NCBI GenBank assembly: GCA_963747695.1
Contig: CAVVFV010000012.1
Location: 98,903-162,902, forward strand
Origin: Candidatus Falkowbacteria bacterium
Lineage (GTDB): Bacteria > Patescibacteriota > Patescibacteriia > Patescibacteriales > WJLG01
Length of the DNA: 64,000 nt
Reading direction: 5' to 3'
Shown here: positions 1-64,000 of the stretch, piece after piece
Layout of the letters: the number at the start of each line of letters is the position of its first letter
Numbering within the stretch: the first letter of the stretch is position 1
Translations under genes and position numbers: made by a program
The notes under the pieces: generated by a model
Told to the model about the DNA's origin: nothing
What the model saw: only the letters and a program-made list of their open reading frames with translations
Database searches by the model: none

Positions 1-1230
1 TTTTATAATATTGTCGGGAATAGACCCTCCCCGTCTTGCGCGGCGCAAGCCACTCCTCCCGGGGAGGGGACTGTTTTAATACTCGCACCGACTTCACTTC
101 GCGGCAAATATTCGCTGGGCAAGGCCCGTCCTGGTGGTTGGTTGATAAAATTTTTAGTCGGCGGGTTGGTTTTCTTGGTGATTAGTTCTTACTGGCTGGC
201 GCCTTATTTCTTAAATCAAAATGCCTCGGTGGTAAATAGTTTTGATCAATCCAATTGGACGGCTTTCCAGACTGCCGGCGATAAGCATTTGGGGACGGCG
301 CTGAATGTCGCGGCGCTGTATGGATTTTGGGAAGAACACGAAAATTGGGCGGGCTATTTTATCTGGCCGAAGGATAATTATGTTTTTTGGTTGATCGCGA
401 CGCTGGCATTGTTTATTTTGATAATCAGCGGCATCGTTTGGGGGATAAAGAAAAAAAGAAAATTGGCTGTCGCGTTATTATTGATCGGCTTGGTCGGTTT
501 TATCTTTTCTTGCGGAGTAGGAGACACTATTTTTAAAAACCTGAATTTATTTTTATTCAATCATCTTTCTTTCTGGCGCGGTTTCCGCGACAGCGAAAAA
601 TGGACAAGTTATCTGATTTTGGTTTACGCGATTTTCGCCGGTTGGGGAGTGATTTATTTAAATGAACTTTGGGAAAAGAAAGGAAAAGCTGGAACGCAAA
701 GTATTGCGTTCCTACCGAAATATTTTGTCTGGCTGTTGATGGCGTTGGCGATTCTAGGAACCTATACCGAACTGGGCGGGTTTGCCCGGCAGTTGCAGCC
801 GGTTTGGTATCCGTCATCCTGGTATCAGGCCAAACAAATAATGGATCAGGATAAAAGTGATTACCGGATTTTATTTTTGCCCTGGCATCTGTATTTTTCC
901 CTGAATTTTAATCGACGCTTGATCACGGCCAATCCGGCTGAACAATTTTTCGGCACTAAAATAATCCAGAGCGGCAATATGGATCTGCCCGGAGCCTCTG
1001 GCGATTATATCGATCCGAAATTCGCCGCGCTGGATAAATTGATCAGCGATAATAATGCCGGTCCCGCCGCTGTTTTGGCGGCACTGCGGGCCGATAAAGT
1101 TAAGTATATAATTTATTTACCGGATGTGGCGGGCGAGGATCAATATCAGTATTATTTCATCAATCAAGCAGCAATCTTGCCAATATTAAATGAAAAAGAT
1201 TTGACATTATTTACCGTTATTGAAAAATAA
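1..1230 (+). CDS. Polytopic membrane protein, C-terminal part (5' end lies outside the window)
   Basis: Frame 1 has no stop from nt 1 up to the listed 142..1230 ORF. Several hydrophobic helices are present (LVGGLVFLVISSYWLA, FWLIATLALFILIISGIVWG, LAVALLLIGLVGFIF), followed by a soluble C-terminal region. Nt 23-71 carry the GC-rich palindromic insert, read in frame. Confidence 0.6.
   Translation, partial: FYNIVGNRPSPSCAAQATPPGEGTVLILAPTSLRGKYSLGKARPGGWLIKFLVGGLVFLVISSYWLAPYFLNQNASVVNSFDQSNWTAFQTAGDKHLGTALNVAALYGFWEEHENWAGYFIWPKDNYVFWLIATLALFILIISGIVWGIKKKRKLAVALLLIGLVGFIFSCGVGDTIFKNLNLFLFNHLSFWRGFRDSEKWTSYLILVYAIFAGWGVIYLNELWEKKGKAGTQSIAFLPKYFVWLLMALAILGTYTELGGFARQLQPVWYPSSWYQAKQIMDQDKSDYRILFLPWHLYFSLNFNRRLITANPAEQFFGTKIIQSGNMDLPGASGDYIDPKFAALDKLISDNNAGPAAVLAALRADKVKYIIYLPDVAGEDQYQYYFINQAAILPILNEKDLTLFTVIEK
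23..71 (+). repeat. GC-rich palindromic intragenic element, copy 1
   Basis: Sequence is GACCCTCCCCGTCTTGCGCGGCGCAAGCCACTCCTCCCGGGGAGGGGAC. It has an internal hairpin (CTTGCGC/GCGCAAG) and a terminal hairpin (CTCCTCC-CGG-GGAGGGG). It is translated as RPSPSCAAQATPPGEGT. Related copies are at 19916-19958 and 29263-29309. Confidence 0.6.
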
Positions 1231-1329
1231 GGTATAATAACGGTCAGAGAGGGTAGCTGTGGATAACTCTATTTAGAAAATTCGCGATTTTTTTGTTATA
1301 AATAATATATTATTAAAAAGTAAAAATCT

Positions 1330-1947
1330 ATGCTCAAAAAAGCGATCATTCTAAGCTTGGCCCTGGTCTCGGTCATTGGAATTTCCAGTGTGCTTGGTCA
1401 AGCAAAAATCAACGCTGCTGTGGCCAGTGTCGGCTATGGCGGAAGCTCCGCTCCGACCTCGGTTTCTTATTGCTCCAGCGTTGTTTACGGCGATTGGAAG
1501 CCGTGCGCCAACGGTTGGCAGTATCGCGATGTTTTAAGTCAGTCTCCCGCAAATTGCAGTTTAACCGCGGCGCAACAATCAGTCAGATCAATGGCTTGCG
1601 GCACGACTCCGGTTGGCGCGGTAACGCCGACGACTCCCGCCACTCCCGCTACGCCCCCTGCTCAAGTTACTTCGCCTGCCGTTCCGGCGACTCCTGCGCC
1701 GATGTATAAATTTACGCGCAGCTTGTCGATGGGTTTAAGCGGCGCGGACGTGATGGCTTTGCAAAAGTATCTCAACGCCAAGGGTTTCTTGATTGCTAAA
1801 TCCGGTGCCGGCTCACCGGGCAAAGAAACGACTAAATTCGGCGCCTTGACCAGACAAGCTCTGATCAATTTCCAAAAAGCCAACAAGATCTCGCCGGCCG
1901 TCGGATTCTTCGGTCCGCTCACCAGAGCATTCGTCAGCTCTCACTAG
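1330..1947 (+). CDS. Secreted protein with C-terminal peptidoglycan-binding (PG_binding_1-like) domain
   Basis: N-terminal signal peptide (MLKKAIILSLALVSVIGISSVLGQA), a Pro/Thr/Ala linker, and a C-terminal motif GLSGADVMALQKYLNAKGFL...FGALTRQALINFQKAN typical of PG-binding domain 1. Confidence 0.75.
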   Translation: MLKKAIILSLALVSVIGISSVLGQAKINAAVASVGYGGSSAPTSVSYCSSVVYGDWKPCANGWQYRDVLSQSPANCSLTAAQQSVRSMACGTTPVGAVTPTTPATPATPPAQVTSPAVPATPAPMYKFTRSLSMGLSGADVMALQKYLNAKGFLIAKSGAGSPGKETTKFGALTRQALINFQKANKISPAVGFFGPLTRAFVSSH

Positions 1948-1968
1948 GTCTATCACAAAATTCATTTC

Positions 1969-2002
1969 AAAACCGCGGTCCATCATCGGACTGCGGTTTT
2001 TT
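1969..2002 (+). terminator. Rho-independent terminator
   Basis: AAAACCGCGGTCC / GGACTGCGGTTTT stem followed by a T-run, 20 nt after the stop of 1330..1947. Confidence 0.6.
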
Positions 2003-2054
2003 ATCCCGAATATTTATCATCTTGCTGAAAAATGCTATGATTAATCGGTAATTT

Positions 2055-2552
2055 ATGAAGCCAATCACCCGAGACAAATTTCAAACAAGCAAAAATAATC
2101 TTTTTTTCGGCAGCACGGCGGCCATCATCACCAATCTGGGTCTGCTGATCGGCCTTTATTCGGCGCCCAATGCCAGATTGACGATCATCGGCAGCATGCT
2201 GGTGATCGGCATTGCCGATAATATTTCCGACACGCTGGGCATCCACGTCTATCAGGAAGCCGAAGGATTGAAGAATGCCAAAGTCTGGCTCTATTCGCTG
2301 GGCAATTATGCCGCGCGCCTGGGCATTTCTTTATTATTTGTTTTTTACGTCGCTTTCCTGCCGATGGCTCTGGCGCTGCTCTATTGCCTGGTCTCGGGAG
2401 TGATCTTAATCACTTTCATCAGCTATTCGATCGCCCGCCACAACCATACCAGCCCGACGGAAGCGATACTGGAGCATCTGGGCGTCGCGTTACTCGTCAT
2501 CATCATCAGCCGGATTTTGGGAAATTCGATAATTAATAAATTTAAATTATAA
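2055..2552 (+). CDS. Small integral membrane protein (possibly VIT1/CCC1-like)
   Basis: About four predicted TM helices; the family assignment is only a weak impression from IGIADNISDTLGIHVYQE. Confidence 0.45.
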   Translation: MKPITRDKFQTSKNNLFFGSTAAIITNLGLLIGLYSAPNARLTIIGSMLVIGIADNISDTLGIHVYQEAEGLKNAKVWLYSLGNYAARLGISLLFVFYVAFLPMALALLYCLVSGVILITFISYSIARHNHTSPTEAILEHLGVALLVIIISRILGNSIINKFKL

Positions 2553-2557
2553 TAATT

Positions 2558-3094
2558 ATGGCCGACGAAATCATTAAATACGCGCCGCTGGGAGGAAAAA
2601 CTCTTTTCGTTTTGATTTGGAAACGCAGCGCGATAATTCTTTTACCGCTAATACTTTTGATCATAATTATCGCCGCCTTGCCTTATCTACCGGCCGTTTA
2701 TGGCGGATACGCGGGCTTGGGGATTGTCGCGGTCGTCGCCATTCTCGTAATTATAGCCTTGATCGTCATCCTGGTCGGCTGGCTGCAGTATGCGCGCTAT
2801 AAGATATTTATCGATGCGGAAAGCATCAAGATCAATCGGGGAATCATCAAGGAAGAGCAGATCGGCATTCCTTTCCGGCGTATCAAGGAAGCGGCGATTG
2901 AGCGGAGCATTTTTGACCAGTTCGTCGGCATCAGCAATCTGGTTCTGACGATCTTGGGCGAGGATGAAGGGAAGGTTTTTTCCAAGGAATCAAGGATCAC
3001 CCTGCCGGCGCTGGATCAGAAGATCGCCCAGGCGATCCAGGACGTCGTGCTGAAGCGATCCGATGTCGAAGAAATGAACATTCAAGCCAAATAA
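2558..3094 (+). CDS. Membrane protein with bacterial PH (bPH_2, YdbS/YdbT-like) domain
   Basis: Two N-terminal TM helices followed by YARYKIFIDAESIKINRGIIKEEQIGIPFRRIKEAAIERSIFDQFVGISNLVL, the typical bPH_2 pattern. The gene is tightly packed behind the upstream gene. Confidence 0.7.
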   Translation: MADEIIKYAPLGGKTLFVLIWKRSAIILLPLILLIIIIAALPYLPAVYGGYAGLGIVAVVAILVIIALIVILVGWLQYARYKIFIDAESIKINRGIIKEEQIGIPFRRIKEAAIERSIFDQFVGISNLVLTILGEDEGKVFSKESRITLPALDQKIAQAIQDVVLKRSDVEEMNIQAK

Positions 3095-3169
3095 CATTAA
3101 AAAAGGCGGGAAGAATTCCAGCCTTTTTTGTTAGAAGTAAAACTATTTTTACAATAGTTTGCGGGAAGA

Positions 3170-3388
3170 TTATTGTTTTGCCTTCCTGGCATACATCGGC
3201 ATGGCGAAAAGCATATAGATGCCGGCCAATCCGACCAAGGCGTAAATGACGCGCGCCACCATCGGCATCGCGGCGAAGATTGACATCAACAGATCCCAAT
3301 TAAAGAATCCGACCAAACCCCAATTTAAAGCTCCGATAATTACCAAAATAAAAGCTATCCAATCCCAGACGTTTAATTTCATCATCAT
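3170..3388 (-). CDS. DUF378-family small membrane protein
   Basis: WDWIAFILVIIGALNWGLVGFFNWDLL matches the IGxLNWGLVG signature of DUF378; the protein is 72 aa with two TM helices. Confidence 0.75.
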   Translation of the reverse strand: MMMKLNVWDWIAFILVIIGALNWGLVGFFNWDLLMSIFAAMPMVARVIYALVGLAGIYMLFAMPMYARKAKQ

Positions 3389-3606
3389 AGATAAATAGAT
3401 TCATTTGTTAAATTATCACCCCCCTTCGACCTTTATTTAAGGCGGATCAATAAATGTACTGCTTATAGTTTAGCAAAATTCCGCTGATATTAAAACGGAC
3501 GGCCAAAATTGTCAAATTTATCCGCTAAAGTAAGCTTTGTTACCCGCTCTTAATAAAAGGGAAAAAAAGAGTTAAAATAAGATAAGTAAAGATTAAATTT
3601 AAATTT

Positions 3607-6018
3607 ATGAACAATACCGCCGGGCTAGGCTTGCCCGAAGCGAAAAAAAGATTAAGCGAATTCGGCCCCAATCAAATTTACGAACCGGAGCGGATCAGTT
3701 TTTTCGGCATCGCCCGTCATGAAGTGACTGAACCGATGATTTTGTTATTGCTGGTCGTCGGCATCATTTACAGCGTCTGGGGAAACTTAGGCGATGCGAT
3801 CACGATTTTTGCCGTGATTTTCGCTTTGGTTTTCGCGGAAGTTTATACCGAATTCCGCGCCAAGAAGGCGATCAGCGCGTTAGGCGAAATTGCGGCGCCC
3901 AAGACTAAGGTGAAGCGCGGCGGGGAGATCGTGGAAATCGATTCGACGGCGGTCGTACCCGGTGATCTGCTGGTTTTGATCACCGGTTCCAAAATTGCCG
4001 CTGACGCGAGAGTTCTGGAAACGTTAGGGATGGAGGTTGACGAATCGGCTTTAACCGGCGAATCTTTCGGGCAAGAAAAAAAGATCGGCCAAGATTTGCT
4101 GGCCGGAACCACGGTAACATCGGGCGAAGGTTTGGCGGAAGTAACCCAGACCGGAAAAAATACCCGGATCGGCCGGATTGCCGCGGCCGCGAAGGCGGTA
4201 AAACCGCCGCGCACCGCCTTGCAATTGGCGATGCGGTCGTTGGCGGGAAAATTAGTCTACGTCGCGATATTCTTCTCGATCTTGATTCCGGTGGTCGGAT
4301 ATTTCCGCGGCCAGGATTTGAAAACGATGATCTTGATCGGTCTGTCGCTCGCTTTTGCGGTCATTCCGGAAGAATTGCCGATCGTCATCACGATGGTTCT
4401 CGGTTTGGGTTCTTATACGCTTTCGCGGAATAATTTTTTGGTTAAGAAATTAAAAGCCGCGGAAACTTTGGGCAATGCGACCGTGATCGTCACTGATAAG
4501 ACCGGCACGATCACCGAGAGCCGGATGAAAATCGCTTCGCTTTTTCCTCCTGATGAGAGTTCGGCGGTAATGGCCAAGGCCCTAGCTTCACTTTCTGTTT
4601 TATCGTTGACGCCGATCGATAAGGAAATCGCCGACTACGCCCACGAGGAAAAAATAAGCCCGGCCGGAGATTTAGTCAGGCAAAGAAATTTCGACGCGGT
4701 ACGCAAGACGCGCAGCATTATCCGTCAGAATGGTTCTGCTTATCAATTGGTGATGAGCGGCGCGCCGGAGGAAATATTTTCCGCTTGCGCCAATCTTGCC
4801 CCGGCAACGCGGGAAGAATTATCGCGGGAAACCGGCAAAGGACGCCGGGTCATCGCTCTGGCTGCCAAAAATATCACCGATGTTAATGCCGATTGGAGCA
4901 ATTTGGAAAATAATTTGGATTTTGTCGGCTTGATCAGCTTTGAAGATCCGCCCCGAGCTGGCGTGAAAGAAACCATCACTCAGGCGACTCGCGCGGGGAT
5001 TCGGACGATTATGGTTACCGGCGATCATCCGCTTACCGCGGCTTTTGTGGCTGGCGAGGTGGGGATTTCTTCTGCGGATAATAGGGCGATCACTGGTGCT
5101 GAATTAGATAAGTTATCCGACCAGCAATTGGAGCAAATGGTCAAAGATCATTCTGTCTTCGCCCGGACGACGCCGGAACATAAATATCGGATCGTCCAAG
5201 CCTTGCAGCGGAACGGAGAGGTGGTGGCGGTAACCGGCGACGGCATCAATGATGTTCTGGCTTTGAAAGGCGCGGATATCGGCATTGCCATGGGCGTCCG
5301 CGGCACGGATGTGGCCAAGGAAGCAGCCGAAGTCGTCTTGGCCGATGATAATTTTGTCACGATCGCCCGGGGAATTTTTGAAGGCCGGAAATTTTTTGAT
5401 AATCTGCAGAAGGGGATCAAATATTATCTGTCAGTCAAAGCAGCTTTGATCGCGATTTTCCTTTTGCCGGCCTTGCTGGGCATCCCGCTCCCTTTTGCGC
5501 CGATCCAGATAATCATTTTGGAATTATTTATGGACCTGGCTGCTTCGAGCGGCTTCGTGGCTGAGCCGGCGGAAAAAGATATCTATACTCGGCGGCCCCG
5601 CAATCCCCAGGAAAATATGTTCGGAAACCAGGAAATCCTTGATTTATTGCTCAAAGGCGGTTTTTTGTTCGCCGCCGTGCTGGGGGTGTATTTTTACGCC
5701 TTACACCGCGAGCTGCCGGTCGTCGAGGCGCAGACCATGGCCTTTTCCGCCTGGGTCATCGGCCACGTCACTCTGGCATTCGTTTCCCGCGCCAAGCAAG
5801 AAACTTTGGCGTCGCTTGGCTTCTTCAGCAACAAGATTATTGATCTTTGGGGGATCGCGGCGGTCGGCTTCCTCTTGGTGGTGATGTATACGCCGGTTTT
5901 CGAACGCCTGCTCCATTTACAGCCGCTTAATTTCCTTGCCCTGCTTGTTATCGCGGCAGTTGTGATTATCTTCATCGGTCTGTTGGAAATTAAAAAATAT
6001 TTTGTTAATAAATCGTAG
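3607..6018 (+). CDS. P-type cation-transporting ATPase (P2, Ca2+-ATPase-like)
   Basis: TGES (ESALTGES), the phosphorylation motif DKTGTIT, MVTGDHPLTA and the hinge GDGINDVLALKGADIGIAMG; about 10 TM helices. Confidence 0.9.
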   Translation: MNNTAGLGLPEAKKRLSEFGPNQIYEPERISFFGIARHEVTEPMILLLLVVGIIYSVWGNLGDAITIFAVIFALVFAEVYTEFRAKKAISALGEIAAPKTKVKRGGEIVEIDSTAVVPGDLLVLITGSKIAADARVLETLGMEVDESALTGESFGQEKKIGQDLLAGTTVTSGEGLAEVTQTGKNTRIGRIAAAAKAVKPPRTALQLAMRSLAGKLVYVAIFFSILIPVVGYFRGQDLKTMILIGLSLAFAVIPEELPIVITMVLGLGSYTLSRNNFLVKKLKAAETLGNATVIVTDKTGTITESRMKIASLFPPDESSAVMAKALASLSVLSLTPIDKEIADYAHEEKISPAGDLVRQRNFDAVRKTRSIIRQNGSAYQLVMSGAPEEIFSACANLAPATREELSRETGKGRRVIALAAKNITDVNADWSNLENNLDFVGLISFEDPPRAGVKETITQATRAGIRTIMVTGDHPLTAAFVAGEVGISSADNRAITGAELDKLSDQQLEQMVKDHSVFARTTPEHKYRIVQALQRNGEVVAVTGDGINDVLALKGADIGIAMGVRGTDVAKEAAEVVLADDNFVTIARGIFEGRKFFDNLQKGIKYYLSVKAALIAIFLLPALLGIPLPFAPIQIIILELFMDLAASSGFVAEPAEKDIYTRRPRNPQENMFGNQEILDLLLKGGFLFAAVLGVYFYALHRELPVVEAQTMAFSAWVIGHVTLAFVSRAKQETLASLGFFSNKIIDLWGIAAVGFLLVVMYTPVFERLLHLQPLNFLALLVIAAVVIIFIGLLEIKKYFVNKS

Positions 6019-6042
6019 GAACGCAAGATTTTGTGCTCCTAC
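6015..6042. repeat. Hairpin containing the stop codon, copy 1 (imperfect)
   Basis: GTAGGAACGCAAGATTTTGTGCTCCTAC. The TAG stop of the ATPase gene lies in the 5' arm. It shares the 17-mer TCGTAGGAACGCAAGAT with the copy at 9602. Confidence 0.6.
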
Positions 6043-6057
6043 TGATATTTCAAAATT

Positions 6058-6672
6058 ATGGAATATAATGTTTTAGCGCCGGCAGATGTTATTGCTAAAA
6101 CCATGGCGGCTTTGAAGGAAAGGAATGTTTCCGCGCAGCTGGTAAATAATCGGGTCGAGGCTTTGCAAGCGGTTAAGGATTTATTGCCGGCGCAGGCGGA
6201 AATTATGACCGGCGGTTCGACGACACTGGAGCAGATCGGTTTGGTCGACATCCTCAAGACCGGCCAGCATCCTTGGCAAAGTTTCAAAGATAAGATTTTC
6301 GCCGAGAAGGATCCGGCGAAGCAGGGAAGATTACGCCGGGAAAGCTGTCTGGCGGAATATTATCTCGGTTCGGCGCAGGCAGTCAGCGAACAAGGCGAGA
6401 TTATCATCGCTTCCAATACGGGCAGCCAGCTTCCGGCTTACGCGTTTACCAGCAATAATGTCATCTGGGTCGTCAGCGCGCAAAAAATCGTTCCTAATTT
6501 GGAAGAGGGGATGAAGCGGGTTTGGAATTATTGCCTACCCTTGGAAGACAAGCGGCAGAAAAGCATCGGCGGGAAGGGCAGCGCTATCGGAAAAATTTTG
6601 ATTTTCGAACGCGAAAGTTTGCCGTTCCGCAAGATCAATCTGATTTTCGTCAATGAAGTTTTGGGATTTTAA
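6058..6672 (+). CDS. LUD-domain protein (LutC/YkgG-like)
   Basis: The length and pattern (ALKERNVSAQLVNNRVEALQAVKDLLP...IMTGGSTTLEQIGL...) resemble the lactate-utilisation LUD fold. The assignment is from memory of the family. Confidence 0.65.
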   Translation: MEYNVLAPADVIAKTMAALKERNVSAQLVNNRVEALQAVKDLLPAQAEIMTGGSTTLEQIGLVDILKTGQHPWQSFKDKIFAEKDPAKQGRLRRESCLAEYYLGSAQAVSEQGEIIIASNTGSQLPAYAFTSNNVIWVVSAQKIVPNLEEGMKRVWNYCLPLEDKRQKSIGGKGSAIGKILIFERESLPFRKINLIFVNEVLGF

Positions 6673-6673
6673 A

Positions 6674-6697
6674 AAACCTTGCTTGAGGCAAGGTTTT
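6674..6697 (+). terminator. Rho-independent terminator
   Basis: AAACCTTGC / GCAAGGTTT stem directly after the stop at 6672. Confidence 0.6.
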
Positions 6698-6717
6698 GCG
6701 TTCTGGTCGGCGAATGG

Positions 6718-7095
6718 CTAACGGGCGAATGAACAACTGCAGGGAATCCTGAAGCTGGATCTTGTTTTGGTGCACGGCTGGTGATTGAAAAGCCGCCTTA
6801 AGAGTTGGAAGGTGCCGAATTCGCTCTTCACAGTTATTCTTTTTTTCCGGCGGTAATTTTTTCCCACTACCATTCCGGTTTTGACGACGCAGATCATCGT
6901 TCCTCGTCGGACAGCCACAACTTCATAGAAGAAAGTCAGGCCGTAAATGAGGTCGGGCTTGATCAATTTTTCCGGAACGAGGTCGCCTCGGCAAAGAGCA
7001 ACGTCAACTGATAATTTTCCCGAAGGGAACGGGCGCACATCATCGTCATCGACCAATTGTCGATTTTCCGCCAAGAAAAAGGCGACTTGCGGCAT
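6718..7095 (-). CDS. Hypothetical protein (weak call)
   Basis: This is the only long ORF in the interval. The C-terminus is Cys/Arg-rich and looks non-genic, and no motif was recognised. Confidence 0.3.
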   Translation of the reverse strand: MPQVAFFLAENRQLVDDDDVRPFPSGKLSVDVALCRGDLVPEKLIKPDLIYGLTFFYEVVAVRRGTMICVVKTGMVVGKNYRRKKRITVKSEFGTFQLLRRLFNHQPCTKTRSSFRIPCSCSFAR

Positions 7096-7222
7096 AACAC
7101 CTCTTTTGAAAAGGTTGAGGACGGAAGCGATAAGAACATTCCTATCTTAATTTTATCGTATCGCCCAGGCTGATGTCAATCAATCCCGAAATACGAAATA
7201 CTAAATACCAAATACTAAATTT

Positions 7223-7786
7223 ATGCTTTTCGATCTATATCTTATTGTTTCGCTGATAATTTGCCTAGCCTTGGCAATCTTTATCATAACTTTCGGAATC
7301 CCGATCTTTACCGGCGCGCCTTTCGCCGTTTCCTCCCGGTATAAGATCAAGAAGATGATGCCGCTGCTTAAGGAAGCGGCGGCAAGCTTGCCATCCGCAG
7401 CCTTGGCGAAGGATGGGCAAAATTTGTCCGCGGTCGATTTGGGTTCAGGCGACGGACGGATTGTCATCGCTTTGGCCGAGAACGGGTTTATTGCTTCCGG
7501 TCTAGAAATCAATCCTTGCCTGGTCTGGTATTCGCGCTGGAAGATTAAATTTAAAAAGCTTAGTGATCGAGCTGTGATCAAGAGGGTTAATTATTGGCAA
7601 GAAGATTTTTCCAAATACGATGTCGTGGTTCTATTCGGAGTTTTTTATATTATGGACAAATTAGAAAAGAAATTATTAAGCGAACTGAAGCCCGGCGCGA
7701 TCGTCGTCTGCAATCACTTTTTTTTCCCGACCTGGCCGCCCGTGAAGCAGGAAGGCGATATTTATCTTTATCGCCAGGATAATTGA
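7223..7786 (+). CDS. Class I SAM-dependent methyltransferase with N-terminal TM helix
   Basis: SAM-binding motif I VDLGSGDGRIVIALAENG and a post-I acidic residue (GLEIN). The N-terminus is hydrophobic. Confidence 0.7.
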   Translation: MLFDLYLIVSLIICLALAIFIITFGIPIFTGAPFAVSSRYKIKKMMPLLKEAAASLPSAALAKDGQNLSAVDLGSGDGRIVIALAENGFIASGLEINPCLVWYSRWKIKFKKLSDRAVIKRVNYWQEDFSKYDVVVLFGVFYIMDKLEKKLLSELKPGAIVVCNHFFFPTWPPVKQEGDIYLYRQDN

Positions 7787-7840
7787 CAACGTTATTTTTT
7801 TATGGTATAAAGGCTGGAACACTTAATCAAGGAGGAAAAC

Positions 7841-8293
7841 GTGAAAGCAGCCTATTTGCAACTTAAAGTAGAAAAAAAGGAATTGGTTTCGTTTGTTACG
7901 CTTGAGCCGCAATGGGTTGAGCATATTTTGAACAAAGATTTTGATCTTGTTCTGTATGTTGACCTTTGGGAAACAGTAGAATGCAAAAACGGCAAGGCGG
8001 TTACTAATCAGCCGGCTGTCTACAAACCGATTACCTGGATCGTCCAAACAATCCCAACGCCCTATTCGTCTGGCGGTATAAGTATCGCTGCCTGGCTGCC
8101 GATTCATTTTGACAAGGGTAACGATCATCGCCAGGGGGGAAATTATTTCTGGTTTACCAATTTCAAAGAAAAGAAGGATTGTAGCCAGGAGATCAGGAAT
8201 TTTTTAGTGGACAGTGGAGTGGAAGTGATCGACGTCGATATTCGTCAGGTCAAGAACACCACCGATATCGATGCGGTTTTGGCCAAGCTCTAA
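7841..8293 (+). CDS. Hypothetical protein
   Basis: GTG start 7 nt after a strong AAGGAGGA Shine-Dalgarno site, with a clean terminator downstream. No family was recognised. Confidence 0.6.
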   Translation: MKAAYLQLKVEKKELVSFVTLEPQWVEHILNKDFDLVLYVDLWETVECKNGKAVTNQPAVYKPITWIVQTIPTPYSSGGISIAAWLPIHFDKGNDHRQGGNYFWFTNFKEKKDCSQEIRNFLVDSGVEVIDVDIRQVKNTTDIDAVLAKL

Positions 8294-8300
8294 GTCAGTC

Positions 8301-8332
8301 AACTGCGGTTATCCCAACACCGCAGTTTTTTT
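8301..8332 (+). terminator. Rho-independent terminator
   Basis: AACTGCGGT / ACCGCAGTT stem followed by TTTTTTT. Confidence 0.75.
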
Positions 8333-8366
8333 ATGATATAATCAGGTTAAGATTAAAAGATGAATT

Positions 8367-9605
8367 ATGCGGTATGATGTGGCGGTAATTGGCGGGGGGC
8401 CGGCCGGAATGATGGCGGCCGGCAAAGCGGGCGAATCGGGCGCGCGCGTGATTTTATTGGAAAAAAATAAACGCCTAGGCACGAAATTGCTGATCACTGG
8501 CAAGGGTCGCTGCAATATTACCAACCAGACCGGGTCAGAGCGGGAAATGATCGAAGCTTTTGGCAAGCAAGGAAAATTTCTTTATCCGGGTTTAAAAAAA
8601 TTCGGCGTGGCCGAGGTAATGGATTTTTTCAATTCGCGGGGCGTGCCTGTCAAAGTCGAGCGCGGCAATCGGGTTTTTCCCGAAAGCGACAGCTCACGCG
8701 ATGTCTTGGACGCGCTGCTGGCTTATCTCGACCAAACTGGCGTGGAAGTGAAATTGAATTCGGCCGTGAAGGAAATAATCGTTACCAATAAAAAAATCGA
8801 GAAAATTATTTTATTCGGCGGACGGGAAATTTTTGCCGATAAATATATCTTGACCACCGGCGGCAAGTCATATCCAGCTACCGGTTCGACCGGCGACGGT
8901 TATGCTTGGCTGGAAAAAATGGGTCACACGGTCAACGAATTATCTCCGGCGCTGGTGCCGGTGATCGTTGCCGAAAAAATTGTTAAAGAATTGGAAGGTT
9001 TGAGTCTGAAAAATATCGAGATCAGTCTTTTCGCCAAAAATAAAAAGATCGATTCGCGTTTCGGCGAGGCGATATTTACCGCCGATGGCATGAGCGGTCC
9101 GATCATAATCGATTTGAGCCAGACAATCGGGCAGTATTTAGCCCAGGAGCCGAGGCTGACCATCGATTTTAAGCCGGCGTTGGATTATCCTCAGCTTGAT
9201 CAGCGCTTGCAGAATGATTTTGCCGCCATGCCTAACAGGAGATATAAGAATTATTTGGAGGAATTGCTCCCGCAAAAAATGATTTCGGTGATGATTGCAC
9301 TAAGCGCAATCGATCCGGAAAAGAAAACTAATTCGATCAGCCGCGAAGAGCGCAAGAAATTATTGCATCTTTTGAAAGAATTTTCACTGACGGTTGCCGG
9401 GCTGGAAGGTTTTGATCAGGCGATCATCACTTCCGGCGGCGTTAATCTGCCCGAAGTCGACCCGCGGACGATGCGCTCCAAGATCATCGATAATTTATTT
9501 TTAGCCGGAGAAATTTTGGATTTGCACGGTCCCACCGGCGGTTTCAATCTGCAAGCTTGCTGGAGCACCGGCTTTGCGGCAGGTGTTGGCGTAATTAATT
9601 CGTAG
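8367..9605 (+). CDS. HI0933/BaiN-like FAD-dependent flavoprotein
   Basis: N-terminal YDVAVIGGGPAGMMAA dinucleotide-binding motif, then GTKLLITGKGRCNITN and a C-terminal GEILDLHGPTGGFNLQ, typical of the HI0933-like family. Confidence 0.85.
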   Translation: MRYDVAVIGGGPAGMMAAGKAGESGARVILLEKNKRLGTKLLITGKGRCNITNQTGSEREMIEAFGKQGKFLYPGLKKFGVAEVMDFFNSRGVPVKVERGNRVFPESDSSRDVLDALLAYLDQTGVEVKLNSAVKEIIVTNKKIEKIILFGGREIFADKYILTTGGKSYPATGSTGDGYAWLEKMGHTVNELSPALVPVIVAEKIVKELEGLSLKNIEISLFAKNKKIDSRFGEAIFTADGMSGPIIIDLSQTIGQYLAQEPRLTIDFKPALDYPQLDQRLQNDFAAMPNRRYKNYLEELLPQKMISVMIALSAIDPEKKTNSISREERKKLLHLLKEFSLTVAGLEGFDQAIITSGGVNLPEVDPRTMRSKIIDNLFLAGEILDLHGPTGGFNLQACWSTGFAAGVGVINS

Positions 9606-9629
9606 GAACGCAAGATCTTGCGTTCCTAC
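9602..9629. repeat. Hairpin containing the stop codon, copy 2 (perfect 13-bp stem)
   Basis: GTAGGAACGCAAG-AT-CTTGCGTTCCTAC. The TAG stop of 8367..9605 lies inside the 5' arm. Confidence 0.7.
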
Positions 9630-9642
9630 GGTTATCAAATTT

Positions 9643-10053
9643 ATGATCAATGAAAAAAAAGTCATCAAAACCGATGAAGAGTGGAAAAAAGAATTGACTC
9701 CGGAGCAATATCAAGTGATGCGCGAAAAGGGGACTGAAGCGCCGTTTAGCGGCAAACTGAGCGAACCTGACGCGGCAGGCAATTATCATTGCGCCGCGTG
9801 CGGCAATCCGATCTTTTCCAAAAAGGCGAAGTTCGAGTCGGGTACCGGCTGGCCCAGCTTCAATGAAGCTATTCCGGGCTCGGTCAAACTAGTCGAGGAT
9901 GAAAGCGGCGGGATGAAACGGACCGAAGTCATTTGCGCGAAGTGCGGCGCCCATCTTGGCCACGTCTTTGACGACGCTTTTGATCAGCCGACCGGAAAAA
10001 GATATTGCATCAATGCGGTTTGCTTGAATCCTCGAGTGAACAAGAAATCGTAA
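9643..10053 (+). CDS. msrB: Peptide-methionine (R)-S-oxide reductase
   Basis: GTEAPFSGKL, two CxxC pairs (CAACGNPIF, CAKCGAHLGHVFDD) and GTGWPSF. Confidence 0.9.
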   Translation: MINEKKVIKTDEEWKKELTPEQYQVMREKGTEAPFSGKLSEPDAAGNYHCAACGNPIFSKKAKFESGTGWPSFNEAIPGSVKLVEDESGGMKRTEVICAKCGAHLGHVFDDAFDQPTGKRYCINAVCLNPRVNKKS

Positions 10054-10084
10054 TTTATTCAAATTTGTCTATTGGCATAAATAT

Positions 10085-10114
10085 AAAATCCGCCAGAACG
10101 GCGGATTTTGTTTT
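10085..10114. terminator. Bidirectional terminator hairpin between convergent genes
   Basis: AAAATCCGCC / GGCGGATTTT stem, flanked by A-runs and T-runs on both sides. Confidence 0.6.
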
Positions 10115-10168
10115 AAATCGAAAGCCGCCGAAATCTGCGCCCTTTAGGCCGGAAGAGCTTCACAAAAA

Positions 10169-10897
10169 TTAGGATTTTTTTCGCGGCGCTTTCCAAAAGA
10201 TGGTCCGGGTGAAGGATAATTCGCCCATCATCCGGCGGATCTTCTTGGCCCGGCCGGGATGATAGCGGTAAACGACCGGCTGGCTGTTGGGCAATTCCAA
10301 CTGTGCGATGGCCAGGTCGGTGATATTCTCGAGGTATTTGATGATGGCGCGCAAAGTATTGCCGTGGGCGACGATCACGACGTTCTTATTTTTTTTCAGC
10401 CAGGGGAGGATCTGTTTTTCAAAATAAGGGATTAATTTCCGGTAGACGTCTTTCAAACTGTCGCCTCCCGGCGGACGGCCGCTAAAACTGCGCCGCCATT
10501 CCAAAACTTTTTTTTCACCGTATTTCCGGCGCACTTGATCTTTATCCAACCCCTGTAGCCGGCCGTAATAACGTTCGTTGAGCAGCGGCGTCGAATAAAT
10601 GGGAATTTCGTCCTTATCCAGACGAGTGGCGTAACGGTCATGATCGCCATCGCGCACGGCGCGATGCAGAAAAATTCCGGTCCGATCCTGGCGCGACAGG
10701 ATGATCAATAAAGTTTCCTGCGCCCGGGTCAATTCCGAAGTGAAGGCGATGTCGAATTCGAAATTCTTCAATTCTTTGGCGTTAAGCTCGGCTTCTTTGA
10801 TTCCTTGCCGGCTTAACGGCACGTCGACCCAGCCGGTAAATTTATTGGCCAGATTCCAGCGCGATTGCCCATGCCTGATCAAGATTAGATAGCTCAT
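10169..10897 (-). CDS. gpmA: 2,3-bisphosphoglycerate-dependent phosphoglycerate mutase
   Basis: N-terminal LILIRHGQSRWNLANKFTGWVDVPLSRQG (RHG catalytic motif) and a later VAHGNTLRA. Confidence 0.9.
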   Translation of the reverse strand: MSYLILIRHGQSRWNLANKFTGWVDVPLSRQGIKEAELNAKELKNFEFDIAFTSELTRAQETLLIILSRQDRTGIFLHRAVRDGDHDRYATRLDKDEIPIYSTPLLNERYYGRLQGLDKDQVRRKYGEKKVLEWRRSFSGRPPGGDSLKDVYRKLIPYFEKQILPWLKKNKNVVIVAHGNTLRAIIKYLENITDLAIAQLELPNSQPVVYRYHPGRAKKIRRMMGELSFTRTIFWKAPRKKS

Positions 10898-10901
10898 ATA
10901 T

Positions 10902-12110
10902 TTATTTTAATAATAACTTTGGATCGATGCGGATCAATTTATCATCGCCAGGCTTGGGGGTGCCGCGGCCGTCGGTATTGTTGGTGGCGATATACAGCCA
11001 GCCGTCCGGAGCCTGCTTGATGAAACGCAATCGCCCGAACTGGTTTTTAAAATTAACTTTGAAATTTTCCAATTTATCGCCGTTGATCGTCGCCGTATAA
11101 ATGGCTTCGCCGCGGAGACCGGCCCAGAGCAAAGTATTGCCGATGATGAGGTTGCCCGATGGCGCCCAGGTGTCGGTAGCTCCGGATTGGATAACCGGCG
11201 CGATCAGTCCGGGCTGGTTGGCCGCGCCATAAACGGTCGGCCAGCCGTAATTTCCGCCTTTGACGATCAGATTTATTTCATCAAAGCCGGTCAGCGCCCC
11301 GGACGGGCCGTGTTCGGTCGCCCATAATTTTCCGGTAGCATCCCAGGCAATCCCTTCGCTGTTGCGATTGCCATAAGAATACACTGCATTGCCGAAAGGA
11401 TTATCGGCGGGGATGCTGCCGTCATCTTTGATCCGCAAAATTTTTCCATTGAGAGAATTTTTATCCTGCGCCAGATTGGATTGTCCGGCTTCGCCGGTGG
11501 TAACGTAGAGCAAACCATCCGGCCCGAAAGCGATCCGGCCGCCGTCATGGTTCACGCCGGCGACAATGCCGGAAAGGATAATTTTTTTATCGGTCAGGGT
11601 GTTGGTAGAAGGATCAAAGACGTAGCGGATAACTTCGTTTTCCGGTTTGGCCGTAGTGACAAAAAGATAAAGCCAGTGATTCCGCGCGAAGTTCGGATGA
11701 AGCGCCATTCCCAGCAGTCCGCCCTCGCCCAATTGCTTGGCATCGGCAATGACGATCTTTTGCGGCGTTGTCGTTGAATTGACGTTCAGCCGGATCAGAT
11801 TGCCCGGCCGTTCGGTGATCAGAAAATCTCCGCCGGGTAAAAAAGCCATTTCCCACGGGATGTTCAGATTTTCCGCCACGACTTTGATTGCCGGCGTTTC
11901 CTTGGTCGGATGATCTATCGCCGGACTGGAAGTGGCGACGGGCGTCGATGAAGTCGGAACTCCGCCGGCTGGCGGATTAACCACTTTTTCCGGCGCGGTC
12001 GGCGGAGTGGGCGGAAATAATAAATGCAGATCTGCCCGCCAGGCCAGGAAAATAAGAATCAGCACCGCTAAAATTATCACTGACCAAAAAATTTTCTTAT
12101 CAGTCGGCAT
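10902..12110 (-). CDS. PQQ-dependent sugar (glucose/sorbosone) dehydrogenase, membrane-anchored
   Basis: PWEMAFLPGGDFLITERPGNL, GLLGMALHPNF, NHDGGRIAFGPDGLLYVTTGE, GKILRI..DGSIPADNPF and GGNYGWP, with an N-terminal TM anchor. Confidence 0.85.
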   Translation of the reverse strand: MPTDKKIFWSVIILAVLILIFLAWRADLHLLFPPTPPTAPEKVVNPPAGGVPTSSTPVATSSPAIDHPTKETPAIKVVAENLNIPWEMAFLPGGDFLITERPGNLIRLNVNSTTTPQKIVIADAKQLGEGGLLGMALHPNFARNHWLYLFVTTAKPENEVIRYVFDPSTNTLTDKKIILSGIVAGVNHDGGRIAFGPDGLLYVTTGEAGQSNLAQDKNSLNGKILRIKDDGSIPADNPFGNAVYSYGNRNSEGIAWDATGKLWATEHGPSGALTGFDEINLIVKGGNYGWPTVYGAANQPGLIAPVIQSGATDTWAPSGNLIIGNTLLWAGLRGEAIYTATINGDKLENFKVNFKNQFGRLRFIKQAPDGWLYIATNNTDGRGTPKPGDDKLIRIDPKLLLK

Positions 12111-12230
12111 AATTTTTGAAGATTAGCTTTAGCTATATTATATATTTTTTCGCCGATTTCGGTAAGAGCCGTTTGATAAGTGCGGATATTACTGATAATA
12201 TTAATCTTGTTAAATGTTTACTAAGAGGCT

Positions 12231-12950
12231 ATGGCAAAAATCAACGATTCAATCGAATATCCCGTGATCATCAACAAATATCTGGCGTTAAAAAAGATTT
12301 CCAGCCGTAAAGAAGCAGACCGGCTGCTTAAGGCCGGTAAGATTATGGTTAACGGCAAATTGGGTGAACCCGGCCAGATGATCACGGCTAAAGACAAAGT
12401 CCAGGTCGATCTGGGCGATAAGGATCTGGTTTATCTCGCTTTCAACAAACCGAGAGGAATAATTACCCATAGTCCGCAAGGAGATGAACAGAGTATCGCC
12501 GATATTTTGCGTTTCCGCGAAAAGGTTTTTCCGGTGGGCCGATTGGATAAGATGTCTTCGGGTTTGATAATTTTGACCAATGACGGGCGGATCACTGACA
12601 AACTCCTGAATCCCGATTTCGCCCACGAGCGGGAATATGAAGTTGATGTGGATCGGCCGATTACTCCGGAATTTTTGCGTAAGATGGCCGCTGGCGTCGA
12701 ACTCGACGACGGCTACGTGACGAAAAGATGCCGGATCAAAAAAATCCGCTCCCAGACTTTCTTGATCATTATGACCGAAGGTAAGAAACACCAGATCCGC
12801 CGAATGTGCGAAGCGCTGGGTGAGAAAGTTGTCGATCTGCACCGCTTAAGGATTATGCAGGCGGGACTGAATGGTTTAAGGGCCGGAGCTTACCGTCAGC
12901 TCGTTGGCCGAGAAAAGGCTGATTTTTTGGCCGAATTGGGTTTGGCTTGA
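12231..12950 (+). CDS. Pseudouridine synthase, RsuA/RluB family, with S4 domain
   Basis: An N-terminal S4-like segment (INKYLALKKISSRKEADRLLKAGKIMVNG) and the catalytic motif GRLDKMSSGLIILTNDG. Confidence 0.85.
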   Translation: MAKINDSIEYPVIINKYLALKKISSRKEADRLLKAGKIMVNGKLGEPGQMITAKDKVQVDLGDKDLVYLAFNKPRGIITHSPQGDEQSIADILRFREKVFPVGRLDKMSSGLIILTNDGRITDKLLNPDFAHEREYEVDVDRPITPEFLRKMAAGVELDDGYVTKRCRIKKIRSQTFLIIMTEGKKHQIRRMCEALGEKVVDLHRLRIMQAGLNGLRAGAYRQLVGREKADFLAELGLA

Positions 12951-13023
12951 TTTTTGGGAGGATAATTGCCGATTGGGATTTATTTTGGTAAAATTAAGCC
13001 AGCTAGACATTAAGACAATCAAG

Positions 13024-16000
13024 ATGATCAAACTATTTAAAAATAATTATTTTTATAGCGCTTGTTTGGTTTTAGCAGTGGGTTGCCTTTGGGGCAATTC
13101 ATTTTTTTTCGGCGTTAAAACGACTGCGGCGGCCACGGTCGATAATCCTCAACTCCATCATCCGTTGCTTAAGCCGGTTGTTCGCGGTGACTCCTTTAAC
13201 GGTACGGATAACCAAGCGAGCACGACCAAACCGTACACTTCCGCTTGGCTGGCGCAGGCCGAAAAGAATATCACGGCCGGCGAATATGATCCATTCTTAT
13301 TAAAAAAGGATGATCAGGGCAAAGATTTGGCGATCAGCGAGTGGATTTTTGCCAATCGCGCCAATAATTTTTCGGCCGTAATCGGCGCCGATGATTGGCA
13401 GATGAAATTCGGCAAAAAAGGGGATAATGACTATACTTGGAATTTTTCTTTGCAAAGCTACGGGCGGGAAGGCGGGCAAGCTAGTGATTTTGGCGGACTC
13501 TCCGGCGCGCAAATTTCCAAGGCAAGCAATACAATCGTTATTGCCAGGTCGGAAAATTTCCAAGAATGGTATCAAAACAGCGCCAAAGGATTGGAGCAAG
13601 GTTTTACGATTGCCGGCAAGCCGTCAGGGGACGGCCGACTGATCCTCACCGGTGCAGTAAATACTAATTTGCAGGCCAGCAGCTCGCCGGCGAAGATCGT
13701 TTTTTCGAGAAATGGCAAAAAAGTTCTCCAATACGGCGATCTCGTCGCCGTCGACAGTCTGGGAAAAAAATTACCGGCGGAAATTTCTTATTCGGTTGCT
13801 GCTGGCAAAAAACAGCTCAGCTTGATCATTGATGATTCGCAAGCGGCTTATCCGATCACCATCGATCCGCTTTCTTCTTCACCCGACATTAATCTGCTCA
13901 TCAATAATGATGATACTTATTTTGGTTATGTCGTTGCTTCCGCCGGCGATGTCAATAACGACGGCTATGGCGATGTGATCATCGGCTCGCCCGGCTATCA
14001 AAATCTTACCGGCGCTGTTTTTGTCTATTACGGTTCCGCTTCCGGCCTTGATCTTACTCCGGACTGGACGGTCTCGGGCGATCAGATCGGCGAAGGGTTC
14101 GGAGCCTCAGTGGCTTCCGCCGGTGATGTTAACAACGATGGTTATTCGGATATCCTGGTCGGCGCTATCTATTATAACAACGGCAGCATAACTCCGGGAA
14201 AAGTTTTCGCTTACTATGGTTCGGCCGACGGTCTGGATCAGTCCGATAATTTTACAGAAATAGGTACTCCGGATTGGTCGGCTACCGGCATCGTAGATCA
14301 GGAAAATTTCGGCACGGCGGCCGCCTCGGCCGGCGATGTCAACGGTGATGGTTATGATGATGTGATAATCAGCGCCCCTTACCGCGACGTCGGCCCGCTC
14401 GCCCGAGCTGGAGCGGTCTCAGTCTATTATGGTTCCGCTTCCGGATTATCAGCTTCCCCAGCCTGGACAGTTTCCGGAAATCAACAAGATGAAGACTTGG
14501 GTGTTTCTGCCGCCTCGGCCGGCGATGTCAATGGCGATACTTTTTTCGATGTGATCGTGGGCGCCGACGGCGTGGGAATCGGCGGTGGCGTTTTTGTCTA
14601 TTATGGATCCGGTTCGGGACTTTCTCTCACGCCTGATTGGACCGGTTTGAGCGATGAAGACAGTTCCGGATTCGGATATTCCGTCGCTTCAGCCGGCGAT
14701 GTCAATGGCGACGGCATCGATGATATTATAATCGGTTCAGAACTTTACAGCCAAGGCGGCCTGACTTATAACGGCGCCGCTTTTGTTTACTACGGTTCGG
14801 ATTCGGGCTTGTCAGATTCGGTTGATTGGTCAGTCTATGGCGACCAAACCAATGAATTTTTCGGTTCGGTCGTCGCCTCGGCCGGCGATGTCAACGGCGA
14901 TCATATTTCCGATGTAATCATCAGCGCTTTCCAATATAATACCGCAAATGAAAGCGCGGTTTCTGCCTATTACGGGTCAGCGGACGGACTGGACGTTTCA
15001 CCCGATTGGTCACAAATCTTCAGCCAGACCGGATCCGATCAGCCGGCTGTCGCTTCCGCCGGCGACGTCAACGGCGACGGCTATGACGACGTGATTATCG
15101 GTTTTCTTGATTTAATTAATACCGACAATTTTAATGGTGCAGCTTTTTCGTATTACGGCTCGGCCTCGGGGCTTTCCGGCGGTTCGCCTGACTGGACCGC
15201 GGAGGATAATACCGAAATGCCGAACTTCGGCGTTTCCGTCGCTTCCGCCGGCGACGTCAACGGCGACGGTTACGGCGACATAATCATCGGCGCCGATCTG
15301 TATGATAATTATTCTTGCACTTCCGGCAGTTTTGGCTGTCAGGGAGCGGCTTTTGTTTTTTACGGTTCGGCAACGGGTCCGTCAACCACTCCCGACTGGA
15401 TAGCTTATGGTCCGGAGATCGCCGATGACTTCGGTTATGCCGTGGCTTCGGCCGGCGACGTCAACGGCAACGGTTATTCTGACGTGATTGTCGGCGCTCC
15501 GTATTACACTAACGGCGATAACATATTATCCGGCGGAGCTTTTGTCTATTATGGTTCGGCGACAGGATTATCCGCCGACCCGGATGTGATCTTGTCCGGA
15601 ACAAAATCAGACATCCCCGGCGGCGCTTTCGGCAGCGCTTGGTTCGGTTCGGCGGTCTCGACCGCCGGCGACGTGAATGGGGACGGATATTCTGATGTGA
15701 TTATCGGTTCTCCCACTTATCCTCTTTCCGATTCGATCGATCACTCCGGACAAGTTTTACTTTATTATGGCTCGGCCGCCGGTTTATCGCCGACGCCAAA
15801 TTTGACCATTGATGGCATGAACAAAGGCGCCTGGGCCGGTTTGTCGGTTGCTACCGCCGGCAACGTCAACGGCGACGGTTATTCCGATATCATTTTTCAC
15901 GGTTCCCAAGATTATCATCAGGATACGGTTTATGTGTATTATGGTTCGCCTTTCGGAATTACTACGACCAGTCCTTGGATTTATGAATCAAATGAACAAA

Positions 16001-17964
16001 ATACCGCCTTGGGCAATTCTGTTTCTTCGGCGGGCAACGTCAACGGTGATGGGTATGATGATGTGATCATCGGTGAACCATTCAATTATCCAGGATTTGA
16101 CCAGCCTGGTACAGTTTTGGCTTTTTATGGTTCAGCTGACGGTTTGCCTTCTACGCCAAATTGGACAGTTAATGGCACACAAAACGGCGATGCCTACGGC
16201 GGTACGGTTTCCTTGGCCGGTGACGTGAATAATGACGGTTATGCCGACGTGGTCGTTTCCAATCAAGATTTGCTTGATAATGGCACCACTGATACTAACG
16301 GTTTGATTGATGTTTATTATGGCGGTCCGTCCGGATTATCAACCAATCCTGACTGGTCAGTCCAATCCGATCAGGCGACAACCGATTATACTAACGAATT
16401 CTTCGGCCAGGGAGTTACGACAGCCGGCGATGTCAACGGCAATAATCTTTCCAACCTGATTGCCGGAGCTCCAGGATATCTCCTTGACAACGGCTATTCG
16501 GAGGCCGGTAAAGTCGTGATCTTTAACAACGCTACTTCGACCGATCAAAATCTGATTCCGCATCAGCTTGACATTGAAAATAATTCCGTGGCGCTCGGCG
16601 GGACGATCAGCACCTCGACTTTCCAGATCGCTCTGACCGGCCAAGCTCCGGTCGGTCGCACCAAAGTTAAAATTTGGTATGAACTCAAGCCGACCGGTGT
16701 GGCTTTTGATGGCACCGGGCTTGTCGAGTCAAGTGATTGGAAGGATACTGGTTTAGGCGGAGGAACGGTCAGTCTCACGGTCCCCGGATTGCTCAATAAC
16801 CATAATTACCACTGGCGAGCCCGCTGGCAATATCTGCCGACGATGGATTTCACGCCCTGGTATACGGTCGGTACCAACGATGCCAACGAGGTTGATATCG
16901 CCACCGTATTTTCCGATAATTTAAATTATTTTGCCGGCGCCAACGGCGTGCTTATCGGTTCGACAACGCAAACAGTCCTTGAAGGCGGCAACGGATCAGC
17001 CGTTACAGCAGTGGCTAATTCCGGTTATCGGTTCACGCAATGGAGCGATGGCTCAACCGCCAATCCGCGCATTGATTCCGCCGTGACTAAAAATATTTCC
17101 GTCACTGCCGAATTTTCGGCAATAATGACTTCCGGCGGCGGCGGGGGATATCTTCCTCCGGCCCCGGTCAATCTTAATCTTAATGTCAGCTTAAACGGCG
17201 GGGCCGGAAGTATTCAGCTATCCGGCAATGGCACGGTCAATCAAATCGCCATTACCGATCCACAAGTCAAATTGGATTTGAATCTTTCCGGCGTGACTTA
17301 TTATTCTTTATCGCATACCGGTGATTTTTCCGGCCGTTCTTACTTGCCGTATACGCCGGAAATTTCCTTCACTCTGCCCGCGGTCACCGGCAGCTATCCG
17401 ATCTATCTAAAATTCCGTCTGGCCAATGGCAATGAAAGCCAGGTCTATTATTTATCATTCAATTTGAACGAATCAGCTGCCGCCGCTCCGGCCGCTAACG
17501 GTTCAGCCGTCCCGTCCTCGCCTGTTTCGCCTTTGCCGACGCCGCTGCCCGCACCAACGAAACCATTGACCCCCAAACAGATTAATCAGATTGTCAGTCA
17601 TGTCGCCGGCGATATCCTGCTGCAGGTTCAGGGACGCGGCGAAGCCTGGTATGTTGATCCCGTGAGCCGACAAAGGATATTCCTCGCCGACGGTTCCGCG
17701 GTCAATCGCCTGATCCATTCGCTGGGATTGGGAATCTCCAATGCCAACCTGGCTAAACTTCTCTCCGGCAATAAGTCACTCGTTAATCGCCTGAAGGGCC
17801 GGATAGTACTTGCCGTGCAAAACCGCGGCCAGGCTTACTATATCAATCCTCGCGACGGCAAAGCTTATTTCCTCCAGAGCGGCGCGGCCGCGTTGAAAAT
17901 TTTAGCATCGCTTGGTTTGGGAATTTCCAATACTGATTTAAGCGCGGTCATTGCCGGTAAATAA
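13024..17964 (+). CDS. Giant secreted FG-GAP/VCBS-repeat surface protein
   Basis: The probable start is the ATG at 13024 (MIKLFKNNYFYSACLVLAVGCLWG signal/anchor); the listed ORF start at 12904 overlaps the previous gene. There are at least 14 repeats of ...FGxSVASAGDVNGDGYxDVIIG...AFVYYGSxxGL. A Listeria-Bacteroides-type repeat is also present (GYRFTQWSDGSTANPR). Two tandem C-terminal modules of about 60 aa each end in SLGLGISN. Confidence 0.85.
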   Translation: MIKLFKNNYFYSACLVLAVGCLWGNSFFFGVKTTAAATVDNPQLHHPLLKPVVRGDSFNGTDNQASTTKPYTSAWLAQAEKNITAGEYDPFLLKKDDQGKDLAISEWIFANRANNFSAVIGADDWQMKFGKKGDNDYTWNFSLQSYGREGGQASDFGGLSGAQISKASNTIVIARSENFQEWYQNSAKGLEQGFTIAGKPSGDGRLILTGAVNTNLQASSSPAKIVFSRNGKKVLQYGDLVAVDSLGKKLPAEISYSVAAGKKQLSLIIDDSQAAYPITIDPLSSSPDINLLINNDDTYFGYVVASAGDVNNDGYGDVIIGSPGYQNLTGAVFVYYGSASGLDLTPDWTVSGDQIGEGFGASVASAGDVNNDGYSDILVGAIYYNNGSITPGKVFAYYGSADGLDQSDNFTEIGTPDWSATGIVDQENFGTAAASAGDVNGDGYDDVIISAPYRDVGPLARAGAVSVYYGSASGLSASPAWTVSGNQQDEDLGVSAASAGDVNGDTFFDVIVGADGVGIGGGVFVYYGSGSGLSLTPDWTGLSDEDSSGFGYSVASAGDVNGDGIDDIIIGSELYSQGGLTYNGAAFVYYGSDSGLSDSVDWSVYGDQTNEFFGSVVASAGDVNGDHISDVIISAFQYNTANESAVSAYYGSADGLDVSPDWSQIFSQTGSDQPAVASAGDVNGDGYDDVIIGFLDLINTDNFNGAAFSYYGSASGLSGGSPDWTAEDNTEMPNFGVSVASAGDVNGDGYGDIIIGADLYDNYSCTSGSFGCQGAAFVFYGSATGPSTTPDWIAYGPEIADDFGYAVASAGDVNGNGYSDVIVGAPYYTNGDNILSGGAFVYYGSATGLSADPDVILSGTKSDIPGGAFGSAWFGSAVSTAGDVNGDGYSDVIIGSPTYPLSDSIDHSGQVLLYYGSAAGLSPTPNLTIDGMNKGAWAGLSVATAGNVNGDGYSDIIFHGSQDYHQDTVYVYYGSPFGITTTSPWIYESNEQNTALGNSVSSAGNVNGDGYDDVIIGEPFNYPGFDQPGTVLAFYGSADGLPSTPNWTVNGTQNGDAYGGTVSLAGDVNNDGYADVVVSNQDLLDNGTTDTNGLIDVYYGGPSGLSTNPDWSVQSDQATTDYTNEFFGQGVTTAGDVNGNNLSNLIAGAPGYLLDNGYSEAGKVVIFNNATSTDQNLIPHQLDIENNSVALGGTISTSTFQIALTGQAPVGRTKVKIWYELKPTGVAFDGTGLVESSDWKDTGLGGGTVSLTVPGLLNNHNYHWRARWQYLPTMDFTPWYTVGTNDANEVDIATVFSDNLNYFAGANGVLIGSTTQTVLEGGNGSAVTAVANSGYRFTQWSDGSTANPRIDSAVTKNISVTAEFSAIMTSGGGGGYLPPAPVNLNLNVSLNGGAGSIQLSGNGTVNQIAITDPQVKLDLNLSGVTYYSLSHTGDFSGRSYLPYTPEISFTLPAVTGSYPIYLKFRLANGNESQVYYLSFNLNESAAAAPAANGSAVPSSPVSPLPTPLPAPTKPLTPKQINQIVSHVAGDILLQVQGRGEAWYVDPVSRQRIFLADGSAVNRLIHSLGLGISNANLAKLLSGNKSLVNRLKGRIVLAVQNRGQAYYINPRDGKAYFLQSGAAALKILASLGLGISNTDLSAVIAGK

Positions 17965-17988
17965 AATAAAATTGCCTCGTGATAAATA

Positions 17989-18015
17989 AAAAGCGGAAGA
18001 TTGTCTTCCGCTTTT
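17989..18015 (+). terminator. Rho-independent terminator
   Basis: AAAAGCGGAAGA / TCTTCCGCTTTT stem. Confidence 0.75.
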
Positions 18016-18020
18016 GAATT

Positions 18021-18057
18021 TTAAAACCACCTGCTTTATTTAGGCAAAGCAGGTGGC
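18021..18057 (-). terminator. Rho-independent terminator for the minus-strand gene
   Basis: CCACCTGCTTT / AAAGCAGGTGG stem with a T-run on the minus strand. Confidence 0.65.
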
Positions 18058-18077
18058 TAATTGTGAACGGCAATCTT

Positions 18078-18878
18078 TTATTCAGGGACAGAGCCGATTA
18101 AAAAAGTTACGCCGATCGAGGCCCGGCCGAAGCGCATGGGCGGCTCGTCATGCCAGGGCCAGTTATGATGATTATAGTCATAACGATACCATGCCCAGGA
18201 GATACCGGCGGAAATCAATTCCATTATTATCGCCACCGGCAGATTATCTTGTTTGGCCATCTCAGAGGCAATTCCTTCAAAGGGGAGTTCGGTAATTTCG
18301 ATGATCGATCCGGAGATTGAGGAGTGCCAAGACATCCAAGTTTTTTCGACGCTGATAAAATGATATTGGCAATCGAGCGCTAAGAAATTTACCACTGGAA
18401 CGCGCAGTCCGAAATAGCGGTCATAGGAAAAATCCCATCGTTTGTTTTTTTCCTGCAATTCAGTGCCGGTATTATCACCAAGCCGCTGATAGACGCCGTC
18501 GGCTACATCAAACCGGGAAACACCCCAGCCCATGCCGGAGGTCAGATAAAAAAGATAGAAATCCCAGTTCGCGCTGATGGTGTTCAGGGTGCCATAGTCA
18601 TTGCTGCCCCTCAGCTTAAAACGATCATTGTACCAGGCGAGATATTCATCGAATCCCAGCTTGCCGGTGGCCAGGTCCGAATTGATGCCCAGTTTGATTC
18701 CGCCGCTGACGCCAGAAAGGTAATTTTCCCCGAAATCATTGAACGGATTGGTAAACGTCGCGAGCGGCGTTAGCGTGAGACGTACTGGCAGCGCGCCATC
18801 GTCGGTCTGCGAACTGGCTGGCAGGCCGATGATCAGCAACAGGACTCCGAAAAAACTAAAAAAGCGAGTCTTTATCAT
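18078..18878 (-). CDS. Signal-peptide protein, aromatic-rich, beta-strand-like (function unknown)
   Basis: N-terminal MIKTRFFSFFGVLLLIIGLPASSQ signal. The mature part is rich in alternating aromatic and small residues (WDFYLFYLTSGMGWGVSRF, WDFSYDRYFGLRV). Confidence 0.6.
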   Translation of the reverse strand: MIKTRFFSFFGVLLLIIGLPASSQTDDGALPVRLTLTPLATFTNPFNDFGENYLSGVSGGIKLGINSDLATGKLGFDEYLAWYNDRFKLRGSNDYGTLNTISANWDFYLFYLTSGMGWGVSRFDVADGVYQRLGDNTGTELQEKNKRWDFSYDRYFGLRVPVVNFLALDCQYHFISVEKTWMSWHSSISGSIIEITELPFEGIASEMAKQDNLPVAIIMELISAGISWAWYRYDYNHHNWPWHDEPPMRFGRASIGVTFLIGSVPE

Positions 18879-19086
18879 GACGACCCCTTCCTGGGAAAAA
18901 GTTGAAGGAAAACGCGAAAATAATTCCTAAAAGAAAAGAACAGATTTTTATTTTGCCATAAGCGGACGAAAAAAGCAACCCCTTTGCGCTAATTTCTTGA
19001 ACCCGCCCAAACTTAGATTGACTATTGTCTGATTATGTGATATAAATTTATTTTAATGTTCTTTAACCTTTATTAATCGGAGGAAT

Positions 19087-19380
19087 ATGGAGGTCAGAAA
19101 GAAACCGGAAGATGCAATTTTGGATTGTCTCAGGAAAAAGTTTATCGGTAAGCAAATCAGTGTTTGCTTTAATGATGGACCCGGACAGCCGAAAACAGAG
19201 ATTGGGATGATCAACGATGTGATCATAGATTTCAGCGATAAATTCCGCAATTTTTTCTTCATCACCGATAATTTGTCACTCAAAAAAGTTGAGGCAAAAG
19301 ACGGACTATGCAAGATCGAGAACATTTCCGGCAGCAAGATAAAAGTCTTGCACGGCTTTAAGCCGGAAATTTTCACCTGA
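19087..19380 (+). CDS. Hypothetical protein
   Basis: ATG 5 nt after a GGAGGA site, with a terminator downstream. The antisense ORF 19053..19376 lacks such signals. Confidence 0.5.
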   Translation: MEVRKKPEDAILDCLRKKFIGKQISVCFNDGPGQPKTEIGMINDVIIDFSDKFRNFFFITDNLSLKKVEAKDGLCKIENISGSKIKVLHGFKPEIFT

Positions 19381-19396
19381 AGTGATTTTCAGCAAA

Positions 19397-19425
19397 CGGG
19401 GCGGAATTTTCGCCCCGATTTTTTT
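19397..19425 (+). terminator. Rho-independent terminator
   Basis: CGGGGCG / CGCCCCG stem followed by a T-run. Confidence 0.7.
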
Positions 19426-19437
19426 AAAATAATTTTC

Positions 19438-21387
19438 ATGGATAAAAATAAGGATCAAATTAAATTAGAATTGCTGGCGCCGGCCAAGGATTTGGCGACG
19501 GGCAAGCAGGCGATACTTGCTGGCGCGGACGCGGTTTATCTCGGCGGGCCGGATTTTGGCGCGCGTTCGGCCGCCTCGAATTCTTGGCAAGACATTAAGT
19601 CGTTGCTTGATTTCGCGCATCAATATTTTGCGCGGGTTTATGTTGCGTTGAATACAATTATTTTTGATAACGAGATCGAAGAAGTAAAAAGTTTTATCGC
19701 GAAGGCTTATGAAATCGGGGTTGACGCGTTGATCATTCAGGATATGGGAATCCTAGAAATGGATTTGCCGCCGATTCCGCTGTTCGCTTCGACGCAATGC
19801 GATAATTCTTCGGTGGAACAAGTCAAATTTTTGGGAGAGGCGGGATTGTCGCGGGTGATTCTGGCCCGAGAACTTAGTCTTGACGAGATAAAAAATATTC
19901 GGGAGAAGACATTAAGACCCTCCCCGGCCGAGGCGGCCACCCCTCCCACGGAGGGGACGAATTTTGTTGAGCTGGAAGCGTTTGTCCATGGCGCGCTCTG
20001 CGTTTCGCAATCCGGGCACTGCTATTTTTCTCAAGCCGTCTGCGGTAAGAGCGCCAACCGGGGAAAATGCGCCCAGATCTGCCGCCAGCCGTTCGACCTG
20101 GTCGATTCAACGGGAAAAGTTTTAGCCAAAGATAAGTATCTATTGTCGCTCAAAGATTTGAATTTATCCGATTCGCTTGGCGAATTGGTCGAGGCGGGAG
20201 TCACTTCGTTCAAGATCGAAGGGCGATTGAAAGACGCGGCTTATGTCGCCAATGTGACGGCCAAGTATCGGCAGGAACTTGATAAAATTATTGCGGCTAG
20301 CGATAGAAAATATCGTCAGGCTTCTTCAGGAAAAATTGAATTAGGTTTTGAACCGGATTTAAATAAAACTTTCAATCGGGGCTATAGCGAATATTTTTTA
20401 CACGGGCGCCGGGGAGAAATCATTTCGCCGCTGACGCAAAAATCGCTGGGCGAATCAATCGGCAAAGTCGTTTCGGCCGATCACTCTCATTTCAGCCTGA
20501 AAGAAAAGCATGATCTGGCTAACGGCGACGGCATCTGCTGGTTTGACCGCACGGGCGTGCTGGTGGGAACGAATGTCAATCTGGTGAAAGACGGAAAAAT
20601 TTATCCCAACAAAGTATTGCCGCTTTCGGTCGGGACGGAAATTTATCGCAATGAAAATCCGGCTTTTGAAAAAGCCGTCGGGCGGGGAGTGGACCGCCGG
20701 ATTGGAGTTGATTTTATCGTCAAGGAAGCGAACACCGGTTTCAAGATCGAGGCGATTGATGAGGACGGAAATTCCGCGGCCAAAGAATTCAAAATCAAGA
20801 AAGAAGCGGCGGCCAAACCGGATTTAGCGTTGAAAAATTGGCAGGATCAGTTTAGCAAGCTTGGTGAAACCATTTTTTACACGCGGGAAATGATTTTTGA
20901 CTGGACAAAGCCTTATTTTGTCCCGCTTTCAGTTTTGAATGACTGGCGCCGCCAGATGGCGCAAGCTTTGCTTAAAAAAAGACTTAAAAATTTTCCGGCG
21001 ATCAAAGTCGAACACAAAAAAACAACTCAGCGATTCTATCAGGACAATTTGGATTATTCTTTCAACGTTGCCAACGAATTGGCCAGAGCTTTTTATCAAC
21101 GGCACGGCGTCAAGAAAATCGAGCCGGCATTTGAGCTGCAAAATGACCATCGCGGCCGGAAATTGATGACCTGCAAACATTGTCTGAAATATTGGCTGGG
21201 AGCCTGCCCGTGGACGCGGGACGCGGCCAGGGCCTGTCCGAAAAAGGGGAGATCGTTAGGTGATTTCAAGGAACCGCTCTATCTGGTCGAGCGAGATAAA
21301 AAATTTCCGCTCAATTTCGATTGTGGCAATTGCCTGCCCGCGGACGCGGGACGCTGCCAGGGCCAGATGGAAATATTTCAGGGTTAA
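19438..21387 (+). CDS. Peptidase U32 family protein (YhbU/YhbV-like) with extended C-terminus
   Basis: LELLAPAKDL...AILAGADAVYLGGPDFGARS and E.EAFVHGALCVSQSGHCYFS are U32 hallmarks. The gene carries one GC-rich palindromic insert and two copies of a 33-bp repeat. Confidence 0.85.
   Translation: MDKNKDQIKLELLAPAKDLATGKQAILAGADAVYLGGPDFGARSAASNSWQDIKSLLDFAHQYFARVYVALNTIIFDNEIEEVKSFIAKAYEIGVDALIIQDMGILEMDLPPIPLFASTQCDNSSVEQVKFLGEAGLSRVILARELSLDEIKNIREKTLRPSPAEAATPPTEGTNFVELEAFVHGALCVSQSGHCYFSQAVCGKSANRGKCAQICRQPFDLVDSTGKVLAKDKYLLSLKDLNLSDSLGELVEAGVTSFKIEGRLKDAAYVANVTAKYRQELDKIIAASDRKYRQASSGKIELGFEPDLNKTFNRGYSEYFLHGRRGEIISPLTQKSLGESIGKVVSADHSHFSLKEKHDLANGDGICWFDRTGVLVGTNVNLVKDGKIYPNKVLPLSVGTEIYRNENPAFEKAVGRGVDRRIGVDFIVKEANTGFKIEAIDEDGNSAAKEFKIKKEAAAKPDLALKNWQDQFSKLGETIFYTREMIFDWTKPYFVPLSVLNDWRRQMAQALLKKRLKNFPAIKVEHKKTTQRFYQDNLDYSFNVANELARAFYQRHGVKKIEPAFELQNDHRGRKLMTCKHCLKYWLGACPWTRDAARACPKKGRSLGDFKEPLYLVERDKKFPLNFDCGNCLPADAGRCQGQMEIFQG
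19916..19958 (+). repeat. GC-rich palindromic intragenic element, copy 2
   Basis: GACCCTCCCCGGCCGAGGCGGCCACCCCTCCCACGGAGGGGAC, with a terminal hairpin CCCCTCC-CAC-GGAGGGG. It is translated as RPSPAEAATPPTEGT between conserved U32 blocks. Confidence 0.65.
21202..21234 (+). repeat. 33-bp GC-rich direct repeat, copy A
   Basis: GCCTGCCCGTGGACGCGGGACGCGGCCAGGGCC, translated as ACPWTRDAARA. Confidence 0.7.
21332..21364 (+). repeat. 33-bp GC-rich direct repeat, copy B
   Basis: GCCTGCCCGCGGACGCGGGACGCTGCCAGGGCC, with 2 mismatches to copy A. It is read in a different frame (CLPADAGRCQG). Confidence 0.7.
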
Positions 21388-21465
21388 TTTGACATTTATA
21401 TCAAAATTTGCTTTAATATAAAAAAACGTCCTTTGCAGTTTTCTCATCAATCGGAGGAAATAGAT

Positions 21466-22224
21466 ATGATAATCGCGATTGTATCGGATATTCACGGCAA
21501 TATACAGGCCCTGGAAGCGGTGCTTCGGGACATCGATAAGCAGCAAGTCGATAAAATTATCAATTTGGGTGATATTATCGGCTATGGTGCTAATCCCGGC
21601 GAATGTCTCGAACTGATGATGAACGATCCGCGCCTGCTCCAAACCGTTCAAGGCAATCACGAAAATGCTTTGGTCCGGTATGTGCTAAATCAGGAGAGTA
21701 TCGAACCTTGGGTTAACAAGGAAGCTTGGCAGGGGCTGATGTATTCGCGGGATATTGTCGGCCTGAAATGGATACTCAAGTTTGCCCAGTGGCCGATAAT
21801 CGCCACTTTGCCGGAGTTCGGTATAACCATCGCCCATGGTTCGGTGGCATCTTTCCACGCTTGGGATTATGTCGACGATCTTGCGACTGCAGAAAAGGAA
21901 TTCTCCAGCGCGCCGAGCAAAATCTGTTTTATCGGCCATACGCACTGCCCATTTTTAATCGACGATCGGGATAAGATGTTTCATCATTATCTCGGCCAGC
22001 CGCGCAAATTATCAGCCGAGCGTAATTATCTGATCAACGTGGGAAGCGTTGGCCAGCCGCGCAAAGGGGATTATCGTCCCAGCTACGGCCTTTTGCGGAT
22101 TGATCGGGGTAGCAAGACTTTCCAATTGCGCCAGGTTAATTACGATGTCGATGTCGCGGTCGAAGCGATTCTCGCGGCCGGACTGCCGGAATTTTTGGCC
22201 AATCGCCTGCGCAACGGCAAATGA
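21466..22224 (+). CDS. Calcineurin-like metallophosphoesterase
   Basis: Start chosen at the ATG 8 nt after GGAGGA. Motifs present: MIIAIVSDIHGN, GDIIGYG, GNHE and GHTH. Confidence 0.8.
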   Translation: MIIAIVSDIHGNIQALEAVLRDIDKQQVDKIINLGDIIGYGANPGECLELMMNDPRLLQTVQGNHENALVRYVLNQESIEPWVNKEAWQGLMYSRDIVGLKWILKFAQWPIIATLPEFGITIAHGSVASFHAWDYVDDLATAEKEFSSAPSKICFIGHTHCPFLIDDRDKMFHHYLGQPRKLSAERNYLINVGSVGQPRKGDYRPSYGLLRIDRGSKTFQLRQVNYDVDVAVEAILAAGLPEFLANRLRNGK

Positions 22225-22630
22225 ACTTCACGATTAAGAGGAAAATCGGGTGCCACCATCGGGCGGAACCTTTTTTTAATCTCGATTTTGTAGTAGAATA
22301 CCAGCAGCCAAGCTTATTCATAATTTCTAAATATGTACAAAAAGAAAAAAATCGCTCTCAAGAAACATCACAAAAAACAAGGCAAGAAAATCAAGACCCT
22401 GCGTTATTAATCCGGGGTGTCACAAAATTTGAATTTTGTCGTTAAAAGGTTAGCCCTCAATGGCGCTTGGGTATTTATACTCAAGTTCTCTGAGGCGCTT
22501 TCTTCGCGGCCGCTCAACCCTCCGAGCCGGCCGCGGAGGCATCTATAATTTACTTTAAGCCTATCCCAGACCCAGTTTTGGCTTTGAATTTGCCGCAAGA
22601 CTGTTTCTGGGATGGGCGATATAAGCGCGT

Positions 22631-23971
22631 ATGCCAAATCATTTAGCTTCGCCGGCCGAAACTTCGGCTCAAGACGGAAAAAATTCAACCGCCCAAAATT
22701 TGTTAATCTCACTCCTGCTATTGCTCGTCGCCGCCGCCCTGCTCGGCTCGATCTTTTTCCGGCTGGGCAATGGCAATGAAGGAAAATTATTCGCTTGGGA
22801 TCCGCTGCAGTTTTTAAAGAATTTGACCGGCAGCCAATCCGCAGCTACCAGCCAGCCGTCAGCAGCCGCGACAACCACCCAGGTGATCAAAGTGGTCAGC
22901 GAGGAGTCGCAAGTGATCGACGTGGTAAAAAAGAATTCACCAGCCGTGGTCAGCATCATCGCCTCAGCCGAAGTTCCTAAATATGAGCAATGCTATCAGA
23001 ATGTCCCTTCGCCGGATATTCCGCAGGATATGCAGCAATTTTTTAATTTTAATATTCCCAGTATGTGCCAGAACGGCACGCAAACGGAGCAGATCGGCGC
23101 CGGCAGCGGCTTCATCGTTTCCGCCGACGGTTATATCGTCACCAATAAGCACGTCGTTGAAGATACCAGCGCGGAATACACCGTCATTTTAAATGATGAA
23201 AAAAATCAGGGTAAGAAAGTTGTTGCCAAAGTACTGGCCCGCGATCCTGATAATGATATCGCGGTTTTGAAAATCGACCTCGGCGATTTGCCTTTTATCA
23301 ATTTCGGCGATTCGGCGCAGCTCCAGGTCGGACAAACCGCCATTGCCATCGGTTACGCGCTGGGACAATTTGATAATACGGTTACCAAGGGCGTGGTTTC
23401 CGGCTTGGCGCGTTCGATCACCGCCGGCGGATTAAGCACGGGCAACGGTTCGGAAACTTTGACCGGGCTGATCCAGACCGACGCGGCGATCAATCCGGGA
23501 AATTCCGGCGGCCCGCTTTTGGATATCAACGGCGATGCCATCGGGATGGATACGGCCATGGCTGACGGGCAGAGCCTGGGTTTCGCCATCCCGATCAATT
23601 TGGTCAAAGATGCTTTTAACCAAGTAAAAAATAGCGGCACGATCACGGCGGCCGACAAAGCCTTTCTGGGTGTGCGCTATATTCCGGTTACGGCTGATTT
23701 GCAGACCAATAATAAATTGCCTTACGATTACGGCATGCTGGTGGCTCGCGGCGACACCGCGGGCGACCTGGCTGTTCTGCCCGGTTCGCCGGCCGACAAA
23801 GCGGGGATCATTGAGAATGATATAATTCTGGAAGCCGACGGCAAGCAATTGAACGAAAGTTATGCTTTATCCGACGCGATCGCCGCGAAAAAGCCCGGCG
23901 ACTCGATCGCCCTTAAAATTTTTCATAAGGGCGAAGTCAAGACGATCAATGTAAAGCTGGAAAAACAATAA
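22631..23971 (+). CDS. S1C (HtrA/DegP-like) serine protease with C-terminal PDZ domain, membrane-anchored
   Basis: Catalytic-triad contexts TNKHVV, DIAVLKI and GNSGGPLLD. The PDZ-like tail contains GSPADKAGIIENDIILEADG. There is an N-terminal TM helix. Confidence 0.85.
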   Translation: MPNHLASPAETSAQDGKNSTAQNLLISLLLLLVAAALLGSIFFRLGNGNEGKLFAWDPLQFLKNLTGSQSAATSQPSAAATTTQVIKVVSEESQVIDVVKKNSPAVVSIIASAEVPKYEQCYQNVPSPDIPQDMQQFFNFNIPSMCQNGTQTEQIGAGSGFIVSADGYIVTNKHVVEDTSAEYTVILNDEKNQGKKVVAKVLARDPDNDIAVLKIDLGDLPFINFGDSAQLQVGQTAIAIGYALGQFDNTVTKGVVSGLARSITAGGLSTGNGSETLTGLIQTDAAINPGNSGGPLLDINGDAIGMDTAMADGQSLGFAIPINLVKDAFNQVKNSGTITAADKAFLGVRYIPVTADLQTNNKLPYDYGMLVARGDTAGDLAVLPGSPADKAGIIENDIILEADGKQLNESYALSDAIAAKKPGDSIALKIFHKGEVKTINVKLEKQ

Positions 23972-24041
23972 TCGCCGATGGTTAATTGGAAAAATAAAAA
24001 AGGCGGAATGCTCAAAGCGTTCCGTCTTTGTTTTGGCCGAG

Positions 24042-24785
24042 TTAGGCCCGAAAGTATTCATAGCCGACAAACTCAACCTTTTCTGCCTGCCGGCCCTCGA
24101 CGAAAAATTTATATTTTATGATGTCGCCGGGCGCAAGCGGAGGGATTTCGACCCTGATGCTTGAGTCGATGAGTTGAAAAGGCGGTTCGGTGTCGCGATC
24201 AAAAGCGACCAGATTGAAGAAAGGCGCGGTTGCGGCCACAATGCCGATCGGCTGAGTGTCCTTATCCGGACGCGAGGCAATGCGACGCGCCAAACTGAAC
24301 AAGGTTTTTTCCGTACCCACTTTAAGAATCCAAGCTTCTTTTCCGCCGGCCTTCAACCAATGATAGTGGCGGATTTTATTGCGCCAAAACAGATTATGCT
24401 TTAGCCCCGCAATTTTTTTTGCCCGCCGCCACAAGGTCTTGGTGGTAGTCACTTCCTCGGGCGCGTTAGGAAGATCAAGAGCGCCGAGCGAGATAATGCT
24501 TTTGCGGTTAAGTTCGCCGGAAAGCAGTCTGGCAAATTCCATAATCGTTTCCTCGGCATAGAATTTAGGCATCCGGGCAAAGATCTGCGGCCGCAAATTA
24601 CTCAGGATCTTGCGTAAATTTTGCTTGACGCTGTTTCTGATCTGATTTTTACCTTTTTCAGTCAAGCAGAGGACGCCGTTTTTCTGCGAGTCGGTCTCGC
24701 CGCAGATGATCACGTAAATCGCGGCGATTTCAAAGAAACCGGCCTGGATGAAAAATTTTGTTTCTCGATTGTCGTCAGTGTTCAT
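24042..24785 (-). CDS. Hypothetical protein
   Basis: Start placed at the internal ATG (MNTDDNRETKFF) 6 nt after a GGGGGT SD-like site. No family was recognised. Confidence 0.5.
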   Translation of the reverse strand: MNTDDNRETKFFIQAGFFEIAAIYVIICGETDSQKNGVLCLTEKGKNQIRNSVKQNLRKILSNLRPQIFARMPKFYAEETIMEFARLLSGELNRKSIISLGALDLPNAPEEVTTTKTLWRRAKKIAGLKHNLFWRNKIRHYHWLKAGGKEAWILKVGTEKTLFSLARRIASRPDKDTQPIGIVAATAPFFNLVAFDRDTEPPFQLIDSSIRVEIPPLAPGDIIKYKFFVEGRQAEKVEFVGYEYFRA

Positions 24786-25083
24786 ATTTACCCCCGTTTT
24801 TGTAAAAGAGCCGTTTAGACGTCCAGGTAAATTAGCAGATTTTTTAACCTCTGTCAACGCAATAAGTTTTTCCCCAGGTGCGCGATTTTTCGGTCTTGAC
24901 GCATTAAACCCGAATGATACAATTTAATCATAAATATTTTAAAATTTATCGCGGCAAAATTTTATCCGGTTTCCGAATTGTCCGGCTGATCATCATAATT
25001 AAAGTGATTCATAATTTATCATAATTTTATCTTAAGAAATCCATCTGCCCTGGGCGGACGGATTTTGTTTTTTTAAAAAAATA

Positions 25084-25191
25084 ATGAATGAAAACCACGC
25101 CGCGCTTGTCTGGCTGGTATTCGGGCTTTGTGTCGTAGTCGGCATAATCGCCGTCTATCTAACGCCGTTAGCCAGGGCATTCGGCAACTAA
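25084..25191 (+). CDS. 35-aa single-pass membrane peptide (not in ORF track)
   Basis: Encodes MNENHAALVWLVFGLCVVVGIIAVYLTPLARAFGN and is immediately followed by a strong terminator hairpin. Confidence 0.4.
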   Translation: MNENHAALVWLVFGLCVVVGIIAVYLTPLARAFGN

Positions 25192-25196
25192 ACACC

Positions 25197-25226
25197 AAAA
25201 CCCTTTAACCCCGGTTAAAGGGTTTT
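25197..25226 (+). terminator. Rho-independent terminator
   Basis: AAACCCTTTAAC / GTTAAAGGGTTT stem. Confidence 0.7.
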
Positions 25227-25282
25227 AAATTTGCGGATAAAATGTTAAAATACCTAGGTGAATATTAATTAACAAATCGTTT

Positions 25283-25786
25283 ATGCAAATCAAAAGCGGA
25301 TTAAATCAATTTGACGGAGGAGAAGTTCTATTAGCTGTGGCCGGCGATCGGACGGCCAAATTTTTTATCGCCGGCAATGGCGAGATCGACGAAGTAGGTG
25401 TTGTGGAAGAGCTGGTTCCTGAATATTCTGATAATGAAGGATTTTTTGGCGGCAAAAAGGGTGGTTCAAAGGGCCGGATGGGCAATCCCAATCATGAAGT
25501 GAACAAAGAATACTTGTTCAACAAATTTGCCAAAAAATTCGAAGAAAAGGTGGCCGAAGCCGAGGCTGGTAAAGCCGGCTTGCCGATCTATCTTTTTGCC
25601 CCGGCCTTTATCCATCAAATGCTGATTAAATCGTTGCCCAAAGCCATGGCGGCCCGGATCAAACTGAATATTGAAGGAAATTTTAATCACGCTACGCCGT
25701 TTGAGTTGATCGAGCTGATCGATAAGAATTCTGTCGGTGGGGCAGACGTGATGAGCGAGAAGGCGAGAAAAATTTTGGAGAAATAA
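25283..25786 (+). CDS. Hypothetical protein
   Basis: 167-aa soluble protein. A faint resemblance to host-attachment/release-factor-like small proteins could not be substantiated. Confidence 0.55.
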   Translation: MQIKSGLNQFDGGEVLLAVAGDRTAKFFIAGNGEIDEVGVVEELVPEYSDNEGFFGGKKGGSKGRMGNPNHEVNKEYLFNKFAKKFEEKVAEAEAGKAGLPIYLFAPAFIHQMLIKSLPKAMAARIKLNIEGNFNHATPFELIELIDKNSVGGADVMSEKARKILEK

Positions 25787-25792
25787 CTAAGT

Positions 25793-25880
25793 AATATCCA
25801 ATATCAAATAACCAATATTCAAAACAATATTTTAATATTTAAATATTGTTTGGATATTTTTTATTGATTATTGGTTATTT
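25793..25880. repeat. AT-rich low-complexity palindrome (words AATATCC / AATAACCAATA)
   Basis: Self-complementary pairings are AAACAATATT..AATATTGTTT, AATAACCAATA..TATTGGTTATT and AATATCC..GGATATT. Confidence 0.6.
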
Positions 25881-25903
25881 GCTGCTCGCCTGTAAATAAT
25901 AAT

Positions 25904-26194
25904 ATGAGAAGTAAATCGTTGCTTAAACATCCATATCAGTTTGCCGCGGTCGGCGGAGTTTTTTGGGGGTTGAGTTTATTTTTGGCCACAGTACTGGCGG
26001 TGCTCTCCGGTTACGGAACGGCTTTTCTGAATGTCGTGGGCGGAATTTATCCCGGCTATTCGATCAGCTATTCCGGCAGTATCAATGTTTTGTTTTTCGG
26101 CTTTATGGACGGTTTTATCTTCTGTTATCTGATTGCTTTTTTCAGCAGGAAAAAAAAGAAGGTAAAAAATAGTCCACCAAAGGCGGACAAGTAA
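25904..26194 (+). CDS. Small membrane protein
   Basis: Three hydrophobic helices and a Lys-rich tail. Start placed at the internal ATG 25904. Confidence 0.5.
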   Translation: MRSKSLLKHPYQFAAVGGVFWGLSLFLATVLAVLSGYGTAFLNVVGGIYPGYSISYSGSINVLFFGFMDGFIFCYLIAFFSRKKKKVKNSPPKADK

Positions 26195-26293
26195 GTAAAA
26201 GCTGAAGACCTCGAAGTCGTAAAGCTTAAATATCAGGATGTGATTTATTGTGATATAATATTTATAATTAATAATTTATAATTAATAATTCCT

Positions 26294-27310
26294 ATGAATA
26301 TCGCTATCAACGGCTTTGGCCGCATCGGCCGTTCGGCTTTCAAAGCCATCTTGGATAAGAATCATCCGGAAAATAAGATTGTTGCTTTAAATGATCTGAC
26401 CGACACCAAAACCTTGGCGCATCTTTTGAAATATGACAGCGCTTACGGTAATTACGATAAATCCGTCAGCCATACTGACAAGGGCGTGGTGGTTGATGGC
26501 GTGGAGTACCCGGTGTTCGCCATTAAGGATCCGACCACTTTACCTTGGAAAGATCTACAAGTTGATTTGGTAATCGAATCGACCGGTCGATTTACCAGTA
26601 TCGAGCAAGCCAGCGCGCATTTGCAGGCTGGCGCGAAAAAAGTCGTCTTGACCGCGCCGTCCAAAGGAGATGGAGAAATGAAAACTATCGTCTTGGGCGT
26701 CAACGAAGAGGTATTGAAGGCGGAGGATAAAGTTTTCTCAATGGCTTCCTGCACCACTAATTGCCTGTCGCCGATGACGGCCGTGATCGAGAAAGAATTC
26801 GGCATCAAGAAAGCGATGATGACCACCACTCATTCCTATACCGCTGATCAGGTTTTGGTGGACGGACCGCACAAAGATTTGCGCCGCGCCCGCGCCGCCG
26901 CCGCCAACATCATTCCGACCACGACTGGAGCAGCCATTGCCGCTGCTTTAACTATTCCGGCTTTGAAAGATAAATTCGACGGCTTGTCATTGCGCGTGCC
27001 GACCATCGTCGTCTCGATCTGCGATACGGTTTATCTGTTGAAGAAAAAAGTTACCGTCGAAGAGATTAATAATGCGATTATTGCCGCTTCGGGCACCGAG
27101 AGATTGAAAGGAATTTTGACCTATACCAACGAACCGCTGGTTTCGTCTGATTTCATCGGGAATCCTTACTCCTCGATCGTCGATTTATCCCTAACCAAAG
27201 TTGTGGAAGGGGACTTGGTCAAAGTCGTTTCTTGGTATGACAATGAATGGGGCTATTCGAATAGATTGGCGGACATTGCGGAGTATATTAGGAAAAACAA
27301 TTTGATATAA
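26294..27310 (+). CDS. gap: Type I glyceraldehyde-3-phosphate dehydrogenase
   Basis: INGFGRIGR, the catalytic SCTTNCL, and WYDNEWGYSNR. Confidence 0.95.
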   Translation: MNIAINGFGRIGRSAFKAILDKNHPENKIVALNDLTDTKTLAHLLKYDSAYGNYDKSVSHTDKGVVVDGVEYPVFAIKDPTTLPWKDLQVDLVIESTGRFTSIEQASAHLQAGAKKVVLTAPSKGDGEMKTIVLGVNEEVLKAEDKVFSMASCTTNCLSPMTAVIEKEFGIKKAMMTTTHSYTADQVLVDGPHKDLRRARAAAANIIPTTTGAAIAAALTIPALKDKFDGLSLRVPTIVVSICDTVYLLKKKVTVEEINNAIIAASGTERLKGILTYTNEPLVSSDFIGNPYSSIVDLSLTKVVEGDLVKVVSWYDNEWGYSNRLADIAEYIRKNNLI

Positions 27311-27314
27311 ACGG

Positions 27315-27411
27315 GAATATCCAATAACCAATAAAAAATATCCAAAAAATATTTAAATATTTAAATATTTAAATATTTTTTTAAATATTGGTTATTTAAT
27401 ATTGGATATTT
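27315..27411. repeat. AT-rich low-complexity palindrome, same word set as 25793-25880
   Basis: AATATCCAATAACCAATA ... (AATATTTA)x4 ... TATTGGTTATTTAATATTGGATATT. Confidence 0.65.
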
Positions 27412-27416
27412 AAAAT

Positions 27417-28526
27417 ATGGATATAATCTCTAAACTTAAAGAATCCGGTCTCAAAGGCTGCGGCGGTGCGGCTTATCCGACGGCCGATAAATGGCAGGCG
27501 GTCAAGGATGCTTTTGGGCCGAAAAAATATGTCATCTGCAACGCCAGCGAAGGCGAGCCGATGGTTTTTAAGGACGGCTATATCTTAAAAAATTGGCCGG
27601 ATAAAGTTGTCGAAGGAATGTTGATCGCTTTGGATTTTCTAAAAGAACGTGCTGTAGAAGTTGAAGGATATATTTTTATCAATCCCGAATATGATAAAAA
27701 ATTCGGCAAATTTTTGGCGCGAGCAATTCAAAAAAGAAAAGCGCCCATTGGCATCTTTGTGAAGCCGGAAGAAGGTGGATATATTTGCGGCGAAGAAACT
27801 ACGATCTTGAATACGATCGAGGGAAATAAATCCGAACCGCGCTTGAAGCCGCCGTTCCCCACGGAAAAAGGACTTTGGGGCGAACCGACCATCATTAACA
27901 ACGTCGAAACTTTCTATCACGCGGCGAAGATTGCCGACGGGACTTATGAAACGATCCGTTTTTATAGTCTCAACGGCGATTGCGCCAATCCCGGAGTTTA
28001 TAAGATTAGCGATCACAAATCAATTCAGCACGTCATCGCCGAATCCAGAAATTGGCCCAAGTTTGATTTTTTCGTTCAAGTCGGCGGCGGTTCGGCCGGT
28101 GAGGTTTTAAATCAGCATCAGCTTGATGCTCTGCCGACCGGTGCGATGTCTATAACGCTTTATCGGACCTCGGAGTGGGGCGCGCGAGATTTATTCCGCC
28201 ATTGGATCGGATTTTTCCTGACCGAATCCTGCGGCCAATGCGTGCCTTGCCGTGAAGGAACTTATCGCTTATACGAAACTGTTAACGTCAAGAAACCAGA
28301 CTGGAAATTATTTTTTGATTTGCTCGACGATCTTTCCGAGGCGTCTTTCTGCGGCCTCGGTCTTTCGGTGCCAACAGCAATCGAATCTTATATTAAGAAT
28401 GTGTTACTGGATAAAAATGTAAACATTAAGGATTTGGACAAGGAAAAAATTTGTAAAATCCGAAGCACGAAATCCGAAATCCGAAACAAATCCAAAATTC
28501 AAAATATTAAATCCAAAACATTTTGA
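27417..28526 (+). CDS. NuoF/HydB-like NAD(P)H-binding flavoprotein subunit
   Basis: GLKGCGGAAYPTADKW, ICNASEGEPMVFKDGYIL, GGYICGEETTILNTIEG and ESCGQCVPCREGT. The last 25 or so codons are encoded by a low-complexity repeat arm. Confidence 0.85.
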   Translation: MDIISKLKESGLKGCGGAAYPTADKWQAVKDAFGPKKYVICNASEGEPMVFKDGYILKNWPDKVVEGMLIALDFLKERAVEVEGYIFINPEYDKKFGKFLARAIQKRKAPIGIFVKPEEGGYICGEETTILNTIEGNKSEPRLKPPFPTEKGLWGEPTIINNVETFYHAAKIADGTYETIRFYSLNGDCANPGVYKISDHKSIQHVIAESRNWPKFDFFVQVGGGSAGEVLNQHQLDALPTGAMSITLYRTSEWGARDLFRHWIGFFLTESCGQCVPCREGTYRLYETVNVKKPDWKLFFDLLDDLSEASFCGLGLSVPTAIESYIKNVLLDKNVNIKDLDKEKICKIRSTKSEIRNKSKIQNIKSKTF

Positions 28527-28583
28527 ATTTTGTGCTTCAGATTTTGAATTTGTTTCGGATTTAGAATTTAGGATTTCGGATTT
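28455..28583. repeat. Low-complexity inverted-repeat region built from AAATCCGAAA / TTTCGGATTT words
   Basis: The left half lies inside the 3' end of 27417..28526 and the right half fills the intergenic gap. The arms are complementary in word content (GAAGCAC/GTGCTTC, AAATCCGAAAC/GTTTCGGATTT) but the word order is shuffled. Confidence 0.55.
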
Positions 28584-28596
28584 AAATTTAATTATT

Positions 28597-30357
28597 ATGG
28601 ATAAATTGAAGATTAAAATAAACGGAAAGGATTATACTGCTAACCCTGGCGAGACCGTTCTTGAGGTGGCCAGAGCGCACGGGATCGATATTCCGGCTTT
28701 GTGTTTTCATCCGGATTTTCCGGTCAAAGGGAATTGCCGCGTCTGTTCGGTGGAAGTGAAAGGTTATAAAAGATTGGTGCCTTCCTGCGCGACTTTCGTT
28801 TGTGATTGCATGGAAGTTTGGACCGAAACCGAACGAGTCAAGAAAGCCCGGGTGATGAATATCGAATTGATCTTTGCCGAACATATCGAGAAGTGCGCGG
28901 ATTGCATTTGGCGTTTTCAATGCCCGTTACTCGCAGCGGTAAAAAAATACGGCGTGAAGATCACCCGCTTCCGCGACCGCAAAGGCGCTCGGAAAACTTA
29001 TAAATTCCGCAATGCGGTGGAGATTGACGGCTCACAATGCATTGATTGCAAGAATTGCGTCGAAGCCTGCGCTATGCAGCAGAATATCCATTATTTGAAA
29101 TTTGCCGGGAAGGGGAGCCGCCAGGAAGTCGTGCCGCGGCAGAACGAAGGATTCAAATGTATTTTGTGCGGCCAATGCAGTCTGCATTGTCCGGTTTCGG
29201 CGGCTCAAGAGCAGGCGGAAGTGCCGCAGGTGGAAAAGTTATTGAACGCTAATTCGCGAAAAGACCCACCCCGTCACCGCGGCGGTGCCACCCCTCCCGG
29301 GGAGGGGAATATTCTTGTCGCGCAGTTCGCCCCGTCCGTTCGCGTCACCATCGGTGAAGATTTTAAGATGCCTTATGGTAAGGATACGGCCGGAAAAATT
29401 ACCGCCGCGCTGCGCAAATTGGGCTTTGATTATGTTTTCGATATAAATTTCGGCGCTGATCTGACCACGATCATTGAAGCGGAAGAATTGCTGGAACGCG
29501 TCAAGGATAAGAAATCGATCAAGCCGATGTTCACCTCCTGCTGTCCCGGCTGGGTCAATTACGTCGAATTATTGCATCCGGAACTGATCCCGCATTTAGC
29601 GACGACTCGTTCGCCGCACATCCATCTGGCGGGCGTGGTCAAGACTTATTGGGCCAAAAAAATGGGTGTTGACCCGAAAAGGATCAAATTGGTTTCGATA
29701 ATGCCTTGCACGGCCAAAAAATATGAAGCGGTTCGGCCGGAAATGAAAGTGGACGGAATGCAAGTTATCGATCAAGTTTTGACCACGCGAGAATTATCGT
29801 TCTTATTCAAAAAAAATAACATCGATCTGGCCAAGGTTAGGCCGCAGCAAGCCGATAATCCGCTGGGTAAATTTTCCGGCGCCGCCGTGCTGTTCGGCGG
29901 ATCGGGCGGCGTGATGGAATCAGCTTTGCGCTCGGCCGAATTCTTAGCCTGTGGTCCGCATGCCAAATTATGCCGGGCCAAGATCGATTATAACGAAGCT
30001 AGAGGTTTGGCCGGAATTAAAACCGCGACAGTAGACATTGCCGGCAATAAATTGCGGATCGCCGTGGTCAATGGCATCGGCAATATCGATCCGATCATCG
30101 CCGATCTGGATAAATATGATTATATCGAAGTGATGGCCTGCCCGGGAGGCTGCATCGGCGGCGGCGGCCAGCCGATCCCGACCACGGATGAAATTCGCGC
30201 GGCGCGCATCCAAGCCTTATATCAGATCGACTTTGCCAAGAAGGGGTTTCGCCGGTCTTATGAGAATAAAGGAGTGATGGAAGTGCTTGATTGGGTGAAA
30301 AAAAACAAATTGGAGAAGAAGGTGTTGTTTACGAAGTATAAGAGGCGAAATTATTAA
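28597..30357 (+). CDS. hydA: [FeFe]-hydrogenase catalytic subunit (2Fe-2S plus 4Fe-4S accessory domains plus H-domain)
   Basis: An N-terminal plant-type ferredoxin fold (CFHPDF...GNCRVCSVEV) and 2x CxxCxxCxxxCP motifs. The H-cluster motifs are FTSCCPGW, MPCTAKKYE and EVMACPGGCIGGGGQP. Confidence 0.9.
   Translation: MDKLKIKINGKDYTANPGETVLEVARAHGIDIPALCFHPDFPVKGNCRVCSVEVKGYKRLVPSCATFVCDCMEVWTETERVKKARVMNIELIFAEHIEKCADCIWRFQCPLLAAVKKYGVKITRFRDRKGARKTYKFRNAVEIDGSQCIDCKNCVEACAMQQNIHYLKFAGKGSRQEVVPRQNEGFKCILCGQCSLHCPVSAAQEQAEVPQVEKLLNANSRKDPPRHRGGATPPGEGNILVAQFAPSVRVTIGEDFKMPYGKDTAGKITAALRKLGFDYVFDINFGADLTTIIEAEELLERVKDKKSIKPMFTSCCPGWVNYVELLHPELIPHLATTRSPHIHLAGVVKTYWAKKMGVDPKRIKLVSIMPCTAKKYEAVRPEMKVDGMQVIDQVLTTRELSFLFKKNNIDLAKVRPQQADNPLGKFSGAAVLFGGSGGVMESALRSAEFLACGPHAKLCRAKIDYNEARGLAGIKTATVDIAGNKLRIAVVNGIGNIDPIIADLDKYDYIEVMACPGGCIGGGGQPIPTTDEIRAARIQALYQIDFAKKGFRRSYENKGVMEVLDWVKKNKLEKKVLFTKYKRRNY
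29263..29309 (+). repeat. GC-rich palindromic intragenic element, copy 3
   Basis: GACCCACCCCGTCACCGCGGCGGTGCCACCCCTCCCGGGGAGGGGAA, with a terminal hairpin CCCCTCC-CGG-GGAGGGG. It is translated as DPPRHRGGATPPGEGN in the linker before the H-domain. Confidence 0.65.
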
Positions 30358-30362
30358 ATAAA

Positions 30363-30442
30363 TTGTTATATTGTCATATTGTTATATTGTTGCGTGGCGG
30401 GCTTAAATGGCAATATGACAATATAGCAATATGGCAATATAA
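30363..30442. repeat. Low-complexity palindrome (TTATATTG / CAATATAA words)
   Basis: TTGTTATATTGTCATATTGTTATATTGTT ... GGCAATATGACAATATAGCAATATGGCAATATAA. Confidence 0.55.
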
Positions 30443-30446
30443 TAAT

Positions 30447-30707
30447 ATGAAAAAGTATCTTGCGACGATTACGATCTTGAGCGACGACCGGCACAATAAT
30501 GCGCTGGCCATTCAAAGGGTGATGACCGCCGGCAGCCGGCTGATCCACGCCAGAATGGGGGTGAATTTTGTGCCCGCCTGTTCAGCTCAATGCATGGGCA
30601 TCATTACTATAGTCGTCGAAGGCAGCCCGGCGGACATTAAGGCGCTGACTGCTAAATTTAATAAGATTAAAGATGTTTCAGCCAAGAGTTTATTGATAAC
30701 AAAATAA
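30447..30707 (+). CDS. TM1266-type putative iron-only hydrogenase system regulator
   Basis: An 86-aa protein. The pattern ITILSDDR...IHARMGVNF...GIITIVVEGSPADIKALTAKFNKIKDVSAK matches my memory of the TM1266 family. Start placed at ATG 30447 after the repeat. Confidence 0.65.
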   Translation: MKKYLATITILSDDRHNNALAIQRVMTAGSRLIHARMGVNFVPACSAQCMGIITIVVEGSPADIKALTAKFNKIKDVSAKSLLITK

Positions 30708-30748
30708 ATAATTCTAAATTTTTTTGATAATTTAGAATTTAACATTTT

Positions 30749-31282
30749 ATGGATTATCTTCAAGAACAGGCGGCCGTAAGAGTTGATGCGGCGGCAATCG
30801 CTAATTTTATCGGCTTGGCCGCCGTGATAACTTTTTTGCCGTTGATTATTCATCTGCAGTGGATAACCGGGCCGATCGTCAATGCGGTGCTGATCCTGAT
30901 TCTGTTTATTGTCGGCATCCGTTCGGCTTTGCTGATGTGCCTGGTGCCCAGCGTGATGGCGTTGGCCGGCGGATTGTTGCCGGCCGTTTTGGCGCCGGTA
31001 GTGCCGTTCATTATGATCAGTAACGTAATTTTCATCTTGAGCGTCGATTATTTTTATCGGGCGGCCAAGAATGAATTCAATGGTTTCTGGATCGGCGTCG
31101 TGGTCGGCGCCGCGCTTAAATATCTATTCATCTGGTTCAACGCCAATCTGATGATCAGCTTGATTTTGAAAAAGGAGCTGGCGACGGCCGTGATCCAGAT
31201 GGTTTCCTGGCCGCAATTCGCGACTGCCTTAGCCGGCGGCGTGATCGCCTTTGTTATCCTAAAATGGCTGAAAAGGATCTGA
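30749..31282 (+). CDS. Integral membrane protein (5-6 TM)
   Basis: Hydrophobic throughout; no motif recognised. Confidence 0.6.
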   Translation: MDYLQEQAAVRVDAAAIANFIGLAAVITFLPLIIHLQWITGPIVNAVLILILFIVGIRSALLMCLVPSVMALAGGLLPAVLAPVVPFIMISNVIFILSVDYFYRAAKNEFNGFWIGVVVGAALKYLFIWFNANLMISLILKKELATAVIQMVSWPQFATALAGGVIAFVILKWLKRI

Positions 31283-31336
31283 ATCAGAGAAGAATTAAGA
31301 GAGAAGAGATTGGAAATAATTGTTTAGATAAAAAAG

Positions 31337-31369
31337 AACCGCCGATCATTTCTGATCGAGCGGTTTTTT
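31337..31369. terminator. Bidirectional terminator
   Basis: AACCGCCGATCA / TGATCGAGCGGTT stem with A-runs and T-runs on both sides, lying between convergent genes. Confidence 0.65.
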
Positions 31370-31375
31370 GGTTGC

Positions 31376-31564
31376 TTACCGGTAGTAATGTTCGGGAAGT
31401 TCCGGAGTCCATCCCGGCGGTTCTGGACCGGACTTAGCATTGGCTTCATGCATTGCGTCTTGGGCGATTTTTCCCAGCACGCCTTTCTTATGTAGTTTCA
31501 AGATCCTGCGGCGCATTTTCGTCATTTCTCGGGTCGCATAATCAATTTTAGTTTTTTTGGGCAT
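31376..31564 (-). CDS. Small basic hypothetical protein
   Basis: A 62-aa ORF that is translationally compact with the upstream 698-aa gene (9-nt gap). Confidence 0.5.
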   Translation of the reverse strand: MPKKTKIDYATREMTKMRRRILKLHKKGVLGKIAQDAMHEANAKSGPEPPGWTPELPEHYYR

Positions 31565-31573
31565 AGTACCTCC

Positions 31574-33670
31574 CTATTTGATGTATTTGAAAATGTACAA
31601 TTGGCCATTATCAATATTTTGAAGAGAATCCGAATCTATCTTCGCTTGTTCGACGATTTTGTCAAAGTCAGTCCAATATTTATTGATAACAAAGTAGACG
31701 GTATTGGCTCCGGTCAAATCGGCCGCCTCGAGCGCGGTGGCGCGGTCGGGTTTCTGGTAGACCATCTGGAGATAAATTTGATAAAGCGGCCCGCCGGTCG
31801 GGATGGGATAGAAATAAATATTTTTTTTGTAATAATGAGAAAAGCCGAAAGTCCAGAGCGCGCCGACGGAAACTTGCTGGTCGGCTAAAACCACGTACGG
31901 CGTGGTGCTGGAGTCCTGATTGATCCAACTGACGGCGGCGAGATCGTCGGCGCCGACCGAAAAGGATCGTGAATTGAAATAGTTATCGATTCGCGGATAG
32001 CTGCCATAAAGAGAAATAGCGATTAAGATTACGAGCAGAGTAAGCCAGGCGTATTTTAGAAAAGGTTTGGCTTGAAGAATCAAAGATATGAATTTTGCGG
32101 CTAAAACGGCTAAGAGAGGAACGAGAAAGATAAAAGTATCGCAGATGATCCGTTGCGCGTAATCATTCCGCTCATAGCTGATGAGAAAACTAAAATTTAG
32201 CCGCAGGGTGATGAAATAGGCGAACAGCAAGCTGACACCGAACCCCCCCAGAATAATAAATTCAGGAATTTTTTTTCGGTAGCGATAGATCGCGTAGGCG
32301 CCGGCGGCGGTTAAGATGATGAGAAACAACCATTCGTTATCCAGGAAAAAATAAATAAAGTTGAGAAAAATGTTTTCCTGGCGGGGAAAAGCCAGGAGGG
32401 GAATTGCCAATCCCGGCGCGGCGGAATTTCCTCCGGATGAGGCGATCGAATTTTTTCCCGAGAGGTAAAATAGCCAGGGAAGTCCAACGGCAGTGAGCAA
32501 AGCGATCAGGACGTAAAAAATATTTTTGCTCAAAATAAAATCGCCGATTGATCGAACGGAAAAATGGAAATGTCTCCGCCCGGAAAGCCTGGTGGTTTTG
32601 ATGCGCAAAACCCCGTGGTGGGGTTCGTCCAGGCAAATTTCCCCGTCGGTGATGCTTTTTTTCGGCCAGAAGCAGATTTGATCGCCCGGTTGGCGATTGA
32701 TCAGCATGGCTAGCGCAAAAAGGATTGCCGGAATTCCGGCGACCGGATGCGTAACTAAAGCTGCGGCGGCTAAGAGGAAACTCAAAATTATTTCCTCTCG
32801 TTTACGCGCGAAAAGCGAAAAAAGAATCGAGAGCAGTAAAAATAAATAAGCCAGATTTTGCGGAACGGTCAAGGTAAAGATGGAAAAAGGGAGGATGAGA
32901 AGACAGAGAAGAGATAAGAGAGAAGAAAAAAGAGTAATTTTAAATCTTTTGGTAAATAAATAAATAGCGGGAGGCAAAGTAAGGGCAGCCAGAAGAGGAA
33001 CTAATAATTTATCAGCCCAGACGATCGGGATGAAGAATATTTTATGCGCGATCAGGACGAGCGAATATTGTCCGAGATAATACGGCGTCTTGGGAAAAAC
33101 TGCGCCTTGCTTGTCGATCAGTTGGACCGTGGCCTGATGGATGAAGGGATCATAGCCGTAACCGATCTGGAAAACAATCCAGAGAACCGAGAAGGACAGG
33201 AAATAATGAGCAATGATCAGGGCGCCAGTAAACCGGGTTTGGCGGATGATCAGCCAGAATAAATAAGCAGTCGCCAAGACATAAAAGATGAAAAATCTGG
33301 CCGGAACAACCTGCCAGGGCGATGTCAGCGAAACATCGGTTCGGGCATTGAACAAAAATAAAAAAGAAAAAATAAAAAAGAAAAAATAGGGGATTAGCCA
33401 GGCGCAAGTAAGCGCAATATCCTTCCAGTCAATACCATTCTTTTTAACGATGAATCTTTCGGCTATATCATTTACATCAAAAGTGTCTTTCTTTTGCACA
33501 AAAAGCAGTCGGGCAAAATACCAAAGACCGATCGCTGACAGTACCATTGTCACGGAAATCCCCAGCCAATTCAATGAATAAAAATAATAAACCGCCGCGC
33601 CGCTTACTGCAATCAGACAAGTCGCCGCGATGATTAGGTAAAATATTCGACTGTTAAGAGTTGTTTTCAT
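31574..33670 (-). CDS. Large polytopic membrane protein (possible glycosyltransferase-C-type fold)
   Basis: About 14 or more TM helices plus a C-terminal soluble domain. The architecture resembles GT-C enzymes, but no diagnostic motif was recognised. Confidence 0.65.
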   Translation of the reverse strand: MKTTLNSRIFYLIIAATCLIAVSGAAVYYFYSLNWLGISVTMVLSAIGLWYFARLLFVQKKDTFDVNDIAERFIVKKNGIDWKDIALTCAWLIPYFFFFIFSFLFLFNARTDVSLTSPWQVVPARFFIFYVLATAYLFWLIIRQTRFTGALIIAHYFLSFSVLWIVFQIGYGYDPFIHQATVQLIDKQGAVFPKTPYYLGQYSLVLIAHKIFFIPIVWADKLLVPLLAALTLPPAIYLFTKRFKITLFSSLLSLLCLLILPFSIFTLTVPQNLAYLFLLLSILFSLFARKREEIILSFLLAAAALVTHPVAGIPAILFALAMLINRQPGDQICFWPKKSITDGEICLDEPHHGVLRIKTTRLSGRRHFHFSVRSIGDFILSKNIFYVLIALLTAVGLPWLFYLSGKNSIASSGGNSAAPGLAIPLLAFPRQENIFLNFIYFFLDNEWLFLIILTAAGAYAIYRYRKKIPEFIILGGFGVSLLFAYFITLRLNFSFLISYERNDYAQRIICDTFIFLVPLLAVLAAKFISLILQAKPFLKYAWLTLLVILIAISLYGSYPRIDNYFNSRSFSVGADDLAAVSWINQDSSTTPYVVLADQQVSVGALWTFGFSHYYKKNIYFYPIPTGGPLYQIYLQMVYQKPDRATALEAADLTGANTVYFVINKYWTDFDKIVEQAKIDSDSLQNIDNGQLYIFKYIK

Positions 33671-33837
33671 ATTTCTATTTTAGCAAAATAAAATTAATTA
33701 GGCGAGGAACGGAAGTGCGCTGTCGACAGTAGGAGATTCTTGCTAAAATCCGCATTATTTGGTAACGTATGATACGAATACTACGAATTATTCGCGAATA
33801 CGGCGAACATTATAACGAATTAAAATTCGGTTTGCTG

Positions 33838-33873
33838 AATTTGCAGTATTCGCGTAAAATTTGCAGTATTCGC
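33838..33873 (+). repeat. Two exact 16-bp direct repeats AATTTGCAGTATTCGC, 20-bp period
   Basis: 33838-33853 and 33858-33873, ending 5 nt before the ATG at 33879. Confidence 0.7.
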
Positions 33874-33878
33874 ATTAT

Positions 33879-35762
33879 ATGACCAAAATATTTGATTTGA
33901 TTAAAATATATTGGCGGGAAATCTGCGTCGCTCTGCTGGCGGTGGCTTTTTTTGCGGCCACTTGCGGCTTTATCGCTTTTACCCAGCGCGATGGTTTTGT
34001 CAAATGGGGTTCGCCGGATGAAACAGCGAATTATATTTTTGCCAAACTTTATGCCCAGACCGGCCAGCTGACCATTTACGAAAAATATAATCCGTTCGTC
34101 GATGAGATCATGCAGCCGCGGAGTTTCCGGAGCGATGACGGGTCGCTCAAGCCGGTCAGTTTTTTGGGGATTATTTTGCTTTACGGCTCAATCGCCAAGC
34201 TGCTTTCCATCAAAGTCTTGCCTTATCTGACGCCGTTCTTTGCCGCGTTGGGTTTTTTCTTTTATTATCTCTTGATCAAAAGGATATTCACGCAGCGGGT
34301 GGCATTCCTTAGTTCTCTATTGCTGTTAAGTTTTCCGGTATTATTTTTTTATTCGGTGCACAGCATGTTTCATAACGTGCTCTTTGTTTCGCTCTTAGTC
34401 ATCGGTTTGTATTTCATCGTTTGGGCCGTCTCGCGGCCGGCCGAAAGAAATCCTTTTCTTTCTTGGCGGATTTGGCAGATGGACTGGCTGAATTTATTCT
34501 TGTCCGCCTTGGGCGGCTTGGCGGTCGGCTTAGCCTTGATCACCAGGACTTCCGAGATCATTTGGCTCGCGCCGGCGCTTTTCATTCTCTGGCTGTTCAA
34601 TCTGAAAAAAATCGGTATTTTGAAATTGATTATTTTTATTTTTTTTATCGCTCTGCCTTTCGTTCCGGTTCTCTCCTGGAATGAGATTCTTTACGGTGGT
34701 TATCTCAACGGGGGATATACGGAAATCAATCAATCGATAACCTCGGTCGCCGCGGCGAGCACCGATTTGACGCAAACAGTGGTTAAGGGACAGCTCGCCT
34801 ACATTCCGCTCCCTTTAAAAAAGATCAAAGAAACAATTTTTTATTTCGGCTTGAATTACGGCCAAGCCGAACAGAATTTCAAGAATTATTTCATCAAGAT
34901 GTTTCCGCTGCTTTTCTGGCCGGCCTTTTTGGGGCTGATCCTTTTCCTGGCCCGCGTTTGGAAATGGAAAAAAAGATACTGGGCATATTTTTTCGCTTAT
35001 TTCATCGCCAGCGCGATACTCATCCTCTATTATGGCAGTTGGGTATTCAATGATAATCCCAACATCAACGAAATTACGATCGGCAATTCCTATACCCGTT
35101 ATTGGTTGCCGGTTTATCTGGGTGCGATGCCGTTGGCCGCTTTTTTTATCTCCCGGCTGTCGTGGGCGCTTTTCGCCAAAGAAAATTCGGAAAGCGAAGT
35201 CGAAGTCAGCGTCAGCTCGAATAAGTTCAAGAATTTTTTCATCCCCAAGTGGCCGTCGCGTAATTTTTTGATCAGCTCCACTCAGGCGATTTTCATTATC
35301 ATTATTTTTTTCTGGTCCGCCAATTTTCTGATCGGCGGTTCCCAAGAAGGATTGATTTACGTCGATTTTAATAATCAGGTCTTGAAATCCGAATATGACC
35401 AGGTGCTCAAACTTACTGAACCATCGGCGGTAATCATCACTCGCTATCATGACAAGCTTTTTTTCCCCGAGCGCAAAGTCATCGTCAATACTTTGACCGA
35501 CCAACAAATTGATGATTTATATCGAAAATTAGCTAATTTCATCCCGGTTTATTATTACAATTTTACTTTTGCGCCGAAAGATCTGGCTTATTTGAATTCG
35601 GGCAAATTAAAAAATTCCGGCTTGGTTCTCCAGAAGATTAAGTCGACCGACGATGTCTTCACTCTATATAAATTGGAAATTTTAATTCCGACTTCGACGC
35701 CGGCGATGAAAATTCCGCAAAAATCCTTGACAATTACGTCAAAGAGCGTTAAAAATAAATAA
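33879..35762 (+). CDS. GT39/PMT_2-like (ArnT-type) membrane glycosyltransferase
   Basis: Multi-pass N-terminal half with an early periplasmic loop (WGSPDETANYIF), plus a C-terminal soluble domain. The family call rests on architecture only. Confidence 0.6.
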   Translation: MTKIFDLIKIYWREICVALLAVAFFAATCGFIAFTQRDGFVKWGSPDETANYIFAKLYAQTGQLTIYEKYNPFVDEIMQPRSFRSDDGSLKPVSFLGIILLYGSIAKLLSIKVLPYLTPFFAALGFFFYYLLIKRIFTQRVAFLSSLLLLSFPVLFFYSVHSMFHNVLFVSLLVIGLYFIVWAVSRPAERNPFLSWRIWQMDWLNLFLSALGGLAVGLALITRTSEIIWLAPALFILWLFNLKKIGILKLIIFIFFIALPFVPVLSWNEILYGGYLNGGYTEINQSITSVAAASTDLTQTVVKGQLAYIPLPLKKIKETIFYFGLNYGQAEQNFKNYFIKMFPLLFWPAFLGLILFLARVWKWKKRYWAYFFAYFIASAILILYYGSWVFNDNPNINEITIGNSYTRYWLPVYLGAMPLAAFFISRLSWALFAKENSESEVEVSVSSNKFKNFFIPKWPSRNFLISSTQAIFIIIIFFWSANFLIGGSQEGLIYVDFNNQVLKSEYDQVLKLTEPSAVIITRYHDKLFFPERKVIVNTLTDQQIDDLYRKLANFIPVYYYNFTFAPKDLAYLNSGKLKNSGLVLQKIKSTDDVFTLYKLEILIPTSTPAMKIPQKSLTITSKSVKNK

Positions 35763-35808
35763 TAGAACATTCGAAATGTTTTTTATAAACTGAACCAGGA
35801 GGTGGAAG

Positions 35809-36147
35809 ATGGATTCGATAAGCAAGACTTTAGTGTACATGCTGGTGCCCGTCCCTGACGATAAAGAGTTCAGCGGGACAGTGATCGGCTTTGACACGAT
35901 GAAGATGCTCGTCACCGTCAAAGCCGACAGCGAAAACGGTTCAGGCGAAGAGCGGACATTTTATCTGGAGCCATATGACGACAAAGACGGCGATCCGCTT
36001 AAGATGGCGGAGCAAATCGATGTTGTGGAAGGAATGGATATTGCCATGCCTTACAAGATCGACGCGCTTGATCATAAGAAAGTCATCGTCACGGGTAAAA
36101 GGGTCAAAGTGCTCGAGCCGAGCACAATGGTACTAAGCGAAACATAA
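35809..36147 (+). CDS. Hypothetical protein
   Basis: ATG 6 nt after AGGAGGTGGA, with a terminator downstream. Confidence 0.55.
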   Translation: MDSISKTLVYMLVPVPDDKEFSGTVIGFDTMKMLVTVKADSENGSGEERTFYLEPYDDKDGDPLKMAEQIDVVEGMDIAMPYKIDALDHKKVIVTGKRVKVLEPSTMVLSET

Positions 36148-36171
36148 CGAGAGCGATCATACGATTGCTTT

Positions 36172-36199
36172 AAACCGCCAGGGTAACGGCGGTTTTTTA
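36172..36199 (+). terminator. Rho-independent terminator
   Basis: AACCGCC / GGCGGTT stem followed by TTTTT. Confidence 0.7.
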
Positions 36200-36242
36200 T
36201 TTGACAAATTTATGTTATAATAATAATTGAAGAAATTATTTT

Positions 36243-36824
36243 ATGCTCGAGATTCTCAACTCTGTTATCAATATCGCAAATCAGTATGCCAATTTGATCT
36301 TGGTCGCCGTTACCATCGTCTATGCTTTTATGACTTACGAGACGGTGAAGATCATGCGGCGGCAGGTGACGGCGAACATCCGGATCGCCAAGATCCATCT
36401 GCGCGTCTCTGCCGAAGGGAAGCGCGATGGTTTTAAGATTTCCGCTTTCAAAGATCTGGCGCGCCGGCCTTACGGCGCTCTGAAGGAAGTTACTTTCGTT
36501 TTTCGGATGTTTGCCGATTTTGTGAATATTTCTTACGGCTCGGGAGCGATCGATCAGCCCAAGCTGGTGATCAAATTCGACCACAGCAATTTCGAATTGG
36601 AAGTCCGGCCGACTTCAGAGCGGATCGGCGCTGCCCGGCGAACAATCGTCATTCACGGCGGCGGTTTCGAGAAGATCGATTTGGATTATTTTGTAGCTTT
36701 CAATGAAAAATTTTTGGAATTGATTAAAAAAAATCCAGCGGCAATCGAATATTATGTGCGTTACCGCGATAATTCCGGTCACCGCCATAAAGTCAAGATC
36801 GATGATGTCGACGGTTTGAAGTAA
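36243..36824 (+). CDS. Hypothetical protein with N-terminal TM helix
   Basis: A clean 193-aa ORF; the antisense ORF 36210..36584 is less plausible. Confidence 0.5.
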   Translation: MLEILNSVINIANQYANLILVAVTIVYAFMTYETVKIMRRQVTANIRIAKIHLRVSAEGKRDGFKISAFKDLARRPYGALKEVTFVFRMFADFVNISYGSGAIDQPKLVIKFDHSNFELEVRPTSERIGAARRTIVIHGGGFEKIDLDYFVAFNEKFLELIKKNPAAIEYYVRYRDNSGHRHKVKIDDVDGLK

Positions 36825-36992
36825 GAAATAAGAAGTAAGAAATAAGAAATGAGAAGTTTTTTAGTTTCGACAGAATCCACTGCGAGGGGATTCTGTCTTT
36901 AGTTTGTTTTGTTGATTGACAGGTATACCTGATTATGATAATTTTTAGCGTTGTTCATTTGCTGATTAAACCCAAACTAAACAGGAGGTCGT

Positions 36993-37445
36993 ATGCGGAA
37001 AAATACCGCTGATCGGGCAACGGGAAACGTGTTAATGTTGGATTTTACCAAAATAAAGAGGGTGGCCAAGACATCCAGAAGAAATGTGATGCGGGTAACT
37101 ATCCAGGACGTTGATACTAAGCTCGTACTGATCGAGGGCTACATTAACAAAGAGGCATTTTACGCTTCTTTGAAAGACGATCTGGCGACGATGTGGTCAA
37201 CCACTCGCAATGTTCTTTGGCAGAAAGGAAAAACCTCCGGAGACCAGCTTGAGTTGATTGATACTTTCACGAACTGTGAACAGGATTCGCTGCTTTTCAA
37301 AGTCAGACCGAAGGCCGGCGGGGCCTGCCACGTCAAAGATGCCAACGGCAATACCTATAAAACCTGCTATTTTCGCCGGATTGTCGCCAGGGAAGACGGG
37401 TTGGGGCTGGAGGTTGACAAGGAAGCGATGCAGAAAAAAGCTTGA
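36993..37445 (+). CDS. hisI: Phosphoribosyl-AMP cyclohydrolase-like protein
   Basis: IEGYINKEAF...STTRNVLWQKGKTSGDQLELIDTFTNCEQDSLLFKVRPKAGGACH parallels the HisI core (MNxEAL...SRxxLWxKGETSGxxQ...DCDxDxLL...G.ACH). Confidence 0.7.
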   Translation: MRKNTADRATGNVLMLDFTKIKRVAKTSRRNVMRVTIQDVDTKLVLIEGYINKEAFYASLKDDLATMWSTTRNVLWQKGKTSGDQLELIDTFTNCEQDSLLFKVRPKAGGACHVKDANGNTYKTCYFRRIVAREDGLGLEVDKEAMQKKA

Positions 37446-37451
37446 GAATTT

Positions 37452-37482
37452 TGGCCGCTGGACATTGTTCGGCGGCCATTTT
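37452..37482 (+). terminator. Rho-independent terminator
   Basis: TGGCCGC / GCGGCCA stem followed by TTTT. Confidence 0.6.
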
Positions 37483-37608
37483 ATATATTCAGCAATATTG
37501 ACATAATAGCAATTGTATGATATGATTGGTAATCAGTTCTTTGATAATAATTAGATTATAGTAAATACCGTTTATCCCAATAACCATCCACTATTCCAAG
37601 GAGGCCCT

Positions 37609-38730
37609 ATGAAGTCGTTTTTGTCCGTTATCGCCGTCGCAGTTGCGTCCCTGATCATTGGCGGATGCTCCGCCAAGTCGTCGCTGACAGCGCCCAATTC
37701 TCACGCAGCCGCGAAAAAAATACATTTCAGCGTCGATTTCAATTCTCCGACAGCTCTTGCCAAAACGGCGACCATCGGCGACGGATTGACGATTGCTGAA
37801 CGGCAATCGTTGATCACTCATCTCAAGGCCCGGGCAACCATCCTGCAATTCAACATAATGAAACTTGGAACCGATCCATTCCCGCCGACCTATTCCTATA
37901 GCTTCCCGATCGTCAACGGATATTGCGATGGATATATGGACGCTGACTCCGGCGATTATCGGATCCAGTGCTACACGATGGGCGAAATCAAAGTCGGTCA
38001 GGATTCGATGGTGGCGGAAGATTTTCAAACTATCGCCAATTATTACATCGATGAGGACACGACCAAAATTTCGGTCATCCTGCAACTCAACAGCAATCTG
38101 GCCTTTGGTCTTCTGATCAAGGACAGCGGTGTGACGTTCAATGGGAAGATTGACAGTTTGTTGAGCTTCAACCTGGGCGTTGTCGGCGGCTATGCGGGAA
38201 CTCCGACGGCCGTCAACGGTTACGTGAATAATGTCGATTTCCAGGCGGTCAAAAAAACATTGTCGTTCATTTATGGCGGCAAGAAGTACAGCGGATTATT
38301 CGATATCACCGCCGGGTTTGACAGCAATATTGTCGTGCTGTCGGTTAACGAAGTCAAACAACCGGTGATCAATCCGATTGTGGCCTTTGCCACCGACATC
38401 CCGATGTTTGTTGATAGCACATATCCGTCATATGGCGCGACGAATGTGCCGACTAATATCAATGCGGTCGCGATTTATTTCAACAAGCCGATCGGCGAAG
38501 AACCTTCGACGGTGATCAAGTTCACCGTAGTTTCCTCAGACGGCAGTCAGCAGCTGGCTGGGACGATGGGCGAAAGCGATAATTTCGTTTCCCGAAATTT
38601 GGATGACGGCGTGTCGCGGGTGTATTTTAAGCCTAACACCGTATATACGGTGACGATTTCCGGCGTCATAGACGAGTTCGGTAACGCAATGGTTGCGCCG
38701 TACTCCTATTCCTTCACAACGGGCAACTAG
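37609..38730 (+). CDS. Lipoprotein with C-terminal Ig-like (SbsA/Big_5-type) domain
   Basis: Lipobox LIIGGC at residues 15-20. The C-terminal pattern is STYPSYGATNVPTNINAVAIYFNKPI...YTVTISGVIDEFGNAM. Confidence 0.7.
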   Translation: MKSFLSVIAVAVASLIIGGCSAKSSLTAPNSHAAAKKIHFSVDFNSPTALAKTATIGDGLTIAERQSLITHLKARATILQFNIMKLGTDPFPPTYSYSFPIVNGYCDGYMDADSGDYRIQCYTMGEIKVGQDSMVAEDFQTIANYYIDEDTTKISVILQLNSNLAFGLLIKDSGVTFNGKIDSLLSFNLGVVGGYAGTPTAVNGYVNNVDFQAVKKTLSFIYGGKKYSGLFDITAGFDSNIVVLSVNEVKQPVINPIVAFATDIPMFVDSTYPSYGATNVPTNINAVAIYFNKPIGEEPSTVIKFTVVSSDGSQQLAGTMGESDNFVSRNLDDGVSRVYFKPNTVYTVTISGVIDEFGNAMVAPYSYSFTTGN

Positions 38731-38849
38731 TCACCAATAAGGTTCTTTCTCATGAGCCGGCAGCGAATGCAAATTCGTTTCCGGCTCTTTTAATTTTAGC
38801 TAAAATATGATAGCATTTAATCAATCTTAATTAATTTAATTATAAATTT

Positions 38850-39749
38850 ATGACAATTTTTTGGATCATTTTAGTCATCATCGCTTTGATCTTCCTCTTT
38901 GGTATCCGCGTGGTCGGACAGAACACGGTTTTGGTGATCGAATTCTTGGGGAAATTCCGCCGGACGATGAGCGCCGGATTGAATTACAAAATTCCATTGC
39001 TCGAGCGCGTCGCGGAAAATGTTTCGCTGCGGCAGCAGAACTTTGCCATTAAGGGTTTATATCCGTCCAACGACAAAGTGATCATCGATGTTTCGACTAA
39101 TCTTATTTTTTCGGTCGATAGCAATCTTGATGGCGTCAAGAAATATGTTTACTCGTTAACGAATCGCAATCAATCGATCGGCGCGGTGGTGGAAAATTCG
39201 TTGCGCACTTATATCGCCAAAGAAACGCACGAGGGGATTTTGGAAAAGAAGGAAGAATTGGCGGCCCACATCCGCGGCGATATGGAAAAACAATTTTCTG
39301 AGTGGGGGATGATCATTTATTCTTTTCAAATTACCGGCGTCAGTTTTCCGGCCACGATCACGCAGGCAATGTCGGAAGTAGTAGCTTCGGAACAGTTGAA
39401 AAAAGCGGCGATGAATAAAGGTGAAGCGACCAAAATCCAGGCGGTCAAAGAAGCGGAAGGGGAAAGAGAGCGCAAGCGTTTGCAAGGCGAAGGCATCGCT
39501 ATGGAACGCGAGGCGATCGCCAAAGGCTTGAAGGAGTCGATCGATATTGTTCGCGGCTCCACTAATCAATCTTCTTCGGAAATTTTAGCCCTGCTGACCT
39601 TGACTCAATATCTGGATACTTTAAAAAATATCGGCACGGCGGATAACAGCAAGGTTATTTTCCTTGACACTAATGTAAACAAGACGTCGGAATTGATGCA
39701 ACAACTTACTTCGGCGATGGAAATTTCTAAGGACAAGAAAAAAGTTTAG
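38850..39749 (+). CDS. SPFH/band-7 (stomatin-prohibitin-like) membrane protein
   Basis: An N-terminal TM helix, an SPFH core (VLVIEFLGKFRRTMSAGLNYKIPLLERV...) and a Glu/Lys/Ala-rich coiled-coil tail. Confidence 0.85.
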   Translation: MTIFWIILVIIALIFLFGIRVVGQNTVLVIEFLGKFRRTMSAGLNYKIPLLERVAENVSLRQQNFAIKGLYPSNDKVIIDVSTNLIFSVDSNLDGVKKYVYSLTNRNQSIGAVVENSLRTYIAKETHEGILEKKEELAAHIRGDMEKQFSEWGMIIYSFQITGVSFPATITQAMSEVVASEQLKKAAMNKGEATKIQAVKEAEGERERKRLQGEGIAMEREAIAKGLKESIDIVRGSTNQSSSEILALLTLTQYLDTLKNIGTADNSKVIFLDTNVNKTSELMQQLTSAMEISKDKKKV

Positions 39750-39823
39750 TGTAATTAAATACCGTGGCCGGAATGGCTGCGGTTTTTTTGTACAAAAAAA
39801 CAGATGGGGCGACCAGCTGTTTT

Positions 39824-40249
39824 TTATACTTCTATTTTGATCAGACATTCGGGCCAGAAGAGCAGCAAGGAACCATTCTTGGATTCAAGAATATGGCCTT
39901 TGCTCGGGTCGCCGGCGCTTTGCAAGGCGCAAAAGGTATCGCGGGTATTTTGGCTGCACATCCTGACAAAGGCGATCAGACGAGATTTGCCGCCGATCGG
40001 ATACTTGCCCTGATACTTGTAGGGCCCGGTCGACGCGCCGACGGAAAGATTATTGAGGTAATCGGTGTCAACTTGACAAAGATCGCCGACGCTAAGGCTA
40101 ACCCCTTTTGTTACGGGAAAAGTCATTTGGTCAAGCCTGATGACGAATTTCGATTCATAAAAATCGACGCCGCCGATTTTCATTACTGTCTGGGCTCGGC
40201 GATAGCCGAGCAGATTGTTAAGAACAAATTGCTTGTGATGTTTTTCCAT
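39824..40249 (-). CDS. Hypothetical protein (strand uncertain)
   Basis: The minus-strand ORF has an AAGGAA SD-like site before MEKHHKQ and a globular-looking sequence. A fully overlapping plus-strand ORF (39764..40252) exists. Confidence 0.4.
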   Translation of the reverse strand: MEKHHKQFVLNNLLGYRRAQTVMKIGGVDFYESKFVIRLDQMTFPVTKGVSLSVGDLCQVDTDYLNNLSVGASTGPYKYQGKYPIGGKSRLIAFVRMCSQNTRDTFCALQSAGDPSKGHILESKNGSLLLFWPECLIKIEV

Positions 40250-40480
40250 TAAATTTCCTTCTCGTTGACGATGACGCCGCAACGCCGGCGTTGGTTAAGG
40301 TACTGTCCGCCCCATCATTTATATGATGATATAATTTTACCACTAGTAAGTCAATAAAATTCAACTAACCGAGATTTAGCCTTTACTTTCTGGAGCTATC
40401 GTGTTAATATCAATTATCCGAGTCATTCTCGTTTGCGGGAGTGATTTTTTAGTTCACGGGAAAAAAATATCGCAATTTGT

Positions 40481-41932
40481 ATGGCCGAACAAGTAATCTT
40501 GAGCTTTAGCGAAGTAACTTTTGGATATAAGGAAAATAAGCCTCTCTTGGATGAGGTCAGTTTTGGTATCCGCCAAGGAGCGAAAATAACTTTGATGGGC
40601 CAGAACGGCGCCGGCAAGAGTACGATTTTTGGTTTGATCAAAGGTGAGATCAAGCCGCAAAAAGGCCGGGTTTCTCTGACTAATAACGCGACCATCGGCG
40701 CGGCCAGCCAGACTGTCGCCCGGGCCGATTTTGATTTATCAGTCGCGGATTATTTTGCCCAGGCGTTTGAAGTCGTACCGGTTAATATCAAAAGTAAGAT
40801 CGGCAAAGTTATGGAGGCGGTCAATCTGACCGTGCCGACCGATCGGCGCGTGGGTGATCTTTCCGGCGGCCAGCAGGCTAGATTGCTTTTGGCCTACGCT
40901 CTGATCCAATCCCCGGATATTTTATTGCTTGATGAGCCAACTAACAATCTGGACTCTGCCGGCATCAATCACCTGATCCAATTCTTGCTGATGTATGATA
41001 AAACCGTCTTGGTCATTTCCCATGACGCGGATTTTTTGAATTTATTTACCGATGGCGTTATCTATCTCGATGTCTTTACCAAAAAAGTGGAAACTTATGA
41101 CGGCAATTATTATGATGTGGTCGAAGAGATCCAACGCCGAATCGAGCGCGAGCAGATGAAGAACGCGCAATTGGAAAAGATTATTCAGGACCGCAAAGAG
41201 AAAGTTAATTTTTTCGCCAACAAGGGCGGCAAGATGCGCAAGCTGGCCGCGAAATTACGCGACGAAACCGAAGAGATGGAAGAGGAAAAAGTCGATGTTC
41301 GCCGCGAAGACAAGACGATCCGTGAGTTTAGCATTCCGGCTCAAAATATCACCGGTGAAATATTAAAAATAACATCAGTAAAAGTCATTCACGATCACAA
41401 GCCGGAAGACTTGAAGACTAATAAAGTTTTACATAAGGGCACGCATCTTTTGGTAACCGGCCCCAACGGCGTCGGCAAAAGCACTCTGCTGCGTTCGATC
41501 ATCTCAGGCACCGCCAAAGGCGCGAAAGTTTTGGCCGAAGTCCGCGTCGGCTATTACAGCCAGGATTTTTCCAATCTTGATTTTGACCAGACGGTTTTTG
41601 AATCCTTGAAAAGCGTGATGGATACGGAAAACGACGAGCAGCGCCTGCGTTCGGTGGCGGCCGGTTTTCTTTTGACTGGTGAATTTATGGGTCACAAAGT
41701 TTCCGATTTATCCGAAGGTCAAAAAGGTTTGTTATCCTTTGCGCGCTTGGTCCTAATGGCGCCTGGCTTATTGATTCTCGACGAGCCGACCAATCATATC
41801 AATTTCCGTCACTTGCCGATCATCGCCGAGGCGATCAATAATTATGAGGGCGCGGTGATTATGGTTTCGCATATGGAGGAATTCGTCAAAAAGTTACGGA
41901 TAGACGATTATCTGGATCTCAGCCGGATTTGA
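40481..41932 (+). CDS. ABC-F family ATPase (two ABC domains, no TM domain)
   Basis: Walker A motifs GQNGAGKST and GPNGVGKST, signature motifs LSGGQQARL and LSEGQKGLL, and a charged inter-domain linker. Confidence 0.85.
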   Translation: MAEQVILSFSEVTFGYKENKPLLDEVSFGIRQGAKITLMGQNGAGKSTIFGLIKGEIKPQKGRVSLTNNATIGAASQTVARADFDLSVADYFAQAFEVVPVNIKSKIGKVMEAVNLTVPTDRRVGDLSGGQQARLLLAYALIQSPDILLLDEPTNNLDSAGINHLIQFLLMYDKTVLVISHDADFLNLFTDGVIYLDVFTKKVETYDGNYYDVVEEIQRRIEREQMKNAQLEKIIQDRKEKVNFFANKGGKMRKLAAKLRDETEEMEEEKVDVRREDKTIREFSIPAQNITGEILKITSVKVIHDHKPEDLKTNKVLHKGTHLLVTGPNGVGKSTLLRSIISGTAKGAKVLAEVRVGYYSQDFSNLDFDQTVFESLKSVMDTENDEQRLRSVAAGFLLTGEFMGHKVSDLSEGQKGLLSFARLVLMAPGLLILDEPTNHINFRHLPIIAEAINNYEGAVIMVSHMEEFVKKLRIDDYLDLSRI

Positions 41933-41951
41933 ATTTAATCGATTTTTTTTA

Positions 41952-41977
41952 AAATAGCCGGCCGCGGCTATTTTTTG
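41952..41977 (+). terminator. Rho-independent terminator
   Basis: ATAGCCG / CGGCTAT stem followed by TTTTTT. Confidence 0.65.
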
Positions 41978-42025
41978 TTTTTTCCGTATCTTCACAAATA
42001 ACCGTATTTGACTTACTATTAAGCT

Positions 42026-42964
42026 ATGAATAATTTTTGGAAAAAAATAAAGCGGCCAATTTTGTGCCTCGCGCCGATGGCCGGCGTAACTGACGAATCT
42101 TTCCGCTATCTTTGCGGCAAGTTCGGCGCAGATGTGGTTTATTCAGAGATGGTTTCGGCGACCGCCATGGTTCACGGCAGCCAGAAAACTTGGGAGCTGA
42201 TGAAGTCTTATCGGAAAAGCGGAGGAGCGAAATTCGTCGTCCAACTTTTTGGCAATAATCCTGATCATTTCGCGGCGGCGGTCAAATTGATCGAAAAAAA
42301 AATCAAGCCTGATGGTTTTGATATCAATTTCGGTTGTCCGGCGATGAAAATAGTCAAATCCTGCGCCGGCGCCAAATTATTCCAGGACTTGGATCAATCG
42401 CGCCTCGTTATCAGAGCGGTTTTGGGCGCTACAAAATTGCCGGTGTCGGCCAAAATCCGGATCAGAGCGGGAAAAATTACCGCTATGGAATTTGTCGATA
42501 AGATGAAAGATTTACCGATAAGCGCGCTGATGGTCCATGGCCGGACATTATTGCAAGGATTCGTCGGTGAAGTCGATTATAACGCGATCAATCATCTCAA
42601 GAAAAAGTTCAAAGGAATTTTGATCGCTAACGGCGGAATAAGTTCGGTCGCCGACGCGGAAATGATGTTGAAGAAAACCGGCGCCGACGGCATCGGCATT
42701 GCCCAAGGAGCGTGCGGACACCCGCAGATTTTTAGGCAGATAAGAGAGAAGAGAGAAGAGAGAAAAAATATCAAAGAAGTTTTTAAGATTGCTTTGGAGC
42801 AGGCGAAGCTGATGGAGAAATTCAAAGGCCAGCGGGGGATACTTGAAATGCGCAAGCATCTGTGCTGGTATGTCCGTGGATTTGAGAATGCATCAGAATT
42901 AAGAAAAGAATTCGTGAAAGTGGAAACCCTCAAAGATATCAGGGAAATTATAAATTATAAATGA
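42026..42964 (+). CDS. dus: tRNA-dihydrouridine synthase
   Basis: LAPMAGVTDESFR, DINFGCP and MVHGRT motifs. Confidence 0.9.
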   Translation: MNNFWKKIKRPILCLAPMAGVTDESFRYLCGKFGADVVYSEMVSATAMVHGSQKTWELMKSYRKSGGAKFVVQLFGNNPDHFAAAVKLIEKKIKPDGFDINFGCPAMKIVKSCAGAKLFQDLDQSRLVIRAVLGATKLPVSAKIRIRAGKITAMEFVDKMKDLPISALMVHGRTLLQGFVGEVDYNAINHLKKKFKGILIANGGISSVADAEMMLKKTGADGIGIAQGACGHPQIFRQIREKREERKNIKEVFKIALEQAKLMEKFKGQRGILEMRKHLCWYVRGFENASELRKEFVKVETLKDIREIINYK

Positions 42965-42994
42965 TAAATTAGTAATTGGATATTTTAGGTTTTT

Positions 42995-43016
42995 AAAAGA
43001 CGCTCGTGCGTCTTTT
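42995..43016. terminator. Bidirectional terminator between convergent dus and corA
   Basis: AAAAGACGC-TCGT-GCGTCTTTT. Confidence 0.7.
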
Positions 43017-43051
43017 AATTTATAATTAATAATTTGTAATTTATAATTGAT

Positions 43052-44020
43052 CTACAGCCACTTTTTCCTGGCGAAAATGAAAAGCATAATCGAAGCGCAA
43101 AGACCCATAATGGCGGCGATGATCCAGAATCCGTCGGGGCTATTTAAAAAAGGCATCCCGGAAACGACGTTCATCCCGAAAACCGAAGCGATAATCGATA
43201 GCGGATACATCACGACCGAAAAGATCGTCAAAGTTTTCATCACGTTGTTGATATTGTAATTGAGCATCGACTGGTTCGTGTCGCAGAGCGCCTCGACCGC
43301 TTCTTTCTGGTTTTCCGAAAGCTCCCAGATCCGCTTGGTGTGGTCGATCAATTCGAAATAATAATGGTTCAGTTTGCCGGAAGAGATCACCTGGCTCTTG
43401 GTCTGAGTGATTTTTTTTAGGATATTCTTGTGGCTCTGGATGATGCGGCGGAGCGAGATGATATTGCGCCGCAGTTCCAGGATGGCCGAGGCCGCCTGCT
43501 TCTGCTGATTGGCAAAGATGATTTTTTCGATTTCATTTATCTGCGCGCTGTTCTGATCCATCAAGTCATAGCAGTGGAAGATCATCCGGGAGAGCAATTC
43601 ATAAAGCAAGATCGCCGCCGAAGGAATTTTTTTGGCCAGCAAGCTTGAATCATCTTTCTTAGCGGTATTGAAAAAATCATTCAATACCGGCAGGTCGTTG
43701 GTGTGCAAGGTCACTAATAATCCATGGCTGATGAAGAAGTCGATTTCGGCCGGCACAATCCCGCCGCCGCGTAAAACCGGGAATTGCAGGATGAGGAAGA
43801 AATATTTTTCCCGCTGCTCGAAGATCGGTCGCTGCGCTTGGATTTTCGCGGAAGAGGCGCGCAGCTGTTTGAAATCAAAATCGTAAATTTTGATTTTGCG
43901 CAAAAAAGACAGCTCATCTTTCCCGGGATTGGCGATATTCAGCCACTTGATCTTCGATCCGCCGGCGCCGGTAACAGTGAGCTGCTGGATATTGTTGGAA
44001 ATTTTTTTGTAGTGCGACAT
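43052..44020 (-). CDS. corA: CorA-family magnesium/cobalt transporter
   Basis: C-terminal two TM helices with the GMN motif (VFGMNV). Confidence 0.9.
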   Translation of the reverse strand: MSHYKKISNNIQQLTVTGAGGSKIKWLNIANPGKDELSFLRKIKIYDFDFKQLRASSAKIQAQRPIFEQREKYFFLILQFPVLRGGGIVPAEIDFFISHGLLVTLHTNDLPVLNDFFNTAKKDDSSLLAKKIPSAAILLYELLSRMIFHCYDLMDQNSAQINEIEKIIFANQQKQAASAILELRRNIISLRRIIQSHKNILKKITQTKSQVISSGKLNHYYFELIDHTKRIWELSENQKEAVEALCDTNQSMLNYNINNVMKTLTIFSVVMYPLSIIASVFGMNVVSGMPFLNSPDGFWIIAAIMGLCASIMLFIFARKKWL

Positions 44021-44087
44021 TTTTCTTGCTTTGTTACATTTTTATTATAGCATATTTTTTTTCTGATGCGAATGCCGCGAATTAGTC

Positions 44088-44152
44088 GCGAATGCCGCGA
44101 AAACCGCGAATTATTTCGATAATTAATTATTCGCGGTTTTCGCGGCATTCGC
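44088..44152. repeat. Perfect 24-bp inverted repeat in the corA divergent promoter region
   Basis: GCGAATGCCGCGAAAACCGCGAAT (44088-44111) and ATTCGCGGTTTTCGCGGCATTCGC (44129-44152), with a 17-nt AT spacer. An extra half-copy GCGAATGCCGCGAA is at 44068-44081. Confidence 0.75.
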
Positions 44153-44196
44153 ATAAATTCGTGGATTAGCATTATAATTTATGCTATACTTAATGT

Positions 44197-44673
44197 ATGC
44201 CAAGTGAATTGAATATCGGGACAAATCTTGAAGCTCCGAACAAAATCGAGACCGAGACCGGAGCTTTAAATGAGCGACCGGAAATTGAAGTAGTCAAACC
44301 GGAAAAAGTACTGGAAAAAACCGTCGAAACCAAGCCGGCGGCGCCAGTAGCGGCGGCTGCCACGCGGCCGCTAAAAAGCGTGATCAGCGAATATGAAGAG
44401 AGGGAAAAACAAATCGAAAATTTTTTAGCCAAGGATCTGGAGGAAATTTATCTGGGCTTGCCTTTGGATAAACAGGCGGAATTCCGCAAGACCGGCGAAG
44501 AAACCGCCAAAAAAATCGAAAAACTGCTGGAGAAGACGAAAATCAATCTCGGCAAGATCGTGAATCTGATCCGCAAATGGCTGTCGCTGATCCCCGGAGT
44601 CAATAAATTCTTCCTCGAGCAGGAAGCCAAGATCAAAGCGGACGAGATTGTTAAATTAAAAAATAAAAATTAA
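44197..44673 (+). CDS. Hypothetical charged/coiled-coil protein
   Basis: A 158-aa Glu/Lys-rich ORF; no family recognised. Confidence 0.5.
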   Translation: MPSELNIGTNLEAPNKIETETGALNERPEIEVVKPEKVLEKTVETKPAAPVAAAATRPLKSVISEYEEREKQIENFLAKDLEEIYLGLPLDKQAEFRKTGEETAKKIEKLLEKTKINLGKIVNLIRKWLSLIPGVNKFFLEQEAKIKADEIVKLKNKN

Positions 44674-44743
44674 AAAATATTCTGGTTTAAATATGGCCAA
44701 AATTGAAAATTGTCTATACTAATTCGTATTCTTAATAAATAAA

Positions 44744-44916
44744 TTTCCTTATAGCGCGCATTGGAAAATTTCCGTTAAATCACGCAGCGTATCACCGCCG
44801 CTGGCGGGACAGGGAAGCCGTGCAAAATTGCGTTGTAGGCAGGAGGCGCCGCGCCGACGAGGTTAGCAATTTTGCTAGGCTTCCTGGCGGAGTGATAGGA
44901 AATTTGCCAGCGCGCA
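44744..44916. ncRNA. Candidate structured RNA (about 170-nt GC-rich rod; class unknown)
   Basis: Four nested helices. First, GCGCG+AAATTTCC (44754-44773) pairs with GGAAATTT+CGCGC (44898-44915). Second, TATCACCGCC (44790-99) pairs with GGCGG-A-GTGATA (44886-97). Third, GGAAGCC (44813-19) pairs with GGCTTCC (44878-84). Fourth, GCAAAATTGC (44822-31) pairs with GCAATTTTGC (44866-75). The region is a GC-rich island in an AT-rich intergenic stretch with no ORF. Confidence 0.35.
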
Positions 44917-44944
44917 GTTTTTTGCGCCACTTTTTTTAAAAAAA

Positions 44945-47479
44945 GTGGCAAAGATATTGAATTCTATGAATTACGGTGAAAATTTGCCAAATATATATTC
45001 CGCGTCGGTAATCAGCGCCGGCGTCGATTGGCCGTTGATTATATTTTATGTCGCAATCGCGGCTATTTTTTTAATCATCGTTTTGATTGCCTTGCGGATA
45101 ATCCGGAATTATTTTGTCCGCAATCAATATTTGAACCAGACGGTTTTCCTGGTCAGGTTGCCTAAGGAGAAACCGGGCGAAGAGAGAAAAGACCAGACGG
45201 TGCAGGAGCTTCGCGAAGAAATCGCGGTGGGCGAGGCGATTTTCAACAGTATCGGCGGCGCGCGCGCCCAGCGCGGGTTGAATGCCTGGCTGTTCGGGCG
45301 GCAGGATCATTTTTCCTTCGAGATCGTCGCGTCGGAAAAGAAAATATATTTTTACGTGGTGACGCCGGCCGATTCGGCGCGCTATATCGAACAGCAGATC
45401 CACGCCCATTATCCGGACGCGCTGGTCGAGGAAGTGCCGGATTATAATATTTTCAATCCCTCGGCTAAAGTTTTCGCCAGCAGCTTGAAGACGAAAAAGA
45501 GTTTCGTCTTTCCTTTGCGCACTTACAATAAGATGGAGATCGACCCGATGAATTCGCTGGTCAATGTGATGAGCAAATTGGACAAGGACGAATCGATGGC
45601 GGTGCAGGTTCTGGTGCGCAGCGCCAAAGGTTCCTGGCACCGGAAAATTTCTCAGGTGGTGCGGGAAGTTAATCGCGGCAAAAAAGTCGGGGAGGCGGTC
45701 GGTTCCGGCGTTTTCAATCAGATCCTTAATTTTCTGGGCTCGGTGGCCCGGGAAGCCAAGCCGAAAAGCGAACGGGAAAAAGAGAATAAAGAACCTAAGA
45801 AGCTGTCGCAGATGGAAGAGGAAATGCTCAAGAGCATGGAAGAAAAAAATTCCAAGGCCGGATTGGATGTGAATATCCGCATCATCGTCAGCACTAAAAA
45901 TGAACATAACGGCAAAGCGTATCTTTTGAATATGACGAATGCGATGGCTGAATATAATTATTACGAATACGGCAACATTTTCAAGGTCAAGAATTATCAA
46001 TTCATCAACGCGGTCGTCCGCGATTTCATTTATCGCCGTTTCAATCCCGGCATCGGTTTTATCCTGAATATCGAAGAGCTGGATAGCATCTATCATTTTC
46101 CTTTGAAGAACTTGGAAACGCCGAATATCGCCTGGCTGACAGCGAGACAAGCGCCGGCTCCGTCGAACATCCCCACCGAGGGAATTGTTCTGGGAAAAAA
46201 TTTATATCGCGGCGTGGAAAAGGAGATCCGTATCAAGCGGGCGGATCGGCGCCGGCATATGTACATCATCGGCAAGTCCGGCGTAGGCAAATCCGTCCTG
46301 ATCGCCGGTTTGGCCATCCAGGATATTTTGAATGGCGAAGGCGTCTGCGTGATGGATCCGCACGGCGATCTGATCGAAGATATCTTGCGCCGCATCCCTC
46401 CGGAACGCGCCGAAGACGTGATTTTATTTTCGCCGGCCGATATCGAACGGCCGATGGGTTTGAATCTGATCGAGTTCGACGCCCGCTATCCGGAACAGAA
46501 AACTTTCGTCATCAATGAATTGATCAAGATTTTTGATAAATTATACGATTTGAAAACCACCGGCGGGCCGATGTTCGAACAATATATGCGCAATGCGTTA
46601 TTGCTGATTATGGCGCATGTCGAATCCGGTTCGACTCTGATGGAAGTGCCCAGAGTCTTATCGGATCCGGATTTCCGCAAACTGAAGATCCAGAATTGCC
46701 CGGATATCACTGTGGTCGATTTTTGGCAGAAACAGGCGGAAAAAGCCGGCGGCGAAGCGGCTTTGGCCAATATCGTGCCCTACATCACCTCCAAACTGAC
46801 TCAATTCGTTTCCAATGATACGATGCGCCCGATCATTGGCCAGCAGAACAGCTCGTTCAATTTGCGCGACGTGATGGATAAGCAGAAAATCCTTTTAGTC
46901 GATTTGTCCAAAGGCAAGATCGGCGATATGAATGCCTATCTTTTGGGTTTGATCATCGTGGGTAAAATTCTGATGGCCGCTTTGTCCCGCGCCGATATGC
47001 CGGATTCGGCCCGCAAAGATTTTTATCTGTATATCGATGAATTTCAAAATTTCACCACCGATTCCATTAACACAATTTTATCAGAAGCTCGCAAGTATGG
47101 CCTAAATCTGATCATCGCTCACCAATATCTCGGCCAGCTGGGCAAAGAAGGGGAGGCGATCCGTTCGGCGGTTTTTGGTAACGTCGGAAGCTGGTTCACC
47201 TTCAAGATCGGCACGGAAGACGCGGAAATACTCGCGAAGGAATATTCCCCGGTTTTCAATGAATATGATCTCATCAACATCGAAGCTTTCACCGCCTATG
47301 TTAAATTATTGATTGATAATACCGCGTCTCGGCCGTTCTCGATGAAAACAATGTGGCCGCTGCCGGGCCAGGATCGGCCCGAAGTCGCTGATAAGATAAA
47401 AACCCTAAGCCGCCTGAAATATGGCCGCGACCGCTCGCTGATCGAGGCGGAAATCAACAAGAGATTGACTTTATTTTAA
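44945..47479 (+). CDS. Type IV secretion coupling-protein-like (TraD/VirD4/TraG-type) ATPase
   Basis: An N-terminal TM helix, Walker A IIGKSGVGKS, Walker B-like LYIDEFQNF, and RKYGLNLIIAHQYLGQL. The start is uncertain (GTG 44945 or ATG 44966). Confidence 0.75.
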   Translation: MAKILNSMNYGENLPNIYSASVISAGVDWPLIIFYVAIAAIFLIIVLIALRIIRNYFVRNQYLNQTVFLVRLPKEKPGEERKDQTVQELREEIAVGEAIFNSIGGARAQRGLNAWLFGRQDHFSFEIVASEKKIYFYVVTPADSARYIEQQIHAHYPDALVEEVPDYNIFNPSAKVFASSLKTKKSFVFPLRTYNKMEIDPMNSLVNVMSKLDKDESMAVQVLVRSAKGSWHRKISQVVREVNRGKKVGEAVGSGVFNQILNFLGSVAREAKPKSEREKENKEPKKLSQMEEEMLKSMEEKNSKAGLDVNIRIIVSTKNEHNGKAYLLNMTNAMAEYNYYEYGNIFKVKNYQFINAVVRDFIYRRFNPGIGFILNIEELDSIYHFPLKNLETPNIAWLTARQAPAPSNIPTEGIVLGKNLYRGVEKEIRIKRADRRRHMYIIGKSGVGKSVLIAGLAIQDILNGEGVCVMDPHGDLIEDILRRIPPERAEDVILFSPADIERPMGLNLIEFDARYPEQKTFVINELIKIFDKLYDLKTTGGPMFEQYMRNALLLIMAHVESGSTLMEVPRVLSDPDFRKLKIQNCPDITVVDFWQKQAEKAGGEAALANIVPYITSKLTQFVSNDTMRPIIGQQNSSFNLRDVMDKQKILLVDLSKGKIGDMNAYLLGLIIVGKILMAALSRADMPDSARKDFYLYIDEFQNFTTDSINTILSEARKYGLNLIIAHQYLGQLGKEGEAIRSAVFGNVGSWFTFKIGTEDAEILAKEYSPVFNEYDLINIEAFTAYVKLLIDNTASRPFSMKTMWPLPGQDRPEVADKIKTLSRLKYGRDRSLIEAEINKRLTLF

Positions 47480-47522
47480 ATCCGTGATTGTCAGATCTTA
47501 TGGCTAGTTTAATGATAGTTTC

Positions 47523-47546
47523 AGCCCTTGAAAGAAGGGCTTTTTT
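47523..47546 (+). terminator. Rho-independent terminator
   Basis: AGCCCTT-GAAAG-AAGGGCT followed by TTTTT. Confidence 0.75.
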
Positions 47547-47596
47547 GATATAGAATATAAGCAGAAATAAACATAAAAATTAAACAAACAAAAAAT

Positions 47597-48511
47597 ATGC
47601 CAAATTTAGATTTTAACGCCGGTTTTGAACCGGAAGAAGGCTCGACTGGCGGGGAAAATTTATCAGGGCTGGGTTTTCATCCGGCTGATGAAAACGAGGA
47701 AGATTTAGAGGAAGAACTTGAGGAAGATAACGAAGAGGAAGATGATGACGAGGAGGATTTTGATTTAGCCGATGAGGAAGATCCCGATGCATCCGCTCCT
47801 GTTTTGGGCGGCATTGCTTCCGGCCCGGTTATAGTTTCGGCGAGTGATGACGAAGACGATGAGGACGAGGACGATGAAGATGGCGAAGAATTGACCGAGG
47901 AGATCGACGAGGATGATGACGAGGAAGATACCGACGAAGCGGCTGCGGAAAATCCGGACGATGATTGCGTGGTCATTTCCAAATCCAAAATTATTTTAGC
48001 CAGGCGGCTTTTGGAAAATATCAAAAAAAGCACTGACGGATTGATTTCCCTGTTTTCCGGCGAGATGGATGACGGCGACGAAGATCGTATCAGCATCGGC
48101 GAAATAACCGACGGGATGGTTGAGAATGACGAAGAAGGCGGCAAAGTCATCGAAGGCGTTTTTGACGGCGAAAATATGATCGGTCCGGACGGCAAAGAAT
48201 ACTCGGTACCGGCTAACTACGCTTCCAAATCGAAATTAGTCGAAGGCGATATGTTGAAATTGACCATCACCGACCGCGGCACCTTCATCTATAAACAAAC
48301 CAAACCGGTCGAACGGAAACGCCTGATCGGCAAATTGGAAAAAGATGTTAACGGAAATTATGTGGTTAAGGCCGAGCACAAGAAATTCCGCGTCATCACC
48401 GCGAGCATCACCTATTACAAAGGCATTCCGGGCGACAAAGTTGTCTTGCTGATTCCAGTTGCCGGCGACAGCGCCTGGGGAGCGGTGGATAATGTAATTA
48501 AATCAAAATGA
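47597..48511 (+). CDS. Hypothetical protein with extremely acidic N-terminal half
   Basis: Residues 30-125 or so are almost pure Asp/Glu runs. The C-terminal 110 aa or so look globular (beta-rich). Confidence 0.55.
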   Translation: MPNLDFNAGFEPEEGSTGGENLSGLGFHPADENEEDLEEELEEDNEEEDDDEEDFDLADEEDPDASAPVLGGIASGPVIVSASDDEDDEDEDDEDGEELTEEIDEDDDEEDTDEAAAENPDDDCVVISKSKIILARRLLENIKKSTDGLISLFSGEMDDGDEDRISIGEITDGMVENDEEGGKVIEGVFDGENMIGPDGKEYSVPANYASKSKLVEGDMLKLTITDRGTFIYKQTKPVERKRLIGKLEKDVNGNYVVKAEHKKFRVITASITYYKGIPGDKVVLLIPVAGDSAWGAVDNVIKSK

Positions 48512-48573
48512 AAAAGTCAAAATGAAAAGTTAAATAATTTTTCATTTTGAGATTTTAAATTTAAATTATTTTC

Positions 48574-50199
48574 ATGGCCACTCTTTATCGAAAATACCGT
48601 CCGCAGACTTTTAAAGAAGCGGTCGGGCAGAATCATATCAAGATCACTCTGCAAAATGAGATCGGCACGGGCAAGATCGCCCATGCCTATCTTTTTTGCG
48701 GCCCTCGAGCCGTCGGCAAAACGACTTTCGCCCGCCTGATGGCCAAGGCGGTCAATTGTCTGAACCGCAAAGAAGGGGAGTTCGAGCCGTGCGATAAATG
48801 CTCGTCATGTCTGGAAATCATAGCCGGCCGCAGTCTGGATATCGTGGAGATCGATGCCGCTTCGCATACCGGCGTGGATAATGTCCGGGAAAACATCATC
48901 GCTTCCGCCCGCGTCACGCCGACCAAATATAAATATAAAGTTTTCATCATCGATGAAGTGCACATGCTTTCCATTTCCGCTTTTAACGCTTTGTTGAAAT
49001 TGATCGAAGAGCCGCCGGCGCATGTGATTTTCATCCTTTGCACCACCGAGATCCATAAAGTTCCGGCGACGATCATTTCCCGCTGCGAGCGGTTTGATTT
49101 TCGTCGCATCAGCATCGAAGATTCGGTAAAAAAATTAACTTATATCGTCAAGGAAGAGGGGATTAAAGTCGAGCGGGAAATTTTGGAAGCGATCGCCCGC
49201 CAGGCCGAAGGCCATTTGCGCGACGCCGAAAGCTTGTTGGGGCAATTGGTTTCGATTTCCGGCAAAGAGATCACCCGCGCCGAAGCCGATCTGGTCATTC
49301 CCCGGTCCGACATCGCCGAAATCGTCAAACTTCTGGAATTCTTGATCAAGAAAGACGCGTCCGGAGCCATCGCCCTGATCAACAAGATGATTGATGACGG
49401 GGTTGATCCGGAAAAATTTGTCGGCGATTTCGTCGAAATAATGCGGAAGATTCTGCTTTCGAAGATCAATCCGAACCTGGGCGAGCGCCTCGGGCTCGAT
49501 GTGGGCGAAAGCTTTGAGATGAAGATCAATGACCTGAAAAAGAATCTGGAGAGCGGCGCGCTGATCGTCATTTTGGAAAAATTCATCAAGGCAAGAGCGG
49601 AAATGAAAAATAGTTTTATCGTACAGTTGCCGGTGGAATTGGCGATCGCCGAATTGTGCCTGGATAAAGCTCTGCAGCCGAAGGCGGCAGTTAGCGCGCC
49701 GAGCGAAGGAATTTCAAAGAATCGTCCGACCGCGGTCGCGAGCGTTGCGGAAAAGAATAATGCAGCCGTCGAAGCGCCGAATTTTTCAACCGGTTCCGTT
49801 CCCGATCGGGAGATGATTTTATCGCGCTGGAGCGAGGTTTTAGCCAAGATAAAAAAATATAATCATTCGCTATCCTTCATTTTGCATCTCTGTCAGCCGC
49901 GCGATCTGGCCGGCAACCGATTATGTCTGGCTTTCAAATATAAATTCCATAAGGATCGGATCAATGAAGCCAAGATGAAAGAAATCGTCCAGAATGTTTT
50001 GCGCGAAGTTTATGGTACGCCGATGACGATCGAAGCGGTGATTGATGAAAATATGGAAGTCGAAGGAAACGCCACCAAAGGCGTTACGGCTGATGCCGAA
50101 GTTGAAGTGGAAGTGCCGGAAGACGAATCAGCGCAACCGGCCGGCAAAGATATGATGTCCGATCTCCTTAAAACTTTCGGCGGAAAAATAGTAGGATAA
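48574..50199 (+). CDS. dnaX: DNA polymerase III subunit gamma/tau
   Basis: YRPQTFKEAVGQ, Walker A GPRAVGKTT, the zinc module CxxCxxC (EPCDKCSSC), and DEVHMLS. Confidence 0.9.
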   Translation: MATLYRKYRPQTFKEAVGQNHIKITLQNEIGTGKIAHAYLFCGPRAVGKTTFARLMAKAVNCLNRKEGEFEPCDKCSSCLEIIAGRSLDIVEIDAASHTGVDNVRENIIASARVTPTKYKYKVFIIDEVHMLSISAFNALLKLIEEPPAHVIFILCTTEIHKVPATIISRCERFDFRRISIEDSVKKLTYIVKEEGIKVEREILEAIARQAEGHLRDAESLLGQLVSISGKEITRAEADLVIPRSDIAEIVKLLEFLIKKDASGAIALINKMIDDGVDPEKFVGDFVEIMRKILLSKINPNLGERLGLDVGESFEMKINDLKKNLESGALIVILEKFIKARAEMKNSFIVQLPVELAIAELCLDKALQPKAAVSAPSEGISKNRPTAVASVAEKNNAAVEAPNFSTGSVPDREMILSRWSEVLAKIKKYNHSLSFILHLCQPRDLAGNRLCLAFKYKFHKDRINEAKMKEIVQNVLREVYGTPMTIEAVIDENMEVEGNATKGVTADAEVEVEVPEDESAQPAGKDMMSDLLKTFGGKIVG

Positions 50200-50335
50200 T
50201 TATAAATTATAAGTGATAAATTATAAATAAATTTATTGACATAATCACTGAAATGATTTAACATTTTTTTGCGCCCCATCAGAGGTGCTTTTATTAAAAT
50301 TTATAATTTATAATCAATAATTTGTAATTGATTTT

Positions 50336-50406
50336 TGGGAGATCGTCCAACGGTAGGACGTCGCGCTCTGGACGCGGTAATCATGGTTCGAATCCATGTC
50401 TCCCAG
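50336..50406 (+). tRNA. tRNA-Gln (anticodon CTG)
   Basis: Hand-folded cloverleaf. The acceptor stem is TGGGAGA/TCTCCCA (U1-A72). The D-stem is GTCC/GGAC and the anticodon stem is TCGCG/CGCGG. The anticodon loop is CT-CTG-GA (anticodon at 50368-50370). The T-arm is CATGG-TTCGAAT-CCATG and the discriminator is G. CCA is not encoded. Confidence 0.9.
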
Positions 50407-51895
50407 CACTAATCATACTAAGTCCTTTTTCAGGAAAAATTTTTAACGCTTCGCGAAGCGAAGCGTAAGGTTTGATGGGCACAAATTTGAGTTTTTGATT
50501 TATCAAAAACAAGTTCGAGCCGAAGATTTTTTGGAGATGTGCCTTTTTGGCACATAAATCGTCATTGGTTGCTGAAAGAGCAAGCAATGACGCATCTTTT
50601 ATCCATTCCCGCATCGGTTCGAGCCAACTTCCGGCGTTCTGTTCCAAACGGGCTATTTGCTCCTCAAGTGACCTCTTTTCGGAGATGACAGCCTTCCGGC
50701 GGTTTAGGTAGTCTTCCCGCTCGATATCCTGGGCTACATAGAGGTCGGTGAGCCGCTCGAGGTTGCGGGAAAGGCCTTGTGCCTTCTCCTGCAAGCCCTG
50801 GACGAACGTCGCCGTCTTCTGCTTAGATTCTTGCTCATCTTCATTTGTTCTCCTCGTGAGCTCATTAGCTATCTCTTCCGGCATCGAAAATTCAGATAAT
50901 AGATTTGATAGCTCGGAAACTAAAATTTCTTCTCTGACATACGATTGAGAACATTTGATCGTCGTTGATTTCTTGGTACAGCGATAATAGGTATGAGATT
51001 TTTGGACTTCGGCGGTGATCATTTTTCCGCACTCGCCGCAATGCAATAAACCGCATAAAGGTTTGGGGTCATTTCCGGTTCTCTGCGGATGGCCTCGCTC
51101 AATCAAAACATTTTGGACTTTATCCCATAACCGCTTCTCAATGAGCGGTTTATGCTTGCCCTCATAAATATCGCCGTTATATCGGAATACGCCGTAATAG
51201 AAAGGATTGGAGAGAATAAATTTAGCTCTGTCCTTATGTAGCGGTTTATCGCCCGTGCTTTTAACACCTTGTTTAAAAAGAAAGTTAGAAATATCCTCGA
51301 GGCGATAATTGCCCTTGGAGTAGAGCTCAAAAGCGGCGCGGATGGTTTTAGACTTCCGTCGGTCAACGACAATCGTTTTTGCCCGCACATCGTTTAGATA
51401 GCCGGTCGGAGCCGTGCCGGGAAAGTGTCCTAGTCGCGCCTTCTGCCTAAGTCCGCGGCTCGTATTGGAGCTCAAGTCGCGAATGAATTGGTTGGCCATC
51501 CCCAATTCAACGGCCATTAGTAGAACGTTGTCGTTAGGGCGATAGCTTTTGTCCGGCATTAGGATATGCTCGATTATGCTCTGCTGGATCATCCAGCTTA
51601 TTTGTCCGCCGTCCACCGGATTGCGCGCCAAACGGTCAAGTTTCCAGCAGACTATCCCTTTGGCTTCGCCCTTGTTAATCCGTTTCAGCATATCGTTAAA
51701 GACCGGACGGCCCGGAGCTTTGGCCGATTGTTTTTCCACGAATTCGCGGACGATCTCGATATGTTCGTCCTTGGCCAGCTCGCGCAGTTCGACGAGCTGA
51801 GCTTCGATGGACAAAACTTGTTTGTCCTCGACATCGGTCGATTTGCGGGCGTAAAGAAAATAGTTATTTACCGAAGGTATATTGTTTGTTATCAT
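50381..51895 (-). CDS. Large serine recombinase (resolvase domain, recombinase domain, zinc ribbon, coiled coil)
   Basis: N-terminal YARKSTDVEDKQVLSIEAQ (catalytic Ser context) and WKLDRLARN. The zinc ribbon is CGECGKMITAEV...YYRC, followed by a long C-terminal coiled coil. The last 26 nt overlap tRNA-Gln on the opposite strand. Confidence 0.9.
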   Translation of the reverse strand: MITNNIPSVNNYFLYARKSTDVEDKQVLSIEAQLVELRELAKDEHIEIVREFVEKQSAKAPGRPVFNDMLKRINKGEAKGIVCWKLDRLARNPVDGGQISWMIQQSIIEHILMPDKSYRPNDNVLLMAVELGMANQFIRDLSSNTSRGLRQKARLGHFPGTAPTGYLNDVRAKTIVVDRRKSKTIRAAFELYSKGNYRLEDISNFLFKQGVKSTGDKPLHKDRAKFILSNPFYYGVFRYNGDIYEGKHKPLIEKRLWDKVQNVLIERGHPQRTGNDPKPLCGLLHCGECGKMITAEVQKSHTYYRCTKKSTTIKCSQSYVREEILVSELSNLLSEFSMPEEIANELTRRTNEDEQESKQKTATFVQGLQEKAQGLSRNLERLTDLYVAQDIEREDYLNRRKAVISEKRSLEEQIARLEQNAGSWLEPMREWIKDASLLALSATNDDLCAKKAHLQKIFGSNLFLINQKLKFVPIKPYASLREALKIFPEKGLSMISAGRHGFEP

Positions 51896-51946
51896 AATAA
51901 TGAAAGCATTTCTTATTATTTTTTATATACTTATGATAGCATTATT

Positions 51947-52162
51947 ATGAAGAACGTGCAAAGCCAATCAAAACTTGGAAATAATATCAAAAAGTATCGA
52001 GCCAAACTCGGCTTGACGCAGGAAGAATTAGTAAAAAAATCGGATGTAAAATATACGACGCTTTCCAAAATAGAAAGTGGTGTTATAAAAATGCCAAGCG
52101 TTCAGATAGCGGCAAAAATAGCAAAAGCCCTCCTTGTTTCCATTGAAGATTTAATGAAATAA
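51947..52162 (+). CDS. XRE-family helix-turn-helix transcriptional regulator
   Basis: LGNNIKKYRAKLGLTQEELVKKSDVKYTTLSKIESG is a canonical HTH_3 motif. The gene is divergent from the recombinase, with a 51-bp spacer. Confidence 0.8.
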   Translation: MKNVQSQSKLGNNIKKYRAKLGLTQEELVKKSDVKYTTLSKIESGVIKMPSVQIAAKIAKALLVSIEDLMK

Positions 52163-52782
52163 TAATTTATGAAAAAAACAAGAAAAAAAATTCTCGTGAT
52201 GATTTTTTTAGTATTTTATTTTGCGTTTTCTGCTGCAACGGCCTTGGCGGATGGCGCGTTAGTGGAATACGATCCTTATAATGCAGTAAATTATGATCTG
52301 AAAGCGGAAAATAGCCAGCAGGCGGTAATTAGCTATGAAAAAGGCGTGCAGAAAATGGTTTTGGCCGTTGACTTCGCGAGCCACTTCGAATAGAAATGAC
52401 GTTTGGATTTTTCCGGTTCCCGCCAGTGCCGATAAAATTAAAATGGATATTGTTTCCAACATTCCTTCTCTGGCCGGCCAAAATCTTTCCGATTCGGTTT
52501 CCGCTAATCTTTACTATGTTAAGAAAGATATTGAATCGACTCAGGTCTACCCATTAGTTTATCGGATTATTTCCAGAATTATAACCTTAAACAGTAATCA
52601 GTCATCAGACGAGTTAGGGTTGGGGGCTGTCGATAACGGAACATCAGCCAATCCTGTGCCAGATGTTATTGTCCAGAGCCATTTAGAAAAGGGCGGCATG
52701 GTTTCCGAAATTATTTCCGCCAAGACGGCCGATGGTCTGGCGAAGTATTTTAAAGACAAGGGGTTAAATTTTGACAATAAAT

Positions 52783-53835
52783 TGTTACAATTGCAGCAAT
52801 TAGGGTTACCTTTCGGGTTTCGTTCCAGTGTAAAATGGTGGCAGGATTATTTAACTAATAATTTTGCCCAACCATATGCGCCGAAACACCCAAGAGGCTC
52901 TAATTGCCATGAAAAAAGAAATTTTAGACTCTTGCATTGCCAAAACCATGAAATGCAAGGACGGAGCTAAGCTGCTCGATTTTCACCCGAAATACTTTTC
53001 CCGTCTGAAAAAAGAATATTTGAAATACGGCGTAGCCGCTCTGATTCCCAAACCGCCGGGTCCCAAAAATGGGTTCATCGCTAAAAATCGGACGTCGGAA
53101 ACACTGGAAAATCTGGTCTGTGAATTGGCGCGGAATAATACTTCTTCCGGTCCGACCGAATTGGCCGATCAACTGAAAGATAATTACGGATTTGAAATTA
53201 ATCAATCAACTATTTTTAGAATTCTGCGGCGGAAGAAAATCAGATATTGCCGCGATTACCAGCCGATCATCAAACAAAAACCGCAATTATACTGCCTGGA
53301 AACGCCAGGCGAAGAATTACAGCTGGATGCCTGCCATCCGTTCGGACGCGGCCGGCAACTGGTCTGTTTCGACGCCATTGATGATTGTTCCCGTTATGTC
53401 TGCGCCAAATTGTATGACCGAGAAAATGCCGCCAACGCCATCGAATTCATTAAATATTTAATTCAACACGCCCCATTCACGATTAAAAGGATTAGAATTG
53501 ATAATCGCAGCAAGAACAAAATTCGCGAATTCTGTGAATCGATTGGCATCGAAGTTATCGTCAACGACGCCCACGAGCCGAAACAGAATGGCAAGATTGA
53601 ACGATTTCATCGCACTATTAAACGCTCATTTTTTTGGAAATATTGCGGCTTCTACGACGACCAAGAACTATTGGATTATCGCTTGCAACAATGGCTGGCT
53701 TATTACAACGAGAAACGCCGTCATGGCGGCTATGGCATGAACCGCTTAACGCCAATCCAGAAAATCGCGGCAGCTTTGTTTAATTCTTTAAATATCATTC
53801 CTCGCAAAAAGGTAACCTTGACTATGCAATCGTAC
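52783..53835 (+). mobile_element. IS481-like insertion sequence
   Basis: About 1.05 kb with a single HTH plus DDE (rve) ORF. The imperfect terminal IRs are TGTTACAATTGCAG... and ...(rc) TGTACGATTGCAT, both followed by GGTTACCTTT. It is flanked by a 16-17-bp direct repeat AAATTTTGACAATAAAT (52766-52782 and 53836-53852). Confidence 0.75.
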
Positions 53836-53844
53836 AAATTTTGA
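52864..53844 (+). CDS. IS481-family DDE transposase (integrase-core/rve domain)
   Basis: An N-terminal HTH and the DDE contexts LQLDACH, IRIDNRS and PKQNGKIERFHRTIK. The likely true start is ATG 52876 or 52909. Confidence 0.85.
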   Translation: MPNHMRRNTQEALIAMKKEILDSCIAKTMKCKDGAKLLDFHPKYFSRLKKEYLKYGVAALIPKPPGPKNGFIAKNRTSETLENLVCELARNNTSSGPTELADQLKDNYGFEINQSTIFRILRRKKIRYCRDYQPIIKQKPQLYCLETPGEELQLDACHPFGRGRQLVCFDAIDDCSRYVCAKLYDRENAANAIEFIKYLIQHAPFTIKRIRIDNRSKNKIREFCESIGIEVIVNDAHEPKQNGKIERFHRTIKRSFFWKYCGFYDDQELLDYRLQQWLAYYNEKRRHGGYGMNRLTPIQKIAAALFNSLNIIPRKKVTLTMQSYKF

Positions 53845-55170
53845 CAATAAATCAATTCCTGCCCTGCAAAAGTATTTTGGCCGCGACTATTCCTTTGTCG
53901 CTTCTTGGATAAACACTGGCGCTAATGTTTCGTCAACTGCTGCTGCGATTACCGCCAGCTCGCCCGTGCAAAACAACCCGAATTTGGTGACGGCCGATTT
54001 CATTGATAAGGCTTTTTCTTTTTACTATGGTCAGAGGGGAAGATTCCCAAAGTTTGCAGAGCTTCGTGATCAGATCCTGGATAAGCAACAGAGCGAACCT
54101 CTCCCGCCAGGCCAATTTCATAATGATGCTTATTTTCAGGCACGGCAGGAGGCAATTGATCAAGCGTTGGCTGATGATATAAATCATGATAATACTATAG
54201 TAGCCGATCAGCTCGGCGGACAAAAAATTACCGTACCGACGCAAAAAATGATCGATGATTATGTTAATGGAGAAAGCATTAGCGTCCTCCCTCAAGGTGG
54301 TCAAAGCACCTTTAATGGCCGCGGAATTTATCTTTCTTTTCCGACCGATAAAATTTATTTTCCATTAATGTTGACCAGCGTTTATGGAGATAAAATAATT
54401 CCCGCTGAAATAAGAGTAATCTCGCCGGTCGCTCCGAAAATTTTCGGCAATATCCGCATGTTTGCTAAAACTTCCTACTATTCTAATGCTTCTTTGGTTT
54501 TTCGGGATGCGGCGTTGCAGGATTTTTATTCCGGCAGTAAAACCGATTTTATTTACACAAAGATCGACATCAACGCGCCAGCTAAAAATTTAACTAATGA
54601 TCTTTGGATCAGTCCCAATCCTTCATTCCAATATAATTTAATTTCCCTGTTTAATAATTCCTTGTTCTCTTTCTTTATTATTTTAGTGTTATCTTCTTTG
54701 CTGTCAGGAATCATGGCTGGCTGGTTGCTCTCCAGGTTTGCGTGGAAAAGAACGTTGCGTTTTGCCCTAATCGGTTTTTTTAATGTTTTTAGTTTGATTG
54801 GCTTAATTATCGCCGCCAAGTTTCTATTTGTCGATTTTAAGAATGATGGCTATCCTCAATGGGCTTTTTTGCCCCGCGATTTCCGGAGATGGCTTTTCGT
54901 TCCGTTTTTTTCCGCATTATTTATGGGCTGTACTTGGCTAATCATTGAGCTTATAAAAATAATTATTTAATAAAAAATTATATCATTCTGTAATGAATAA
55001 AATTATGAAAAATTTAGTAATAGAGCAGTTTGAACAAGGAATTATAGAACAGGTATGCAGTATCATGGAAGGCGGAGAAAAGGCTTTTAATTAGAGAAAG
55101 AGTAAATATTAGATTTCATTGCGACATTCAACGATGAAATAACATAAAGTTTTTTATCAGAAAGATCATC

Positions 55171-55347
55171 CTCCAAAAAATCTTCGGCTCGAACTTGTTT
55201 TTGATAAATCAAAAACTAAAATTTGTGCCCATCAAACCTTACGCTTCGCTTCGCGAAGCGTTAAAAATTTTTCCTGAAAAAGGGCTTAGTATTATCTGTG
55301 CTCATCTCTATGACCTCGCTCGAAGGTATTTTTTAGATAATTCTTGA
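55171..55347 (+). pseudogene. Detached inverted copy of the recombinase 3' end, carrying the presumed native C-terminus
   Basis: It encodes LQKIFGSNLFLINQKLKFVPIKPYASLREALKIFPEKGLSIICAHLYDLARRYFLDNS*. The first 115 nt or so are about 98% identical to the reverse complement of 50408-50536. No recombinase-like sequence lies upstream of 55171. Confidence 0.7.
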
Positions 55348-55737
55348 CCCAAAACATGGCCGTCTAACCCCCTCCGGCTGCGGCCATTTTGCCCTGTATG
55401 CGCTCAAGGCCAAGGAGGGCCAACTAGTTGAACAGCTATATGAACAGCTGTATGAACGACTAGTTGAACCCGGGTTCATATAGCAGACACTGTTTTAAGA
55501 AGTTATTTTAGCCAAATTCTAATTTTCAAAAATGAGTGACTATTACTCCGACAACGGAATCAACTGAACGACAAATATATATTATTACTACACTAAGATA
55601 TGACGACAAACTACTAATTACAATTACGACTTAAACCAATATTATATTAAATACCAATATTAATTACTGATATTATTTAATTTCAGATACTTCTTTCCAA
55701 CTACTGGCCAAAACCAAGAAAAAAAATGGGGAATGAG
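55171..55737. repeat. Inverted repeat, left copy (recombinase tail, attP-like core and 438-bp arm)
   Basis: 55171-55299 is the reverse complement of 50408-50536. 55300-55737 is the reverse complement of 61613-62048, with scattered mismatches. It contains the TGAAC array at 55429-55483. Confidence 0.85.
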
Positions 55738-56089
55738 GGGGGAACCCATCGCCCCAACATAAGTCGGGTGATGGGTTGGACATATTTTAAATTATAAATA
55801 CTCACGTATAAAAAAATCCATTTTAATTTTCAGCCTTTGCCTATTGGCTAGTATTTTTCTCAGATCGCTGAATTCGAATGTCACTTTCGCCGTAGAGACT
55901 ATTTTTATCGGATGACCTGAGTGGCTGGTCATTGTTAGTCAAAGAGGCTAGCAATAGTATATCCTCATTTTTGTATGAGAAGATACTATTGCACTTGCGC
56001 TTATTCATAAATATTCACGATGATTTTAGTTGATTTCATCTAATATTAGTAATTTTTACAAATTTCAAGCAATTATTATGTAATAGGAC

Positions 56090-56119
56090 TTGACAAAATA
56101 TAAATACACGATGTATTAT
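56090..56119 (+). promoter_or_regulatory. Sigma70-like promoter for the first cassette operon
   Basis: TTGACA (56090-95), an 18-nt spacer and TATTAT (56114-19), lying 37 nt upstream of ATG 56156. Confidence 0.4.
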
Positions 56120-56155
56120 GTAAATAGACAATACACTTACATAAAATTTAAAAAT

Positions 56156-56371
56156 ATGAGTGAAACAAGATATGAAAGATTTAAAAGGCTAGCAGAGGCC
56201 AGGACGAATATAATTATACAGAGAATTAAAATCCTCGGTAATTGCTCGAATAGGAGTTCATATGATTATACTTCCGAAGATATCGATAAAATATTTAATG
56301 CCATTTCGAAGTATTTGAAAGATACAAGGGCAAAGTTTTCATTTCCTGGAGAACGGAAGTTTAAGTTATGA
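56156..56371 (+). CDS. Small (71-aa) helical protein, first gene of the cassette
   Basis: Start placed at MSETRYERFKRLAEARTN because the longer ORF start overlaps the promoter-like motif. The stop overlaps the next start (ATGA), suggesting translational coupling. Confidence 0.55.
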   Translation: MSETRYERFKRLAEARTNIIIQRIKILGNCSNRSSYDYTSEDIDKIFNAISKYLKDTRAKFSFPGERKFKL

Positions 56372-57831
56372 TTATGAATAATTACGACTCAGGAATCGAA
56401 GAGGTTATCGGTTCTGTTATATCTTTTTTTAATGTAGATAGAGATTTGTTGTTTGGAAATTCCAGAAAAGCAGAAATTGTAGAGGCCAGACATGTATTAG
56501 CCTACTGTTTAAGAAATAAATTTAGACTATCATTCCCAGCAATAGGAGAAATCTTTAACAGGGATCACACCTCAATTATGCATGCATGCGAAAACGCTTG
56601 CATAATTATTGAACGAAATATAAAGTTAAAAGTTTTTATTGATAATTTGATAAATTCAGGGGACAGTGAATATAAAGATATTAGTGAAGTAGAGGGTGAA
56701 GATGTTGGTAAGGTGGTAAGCGAAGATATAAAAACAACTAATAACCCGGAAGAGTTGAAGAAATATTTAACATTTAAACGTGAGTTGGAAGATAAAGAGC
56801 ATGAAAGGAATATGACGGAACTAAGGAAGAACAGAGAGGGTAAAATTTCAAATGCAAAAGCCGAATATGCAAAAGCAGTGATCAATGCTAAAAATGAATA
56901 TGAAAACAACTCTATTAAATTAATAGAAGGAAGAGCTAAAAATATAAGAGAACATAGAAGTGCGATGTTTTGGCTCAAGATTGGTAGGTATTCAGAGGCG
57001 AATGAGTATCTGAGTCCCAAAAAAGAACTTTTAGAAAATAACGATTTCAAAAAGGATATTGTAAATTTCTTGCCTAAATTTAAGACCGAAGTTAAAGAGC
57101 TTGTTTTTCCGATCGAATTTAATAAAGAGTATCTTAGAAATTGCTTTGCAGACTTGGATGACAGATCGAAAAATATTCTTATTAAAAGATATGGTTTTGA
57201 TGATGAAAAAACATCAACACTGGAAGAGATTGCGGTAATTGAAAAAATATCGAGGGAAAGAGTGCGCCAAATTTTGCAAACAGGTATAAATAAAATTTAT
57301 TTTAATAATTGTGGCGGGTTGAGACAGGTTGTTAATTCGGTTGCGGGGAAAATATTAAAAGAAGATTTAGTATTTATTGATAAGTGCTTGAATGAATTTT
57401 TTATATTTAATAAGGAAGATGAGAGTCTGCTCAGAAGACTGATTTTAGTGATAATGCTATCCGTAAAATGGATTAAGGAATTTGATTTTTCTGGCTATAA
57501 ATTTTTCATTAATTCATCTAACGAAAAGAAAGTAATTGAACAAATTGATCATATTAAATTGCTAATCGGAAAGATTGAAGCGGCGATGCCTGATATGATA
57601 TTAGATCGTTGGCAATATGTTCTAAATAATTTAAAGTTGTACGAATTCTTTCAAGATAAAAAACATTTATTGGATGATGCATTTTTAAGAGCCTGCTATG
57701 ATAATTTTTTGTTTGAAAGCGAGATAGTTGTTTATAAAACAGAGGTTCTTAAAAAGTATAAGTCATATAACGATGCTGATCAGGAGCAGGTTGAAGGTGT
57801 CCCCAACGAATATAATGTTTTTTTCGAGTAG
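56368..57831 (+). CDS. Dual-HTH protein: DnaA-domain-IV-like HTH, coiled coil, sigma70-region-4-like HTH, unknown C-terminal domain
   Basis: The N-terminus LLFGNSRKAEIVEARHVLAYCLRNKFRLSFPAIGEIFNRDHTSIMHACEN matches the DnaA C-terminal DNA-binding signature (R..R...AMYL.R.....S...IG..F..RDHTTV.HA). Residues 270-300 or so, LIKRYGFDDEKTSTLEEIAVIEKISRERVRQILQTGINKI, match sigma70 region 4.2. Confidence 0.7.
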   Translation: MIMNNYDSGIEEVIGSVISFFNVDRDLLFGNSRKAEIVEARHVLAYCLRNKFRLSFPAIGEIFNRDHTSIMHACENACIIIERNIKLKVFIDNLINSGDSEYKDISEVEGEDVGKVVSEDIKTTNNPEELKKYLTFKRELEDKEHERNMTELRKNREGKISNAKAEYAKAVINAKNEYENNSIKLIEGRAKNIREHRSAMFWLKIGRYSEANEYLSPKKELLENNDFKKDIVNFLPKFKTEVKELVFPIEFNKEYLRNCFADLDDRSKNILIKRYGFDDEKTSTLEEIAVIEKISRERVRQILQTGINKIYFNNCGGLRQVVNSVAGKILKEDLVFIDKCLNEFFIFNKEDESLLRRLILVIMLSVKWIKEFDFSGYKFFINSSNEKKVIEQIDHIKLLIGKIEAAMPDMILDRWQYVLNNLKLYEFFQDKKHLLDDAFLRACYDNFLFESEIVVYKTEVLKKYKSYNDADQEQVEGVPNEYNVFFE

Positions 57832-57854
57832 TATTAATAATTTAACCTAACCAT

Positions 57855-59357
57855 ATGGGAAAAACAGTTTACAATATAACACCAGACATTTCTCTGATGC
57901 CCAAACTCGGAAAATCTGGCTATTCTTCTCCGCAGGCAATCGCTGAGTTGGTGGACAATTCTATTGATGCCAGAATAGAGGGCAAAGTGTTAAACGTGGT
58001 AATTAAGATAGAGAAAAATGTAATCAGTATAGCTGATAATGGTTCTGGAATGGATGGAACACAATTAGCTGATGCTATGACACTTGCACACTCAAATAAG
58101 GAGAATAAATTGGGCGAGTTTGGCCTTGGCTTAAAAACCGCATGTAATAGTTTGGGGGAGAAATTTGAAATTATAACCTCTCCGGCAAACGATAGCAAAC
58201 AGTATAGGTTTGTATACGATCAAAAGGAGTGGATGGGTAAACAAAAGTGGGAGATCGATATAGAGTCCTTAAAGGCGGAAAGCGATATGCATTTTACCGT
58301 AATTAAAATTGAGAACTTGTCTAAAAATATTCCTGGACTGCCGGATGTTTTAAAAAGAGATATGGAAAGAAGATTCGCCCCTTTTATAGAAAAAGGAGAG
58401 GTTACTATTAAAGTGAACGGGAAAGAGTGCAAGCCTGGCAAGCACGATTTGATTGAAGGATCCAGAAAAGAATTTAACCTCGATGTTGTAAGTGGAAAAT
58501 TTAAAGGTGAAAAAATATATGGCTGGTATGGGTTGCTTAAAGAAGGCTCAAATAAGGGTCTTTATGGTTTTCATACTTATCGAAGAGGGAGAATGATTAC
58601 GACTTATGACAAGATGGTTATCGGTGAACATCCTACAATTTCAAGAATTATAGGTGAGATAAACATGGATTTTGTCTCCGTGACTCACAATAAGAAAGAT
58701 TTTATAAGAGAAAGTGATGAGTTCGCAATGGCAGAGGAATTATTAAAAGAAGAGTTAAAGAATATTCTAAAAGAGGCTAAAAAGAAGTCTGGCCAAGACA
58801 AGATTACGAAAAACGTAATGAACGATTTAGACGTTTGGAAAGAAAAAATCAGTAAGGCGGTAATGGAATCACAGGATTTAAAATGTTATACGTCTCAAGT
58901 TGATATTAAAACGGGAATGGTCAAGGATGATGACGGTAAGGACGAGGAGGTTCTTGGTGAAAAAAGAGAAAGCAAGAAGGGTGGACACGGAACCGTAAAA
59001 CCAAAATCGACAGATGCGGTAAGGGTGCCAAAAAAGGAGAATGAAAATATAAAAAAGATAATTAAGGTAAAGGGTAAAAAATTTGAATTCGATCACGAGT
59101 TCTCTTCTCTGGGTCAAGATTCGGCATGGAAACAATATGAGTTTGACAAGGAAAAAAGAAAAATTGTTGTTTATACAAATATTGATTTTCCAGCATTCTC
59201 AACAACAAAAGACACGGCCTTCTACGCCGTTTTGCATATTGCAGAGTCAATTGCAGAGATCATGGTTACTGAGGTTGGGGAAGAGATAGGTAATTTGCAA
59301 GAGATAAAAGAAATTATTTTAAAAACAGCGTCAATTCTTAAAAACCAAATTGATTAA
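57855..59357 (+). CDS. GHKL-superfamily (MORC/HATPase_c_3-type) ATPase
   Basis: The Bergerat-fold motifs are the N box AIAELVDNSIDA, the G1 box ISIADNGSGMD and the G2 box LGEFGLGLKTA. These are followed by a YRRGRMI segment, a Lys/Glu-rich linker and a C-terminal globular domain. Confidence 0.8.
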   Translation: MGKTVYNITPDISLMPKLGKSGYSSPQAIAELVDNSIDARIEGKVLNVVIKIEKNVISIADNGSGMDGTQLADAMTLAHSNKENKLGEFGLGLKTACNSLGEKFEIITSPANDSKQYRFVYDQKEWMGKQKWEIDIESLKAESDMHFTVIKIENLSKNIPGLPDVLKRDMERRFAPFIEKGEVTIKVNGKECKPGKHDLIEGSRKEFNLDVVSGKFKGEKIYGWYGLLKEGSNKGLYGFHTYRRGRMITTYDKMVIGEHPTISRIIGEINMDFVSVTHNKKDFIRESDEFAMAEELLKEELKNILKEAKKKSGQDKITKNVMNDLDVWKEKISKAVMESQDLKCYTSQVDIKTGMVKDDDGKDEEVLGEKRESKKGGHGTVKPKSTDAVRVPKKENENIKKIIKVKGKKFEFDHEFSSLGQDSAWKQYEFDKEKRKIVVYTNIDFPAFSTTKDTAFYAVLHIAESIAEIMVTEVGEEIGNLQEIKEIILKTASILKNQID

Positions 59358-59733
59358 TTAAACTCAGGAGTACGAAGAAAATTTTGGTTTTATGGACAAA
59401 ATAGAAGTCTGTGAAAAAATAAAAAAAGGTACACGTAAAATTACTGTGATTTTCGAGCACTGTTTAGTTAGTCTGGGATAGGTGTTAAAGTTAACTCGTC
59501 GAGACTTTTATTAACGGGTAATTTAGTTAATGTGAAAGGGTAATTTATTTGATTGATAACTCTGTGACGTAGGGATCCACACTCGATTCCCCGGCAAATT
59601 AGCTGGAATTATATACTAGAAAGGAATAATGGTAGGATTGCTAGATTCAGAAAAATTAGTTCCCAATAGCTCCGCAGCGGCTTTGTTACATAAACTTATA
59701 ACTTGACGTTTACAATAATAAAAATATTAAAAA

Positions 59734-60933
59734 ATGGATACTAAAACTTTTTCAGAGTTATTAAAAGACGATGTTATCGAACAAATACAAAAAGTAGATT
59801 TAAAATCTAAAGATTGGGACGCGTGGTTTTTAAAATGGAAAGATCCAAGCACAAGAACTCAAATTATTTGGATTCTTAGGGATTTAGCAGAGAAGAAAGA
59901 ATATGTAGATAAAATCGTTGCAATAGCGGACATGTATTCGAAAGACCCTAATCCTGATGGAGATTTTGACGACTTAAATAAAAAAATAGAGGCCGGAGAA
60001 GATATCCGTTCTATATATACAGTCAGAGGAACTTTGCCGTGGCTTTTGCAAACATTAATAGCCACTTTTAAAACAGAGTATTACCCAGATATTTTAAAAA
60101 TAACAGAAAGATTAATTGAAGATCAGGTATATTATGTTAGGCAGCAGGCTACCGTTCCTCTTTCTCTTTTTGTAGCCAACCTTCGTGCCAAAAAAAACGT
60201 TGATGGAACAGATTTTAATTTTACTGATAAAGACAAGAGCAGTGCATATAGTCTCTCGTTTAAGATGCTTAGAGAGAATTGCAATCTCCCGCGAGTATTA
60301 GAATACGTGTCTAATGTATTTGATAAGTTAAGAAATATAACAGCGGAAGAGGCAAAAGAAGTGCTAACAACTTTTTGCTATAATGAAAAAAAAATTAATC
60401 CTGAATACCTAACTAGCCACGTAGTTCCTCTAGTAATTTTCTTCGCAGAGTTTAGAAAAAAAAACGAAGCAGGTTTTGATAATTATTGGTTCCAGGTTTT
60501 TTTAGAAAATTTTATTAAAGATGCCAAAGATTCTTGCCTAAGAAGTACATTAATCTGGCATATGTGGCGGGTGATTGAAGAAGATGCGTCTAATTATCAA
60601 TTGGTTAAAAAGTATATACCATTGCTTTTTGAAAATATTTCCGATCATGAGCCTGTGGGGCAGATGGAATTTTTAGTAAATGAAGTTTTAAAAGCTGATT
60701 CCAAAGACGGTATTGAACTATATATAACATTCCTTAATTATTTAGATAAAATGAATTTTTCTAGTTCTTTTAAGCTTTGGCTTACCCAAACAGAGGAAAC
60801 ATTGGAACGTATCAAAAAGATAGATTCTTCAAAAGTATTAGAGATTTTACCCTTACTGAAAGGATTACGTTTAAAAGGTTGTTATGTCGGCGATGAAAAA
60901 ACAATTTTTCCCGAGGAATCGGCTGATAAATGA
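59734..60933 (+). CDS. All-alpha HEAT/ARM-like repeat protein (function unknown)
   Basis: A 399-aa protein with a helical-repeat appearance (e.g. VRGTLPWLLQTLIATF, YYVRQQATVPLSLFVANL) and no catalytic motif recognised. It is preceded by a 376-bp non-coding spacer. Confidence 0.6.
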   Translation: MDTKTFSELLKDDVIEQIQKVDLKSKDWDAWFLKWKDPSTRTQIIWILRDLAEKKEYVDKIVAIADMYSKDPNPDGDFDDLNKKIEAGEDIRSIYTVRGTLPWLLQTLIATFKTEYYPDILKITERLIEDQVYYVRQQATVPLSLFVANLRAKKNVDGTDFNFTDKDKSSAYSLSFKMLRENCNLPRVLEYVSNVFDKLRNITAEEAKEVLTTFCYNEKKINPEYLTSHVVPLVIFFAEFRKKNEAGFDNYWFQVFLENFIKDAKDSCLRSTLIWHMWRVIEEDASNYQLVKKYIPLLFENISDHEPVGQMEFLVNEVLKADSKDGIELYITFLNYLDKMNFSSSFKLWLTQTEETLERIKKIDSSKVLEILPLLKGLRLKGCYVGDEKTIFPEESADK

Positions 60934-60937
60934 TTTT

Positions 60938-61435
60938 ATGAATGAACTGGATAAGTTAAAGACAGAGATTAAAAATGATTTGATGAATATTAAAGAATTT
61001 TTTGAGGCATCTCTTAATTCATATGTTTCAAGTGCTACAAGTGGTAATACCGGAACTCAACCAGTCGCAAATGATCCGATTCAAGGAAGAAAGAAACATT
61101 TTTTAGAAAACTATATGTTAGTTTTTCCCAGCCTTCTTTATAGGACCATCCTTAAATTAGGAAAAAGAATAGAGAAAATTGATCAGGGGTTGTTCACTAT
61201 AAATTTTAAATACACCAATCCAAGAAATAATTTGTGTTATATAGGTCCAAAAGGCAGAGAAGTCGAAGAGATAAGGGGATTGAGAAATTATTTTTTTCAT
61301 GGCGACGATATGCCTAATAAGGGTTTTGCTGATGCGTTTAAAAATTACCCACCAGACAAACCGATTGAACTTGAAGGAAAGGATGTGACGAGGCTTATAA
61401 AAAATTGTGAAGATGCTATAAACAAAATTATTTAA
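60938..61435 (+). CDS. Minimal HEPN-like protein (putative RNase effector)
   Basis: Start placed at ATG 60938, 4 nt after the upstream stop. R-x4-H motif with the typical polar second residue: EEIRGLRNYFFHGDD (AGA codon at 61283). The predicted helical protein is 165 aa, consistent with a minimal HEPN domain. Confidence 0.55.
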   Translation: MNELDKLKTEIKNDLMNIKEFFEASLNSYVSSATSGNTGTQPVANDPIQGRKKHFLENYMLVFPSLLYRTILKLGKRIEKIDQGLFTINFKYTNPRNNLCYIGPKGREVEEIRGLRNYFFHGDDMPNKGFADAFKNYPPDKPIELEGKDVTRLIKNCEDAINKII

Positions 61436-61612
61436 TTGAAATGGGTCTGACCTCTGCTTGATGAAGCAAAGGAATTGAACAGCTAGCCATATAAATAACC
61501 AAAAAACAGCTATATCCTAGCCGCTTATCAACCCCCGTCGTCAATCATCCCGTTAGCCCGTTAATAACCCCGTAATTGTTTTGCCCATCCTGTTTTCACC
61601 CAGTCTTTTCCT

Positions 61613-62048
61613 CTCATTCCCCATTTTTTTTCTTGGTTTTGGCCAGTAGTTGGAAAGAAGTATCTGAAATTAAAGAATATCAGTAATTAGTATTGGTAGT
61701 TAATATAATAATTGGTTTAAGTCTTAATTATAATTAGTAGTTTGTCGTAGTATCTTAGTGTAGTAATAATATATATTTGTCGTTCAGTTGATTCCGTTGT
61801 CGGAGTAATAGTCACTCATTTTTAAAATTATATTTGGCTAAAATAACTTCTAAAAACAGTGTCTGCTATATGAACCCGGGTTCAACTAGTCGTTCATACA
61901 GCTGTTCATATAGTTGTTCAACTAGTTGGCCATCCTTGGCCTTGAGCGCATACAGGGCAAAAGGCCGCAGCCGAAGGGGGTAGACCGGCCATGTTTTGGG
62001 TCAAGAATTATCTAAAAAATACCTTCGAGCGAGGTCATAGAGATGAGC
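61613..62048. repeat. Inverted repeat, right copy (its outer end is attR)
   Basis: The reverse complement of 55300-55737. It carries the TGAAC array at 61867-61927 and ends ...GGTCATAGAGATGAGC at the tRNA terminator hairpin. Confidence 0.85.
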
Positions 62049-62098
62049 TTGTGAAATAAAAATAAGGCGCGCCTAGCGCCTTATTTTTATTTCACAAG
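62048..62098 (+). terminator. Perfect 23-bp-stem hairpin; presumed native terminator of tRNA-Gln (B' arm of attB)
   Basis: CTTGTGAAATAAAAATAAGGCGC-GCCTA-GCGCCTTATTTTTATTTCACAAG. Confidence 0.7.
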
Positions 62099-62255
62099 AC
62101 GAAATGCTGTTTGACAAAATGTTATATTGTTGGTAATATAAGATTTGTTTTCTATTTCAAAATAATTGTGCTTCATATCGGAAATTTCGCCAGAACCCGC
62201 CGGGGTTACGCCGAATAGCTATTATTTTAAATTAATCACTATTTATATAAAGAAT

Positions 62256-64000
62256 ATGAAAAAAATTTTATTTTTTTTCGCAATCGCGGCGGCTTCTTTG
62301 TTTTTTGGCAATTCAGTAAAAGCCGACGGAATTTATTATCATCAAATAGATCTGCAACCAGGTTGGAATGTTATTTCTGTGCCGCGCGTTGTCCAGAGTC
62401 ATCAATTTTCGGCCGCTGAAACTTTAAGCAATTTTGATATTTACGTGCTGGATAATACTAAGGCTTCCGGATGGGCGACGATGGCTGATTTGGGCCAGAC
62501 CGAATTTACGCCGCTTTACGGATATTTTATAAATAATAAAACCGGTGTTGAACAAACTTTGACGGTCAATTATAAACAATTTACGCAAAATGATAATCCT
62601 GGCAACAGATTATTTGTTAGAAATTTAACTCCTGGCTGGAATGTAATCGGCGTTGCCGATCCCGCTGATGCTCTTCCTCAGAAAGATAGCAATTCGGTCG
62701 ACACTAATAACATTCAACCTATTTTAGGATCTTTTGCCAATAATATCGATTCGATTTTGGATTTTACCGCCGATCAGTCCGATAGATCATCGGTAAAGAT
62801 AGGGGATAATTGGGGTTACGCAGTGAATGGTAATTTCAGCAGCCTTAATGATTTTAGGGAAACGAAAGCCTACGGGGTTTATGTAACCAATGCCGGAACC
62901 TATCACGGGTATCAAAATAATGACCCGATACTTATTTACGATCCGGTTAGCCTGAATTTGAAACCGGTAACCGAAACAGTGAATGGTAGCGCCAGCGGCG
63001 TTTCCTTACTTGATTTTTTTGTTAATACCGGGTATCCGATAAATTTTTATTTAAATAATGTTGACGTTAAACTTTTATCGGAAGGGATAGACGGCTCTAA
63101 TATTTCCAATTTGAGATTGAGTTGTAATAATAACAATGTTGCTGTTGTTTCTGCGCCGCTTCTCGGTGATAATTATATAACCGCCTCTTCTTCGTTGCCG
63201 GCGGGTACTTCTGAGTGCCAGGTTCTTATTGATATCAATAATGTCAATCAGACCGGCTACATTCAGGTTTCTATAAATGGTTTAGACAATCAAGCCAATT
63301 GGGGGGTTCTGGGGAACAAGATTGGTAATCAAAATATCCCCGGTGAGATAGATGGATATTCGATTTATTTTGCCCCTGCTTATGTCGTCAATCAGGCGGT
63401 TATCTCCGCTAACTCCACCGCCACTTTGACTGGATCACCTAACGACATCTACAATATCGGCGATGAAGATGCGGCGTTGGCCAGCTTCAACATCACTGAC
63501 GCTGCCGGTGTTGGCAGCTCTTTAAATAGATATTTGGTTTTGAAGTCTGTCACATTAAAGAATAACGGTAATGCTGAATTAGCCAATGTTATTAGCAATC
63601 TTGCCCTTGAAGAATCTGGCGTCAAAGTTTCCGCATTCGCCACTGTAAATGGTAAATATGTTACCTTCATTTTAGCTAACGGCGGTTTGACCATCGACAA
63701 GGGCGATGATATCACCCTGAAAGTTACCGGTGATATCATTACTGAAGATTCCAGCAATAACCAGATTCAATTCATGTTGAACAACAGTTCAGATATGGAT
63801 ATTATGGATATTGAAGAAAGTGGCAACGACTATGCTGCTACCGTTTCAACCAATGTGAATGACGCCAGTTTTAATTCCGCTAATGCCACTTTTGATTATA
63901 CTATTTTAAACGCCGGAAATGTTACAATCTCTAAGGACGCCACCAGCCCGACTCAGAAGAGCTATGTCAAGAACACCAAGGACGTTGTGGCTTTGTTAGT
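62256..64000 (+). CDS. Large secreted surface protein, N-terminal part (3' end outside the window)
   Basis: My own translation from ATG 62256 is open to the window end. It is absent from the ORF track, presumably because there is no stop. The signal peptide is MKKILFFFAIAAASLFFGNSVKA, and the rest is Asn/Ser/Thr-rich and beta-like. Confidence 0.75.
   Translation, partial: MKKILFFFAIAAASLFFGNSVKADGIYYHQIDLQPGWNVISVPRVVQSHQFSAAETLSNFDIYVLDNTKASGWATMADLGQTEFTPLYGYFINNKTGVEQTLTVNYKQFTQNDNPGNRLFVRNLTPGWNVIGVADPADALPQKDSNSVDTNNIQPILGSFANNIDSILDFTADQSDRSSVKIGDNWGYAVNGNFSSLNDFRETKAYGVYVTNAGTYHGYQNNDPILIYDPVSLNLKPVTETVNGSASGVSLLDFFVNTGYPINFYLNNVDVKLLSEGIDGSNISNLRLSCNNNNVAVVSAPLLGDNYITASSSLPAGTSECQVLIDINNVNQTGYIQVSINGLDNQANWGVLGNKIGNQNIPGEIDGYSIYFAPAYVVNQAVISANSTATLTGSPNDIYNIGDEDAALASFNITDAAGVGSSLNRYLVLKSVTLKNNGNAELANVISNLALEESGVKVSAFATVNGKYVTFILANGGLTIDKGDDITLKVTGDIITEDSSNNQIQFMLNNSSDMDIMDIEESGNDYAATVSTNVNDASFNSANATFDYTILNAGNVTISKDATSPTQKSYVKNTKDVVALL

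Follow-up and report, generated by a model that had tools for sequence, protein, structure and literature searches.

Short palindromic elements within three genes of a Patescibacteria-like genome, and related DNA that brackets DUF559 nuclease genes in other bacteria

Why should three unrelated protein-coding genes on one stretch of bacterial DNA (64,000 nucleotides, hereafter the window) each carry a GC-rich palindrome of the same design, and where could such a sequence have come from? A preliminary description of this DNA had placed three copies at 23-71, 19916-19958 and 29263-29309, in frame on the sense strand of genes for a membrane protein, a U32 protein and an [FeFe]-hydrogenase, and both the positions and the reading frames proved correct. 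Its statement that the elements are far richer in GC than their hosts also held (0.76-0.81 in the three copies versus 0.43-0.53, about 0.46, in surrounding DNA). As part of the explanation developed below, we consider it probable that what the genes share is a short palindromic DNA element, present as three solo copies, and not a protein motif. The elements and their host genes are as follows.

1..1230, + strand: host gene 1, the 3' two-thirds of a gene for a 594-aa multi-pass membrane protein
12..22, + strand: 5' extension of copy 1, TGTCGGGAATA, bases also found before other copies
23..71, + strand: element copy 1, inside the multi-pass membrane protein ORF; 5' block GACCCTCCCCG at 23-33, central hairpin CTTGCG/CGG/CGCAAG at 35-49, 3' hairpin CTCCTCC/CGG/GGAGGGG at 53-69, then A
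19438..21387, + strand: host gene 2, U32 peptidase-family (RlhA-type) protein, PF01136 and PF12392
19916..19958, + strand: element copy 2, inside the U32 peptidase-family gene; 5' block at 19916-19926, central hairpin GGCCG/AGG/CGGCC at 19926-19938, 3' hairpin CCCCTCC/CAC/GGAGGGG at 19940-19956
28597..30357, + strand: host gene 3, group A [FeFe]-hydrogenase with Fer2_4, Fer4 and Fe_hyd_lg_C domains
29263..29309, + strand: element copy 3, inside the [FeFe]-hydrogenase gene; 5' block GACCCACCCCG at 29263-29273, central hairpin CACCG/CGG/CGGTG at 29275-29287, 3' hairpin CCCCTCC/CGG/GGAGGGG at 29291-29307

The window copies are 43-49 nt long and are translated in their host frames as RPSPSCAAQATPPGEG (copy 1), RPSPAEAATPPTEG (copy 2) and DPPRHRGGATPPGEG (copy 3); 17 of the 18 frames of the three elements are free of stops. 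An internal hairpin had been reported for copy 1 alone, but all three copies have a central hairpin with a 5-6 bp stem and a 3-nt loop. The 3' hairpin CYCCTCC-N3-GGAGGGG occurs at exactly three sites in the window, which are the three copies; its pattern count of 6 (palindromic sites being counted on both strands) compares with 0.27 expected and was reached in none of 100 shuffles. The 5' block GACCCWCCCCG likewise occurs at three sites only, all on the + strand and each upstream of the hairpin. Its count alone is weak evidence (3 versus 1.09 expected), but the combination of block and hairpin is not, and pattern scans found no other GAGGGG or CCCCTC site in the window with a hairpin. All three copies are solo, and since their linkers differ there is no sign of a recent burst. 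Their shared strand, correctly noted before, is weak evidence because most large ORFs of the window lie on the + strand and only three copies are involved. In the related MAG DATJQC01 (L065) the bases of the copy 1 extension are also found ahead of an intergenic copy, and two copies in L007 have similar bases in front of them; the form of the element particular to this lineage may therefore begin further upstream than position 23.

If these segments are insertions, relatives of the host proteins should lack them. The membrane protein gene starts 555 nt upstream of the window, and copy 1 starts 22 nt from the window edge; completing the gene with Logan contig L101, which extends the window by 599 nt, places the copy at about residues 193-209 of the 594-aa multi-TM ORF. 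This protein has no Pfam match, and the segment is missing from all 19 aligned homologues. In the U32 protein, whose homologues are named 23S rRNA 5-hydroxycytidine C2501 synthase (JGI), the insert lies at about residues 160-175 within the span of PF01136 (residues 80-326) and is absent from P0003, P0007, P0008, P0011-13 and all more distant homologues. The hydrogenase insert, at about residues 222-236, falls between the Fer4 domains and PF02906; it is lacking in the closest relative (P0121, 89% identity) as well as in P0125, P0127, P0130 and P0134, and alignment with the solved HydA1 structure (PDB 8a6t_A) leaves a 12-residue gap at the insert. Mapping the inserts on structures, as the preliminary description had proposed, put them in predicted disordered loops: AF2 models gave pLDDT <50 and coil for hydrogenase residues 223-234 and for U32 residues 161-174, in each case between well-modelled elements. 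Going by these models, the inserts are tolerated in such loops.

Comparisons at the DNA level point in the same direction. In the syntenic close relative L102 both testable sites (U32 and hydrogenase) are empty, and this relative carries a reverse intergenic copy where the window has none. The U32 site is filled in L271 and L270 with hairpins unlike that of copy 2, and the three lineages with an element at this identical point have different linkers, one of them in another frame. In DATJQC01, the linker of the U32 copy is that of an intergenic copy in the same genome. The element is read as THP..HPSREG in P0006 and as TPAFGHPSQEG in P0139, in both cases in a frame other than in the window, so that the shared reading frame seen earlier among the window copies is real but does not amount to a strict rule. 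Neighbor-joining trees of both host proteins interleave filled and empty alleles, and the best homologues of the host proteins are labelled Patescibacteria. From these sequence comparisons, the element has been gained or lost at the host sites and is not ancestral there, in keeping with the earlier view that the segments are not ancestral protein sequence. No target-site duplication was visible between filled and empty sites. The three host genes are essential-looking, and we infer that the host derives no function from the copies in the window.

The search for further copies, also suggested beforehand, extended the family well beyond these relatives. Its module can be written ACCC(A/T)CCCC-linker-CCCCTCC-N3-GGAGGGGA, that is, a 5' block ACCC(A/T)CCCC, a fast-changing linker, and a 3' hairpin CCCCTCC-N3-GGAGGGG followed by A. 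A census with a strict 27-base pattern yielded at least 101 copies in at least 100 genome stretches from at least eight phyla (Cyanobacteria, PVC phyla, Rickettsiales, Chloroflexota, Acidobacteriota and others), and a looser pattern found 115 copies in 84 viral stretches (IMG/VR). The element family is thus pan-bacterial and not lineage-specific. The preliminary description knew of no account of the element in this kind of genome, and our search of the literature on palindromic elements in CPR/Patescibacteria and on DUF559 found none either (sequence words as query brought up nothing but eukaryotic literature on other subjects), but the element is not special to such genomes.

Outside the window the element measures 27-54 nt. 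About 90% of the 101 copies listed lie outside a long open reading frame, mostly in intergenic DNA, and only 9 of the 101 have at least 60 open codons on both sides; in contrast, all three window copies are intragenic. Copies occur in both orientations, and about 40% of the 101 listed form inverted pairs (20 tail-to-tail, 19 head-to-head, one with partners on both sides and 61 solo). Linkers are shared within a genome and differ between genomes (JAUIHQ01, 8 copies; CAZCDO01); copy numbers within genomes reach 8 in JAUIHQ01 loci and 7 in JAITCH01, compared with 3 in this 64 kb. The variable-length linker aligns poorly. Among unique linkers, the mean perfect stem is 3.9 bp versus 2.7 bp in shuffles. 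The linker hairpin has CGTC at its 5' foot in copies 1 and 3, as do roughly a third of linker types, but neither copy 2 nor the common GGCC-N3-GGCC forms carry this tetranucleotide; no GTAG tetranucleotide was found at the palindrome end. Two structural candidates were discarded. Apparent UNCG tetraloops (TTCG, TGCG and TACG loops, an RNA signature) resolved into GGCC-N3-GGCC with 3-nt loops once the register was corrected, and an intramolecular triplex, in which the CCTCCCC of the 5' block could pair with GGAGGGG by parallel Hoogsteen bonding in the first two copies, was dropped in view of an A at the key position in 97 of the 101 copies listed.

Which enzyme might serve such an element? When all 2232 ORFs around the 101 copies listed were compared against one another, few families recurred near elements, and of these only DUF559 is nuclease-like (4 loci, adjoining the element in 3). 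No other nuclease or transposase family, including Y1-type, recurred among these 2232 ORFs, though a RAYT present at a single locus would be missed. Support came from 80 independent metagenomic DUF559 loci fetched by protein similarity alone: 27 of them carry the motif on both sides (GGGGWGGGT no more than 200 nt upstream and ACCCWCCCC no more than 150 nt downstream) and 15 more on one side. Close to the DUF559 gene the motifs numbered 41 in 15.5 kb and 38 in 12.5 kb, versus 4 and 3 per 251 kb far from it, with only 2 and 3 motifs in the wrong orientation, an orientation-specific enrichment of more than 150-fold. An association with a nuclease, which the preliminary description had thought worth seeking, therefore exists in other bacteria, where the same module brackets DUF559 endonuclease genes, but is not shown for this lineage.

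Twenty-nine cassettes parse as hairpin-linker-GGGGTGGGT ... ORF ... ACCCACCCC-linker-hairpin. Such cassettes span 0.45-0.7 kb, occur in many bacterial phyla, and have as their sole gene one for a DUF559 protein of 123-142 aa that matches PF04480 (E 1e-24 to 1e-37; the match to PF18741 is sub-threshold); among the columns conserved in the protein are the D of IVDF and, in E-x-D-G-x-x-H, the E, D and H. It is thus the cassettes, and not the window, that encode a Vsr-like PD-(D/E)xK nuclease; published classifications put DUF559 together with Vsr and a homing endonuclease of a group I intron (PMC3424549; PMC9403480 citing Taylor 2011). Cassette ends and head-to-head doublets share the order hairpin-linker-GGGGTGGGT / ACCCACCCC-linker-hairpin, and each window copy corresponds to one cassette end only. 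Gene-less head-to-head doublets occur in several phyla with unrelated spacers of 14-40 nt, and look like internally deleted cassettes. No direct repeat indicating target-site duplication was found at the 29 cassette borders, and the 0.45-0.7 kb cassettes contain no recombinase gene.

About 30 of the 80 DUF559 loci lack such flanks. At least 8 of the motif-less loci have inverted repeats of 13-41 nt with a similar architecture and a variant sequence. The variants track different DUF559 genes. The variant types of the inverted repeat are GGGGTGGGT, GGGGTGTT and GGGGGATT. Contigs with DUF559 genes are mostly shorter than 3 kb, as expected of repeats that break assemblies, and these very short carrier contigs suggest that the gene is itself multi-copy. 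When the 64-kb window and 35 kb of DNA from relatives (L101-L104) were searched with tblastn, no DUF559 gene was found. None of the best 120 DUF559 hits in a profile search was named Patescibacteria, and those that were named were Bacteroidota, so the partner enzyme is not shown for this lineage. Phages were also considered as carriers of the cassettes and rejected, given that the elements of viral contigs have no DUF559 gene nearby and only 1 of 13 viral-contig DUF559 genes has flanks. Homing of the gene into the element, or its inversion by way of the repeats, would lead one to expect the bracketing of DUF559 genes just as much.

The explanation we favor, and think somewhat more probable than its competitors combined, takes the copies in the window for solo ends of the DUF559 cassette family, non-autonomous and surviving only in permissive loops. 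Element anatomy, wide distribution, DUF559 bracketing, presence/absence polymorphism at identical sites and loop location are observed; that DUF559 is the mobilizing enzyme, and its cutting chemistry, are inferred without biochemical data for this DUF559 subfamily. The nuclease would recognize and cut the hairpin-forming ends, and cutting would move, or promote the copying of, its own cassette and the gene-less derivatives (solo ends and head-to-head or tail-to-tail doublets), much as a RAYT serves REP/REPIN and an IS serves its MITEs. In a gene-dense Patescibacteria-like genome most landing sites would be coding. With almost every frame free of stops, copies of a net length divisible by three that land in permissive surface loops might then persist as peptides. 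More tentatively, and with reservations that outweigh our confidence, DUF559 genes with composite hairpin inverted repeats and their 30-55-nt gene-less solos and doublets could constitute an unrecognized, pan-bacterial class of minimal mobile elements parallel to RAYT/REPIN.

Several other readings must be weighed against solo cassette ends. The variable length of the hydrogenase linker among homologues would suit the idea that evolution at the protein level produced the PSP…ATPPGEG segments as ordinary low-complexity linkers of this lineage. Comparison with orthologues and at the DNA level refutes this idea and leaves it next to no credibility: the same DNA occurs in three unrelated genes, is read in different frames in relatives, is present in intergenic DNA and other phyla, and is missing from the closest relatives. 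We regard as very unlikely a role in RNA, whether as terminator, mRNA stabilizer or serC-leader-like stem-loop, with the coding copies as exaptations or accidents. Folding predicts two stable stems, A/T-rich sequence often follows intergenic copies, and all three window copies lie on the sense strand, but folding z-scores are only -1.5 to -2.6, a terminator within the hydrogenase gene would be harmful, and the occurrence of both orientations and of inverted pairs bracketing a gene is a symmetry of DNA. No Rfam family reaches threshold at the three window sites; the serC leader (RF00517) is the only similarity, and its 10.9 bits (window 29280-29312) and 26.5 bits (L147 230-268) are far under the gathering score of 35. 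Moreover, template-switch correction can keep quasipalindromes self-complementary without any selection on RNA. A REP/REPIN family moved by a RAYT (Y1) or an IS200/IS605-type TnpA acting on single-stranded hairpins, with the DUF559 link incidental, also seems to us decidedly improbable. It has to contend with the lack of a recurrent Y1-type family near the elements, with the strength and orientation of the enrichment at DUF559 as the bracketed gene, and with sequence blocks conserved across phyla, whereas to our knowledge each RAYT lineage has its own REP. In its favor, the elements are short GC-rich palindromes with 3-nt loops that form solos, inverted doublets and clusters as REPINs do (PMC3116915), and CGTC at the foot of the linker hairpin recalls the CGTC-tagged REPs of PMC3733652, but this tag is missing in copy 2 and the GGCC-N3-GGCC forms.

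The remaining two readings concern the cassettes themselves. The element could be the target, with DUF559 as a free-standing homing endonuclease that cleaves an intact head-to-head doublet (…GGGGTGGGT/ACCCACCCC…) and whose gene is then copied in by repair, the short elements spreading by some other, unknown route. The gene always lies between two inward-facing ACCCACCCC blocks, the composite site is palindromic and would suit a dimeric PD-(D/E)xK enzyme, gene-less head-to-head doublets are known, and DUF559 has homing endonucleases among its relatives (PMC3424549 and PMC9403480). We still find homing unlikely, since the gene-less doublets hold an unrelated spacer and not an abutting site, the tracking of DUF559 genes by repeat variants fits ends that co-evolve with an enzyme, and the spread of solos and tail-to-tail doublets is left unexplained. 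The flanking repeats might instead be recombination sites at which the nuclease gene undergoes programmed inversion (phase variation), and the dispersed copies relics. Among the inversion targets predicted in a systematic screen, 'DUF559 domain-containing protein' is enriched 14-fold and 'endonuclease domain-containing protein' 9.6-fold (PMC9881135), which is the only link between DUF559 and repeats that we found in the DUF559 literature. Any gene between inverted repeats would yield that enrichment, however, and a cassette without a recombinase gene, together with the inability of inversion to create at least 101 dispersed copies or in-frame inserts, makes this reading scarcely plausible.

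Our data extend the phenomenon described for RPEs, selfish palindromes inside essential proteins, to Patescibacteria-like bacteria. The same permissive loops (the hydrogenase inter-domain linker and the U32 barrel loop) have been struck repeatedly by different hairpin elements, and it follows that a short GC-rich insert in a CPR protein is better taken for a scar of mobile DNA than for an adaptive domain; such inserts can mislead alignments, trees and structure models. The elements also explain assembly breaks at their loci. Taken with the DUF559 cassette, the element suggests a type of selfish DNA that has not been described before. For DUF559, which has thousands of members and no assigned role, this gives a testable hypothesis, namely that it is the enzyme of a REP/RAYT-like system with ends conserved across phyla. 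If true, a very large domain-of-unknown-function family would gain a function, and RPE-like in-frame inserts in essential Patescibacteria-like enzymes and phage genes would be accounted for. Peptides of the 'TPPxEG / HPSxEG / PLPxGEG' type occur in hypothetical proteins, and these might be explained as well. Small elements with well-defined ends are, in addition, attractive for studying hairpin DNA recognition and movement.

Among known systems, the small dispersed repeats of cyanobacteria, reportedly treated by Elhai et al. in 2008 and mentioned in PMC3116915, are in some cases nested and hairpin-forming, and we know of no report linking them to DUF559. They resemble the present element in being very short and mobile-looking. 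Unlike MITEs, our elements show no target-site duplication, their parent encodes no recognized transposase, and the window solos are half an element with a single end. Correia elements are one example of MITEs, and at 43-49 nt the window copies are shorter than any MITE known to us. The likeness to MITEs, including intragenic ERIC (PMC10969869), lies in non-autonomous derivatives that keep the ends of a gene-bearing parent, in head-to-head doublets whose 14-40 nt interior resembles that of internally deleted cassettes, and in in-frame fusion with host ORFs. Homing endonucleases of the Vsr-like/EDxHD type (I-Bth0305I family; PMC9403480 citing Taylor et al. 2011; PMC3424549, family 58) belong to the same fold family as DUF559 and are evidence that an enzyme of this fold is able to mobilize the gene encoding it; they reside in group I introns or inteins, unlike the free-standing cassettes with composite inverted repeats and dispersed gene-less copies described here.

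As with REP/REPIN (PMC3116915; PMC3733652), short GC-rich palindromes occur as singlets, inverted doublets and clusters, and as with REP/RAYT, inverted copies bracket a single small gene and form within-genome families. The bracketed gene, however, encodes a DUF559 Vsr-like PD-(D/E)xK nuclease and not a Y1 transposase, and RAYTs are single-copy where short contigs suggest a multi-copy DUF559 gene. The element is, moreover, a composite of a third C-rich block, linker and hairpin with blocks conserved across phyla, and unlike extragenic REPs it also has copies inside coding sequence. The comparison with RPEs made in the preliminary description is supported by behavior and not by homology, no RPE sequences having been compared. 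Every outcome that this description had named as refuting its reading was checked, and each check came out in the reading's favor. Like RPEs, the window element is palindromic selfish DNA lying in frame within unrelated housekeeping genes of a small, gene-dense genome, open in the frames read and, according to predicted models, tolerated where the protein fold permits. The likeness does not extend to size or range: RPEs are palindromic elements of ~150 bp (Ogata et al. 2000, 2002, as summarized in PMC10969869) in ten families confined to Rickettsia, whereas the present element, 43-49 nt long in the window, ranges over many phyla and viral contigs, lies mainly between genes in other lineages, and belongs to a family that has an associated gene.

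The GC-rich palindromic element was recovered at three places in the window with the sequences originally reported, each time on the coding strand and in frame with its host gene:

23-71, + strand: element copy 1, GACCCTCCCCGTCTTGCGCGGCGCAAGCCACTCCTCCCGGGGAGGGGAC, in a multi-pass membrane protein gene
19916-19958, + strand: element copy 2, GACCCTCCCCGGCCGAGGCGGCCACCCCTCCCACGGAGGGGAC, in a U32-family gene
29263-29309, + strand: element copy 3, GACCCACCCCGTCACCGCGGCGGTGCCACCCCTCCCGGGGAGGGGAA, in an [FeFe]-hydrogenase gene

The 3′ hairpin pattern was restricted to these sites (0.27 expected; the six matches reported by the scan count palindromic sites once per strand), and no shuffle attained the observed number. 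The 5′ block was confined to the same sites, always on the + strand. As the preliminary description had claimed, the copies are far more GC-rich (0.76–0.81) than the surrounding DNA (~0.46), and 17 of their 18 reading frames are stop-free. Each copy is predicted to fold into a pair of neighbouring hairpins whose loops are 3 nt long; the central one, earlier ascribed to copy 1 alone, thus appears in all three. Its sequence is different in each, and none of the three copies is a recent duplicate of another.

Copy 1 lies 22 nt from the window edge, and its host, completed with a Logan contig (L101) extending the window by 599 nt, is a 594-aa protein in which the element occupies a loop between predicted helices. 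Copy 2 falls within the PF01136 domain of the U32-family protein, and copy 3 lies in the hydrogenase segment that joins the ferredoxin-like domains to the H-cluster domain. For both enzymes, the best-matching homologues carry the labels Patescibacteria, Paceibacterota, Nealsonbacteria or Falkowbacteria, indicating a Patescibacteria-like organism. In the AlphaFold2 model of the hydrogenase (mean pLDDT 74.7), residues 223–234 form a coil with pLDDT below 50, flanked by helix 209–220 and strand 239–244, and when the protein is aligned with the experimental HydA1 structure (8a6t_A), a 12-residue gap falls at the insert. The U32 model (mean pLDDT 85.3) places its insert in a similarly low-scoring segment (residues 161–174, pLDDT below 50) between helix 148–158 and strand 178–185. 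These predicted models agree with placement of both inserts in tolerated surface loops.

That the elements were inserted, as first proposed, was supported by homologues lacking them at all three protein sites. The ~39-aa membrane-protein segment holding copy 1 is missing in 19/19 homologues. The U32 insert occurs in the window protein and its homologues P0002, P0004, P0005, P0006, P0009 and P0010 (in part in P0014) and is missing in P0003, P0007, P0008, P0011–13 and every more distant homologue. In the hydrogenase, P0121, the nearest relative at 89% identity, has a short lysine-rich linker without insert, as do P0125, P0127, P0130 and P0134. At the DNA level, the U32 and hydrogenase sites are both empty in L102, a 21.7-kb syntenic stretch from a close relative; at the U32 site its sequence runs CAGACA|AATATTGAC, and the 48–51-nt insert of the window is missing. 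L102 also has a reverse-oriented element copy, absent from the window, in the spacer after an ECF-transporter gene. In rough NJ trees of the U32 and hydrogenase proteins, alleles with and without the element intermingle, which implies several gains or several precise losses. We consider it very probable that the copies are inserted selfish DNA elements.

Other hydrogenase relatives carry different hairpin-type peptides in the same place. P0139 has the same element family in another frame (HTPAFGHPSQEGN) and P0124 a short form, TTPNPSLKRRG. Further such peptides in the alignment (about window 29240–29320) were seen in P0122 (THPRLRQGLRRGE), P0123 (THPAFAKASAGKP), P0126 (TTPSHHPQPLLRQEGS), P0129 (two PLLSKER units) and P0135 (HPQTPPWKGGG), suggesting use of this permissive linker by more than one element family. 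At the U32 site, the window, L271 (from the related MAG DATJQC01) and L270 share the insertion point and the orientation of their elements, which have different linkers and, in L270, also a different frame. The DATJQC01 U32 copy has its linker in common with an intergenic copy in the same genome (L065), suggesting within-genome homogenisation or re-insertion from a resident master copy. This MAG (GCA_035506055.1; L065, L007, L271) is labelled "Candidatus Nanoarchaeia archaeon" by NCBI; its contigs include a bacterial-type DNA polymerase III alpha start (MSFVHLHNHTHYSLLDG..., our reading of L065), its U32 protein is 76–79% identical to that of the window, and the label looks wrong.

Several other features of the window were observed. 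L101 starts within GC-rich hairpin-like sequence (positions 1–40, ~560–600 nt upstream of window position 1; ...CGCTTCGCTTTGCGGGGCAAGCGAGAGGGGAATAT) just 5′ of the membrane protein ATG, and the assembly break there seems to lie at another repeat. Directly 3′ of copy 1, window 72–140 encodes ~22 extra residues (VLILAPTSLRGKYSLGKARPGG), missing in 19/19 aligned homologues, which may be a second, decayed insert; a fold test on this DNA was not significant (z = +0.65). An unrelated 33-nt GC-rich repeat, GCCTGCCCGYGGACGCGGGACGCKGCCAGGGCC, occurs at 21202–21234 and 21332–21364 (31/33 bases identical) in the C-terminal part of the U32 gene, with a different reading frame for each copy (...ACPWTRDAARACP... 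and ...CLPADAGRCQGQ...). Its first copy is common to the window and P0003 only and its second is found in the window only; both regions have low pLDDT in the U32 model (596–605 and 634–636). Finally, window ~54000–64000 (GC down to 0.31–0.40, strong positive GC skew, ORFs of at least 80 aa almost lacking between 61.4 and 64 kb) resembles an acquired or defence island, and its ORFs include:

56368-57831: ORF with DnaA C-terminal HTH and sigma-70 region 4 domains
57855-59357: MORC-like GHKL ATPase ORF with HATPase_c_3 and Morc6_S5 domains

The element extends well beyond this genome. A strict pattern (GACCCWCCCC-N8-25-CCACYCCTCC-N3-GGAGGGG) matched at least 101 copies in at least 100 stretches of a species-representative genome collection, from Cyanobacteria, Verrucomicrobiota, Kiritimatiellia, Lentisphaerae, Rickettsiales and other Alphaproteobacteria, Chloroflexota, Acidobacteriota and Acidimicrobiia as well as a Thermotogaceae MAG and DATJQC01. 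From the size of the collection, we estimate that ~27 specified bases at this rate are beyond chance. Linkers are palindromic, varying between genomes and common within a genome. Only 9/101 copies have at least 60 open codons on both sides, so that outside this genome the element is mostly intergenic. Most of the 101 are solo (61), with 20 in tail-to-tail pairs, 19 in head-to-head pairs (spacing 14–40 nt) and one with partners on both sides. Relaxing the pattern gave 115 copies across 84 IMG/VR stretches; 43 of these copies are within long open frames (individual genes unverified). One 24.7-kb viral contig (IMGVR_UViG_3300033405_000945; L208, L225, L247, L252) has more than 12 copies in both orientations, and others have 2–3 each. 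No Rfam family matches the element. Its sole similarity there is to the alphaproteobacterial serC leader (RF00517), with 26.5 bits at L147 230–268 and 10.9 bits at window 29280–29312 (gathering score 35); its consensus hairpin, CACCCCUCCC...GAGGGG, is similar to the 3′ hairpin, and the leader might be a domesticated or coincidental element copy.

When 2232 ORFs around the 101 copies were compared all-against-all, the families that recurred were ABC ATPases, TPR proteins, response regulators and a single nuclease-like one, DUF559 (PF04480), whose gene adjoins elements directly in three stretches (L092, L097, L060). Among 80 metagenomic DUF559 loci picked by protein similarity alone, 27 had the motif on both sides (GGGGWGGGT up to 200 nt upstream and ACCCWCCCC up to 150 nt downstream), 5 upstream only, 10 downstream only and 38 neither. 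Motif density by the gene was 41 per 15.5 kb and 38 per 12.5 kb, compared with 4 and 3 per 251 kb at distances above 500 nt, and wrong-orientation motifs numbered just 2 and 3. Twenty-nine cassettes parse as T-CCCCTCC-N2-4-GGAGGGG-linker-GGGGTGGGT ... 361–618 nt ... ACCCACCCC-linker-CCCCTCC-N2-4-GGAGGGG-A, with ends of both short-linker form and the hairpin-linker form of the window (e.g., L147, L109, L118, L092). In type examples, the left repeat ends 17–40 nt 5′ of the ATG and the ORF spans 123–142 aa. At least 8 motif-less loci have inverted repeats of 13–41 nt in a similar architecture with variant blocks (e.g., GGGGTGTT or GGGGGATT). In L107 (4340–4390) and L116 (4340–4402), the DUF559 ORF reads through its own right-end repeat and so gains a C-terminal tail (for example, KPTPYPSQEGN or KPTPNPSREGS); the nuclease itself thus bears the window-type peptide, and the element is translated in its own cassette too. 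Contigs with DUF559 genes are mostly under 3 kb, as expected of repeats that break assemblies. Around one DUF559 gene (L110 1175–2340), ACCCWCCCC and GGGGWGGGT alternate at least 10 times at ~50–100-nt spacing, a BIME-like cluster of doublets.

In our interpretation, the window copies are solo "ends" of the cassette family. We further propose, at somewhat under even confidence, that DUF559 is the mobilising enzyme; it would act on the hairpin ends and mobilise short derivatives in trans. This proposal rests on the REP/RAYT- or IS/MITE-like arrangement and on a fold family with homing endonucleases: members of the Vsr-like family include Vsr as well as a homing endonuclease from a group I intron (PMC3424549), and DUF559-containing intein genes have been placed in the EDxHD homing endonuclease family (PMC9403480). 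Bracketing could equally arise from homing of DUF559 into an element doublet. It could also reflect repeats serving inversion, a reading hinted at by a systematic screen in which DUF559 was enriched among predicted inversion targets (PMC9881135). No DUF559 gene was found in the window or L101–L104 and no Patescibacteria among the named DUF559 protein matches, so the enzyme remains undemonstrated in this lineage, where the window copies are possibly relics. Target-site duplications were found neither at cassette borders nor between filled and empty sites. We found no paper on the element or on a link between DUF559 and flanking repeats, though not all journals were covered.

The coding location of the window copies may follow from gene density, the near-absence of stops and selection, which would leave only insertions of a multiple of three in permissive loops. 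Template-switch correction of quasipalindromes is established, and could keep linkers palindromic despite fast change; the palindromy is not evidence for RNA function.

Two points are of interest: in Patescibacteria-like bacteria, essential enzymes have been colonised in frame, repeatedly and at the same loops, and the element has a strong, orientation-specific tie to DUF559 cassettes, which gives the DUF559 family a testable role. The preliminary likening to Rickettsia palindromic elements (PMC10969869) stands for in-frame, tolerated insertion in a small genome and fails for size, host and associated gene, which the present element has. Of the MITE hallmarks, a target-site duplication and a known transposase are both missing. 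REP/REPIN-RAYT systems (PMC3116915) share a small gene bracketed by inverted palindromes, gene-less singlets and doublets, and ends varying with the gene, an organisational logic also seen in an IS with its MITEs; they differ in enzyme class (here a Vsr-like PD-(D/E)xK nuclease), composite architecture and cross-phylum conservation. The finding is real and its original interpretation holds: these are REP/MITE/RPE-like selfish palindromes.

Follow-up and report, generated by a model that had tools for sequence, protein, structure and literature searches.

Our results indicate that positions 50408-62048 of the DNA analysed here very probably constitute an integrative mobile island belonging to a Patescibacteria (CPR) family of large serine recombinases (LSRs). 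The island, 11.6 kb long, is inserted right at the end of a tRNA-Gln gene, within a stretch of 64,000 nt, referred to below as the window, from Candidatus Falkowbacteria bacterium (GCA_963747695.1, contig CAVVFV010000012.1, forward-strand positions 98,903-162,902; GTDB lineage Bacteria; Patescibacteriota; Patescibacteriia; Patescibacteriales; WJLG01). A serine-recombinase island had been proposed at this place in a preliminary description of the sequence, and the present analysis supports that reading: the recombinase 3' end and the attP joint that it predicted were both found in nature. Its statements on the sequence were checked one by one and hold, except for a dyad symmetry that turned out to be weak.

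The island consists of two parts divided by an internal attachment site, attP(2) (Table 1). One is a recombinase module, with the recombinase, an XRE-type helix-turn-helix (HTH) protein that is probably a regulator and decayed passenger genes, and the other is a low-GC, defence-like cargo. The XRE-type gene is divergent from the recombinase gene, and at least 25 related loci have a homologue of it in the corresponding place. The cargo gives a weak PADLOC match to MzaB (E 6.8e-09), and it varies among elements whose recombinases are at least 90% identical.

Table 1. Features of the island and its flanks, in window coordinates.
Feature	Position	Strand	Evidence or remark
tRNA-Gln(CTG)	50336-50407	+	ARAGORN; Rfam RF00005 at 50336-50406, 60.4 bits
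attL core AGC	50405-50407	+	tRNA A72, discriminator G73 and next base; would hold the 2-nt crossover
Large serine recombinase, 504 aa	50381-51895	-	Pfam PF00239, PF07508, PF13408
A(1): last 43 native recombinase codons, P' arm of attP(1)	50408-50536	-	One arm of the 132-nt inverted repeat
Recombinase module S1	50408-55299		GC ~0.44
XRE-type HTH protein, 71 aa	51947-52162	+	Pfam HTH_3, E 1.3e-15
Passenger gene(s) of recombinase module, disrupted	52169-54970	+	ORFs; frameshift and IS-like insertion
Perfect 17-nt direct repeat bounding IS-like insertion	52766-52782, 53836-53852		Repeat search
IS-like insertion, within passenger region	52783-53852		rve transposase; flanking direct repeat
Transposase rve, inside IS-like insertion	52864-53844		Pfam rve, rve_3
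Internal inverted intact attP(2)	55171-55740	+	Inverted-repeat alignments
attP(2): recombinase 3' fragment	55171-55299		
attP(2): core GCT	55300-55302		
attP(2), after core: native tail HLYDLARRYFLDNS and stop, then C region			C region ~440 nt, non-coding
Cargo segment S2	55741-61609	+	GC ~0.33 (range 0.29-0.37)
S2 ORF, 93 aa	56090-56371		
S2 DnaA_C + Sigma70_r4 protein	56368-57831		Pfam
S2 MORC/GHKL ATPase	57855-59357		Pfam
S2 two ORFs without family match	59734-60933, 60884-61435		Pfam search
C(1): P arm of attP(1), now element side of attR	61610-62048	-	Encodes native tail; contains T-loop-like GCTCGAAGG
attR core AGC	62046-62048		
Perfect 23-bp hairpin right after core	62048-62098	+	B' side of reconstructed attB

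The recombinase is a large serine recombinase with catalytic, recombinase and zinc-ribbon domains, assigned by Pfam as Resolvase (PF00239, E 4e-21), Recombinase and Zn_ribbon_recom. Every residue that is invariant in an alignment of 32 sequences is present in it, the YxRxS motif being among the invariant ones. An AF2 model of P0002, a homologue with 81% identity, has as its top Foldseek matches the SPbeta, Bxb1, phiC31 and LI integrases (E 1e-19 to 1e-10), and it shows at 332-412 the long helical hairpin that corresponds to the coiled coil of LSRs. A small serine DNA invertase of the Hin/Gin type (~190 aa, C-terminal HTH) is ruled out by the length of 504 aa and the LSR domains. A tyrosine-integrase tRNA island was also rejected, as Pfam detected no tyrosine integrase and the 3' end of the tRNA is not repeated directly at 62 kb.

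The reading frame of the recombinase ends in GLSMISAGRHGFEP followed by the stop codon and overlaps tRNA-Gln by 26 nt in antisense, so that its last seven codons (GRHGFEP) and the stop codon are antisense tRNA. This tail had been interpreted as junction sequence rather than native protein, which is borne out by both the reading frame and the tails of homologues: among the best 120 homologues, antisense-tRNA tails are the rule (85) and native tails occur in 8. The intact tail foreseen for the native enzyme is found in P0122, a full-length recombinase from another metagenome that is at least 90% identical to that of the window and ends in GLSMIGA followed directly by HLYDLARRYFLDNS and the stop codon. 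In the AF2 model, the native tail is predicted to form the second half of a terminal helix (481-502, pLDDT ~70-84). Two homologues, P0121 and P0125, do end in GRHGFEP; they are compatible with a junction origin of this tail because both occupy the same tRNA-Gln junction.

The same pattern extends across the family, which is a large one. Of the related loci, 59 have a complete 3' end, and in 42 of these ARAGORN detects an antisense tRNA at the junction, covering 11 isoacceptors (for Gln, Asn, Phe, Glu, Tyr, Lys, Arg, Leu and Gly), although these loci share phylogeny and their counts do not represent independent events. Seven further loci look tRNA-like, three of them being tRNAs with group I introns. 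The crossover falls at tRNA positions 72-74 and, as a consequence, the tRNA stays intact.

Two inverted repeats relate the ends of the island to its interior. One pairs 50405-50536 with 55171-55302 (132 nt, 96% identity), and the other pairs 55300-55740 with 61610-62048 (~440 nt in four blocks, 93-96%); therefore, 55171-55740 represents one continuous, inverted joint of the two ends of the island. The P-arm 27-mer GCTCATCTCTATGACCTCGCTCGAAGG has exactly two copies in the window, at 55300-55326 (+) and 62022-62048 (-), with 0 matches expected in shuffled sequence, in agreement with the earlier observation that the distal part of the native tail, in reverse complement, is the outermost sequence of the right-hand repeat. 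The trinucleotide AGC, already noticed at both junctions, is also present at the internal joint and is the sole sequence common to attL, attR and that joint in the window. In five loci that have all three sites (the window and four others), attL, attP and attR share only AGC (3-5 nt), so that a short central crossover is found and long flanking direct repeats are absent, as in LSR systems. The crossover dinucleotide would be AG or GC, within this core. Joining 62048 to 50408 had been predicted to create an attP inside the recombinase coding sequence, and such a joint exists: contig L128, which carries P0122, matches the reconstructed attP joint with 89% identity over 335 nt and a single core-adjacent mismatch. 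The imperfect dyad symmetry ascribed to the joint proved weak, with only ~5-6 of 13 positions dyadic in a hand count and no clear peak in a shift scan of the P' against the P arm.

These features lead us to propose the following route. In the circular form, the recombinase gene would be complete, ending in an alanine codon followed by HLYDLARRYFLDNS and the stop codon, with attP lying across the end of the gene; its P' arm would be the last codons before the Ala codon GCT (the reverse complement of AGC), and its P arm the tail codons. Upon integration, the recombinase would join attP to an attB centred on the tRNA-Gln 3' terminus, with the crossover placed within A72-G73-(+1)C. Such a crossover would account for the whole tRNA, the lack of direct repeats and a recombinase tail translated from antisense tRNA.

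On the chromosomal side, the T-arm and the acceptor 3' strand of tRNA-Gln form the B half-site of attB, and the gene is left intact. The right-hand repeat abuts, as had been reported, a perfect hairpin, with a 23-bp stem (62048-62070/62076-62098) and a folding energy of -35.4 kcal/mol, which is probably the terminator of tRNA-Gln. Of the empty attB suggested earlier, tRNA-Gln followed directly by this hairpin, only analogues were seen: comparable hairpins lie directly 3' of tRNA-Gln in four more distant relatives (L006, L008, L029 and L035), whereas the exact site was not found in either of two collections, of metagenomes and of genomes. In the closest relatives (L129, L130 and L042), the tRNA site is occupied in all cases.

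The P arm carries, in the R-T codons of the native tail, a T-loop-like TCGAAC. Its distance from the core exceeds that of the real T-loop by 4 bp in 23 of 26 loci and by 5 bp in 2, and the match between B and P arms peaks at a shift of +4 (0.46, against 0.07-0.33 at other shifts). In this regard, the motif of the zinc-ribbon domain lies ~5 bp further out in attP than in attB of LSRs (Rutherford et al., 2013, PMC3783163), and the P/B pair shows an outward shift of this kind (+4 bp, against the reference 5 bp). For the P'/B' pair, neither the shift scan nor site comparison gave a clear shared motif. We thus infer that the target may be recognized through the universal T-loop, with the TCGAAC of the P arm as a mimic placed 4 bp further out than that of the B arm, a displacement that would fit contact by the zinc-ribbon domain. 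Recognition of the T-loop would also explain how relatives have been retargeted among many tRNAs.

Horizontal spread is evident from comparisons between hosts. The recombinase of the window is 91.9% identical at the nucleotide level to that of L042, while DnaX shows only 63% amino-acid identity, and the same S1 module (93.6% over 2.39 kb) is found at tRNA-Asn in a host with a GC content of 0.52. The presence of near-identical elements in different hosts and at different tRNAs implies that the element is mobile. It is nonetheless possible, if on balance doubtful, that the island arose as proposed and that the copy in the window is a fixed, decaying remnant that has lost excision. Its passenger gene is broken by the IS-like insertion and a frameshift, neither an empty site nor a circular joint of the exact element appeared in the metagenome and genome collections, and the P' arm beside the tRNA has, among its 12 core-proximal positions, 3 substitutions relative to the internal copy, so that the copy in the window could be immobile. 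The recombinase reading frame is, however, intact and keeps every invariant residue, and relatives have functional junctions with either version of the P' arm (SMISA/SMIGA or SIICA). Moreover, the same S1, apparently with the IS at the same point (where the contig breaks), lies at tRNA-Asn in another host, which indicates that IS-bearing copies have moved; contig L127 ends exactly at the insertion point. The copy in the window may still be active.

The second inverted attP is a hallmark of the family and part of the two-part island, not a relic. What had been described as an inverted paralogous fragment (55171-55347) does exist and does reveal the native tail, but it is not a mere fragment: it belongs to a conserved, intact inverted attP, which was found in 30 of the 34 related loci whose sequence extends more than 3 kb upstream of the recombinase. 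A native-type tail follows the recombinase fragment in ~44 of 55 loci, and the two copies agree fully over the 45 core-proximal nt in most loci. This site has recombined with tRNAs in L124/L125, L130 and L042. In L124/L125 it is the fragment that borders tRNA-Asn, and the native tail is retained by the full-length recombinase; in L130 two intact, convergent tRNA-Gln genes flank the S1 module.

These observations bear on the idea that 55171-55740 is non-functional debris of a second related element accreted in inverted orientation. The GC content differs between the modules (0.44 against 0.33) and, in L073, the C arms match perfectly (100%) but the fragment shows only 75.6% identity with the 3' end of the resident recombinase, a discrepancy that suggests a mosaic origin. 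Nevertheless, the recurrence of the same arrangement and position in those 30 loci, among clades targeting different tRNAs, together with the identical core-proximal sequences and the recombination of the internal site with tRNAs, makes this origin unlikely. An assembly artefact mixing integrated and circular forms is an exceedingly unlikely source of the inverted joint. Many related contigs do break ~100 nt past the inverted copy, and the arms of L001/L043 are 100% identical, one of them starting at a contig end; yet the copies of the window are only 96% and ~95% identical and those of other loci differ as well, the inner edges join unique sequence, and the arrangement recurs across samples and assemblers and inside long contigs.

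Since each module is flanked by two inverted sites, and two arrangements are known (the recombinase running into the tRNA, or the fragment abutting it), the enzyme might instead be mainly an invertase, turning the recombinase module or the cargo around in phase variation, with integration being secondary. We regard this as very unlikely. Among the related loci, no two were found that carry the same cargo in opposite orientations, the arrangement with the fragment at the tRNA is equally explained by integration via the second attP, and the horizontal spread to different tRNAs and hosts speaks for an integrase role. Furthermore, attP x attP and attP x attL reactions are not normal for LSRs (PMC3783163).

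Within the integrative island that we favour, the tail swap and the paired inverted attP could together constitute a state switch encoded by the recombinase gene, a speculation to which we assign a low probability. Integration through attP(1) would exchange the second half of the terminal helix for a tRNA-derived peptide, whereas the native enzyme would persist after integration via attP(2) or an exchange of attL with the internal attP, and the two forms would differ in their competence for excision or integration. If this were true, directionality would be set by the position of the crossover in the gene, not by a separate directionality factor, and the two-site design would let cassettes be exchanged between tRNA genes that converge, as in L130.

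The window recombinase shares its domain set and fold with the large serine integrases of phages and ICEs (phiC31, Bxb1, A118/LI, SPbeta SprA, TP901-1), and likewise shows an attP x attB crossover of a few nucleotides, no direct repeats and a motif displaced outward in attP. Unlike them, the island family targets the 3' terminus of tRNA genes and resides in CPR bacteria, its attP lies in the last codons of the recombinase itself, integration swaps a C-terminal half-helix, a second inverted attP is conserved, and genes for phage or conjugation functions are absent. No candidate for a recombination directionality factor emerged, and only the recombinase and the XRE HTH protein are encoded by the minimal modules (L042 and L046). 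Mageeney et al. (2020, PMC7192596), who recorded the use of a t(m)RNA gene for only 14 of 297 serine integrases, described it as not reported before and as requiring proof. Islander/TIGER-type tyrosine-integrase islands and prophages resemble the present family in their site-specific insertion in the 3' part of a preserved tRNA gene, in the integrase gene adjoining it and in a cargo of defence or accessory genes; here, by contrast, the enzyme family and chemistry are different, no tRNA 3' segment is duplicated and the crossover lies at 72-74.

Archaeal integrases of the SSV1 type are tyrosine recombinases of viruses with archaeal hosts, whose attP lies within int and whose integration at a tRNA gene splits int into two large parts. 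The attachment site in the integrase gene, the tRNA target and a reading frame altered by integration are common to both systems, but only ~15 codons are lost here. In the yeast 2-micron plasmid, inverted repeats containing the FLP target divide the molecule into two unique segments, and the circle inferred here would similarly have two unique segments and two inverted repeats of ~0.3-0.6 kb, each with a full target site. The enzyme family differs, however, the elements integrate, a conserved replication function is not evident and recombination between the repeats is hypothetical. With respect to isomers of the 2-micron type, full sites lie in the inverted repeats, the search for a pair with flipped cargo was negative and the L124 arrangement is explicable via the second attP. 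In mycobacteriophage BPs and its relatives, immunity is integration-dependent and attP lies inside the repressor gene (PMC4557955, PMC3694055). As in BPs, attP here is within a coding sequence and integration alters the C-terminus of the product, with the native tail in P0122 and the internal copy and a tRNA-derived tail in the integrated state; in contrast to BPs, the altered gene is that of the recombinase itself, a serine enzyme, and any functional effect of the swap is hypothetical.

Serine integrases are leading tools for the insertion of large DNA. In this context, a family retargeted among at least 11 tRNA isoacceptors offers a natural set of cases from which to learn how the specificity of LSRs can be reprogrammed, directed at tRNA gene ends, targets that are present in every genome. 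Our findings also explain many recombinase annotations with tails of the GFEPTT type as junction products, and they define the conserved second inverted attP as a concrete feature of the family. The family makes up a class of small islands with defence genes that is widespread among CPR bacteria, about whose mobile elements little is known.

The final 26 nt of the recombinase ORF are the antisense of tRNA-Gln, and two pairs of inverted repeats connect this junction with the interior and the right end of the island (Table). Since these repeats link three places, 55171-55740 is a single unbroken stretch in which the left end of the island is joined to its right end in inverted orientation, and this segment thus constitutes an attP-type joint. 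The trinucleotide AGC is the sole sequence common to the left junction (50405-07), the right junction (62046-48) and the internal joint (as GCT, 55300-02). The window contains exactly two copies of the 27-nt sequence of the P arm, which comprises the native-tail codons, where chance would give none, and a perfect 23-bp hairpin begins at core base 62048. Every statement about the sequence made in the preliminary description was reproduced, save for a dyad symmetry around the attP joint, which proved weak.

Coordinates and joints of the features discussed
Feature	Location	Strand	Remarks
tRNA-Gln(CTG)	50336-50406/7	+	two tRNA predictions
Recombinase ORF, 504 aa	50381-51895	-	matches Resolvase, Recombinase, Zn_ribbon_recom
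Inverted repeat pair	50405-50536 / 55171-55302		132 nt, 96%
Inverted repeat pair	55300-55740 / 61610-62048		about 440 nt, 93-96%
S1 (recombinase module)	50408-55299		GC about 0.44; recombinase, XRE regulator, broken passenger gene
S2 (cargo)	55741-61609		GC about 0.33; DnaA_C + sigma-r4 protein, MORC/GHKL ATPase, unknown ORFs
IS-like insertion	52766-53852		about 1.07 kb; rve-family transposase at 52864-53844
Perfect 17-nt direct repeat AAATTTTGACAATAAAT	52766-52782 and 53836-53852		bounds the IS-like insertion
attP joint, reconstructed			..GGTCATAGAGATGAGC joined to ACTAATCATACTAAG..
attB joint, reconstructed			..CATGTCTCCCAGC joined to TTGTGAAATAAAAATAAGG..
Joints expected if S1 flips			tRNA joined to ACAGATAATACTAAG..; recombinase 3' end joined to 55303 onwards
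S1-only module, L130	1660-5587		tRNA-Gln(TTG) 1660-1730 (+); tRNA-Gln(CTG) 5517-5587 (-)
Group I introns in targeted tRNAs	L047:6128-6338, L057:2541-2827, L080:9188-9454		Rfam RF00028, 75-85 bits
Distant recombinase sites	L019:4049-5420; L041:1079-2741		directly after tRNA-Gln; about 280 bp away

An Rfam scan of the island matched the tRNA alone, leaving the C region (the remainder of the P-arm side repeat) without a known RNA, and a promoter and terminator scan of 55.1-56.2 kb gave nothing exceeding shuffled expectation except a TTGACA/TATTAT pair at 56090-56119. Both inverted copies of the C region (55421-55483 and 61866-61933) carry iteron-like repeats of GTTCAACTAGT, GTTCATATAG and CAGCTGT units, with a palindromic CCCGGG centre and no Rfam match; these may be protein-binding sites or an origin. 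Outside the island, upstream of dnaX, ORF 47597-48511 specifies a protein of 304 aa with an extreme abundance of Asp and Glu in its N-terminal half.

The 90%-identity cluster holding the window recombinase comprises six sequences, one of which provides the attP form directly. This full-length member, P0122, ends in ..GLSMIGA followed by HLYDLARRYFLDNS and a stop, precisely the native tail that had been predicted, and its contig from a different metagenome (L128) matches the joint of 50408 onward with 62045 backward, with 89% identity over 335 nt and a single mismatch beside the core. Homologues ending in ..GRHGFEP had been named as potential contrary evidence; two cluster members do end in this way, but they do not contradict the idea of a junction-derived tail, because the site that both occupy in related hosts (L129, L130) is again the dnaX-tRNA-Gln junction. 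A fifth member (P0124, contig L127) belongs to an element that occupies a tRNA-Asn(GTT) in a host whose GC is 0.52; over 2.39 kb of S1 this element is 93.6% identical to the window at the nucleotide level, the match extending right up to the IS insertion point of the window, exactly where the contig ends. The recombinase gene of L042 has 91.9% nucleotide identity to that of the window, whereas the adjacent DnaX protein is only 63% identical and the tRNA-Gln differs in several stems; the element has thus moved recently between hosts. Exact look-ups of the DnaX and recombinase proteins of the window matched no record.

The same organization recurs throughout the family. At E <= 1e-20, more than 5,800 homologous proteins were retrieved, most of them from Patescibacteria (CPR). 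Among the best 120 homologues, 85 have antisense-tRNA translations as their C-terminus (..A followed by PRVGFEPTTNSLTGSCSTIELPRN or by AGLGFEPR) and eight a native-type tail (xLYDxxRTYFxxx, then stop), the remainder having other endings (13) or being partial (14). The recombinase 3' end was complete in 59 of the 80 metagenome loci retrieved, and in 42 of these 59 the junction coincides exactly with an opposite-strand tRNA called by ARAGORN: Gln-CTG (12), Asn (10), Gln-TTG (5), Phe (4), Glu-CTC (4), Tyr (2) and, in one locus each, Gly, Lys, Arg, Leu and Glu-TTC. Seven further loci have a tRNA-like junction, and three of the seven are tRNA genes with group I introns, which explains both why ARAGORN missed them and why some recombinase tails read ..GFEPTTNRLHV.. 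and then diverge. In this regard, group I introns interrupting tRNA genes are known in the phylum Patescibacteria (PMC13011429). attL, attR and an intact attP co-occur in five loci, and in each of them the three sites share AGC as their core, which corresponds to A72, the discriminator G73 and the base after it, so that the tRNA is left intact and no segment is duplicated; in the clade whose targets are Phe, Lys, Tyr and Glu tRNAs, the bases in common lie in the discriminator and the encoded CCA. Among viral contigs the sole match was 22% identical, and the family is thus not represented as viruses there. In other genomes, distant serine recombinases (25-29% identical) lie near tRNA-Gln genes with the same 3' 22-mer, and targeting of tRNA ends may extend beyond the family of the window. 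A longer homologue, P0017 (648 aa, on a 518-kb contig), has an extra Pfam domain, PF13814.

The empty site of the window was approached through its relatives. The proposed arrangement of tRNA-Gln followed directly by the hairpin of the window (TTGTGAAATA..) was looked for as the exact attB 24-mer CCATGTCTCCCAGCTTGTGAAATA in two large collections, of metagenome and of genome contigs, and not found; in the closest relatives, all sites are occupied. A search of GTDB genomes with the tRNA-Gln 3' 22-mer gave 38 loci, none with a homologue of the downstream gene, and since their closest DnaX is only 64% identical, they offer no more than analogous empty sites. In more distant relatives that preserve the dnaX-tRNA-Gln order, the tRNA is often followed immediately by a long perfect hairpin (L006, L008, L029, L035), and the reconstructed attB sites of other family members also have a hairpin at this place (L100 and, more weakly, L002). 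These analogous hairpins make an attB consisting of tRNA-Gln and then the hairpin a plausible reconstruction for the window.

The inverted paralogous fragment noted in the preliminary description is indeed present, but is no accident, being conserved in relatives as an intact attP. Of the 34 loci with more than 3 kb of sequence upstream of the recombinase, 30 have there, at a distance of 1.3-8 kb, an inverted copy of its last ~40 codons, and in about 44 of 55 cases the fragment is followed by a native-type tail, which marks it as an intact attP. The general layout runs from the flank B' across the junction to C'(1), then cargo, C(2)·A(2), the XRE gene with a few others, the recombinase and A(1) (the P' arm), which adjoins the tRNA at the other junction. 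The circular form would accordingly consist of the unique segments S1 and S2 separated by two inverted repeats, with a full attP in each.

Several loci show the second attP in use. The contigs L124 and L125, from two samples, have the inverted fragment fused at AGC to the 3' half of a tRNA-Asn (Rfam match at L124:1-52); the full-length recombinase is directed away from this tRNA and retains the native tail, with cargo downstream. The 14.6-kb contig L130 has host genes at either end and, between them, a lone S1 bracketed by two complete, convergent tRNA genes, tRNA-Gln(TTG) being joined to the fragment and the recombinase to tRNA-Gln(CTG); L042 has the same pattern at a contig end. These states fit recombination of attP(2) with a tRNA attB, whether attP(2) served as the integration site or reacted later, S2 then being lost or relocated. 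The appearance of L130 would fit either cassette exchange or a deletion or inversion through a secondary attP(2) x attB reaction. Among the loci compared, no pair carries the same cargo in opposite orientations, and the recombinase-into-tRNA arrangement outnumbers the fragment-to-tRNA arrangement roughly 49 to 3. The native tail forms the second half of a terminal helix (481-502, pLDDT about 70-84) in the AF2 model of P0002, an 81% identical homologue; that the tail swap might matter for the protein is speculation. L108 was rejected as a further case of the second arrangement, as its fragment copy is degenerate and a hairpin lies between fragment and tRNA. A TTCGAAC-like stretch left of attR in L002 was suspected to be a direct attP remnant; this flank folds only into a moderate hairpin. 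At L129:4760-4978, in an element whose recombinase is at least 90% identical to that of the window, the P arm that adjoins the internal inverted fragment is a different one, encoding ..A followed by LIRGQLPNFIG and a stop, with CCGAAC where others have TCGAAC.

Elements with 90-95% identical recombinases (L046, L129, L130) carry unrelated cargo or none, the similarity ending at the repeat edge, and S2 thus behaves as an exchangeable cassette. The cargo of relatives is typically defence-like (methyltransferase and helicase, GmrSD and restriction-modification, KAP NTPase); that of L129, unrelated to the window's, includes an Eco57I-like gene. The MORC/GHKL ATPase of S2 has a weak MzaB match. Between 55000 and 62000, GC steps from about 0.44 in S1, close to the roughly 0.45-0.5 of the host, to 0.29-0.37 in the cargo, and GC skew is strongly positive over the cargo genes. 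The S1 passenger gene, of secreted or membrane type (ORFs 52169-52393, 52335-52970 and 53966-54970), is disrupted by a frameshift and the IS-like insertion; given this decay, the copy in the window may no longer be mobile.

Aligning the arms on the core gave a clue to target recognition. The T-loop TCGAAC occupies positions 14-19 of the B arm (from the T-arm and the acceptor 3' strand of the tRNA), and the P arm bears the same or a near-identical hexamer within its native-tail codons (..A/V-R-T..), with an outward offset of 4 bp in 23 of 26 loci and of 5 bp in two; the match between B and P peaks sharply at shift +4 (0.46 versus 0.07-0.33 elsewhere). The P' and B' arms gave no matching motif. 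According to the structural model for serine integrases, the motif bound by the zinc-ribbon domain lies about 5 bp nearer the centre in attB than in attP, and this offset is what tells the two sites apart (Rutherford et al., 2013; PMC3783163). It is thus somewhat probable that the universal T-loop is the zinc-ribbon motif of this family, mimicked by the recombinase's own tail codons, although the contact itself is one we infer.

The enzyme is a large serine recombinase, as judged from its domains and fold, its short crossover and the shift of the motif between attP and attB. Unlike characterised serine integrases, the family carries a conserved second, inverted attP, a paired inverted layout whose architectural parallel is the yeast 2-micron plasmid. 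It also differs from them in having attP within the recombinase's own coding end, for which SSV1, with attP inside its tyrosine integrase gene, is one of the nearest parallels; the other is mycobacteriophage BPs, with attP within its repressor gene (PMC4557955, PMC3694055). A further difference is the targeting of tRNA gene termini: serine integrases at tRNA genes numbered 14 of 297 in a survey that called them previously unreported (Mageeney et al., 2020; PMC7192596), and our searches of the non-subscription literature turned up no account of serine recombinases of CPR bacteria at tRNA genes.

Taken together, the attP form of P0122 and L128 and the pattern across the family support the proposed integrative island with attP in the recombinase 3' end, which we regard as very likely. 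The family is large and forms an apparently undescribed variant of serine-integrase elements, in which mimicry of the T-loop would explain both why the recombinase tail is conserved and why the target shifts so readily from one tRNA to another.

Follow-up and report, generated by a model that had tools for sequence, protein, structure and literature searches.

The 64,000-nucleotide stretch of Candidatus Falkowbacteria DNA analyzed here (the window) carries an island integrated at a tRNA-Gln(CTG) gene located at 50336-50407 on the positive strand, identified by ARAGORN and by Rfam (tRNA, 60.4 bits), the 3′ end of which constitutes the B half of the integration site (attL). The attL crossover is placed, without strand, at 50405-50407, where MAFFT alignment and the sequence itself identify the trinucleotide AGC in attL, in attR and also in the inner site. 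The integrated form of a large serine recombinase (LSR) gene (50381-51895, negative strand, 504 aa) encodes the Pfam domains Resolvase, Recombinase and Zn_ribbon_recom (PF00239, PF07508 and PF13408); its open reading frame runs across the junction to a stop codon within the tRNA-Gln gene, which encodes the final 8-9 residues of the integrated recombinase (..AGRHGFEP). An AlphaFold model of P0203, a 93%-identical relative, contains helices at 332-379 and 385-412, and Foldseek matched this model to the SPbeta, Bxb1, PhiC31 and LI integrases (9y66, 9dxh, 9iu2, 9rah and 4kis) with E = 1e-17 to 1e-10. Based on the domain set and the coiled-coil helices and fold matches of the model, the window recombinase is a member of the LSR family. 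The right end of the island is at 62048, and the B′ side of the target (62050-62100, positive strand) directly following it contains a hairpin, GTGAAATAAAAATAAGGCGCGCC/GGCGCCTTATTTTTATTTCAC, that is probably the tRNA terminator.

Beside the recombinase gene, an XRE-type HTH regulator (Pfam HTH_3) is encoded at 51944-52162 on the positive strand, and several relatives (family 2: 10 loci) likewise have a small HTH gene adjoining that of the recombinase. No candidate for a recombination directionality factor emerged, and giving that role to the neighbouring HTH gene would be no more than a guess. The recombinase module also contains an IS481-like DDE transposase gene (Pfam rve, rve_3 and HTH_32; 52864-53844, positive strand) that is absent from the close relatives L095, L112, L116 and L089, and the distance between the inner, spare copy of the gene end and the gene is 3.3 kb in the window versus 0.3-1.4 kb in these four. 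The cargo (55741-61609, positive strand) is of low GC content, 0.33 versus 0.45, and consists of genes at 56090-56371, 56368-57831 (a DnaA_C and Sigma70_r4 protein by Pfam), 57855-59357 (a MORC-like GHKL ATPase), 59734-60933 and 60884-61435. PADLOC returned a single weak MzaB match for the window cargo, and an Rfam scan of 50000-62500 returned nothing besides the tRNA. Self-comparison of the window identified further palindromes and inverted repeats of 90-130 nt, 75-84% identical, at 25793-25879 / 27316-27410, 28456-28583 and 44066-44172.

Inverted repeats and the inner attP-like junction

Two pairs of inverted repeats were delimited by self-comparison. The first is formed by the tail arm T (50405-50536, negative strand), which comprises the final ~44 recombinase codons and doubles as the P′ arm of attP, and by its inverted copy, the spare arm T′ (55171-55302, positive strand); over these 132 nt, ungapped comparison of T with the reverse complement of T′ gives 5 mismatches (96% identity) at 50410, 50411, 50414, 50423 and 50489. 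The second pairs the inner X′ arm (55300-55740, positive strand, 441 nt) with the outer X arm (61610-62048, negative strand, 439 nt), which terminates at attR; this pair appears as four abutting blocks in the repeat self-comparison, is supported by MAFFT, and shows 95.7% identity with 13 substitutions and 6 gap columns in global alignment. At lengths of 132 and 440 nt and 95-96% identity, the repeats are far beyond chance. Both pairs had been described in the initial annotation and are confirmed by MAFFT and ungapped comparison, however the mismatches of the first pair, counted there as four near the crossover and two farther away, number four within 19 nt of the crossover and a single distal one. 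The abrupt start of recombinase homology near 55171 was likewise reproduced, as a tblastn search of the recombinase against the whole window found residues 444-497 at 55141-55302 only, with nothing else recombinase-like.

The two pairs meet at 55300-55302, such that the inner copy forms one uninterrupted X′.Y′ junction reading, in reverse complement, GAGATGAGC-AC-AGATAATACTAAG, an unbroken attP-like junction; the outer copies of the attP halves are split between the two island ends in the MAFFT alignment. Translation of the spare identified an open frame at 55171-55347 (positive strand), LQKIFG...GLSIICAHLYDLARRYFLDNS*, corresponding to the native C-terminal end of the recombinase with its stop codon and reading AHLYDLARRYFLDNS* in the window. 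The X′ arm contains a P half-site (TCGAAG at +18), the C-terminal codons and iteron-like repeats. From reconstruction, joining of the outer X arm to T upon excision would rebuild attP and a 511-aa recombinase. The iteron-like direct repeats consist of GTTGAAC/ATGAAC units and are present in both X arms, at 55429-55480 and 61870-61925; similar repeats occur just past the recombinase stop codon in L083, L085, L119 and L001, and the tRNA-Asn subfamily carries iteron-like units of TTTACCCCT(T/G)CAT.

The putative attP is situated within the final ~15 codons of the recombinase gene. The crossover falls within coding sequence and the integrated and free forms encode different C-termini, ending ..SAGRHGFEP in the integrated form and ..SAHLYDLARRYFLDNS in the 511-aa form rebuilt with the outer arm. 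Because attP lies inside the gene, integration at a tRNA 3′ end swaps ~15 conserved residues (LYDxARTYF) for tRNA-encoded ones. Past the crossover, the inner copy reads ..LY(D/E)x(A/V)R(T)YFxxN* in the recombinase frame across loci, with LYDxARTYF as its core, and between loci the codons of this C-terminal piece (C′) show synonymous differences (CGA/CGC/CGT/AAG and ACC/ACT/ACG), a sign of selection on the peptide. P0203, a native-ended protein of the same 90% cluster as the window recombinase, ends ..GLSMIGAHLYDLARRYFLDNS, and its AlphaFold model predicts the native C-terminal peptide as a final helix (residues 484-501) with block-mean pLDDT of 80-87 over 481-503 (68 for 481-490). Among the 120 best homologues, ~110 terminate at a contig end or in residues that are apparently tRNA-encoded, many carrying ..GFEP or ..GLEP, to which the T-loop corresponds in reverse complement, and strict native-motif ends are found in 3, with close variants in ~5 more. 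A ~11-nt insertion is present in the distal spare of ~12 loci and C′ is out of frame in L089, indicating that the spare is not everywhere a clean coding exon.

The two types of half-site differ in the position of a TCGAAC motif, which by hand count lies at +13/+14 from the crossover in the tRNA versus +17/+18 in C′ (window, L029, L043 and L055), approximately 4 nt farther out in the inner copy; across related loci the motif has a positional peak at +15 to +29. In the LI integrase model, it is such a motif offset that separates B-type from P-type half-sites. A T-loop-like motif, GGCTCGAAC, occurs in the recombinase gene at 50513-50521 (negative strand, codons G-S-N) and again at 50617-50625 (negative strand, codons W-L-E-P), with a further copy within the spare arm at 55186-55194 (positive strand). 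It is fixed at synonymous sites twice in the gene, with TCG used in 73/74 cases compared to an 18% background. Extended to GGCTCGAAC(C), it is the reverse complement of the tRNA T-stem and T-loop; the in-gene copies are ~105 nt apart in two reading frames and a third copy lies in the C-terminal piece in the third frame (A-R-T). The DNA motif seems to determine the amino acids. In at least nine loci the spare arm starts exactly at the G-S-N copy of the motif. The idea that the inner boundary of the spare is a site-specific junction at fixed TCGAAC spacing was rejected, the spacing ranging from 0 to ~60 nt, and accessory motif arrays sought beyond -114 and +17 gave no consistent peaks.

The spare gene end in related islands

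Recombinase homologues numbered 5884 at E ≤ 1e-20. A single scan of species-representative genomes returned 80 related loci, the recombinases of which share 37-76% identity with that of the window. By title, nearly all are Patescibacteria (candidate phyla radiation) or unclassified-bacterium MAGs, and 3 are titled Gammaproteobacteria or Phycisphaerae. Per-locus self-comparison showed that ~47 of the 80 loci (~47 of the ~55 that were assessable) carry the recombinase tail a second time, inverted and upstream of the gene, most loci without this copy being truncated by a contig end near the gene. The copy covers the final 60-186 nt of the gene with 84-100% identity and lies 0.06-10 kb away from it; the spare arms of the family amount to ~35-55 codons, and a full second recombinase gene was present at the spare position in none of the related loci. 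Spares are found in long-read complete chromosomes (L003, OY970354.1; L019, OY970382.1; L032, OY970216.1), and T′ of the window is matched at 97-99% identity by three independently assembled loci, L087, L089 and L116 (98-99% in the latter two); T′ and X′ together recur at 93% in L112, and X′ at 92-93% in L095 and L112 beside differing neighbouring genes. This family-wide recurrence, the long-read chromosomes and the independent assemblies exclude a mis-join and make simple decay of a second gene very unlikely. The initial annotation had read the inner copy as an intact attP-like site instead of a decayed second gene and had proposed a comparison of related islands for conservation of the inverted duplication; this reading is upheld.

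The same annotation had placed two attP-like sites on either side of the cargo. This holds for the window and for L003, L018, L023 and L057, in all of which hybrid junctions are present at both ends; the latter four repeat the window's layout, their second inverted pair adjoining the first and enclosing a block of cargo. It does not hold for most relatives, which lack the outer 438-bp arm copy and a recognisable attR. L001 carries the second inverted pair only, and most relatives have one C-terminal piece with no outer X arm within 2-9 kb. Searches of the relatives for an outer C or P-type half-site by blastn-short and peptide motif recovered only the five loci with X repeats, and the design of a search for the outer half-site by core, spacer and motif proved too strict even for known positives and would be non-specific if relaxed. 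The integration route and far boundary of the one-piece relatives are left unexplained. At the near boundary, the recombinase gene and a convergent tRNA gene meet at their 3′ ends in most loci (57/80), with fourteen tRNA identities among them, and the tail repeat terminates exactly at the tRNA end in the alignment of related loci. No terminal overlaps indicative of circular contigs were found, nor any contigs with the exact protein of the window recombinase, P0001 or P0204.

Four arrangements of the two arms occur, so that arms and flanks are seen among relatives in every combination. In the majority, represented by 27 clear and ~40 likely cases and by the window itself, the spare is on C′ and the tail is on a tRNA. 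The converse, with the spare on the tRNA, the tail on C and the recombinase complete, is found in L085 and L086, from two samples, which are ordered tRNA-Asn, spare arm, native-ended recombinase and cargo. Compared with L060, these two loci have a recombinase gene that is 89% identical at the DNA level and an identical tRNA-Asn sequence, with the flanks outside the module swapped and inverted, so that L085/L086 and L060 are inversion isomers. The two permuted states foreseen in the initial annotation, one of them with a native C-terminus, are thus both represented among relatives (L085/L086 versus L060; P0203). The examples with a tRNA-joined spare and complete recombinase come from short-read assemblies only, in which arms at least as long as the k-mer could be mis-threaded. 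Both arms are on tRNAs in L090, which is ordered tRNA-Gln(TTG), T′, recombinase with T, and tRNA-Gln(CTG), with both junctions precise; its arms are 8% diverged, which makes mis-threading by the assembler unlikely, and the precise spare-tRNA junction points to site-specific use of the spare as well. A second such case may be L116, its spare being joined to tRNA-Asn-like sequence of which only 19 nt are visible before the contig end. In L033, both arms have P-type (native-type) flanks, that of the tail being diverged from the usual peptide.

Mixing of arms and flanks is also apparent among close relatives. Native-ended proteins share 90% clusters with tRNA-joined ones, several different tRNAs being represented, and the cluster of the window includes P0203 with a native end, P0205/L087 on tRNA-Asn, and P0202 and P0206 on tRNA-Gln. 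The core-proximal segment of the arm has two allelic forms, SMIG/S-type and SIIC-type, and among close relatives either form is seen with a C-type flank and with a tRNA flank. L011, L005 and L020 differ from each other, yet in every one of them the two arms match exactly over the ~100 nt closest to the crossover, which implies continuing gene conversion. As far as sequence comparison can establish, the inner copy is a complete P-type site together with a stored native gene end, conserved across the family in most loci.

Interpretation and comparison with known systems

We consider it probable that the segment is the second of two inverted attP regions bearing a spare gene end, giving rise to two isomers, and that this is a trait of a large family of Patescibacteria LSR islands at tRNA genes. 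A flip of the recombinase module between its two arms, either by homologous recombination between them or by the recombinase using the spare attP, would rejoin the gene to its native end. The island would then alternate between a common isomer with a truncated recombinase, the form of the window, and a rare isomer with the full-length enzyme. With the 438-bp X arms of the window, the excised circle would gain two full attP regions and a flip of the 5.9-kb cargo would be permitted. Alternation between truncated and complete forms is an inference, with no read-level evidence of flipping in one population, and homologous recombination between the arms is a plausible route for the flip that cannot be separated from a site-specific one by sequence alone. 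Counting against this explanation, most relatives have a single C-terminal piece without an outer X arm, the spare is not in every locus a clean coding exon, and canonical LSRs do not, to our knowledge, recombine attL with attP. A more elaborate form can be entertained only tentatively, in which the arrangement would be a programmed switch: integration would remove the C-terminal helix and lock the island, inversion of the module would re-arm the LSR, and the second attP would dock a second tRNA and rearrange the chromosome, with the enzyme reading the tRNA T-loop motif, copies of which would be hard-wired in its own gene.

The spare could instead be mainly a second functional attP whose coding content is incidental, docking at a second tRNA or permitting integration in either permutation and so producing chromosomal inversions or split islands. 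The precise junction with tRNA-Gln(TTG) in L090, the tRNA-Asn-like junction at the contig end of L116, the start of the spare at the TCGAAC motif in any codon phase in at least nine loci, the frame-breaking distal insertion in ~12 spares, and the presence of SMIG and SIIC arm types on both C-type and tRNA flanks in close relatives all fit this reading, which overlaps largely with the preferred one. It does not account for conservation of the C′ peptide at the protein level with synonymous change, or for arm identity over ~100 nt when a half-site needs only ~25, and we judge it unlikely as the main explanation. It is improbable that the inverted attP is only a footprint of cargo capture or module shuffling, left at the join of cargo and recombinase and without present function. 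The differing GC content of the cargo (0.33 versus 0.45) would fit such a history, as would the different cargo of close relatives sharing T′/X′, the placement of cargo on opposite sides of the spare (L011, L012 and L022 versus L010 and L063) and a conserved ~60-nt box at module edges; a functionless scar, however, would not stay 89-100% identical to the tail, nor would its C-terminal frame remain open across dozens of islands with recombinases sharing only 50-65% identity, and in the minimal islands L042, L043, L059 and L064 the spare lies beside the gene with no obvious adjacent defence cargo.

Very little credence is given to a device like that of the yeast 2-micron plasmid, in which the excised circle would raise its copy number by inverting as it replicates. 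Inverted repeats bearing recombination sites would divide such a circle into two arcs, the X arms contain iteron-like repeats, and the cargo encodes a DnaA_C-domain protein, but no replication initiator or origin was identified, the second X arm is missing in most relatives and no circular contigs were found; we also know of no canonical LSR that recombines two attP sites. The slimmest prospect is that the inner copy is a decayed second element in opposite orientation, or a mis-join, for which solitary C-terminal recombinase fragments beside tRNAs in L070, L079 and L080 and the many short-read contigs that end at arms could be cited. This is largely refuted by the same truncated extent and orientation throughout the family, the absence from all related loci of a full second gene there, the occurrence of the spare in long-read complete chromosomes and at least four independent assemblies of the window's element type, and the 4-5% difference between inner and outer copies, which cannot be one collapsed sequence. 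An orientation-free integration through a palindromic crossover dinucleotide was also considered, and was dropped when the predicted tRNA-rc(X) junction was not seen in the loci examined.

LSR integrases are treated as one-attP/one-attB systems and are widely used as genome-engineering tools. The window LSR has the same catalytic, recombinase and zinc-ribbon domains and coiled coil as PhiC31, Bxb1, A118/LI and SPbeta SprA, and shares with these systems a short common core and a motif that lies farther out in the P than in the B half-site. Unlike them, the window family places attP within the recombinase's own final codons, targets the T-arm and acceptor end of many tRNAs, conserves a second inverted attP with a spare gene end, and has a T-loop-like motif fixed at synonymous sites in the gene. 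An attP inside the integrase gene, with a changed enzyme encoded by the provirus, is a feature of Myxococcus phage Mx8 (intP/intX) and of SSV1-type archaeal integrases, which resemble the window island in that integration alters or splits the integrase coding sequence; these are tyrosine recombinases, however, and we know of no element of this type with an inverted spare copy of the lost end. In the integration-dependent immunity of mycobacteriophages, reportedly described by Broussard et al. in 2013, attP likewise lies in the 3′ end of a gene, and integration is said to remove a C-terminal peptide and so switch the behaviour of the protein. That gene encodes a repressor with a degradation tag, whereas here the recombinase itself is affected, by loss of a peptide that does not resemble ssrA, and a spare end is retained.

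Invertible systems offer a further likeness. The yeast 2-micron plasmid carries FLP/FRT within 599-bp inverted repeats and is, as the excised island would be, a circle that long inverted repeats bearing the recombination sites split into two arcs, with two isomers; it differs in using a tyrosine recombinase on identical sites for replicative amplification and in not being integrative. The window does not meet the criteria for such an element, its enzyme being a serine recombinase and no circular contig or origin having been identified. Inversion exchanges alternative C-terminal gene ends in the Hin/Gin/Cin/Pin segments and in shufflons, however the former use small serine invertases with an enhancer and Fis, the latter use a tyrosine recombinase, and the targets of both are surface or tail-fibre genes and not the recombinase itself. 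The Hin/Gin criteria (~190 aa, a C-terminal HTH and ~26-bp sites) are not met by a protein of 504-511 aa with LSR domains and arms of 100-170 nt. According to the available portion of a preprint on the tycheposons of Prochlorococcus, these are likewise site-specific islands at tRNA genes with modular cargo, of which 27 of 937 carry an LSR and most have tyrosine recombinases; a dual inverted attP is not described in that portion (bioRxiv 10.1101/2020.12.28.424599). The arrangement in the window thus resembles attP-in-integrase elements, C-terminal switches, the 2-micron circle and invertible cassettes, and is not a member of any of them.

Nothing was found in the full-text literature, the coverage of which was incomplete, that describes an LSR element as having a pair of inverted attP regions or a spare gene end, and the arrangement is provisionally regarded as undescribed, in keeping with the initial statement that no such serine-recombinase element was known. 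If the preferred reading of two inverted attP regions and two isomers is true, the combination of an attP in the gene, a conserved inverted spare and several arm-flank arrangements would represent a new layer of self-regulation in serine-integrase biology. Spare arms would explain why contigs of Patescibacteria islands break at recombinase genes, and the family would point to enzymes recognising the near-universal tRNA T-loop, which matters for predicting and re-targeting integration sites.

Cargo modules and neighbouring elements

The cargo of related islands is mostly of defence type and includes type I, type III and Eco57I-like restriction-modification, KAP NTPase, AAA_15/OLD-like, GmrSD, PDDEXK and MORC-like genes, and these islands would be a main vehicle of defence genes such as restriction-modification, MORC-like, KAP, OLD-like and GmrSD in the tiny genomes of Patescibacteria. 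A metagenome pattern scan returned 28 stretches, 3 of them related (L095, L112 and L116) and none with the window's cargo, so that cargo orientation could not be compared. A promoter-like site of the cargo's own lies at 56090-56119, and no consequence of cargo inversion for expression can therefore be predicted. TrwB/VirD4-like genes adjoin the spare in L011, L012 and L032, and metabolic-looking genes adjoin it in the minimal loci L064 and L043. The conserved ~60-nt box, CGCGCA(A/C)GGG.GG.T.GGGGCAAG.., adjoins the spare at its inner limit and recurs at cargo-block edges; it was located in L021 and L032, in L060 (6337-6429 and 1480-1543), L085 (166-258 and 7198-7264), L090 (1844-1890) and L001 (4340-4400), and could be a shared promoter/operator or a module junction.

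At the tRNA side of the islands, the sequence adjoining the tail in L019, L022 and L060 resembles tRNA-Asn in its 3′ half only, the similarity ending at the anticodon loop (..CCTTACACG); ARAGORN called no tRNA there, and the tRNA may be truncated, split or interrupted by an intron. L064 (188-1514 and 4721-6395), L059 (77-1588 and 5967-7643), L008, L023 and L066 each contain a pair of recombinase islands inserted at adjacent tRNA genes, and the order of the tRNA cluster differs between L064 and L044, as would fit recombinase-driven rearrangement. The same island backbone as in the window (94% over 2.4 kb) is joined to tRNA-Asn in L087 (ERZ25039473 contig_37291), where the neighbouring genes encode sigma-70, PAS, BON, PRC, TspO, response regulator and P-type ATPase proteins, a host context unlike that of the window that suggests recent transfer and more than one tRNA target per enzyme type. 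In L090, the region 1287-1731 contains a GIY-YIG endonuclease open reading frame (1319-1657) with the complete tRNA-Gln(TTG) gene on one side and a duplicate of the initial 18 nt of tRNA-Gln on the other, which looks like a homing-endonuclease insertion at a tRNA gene, and a 58-nt inverted repeat encloses a GIY-YIG gene of L089 (9792-10199).
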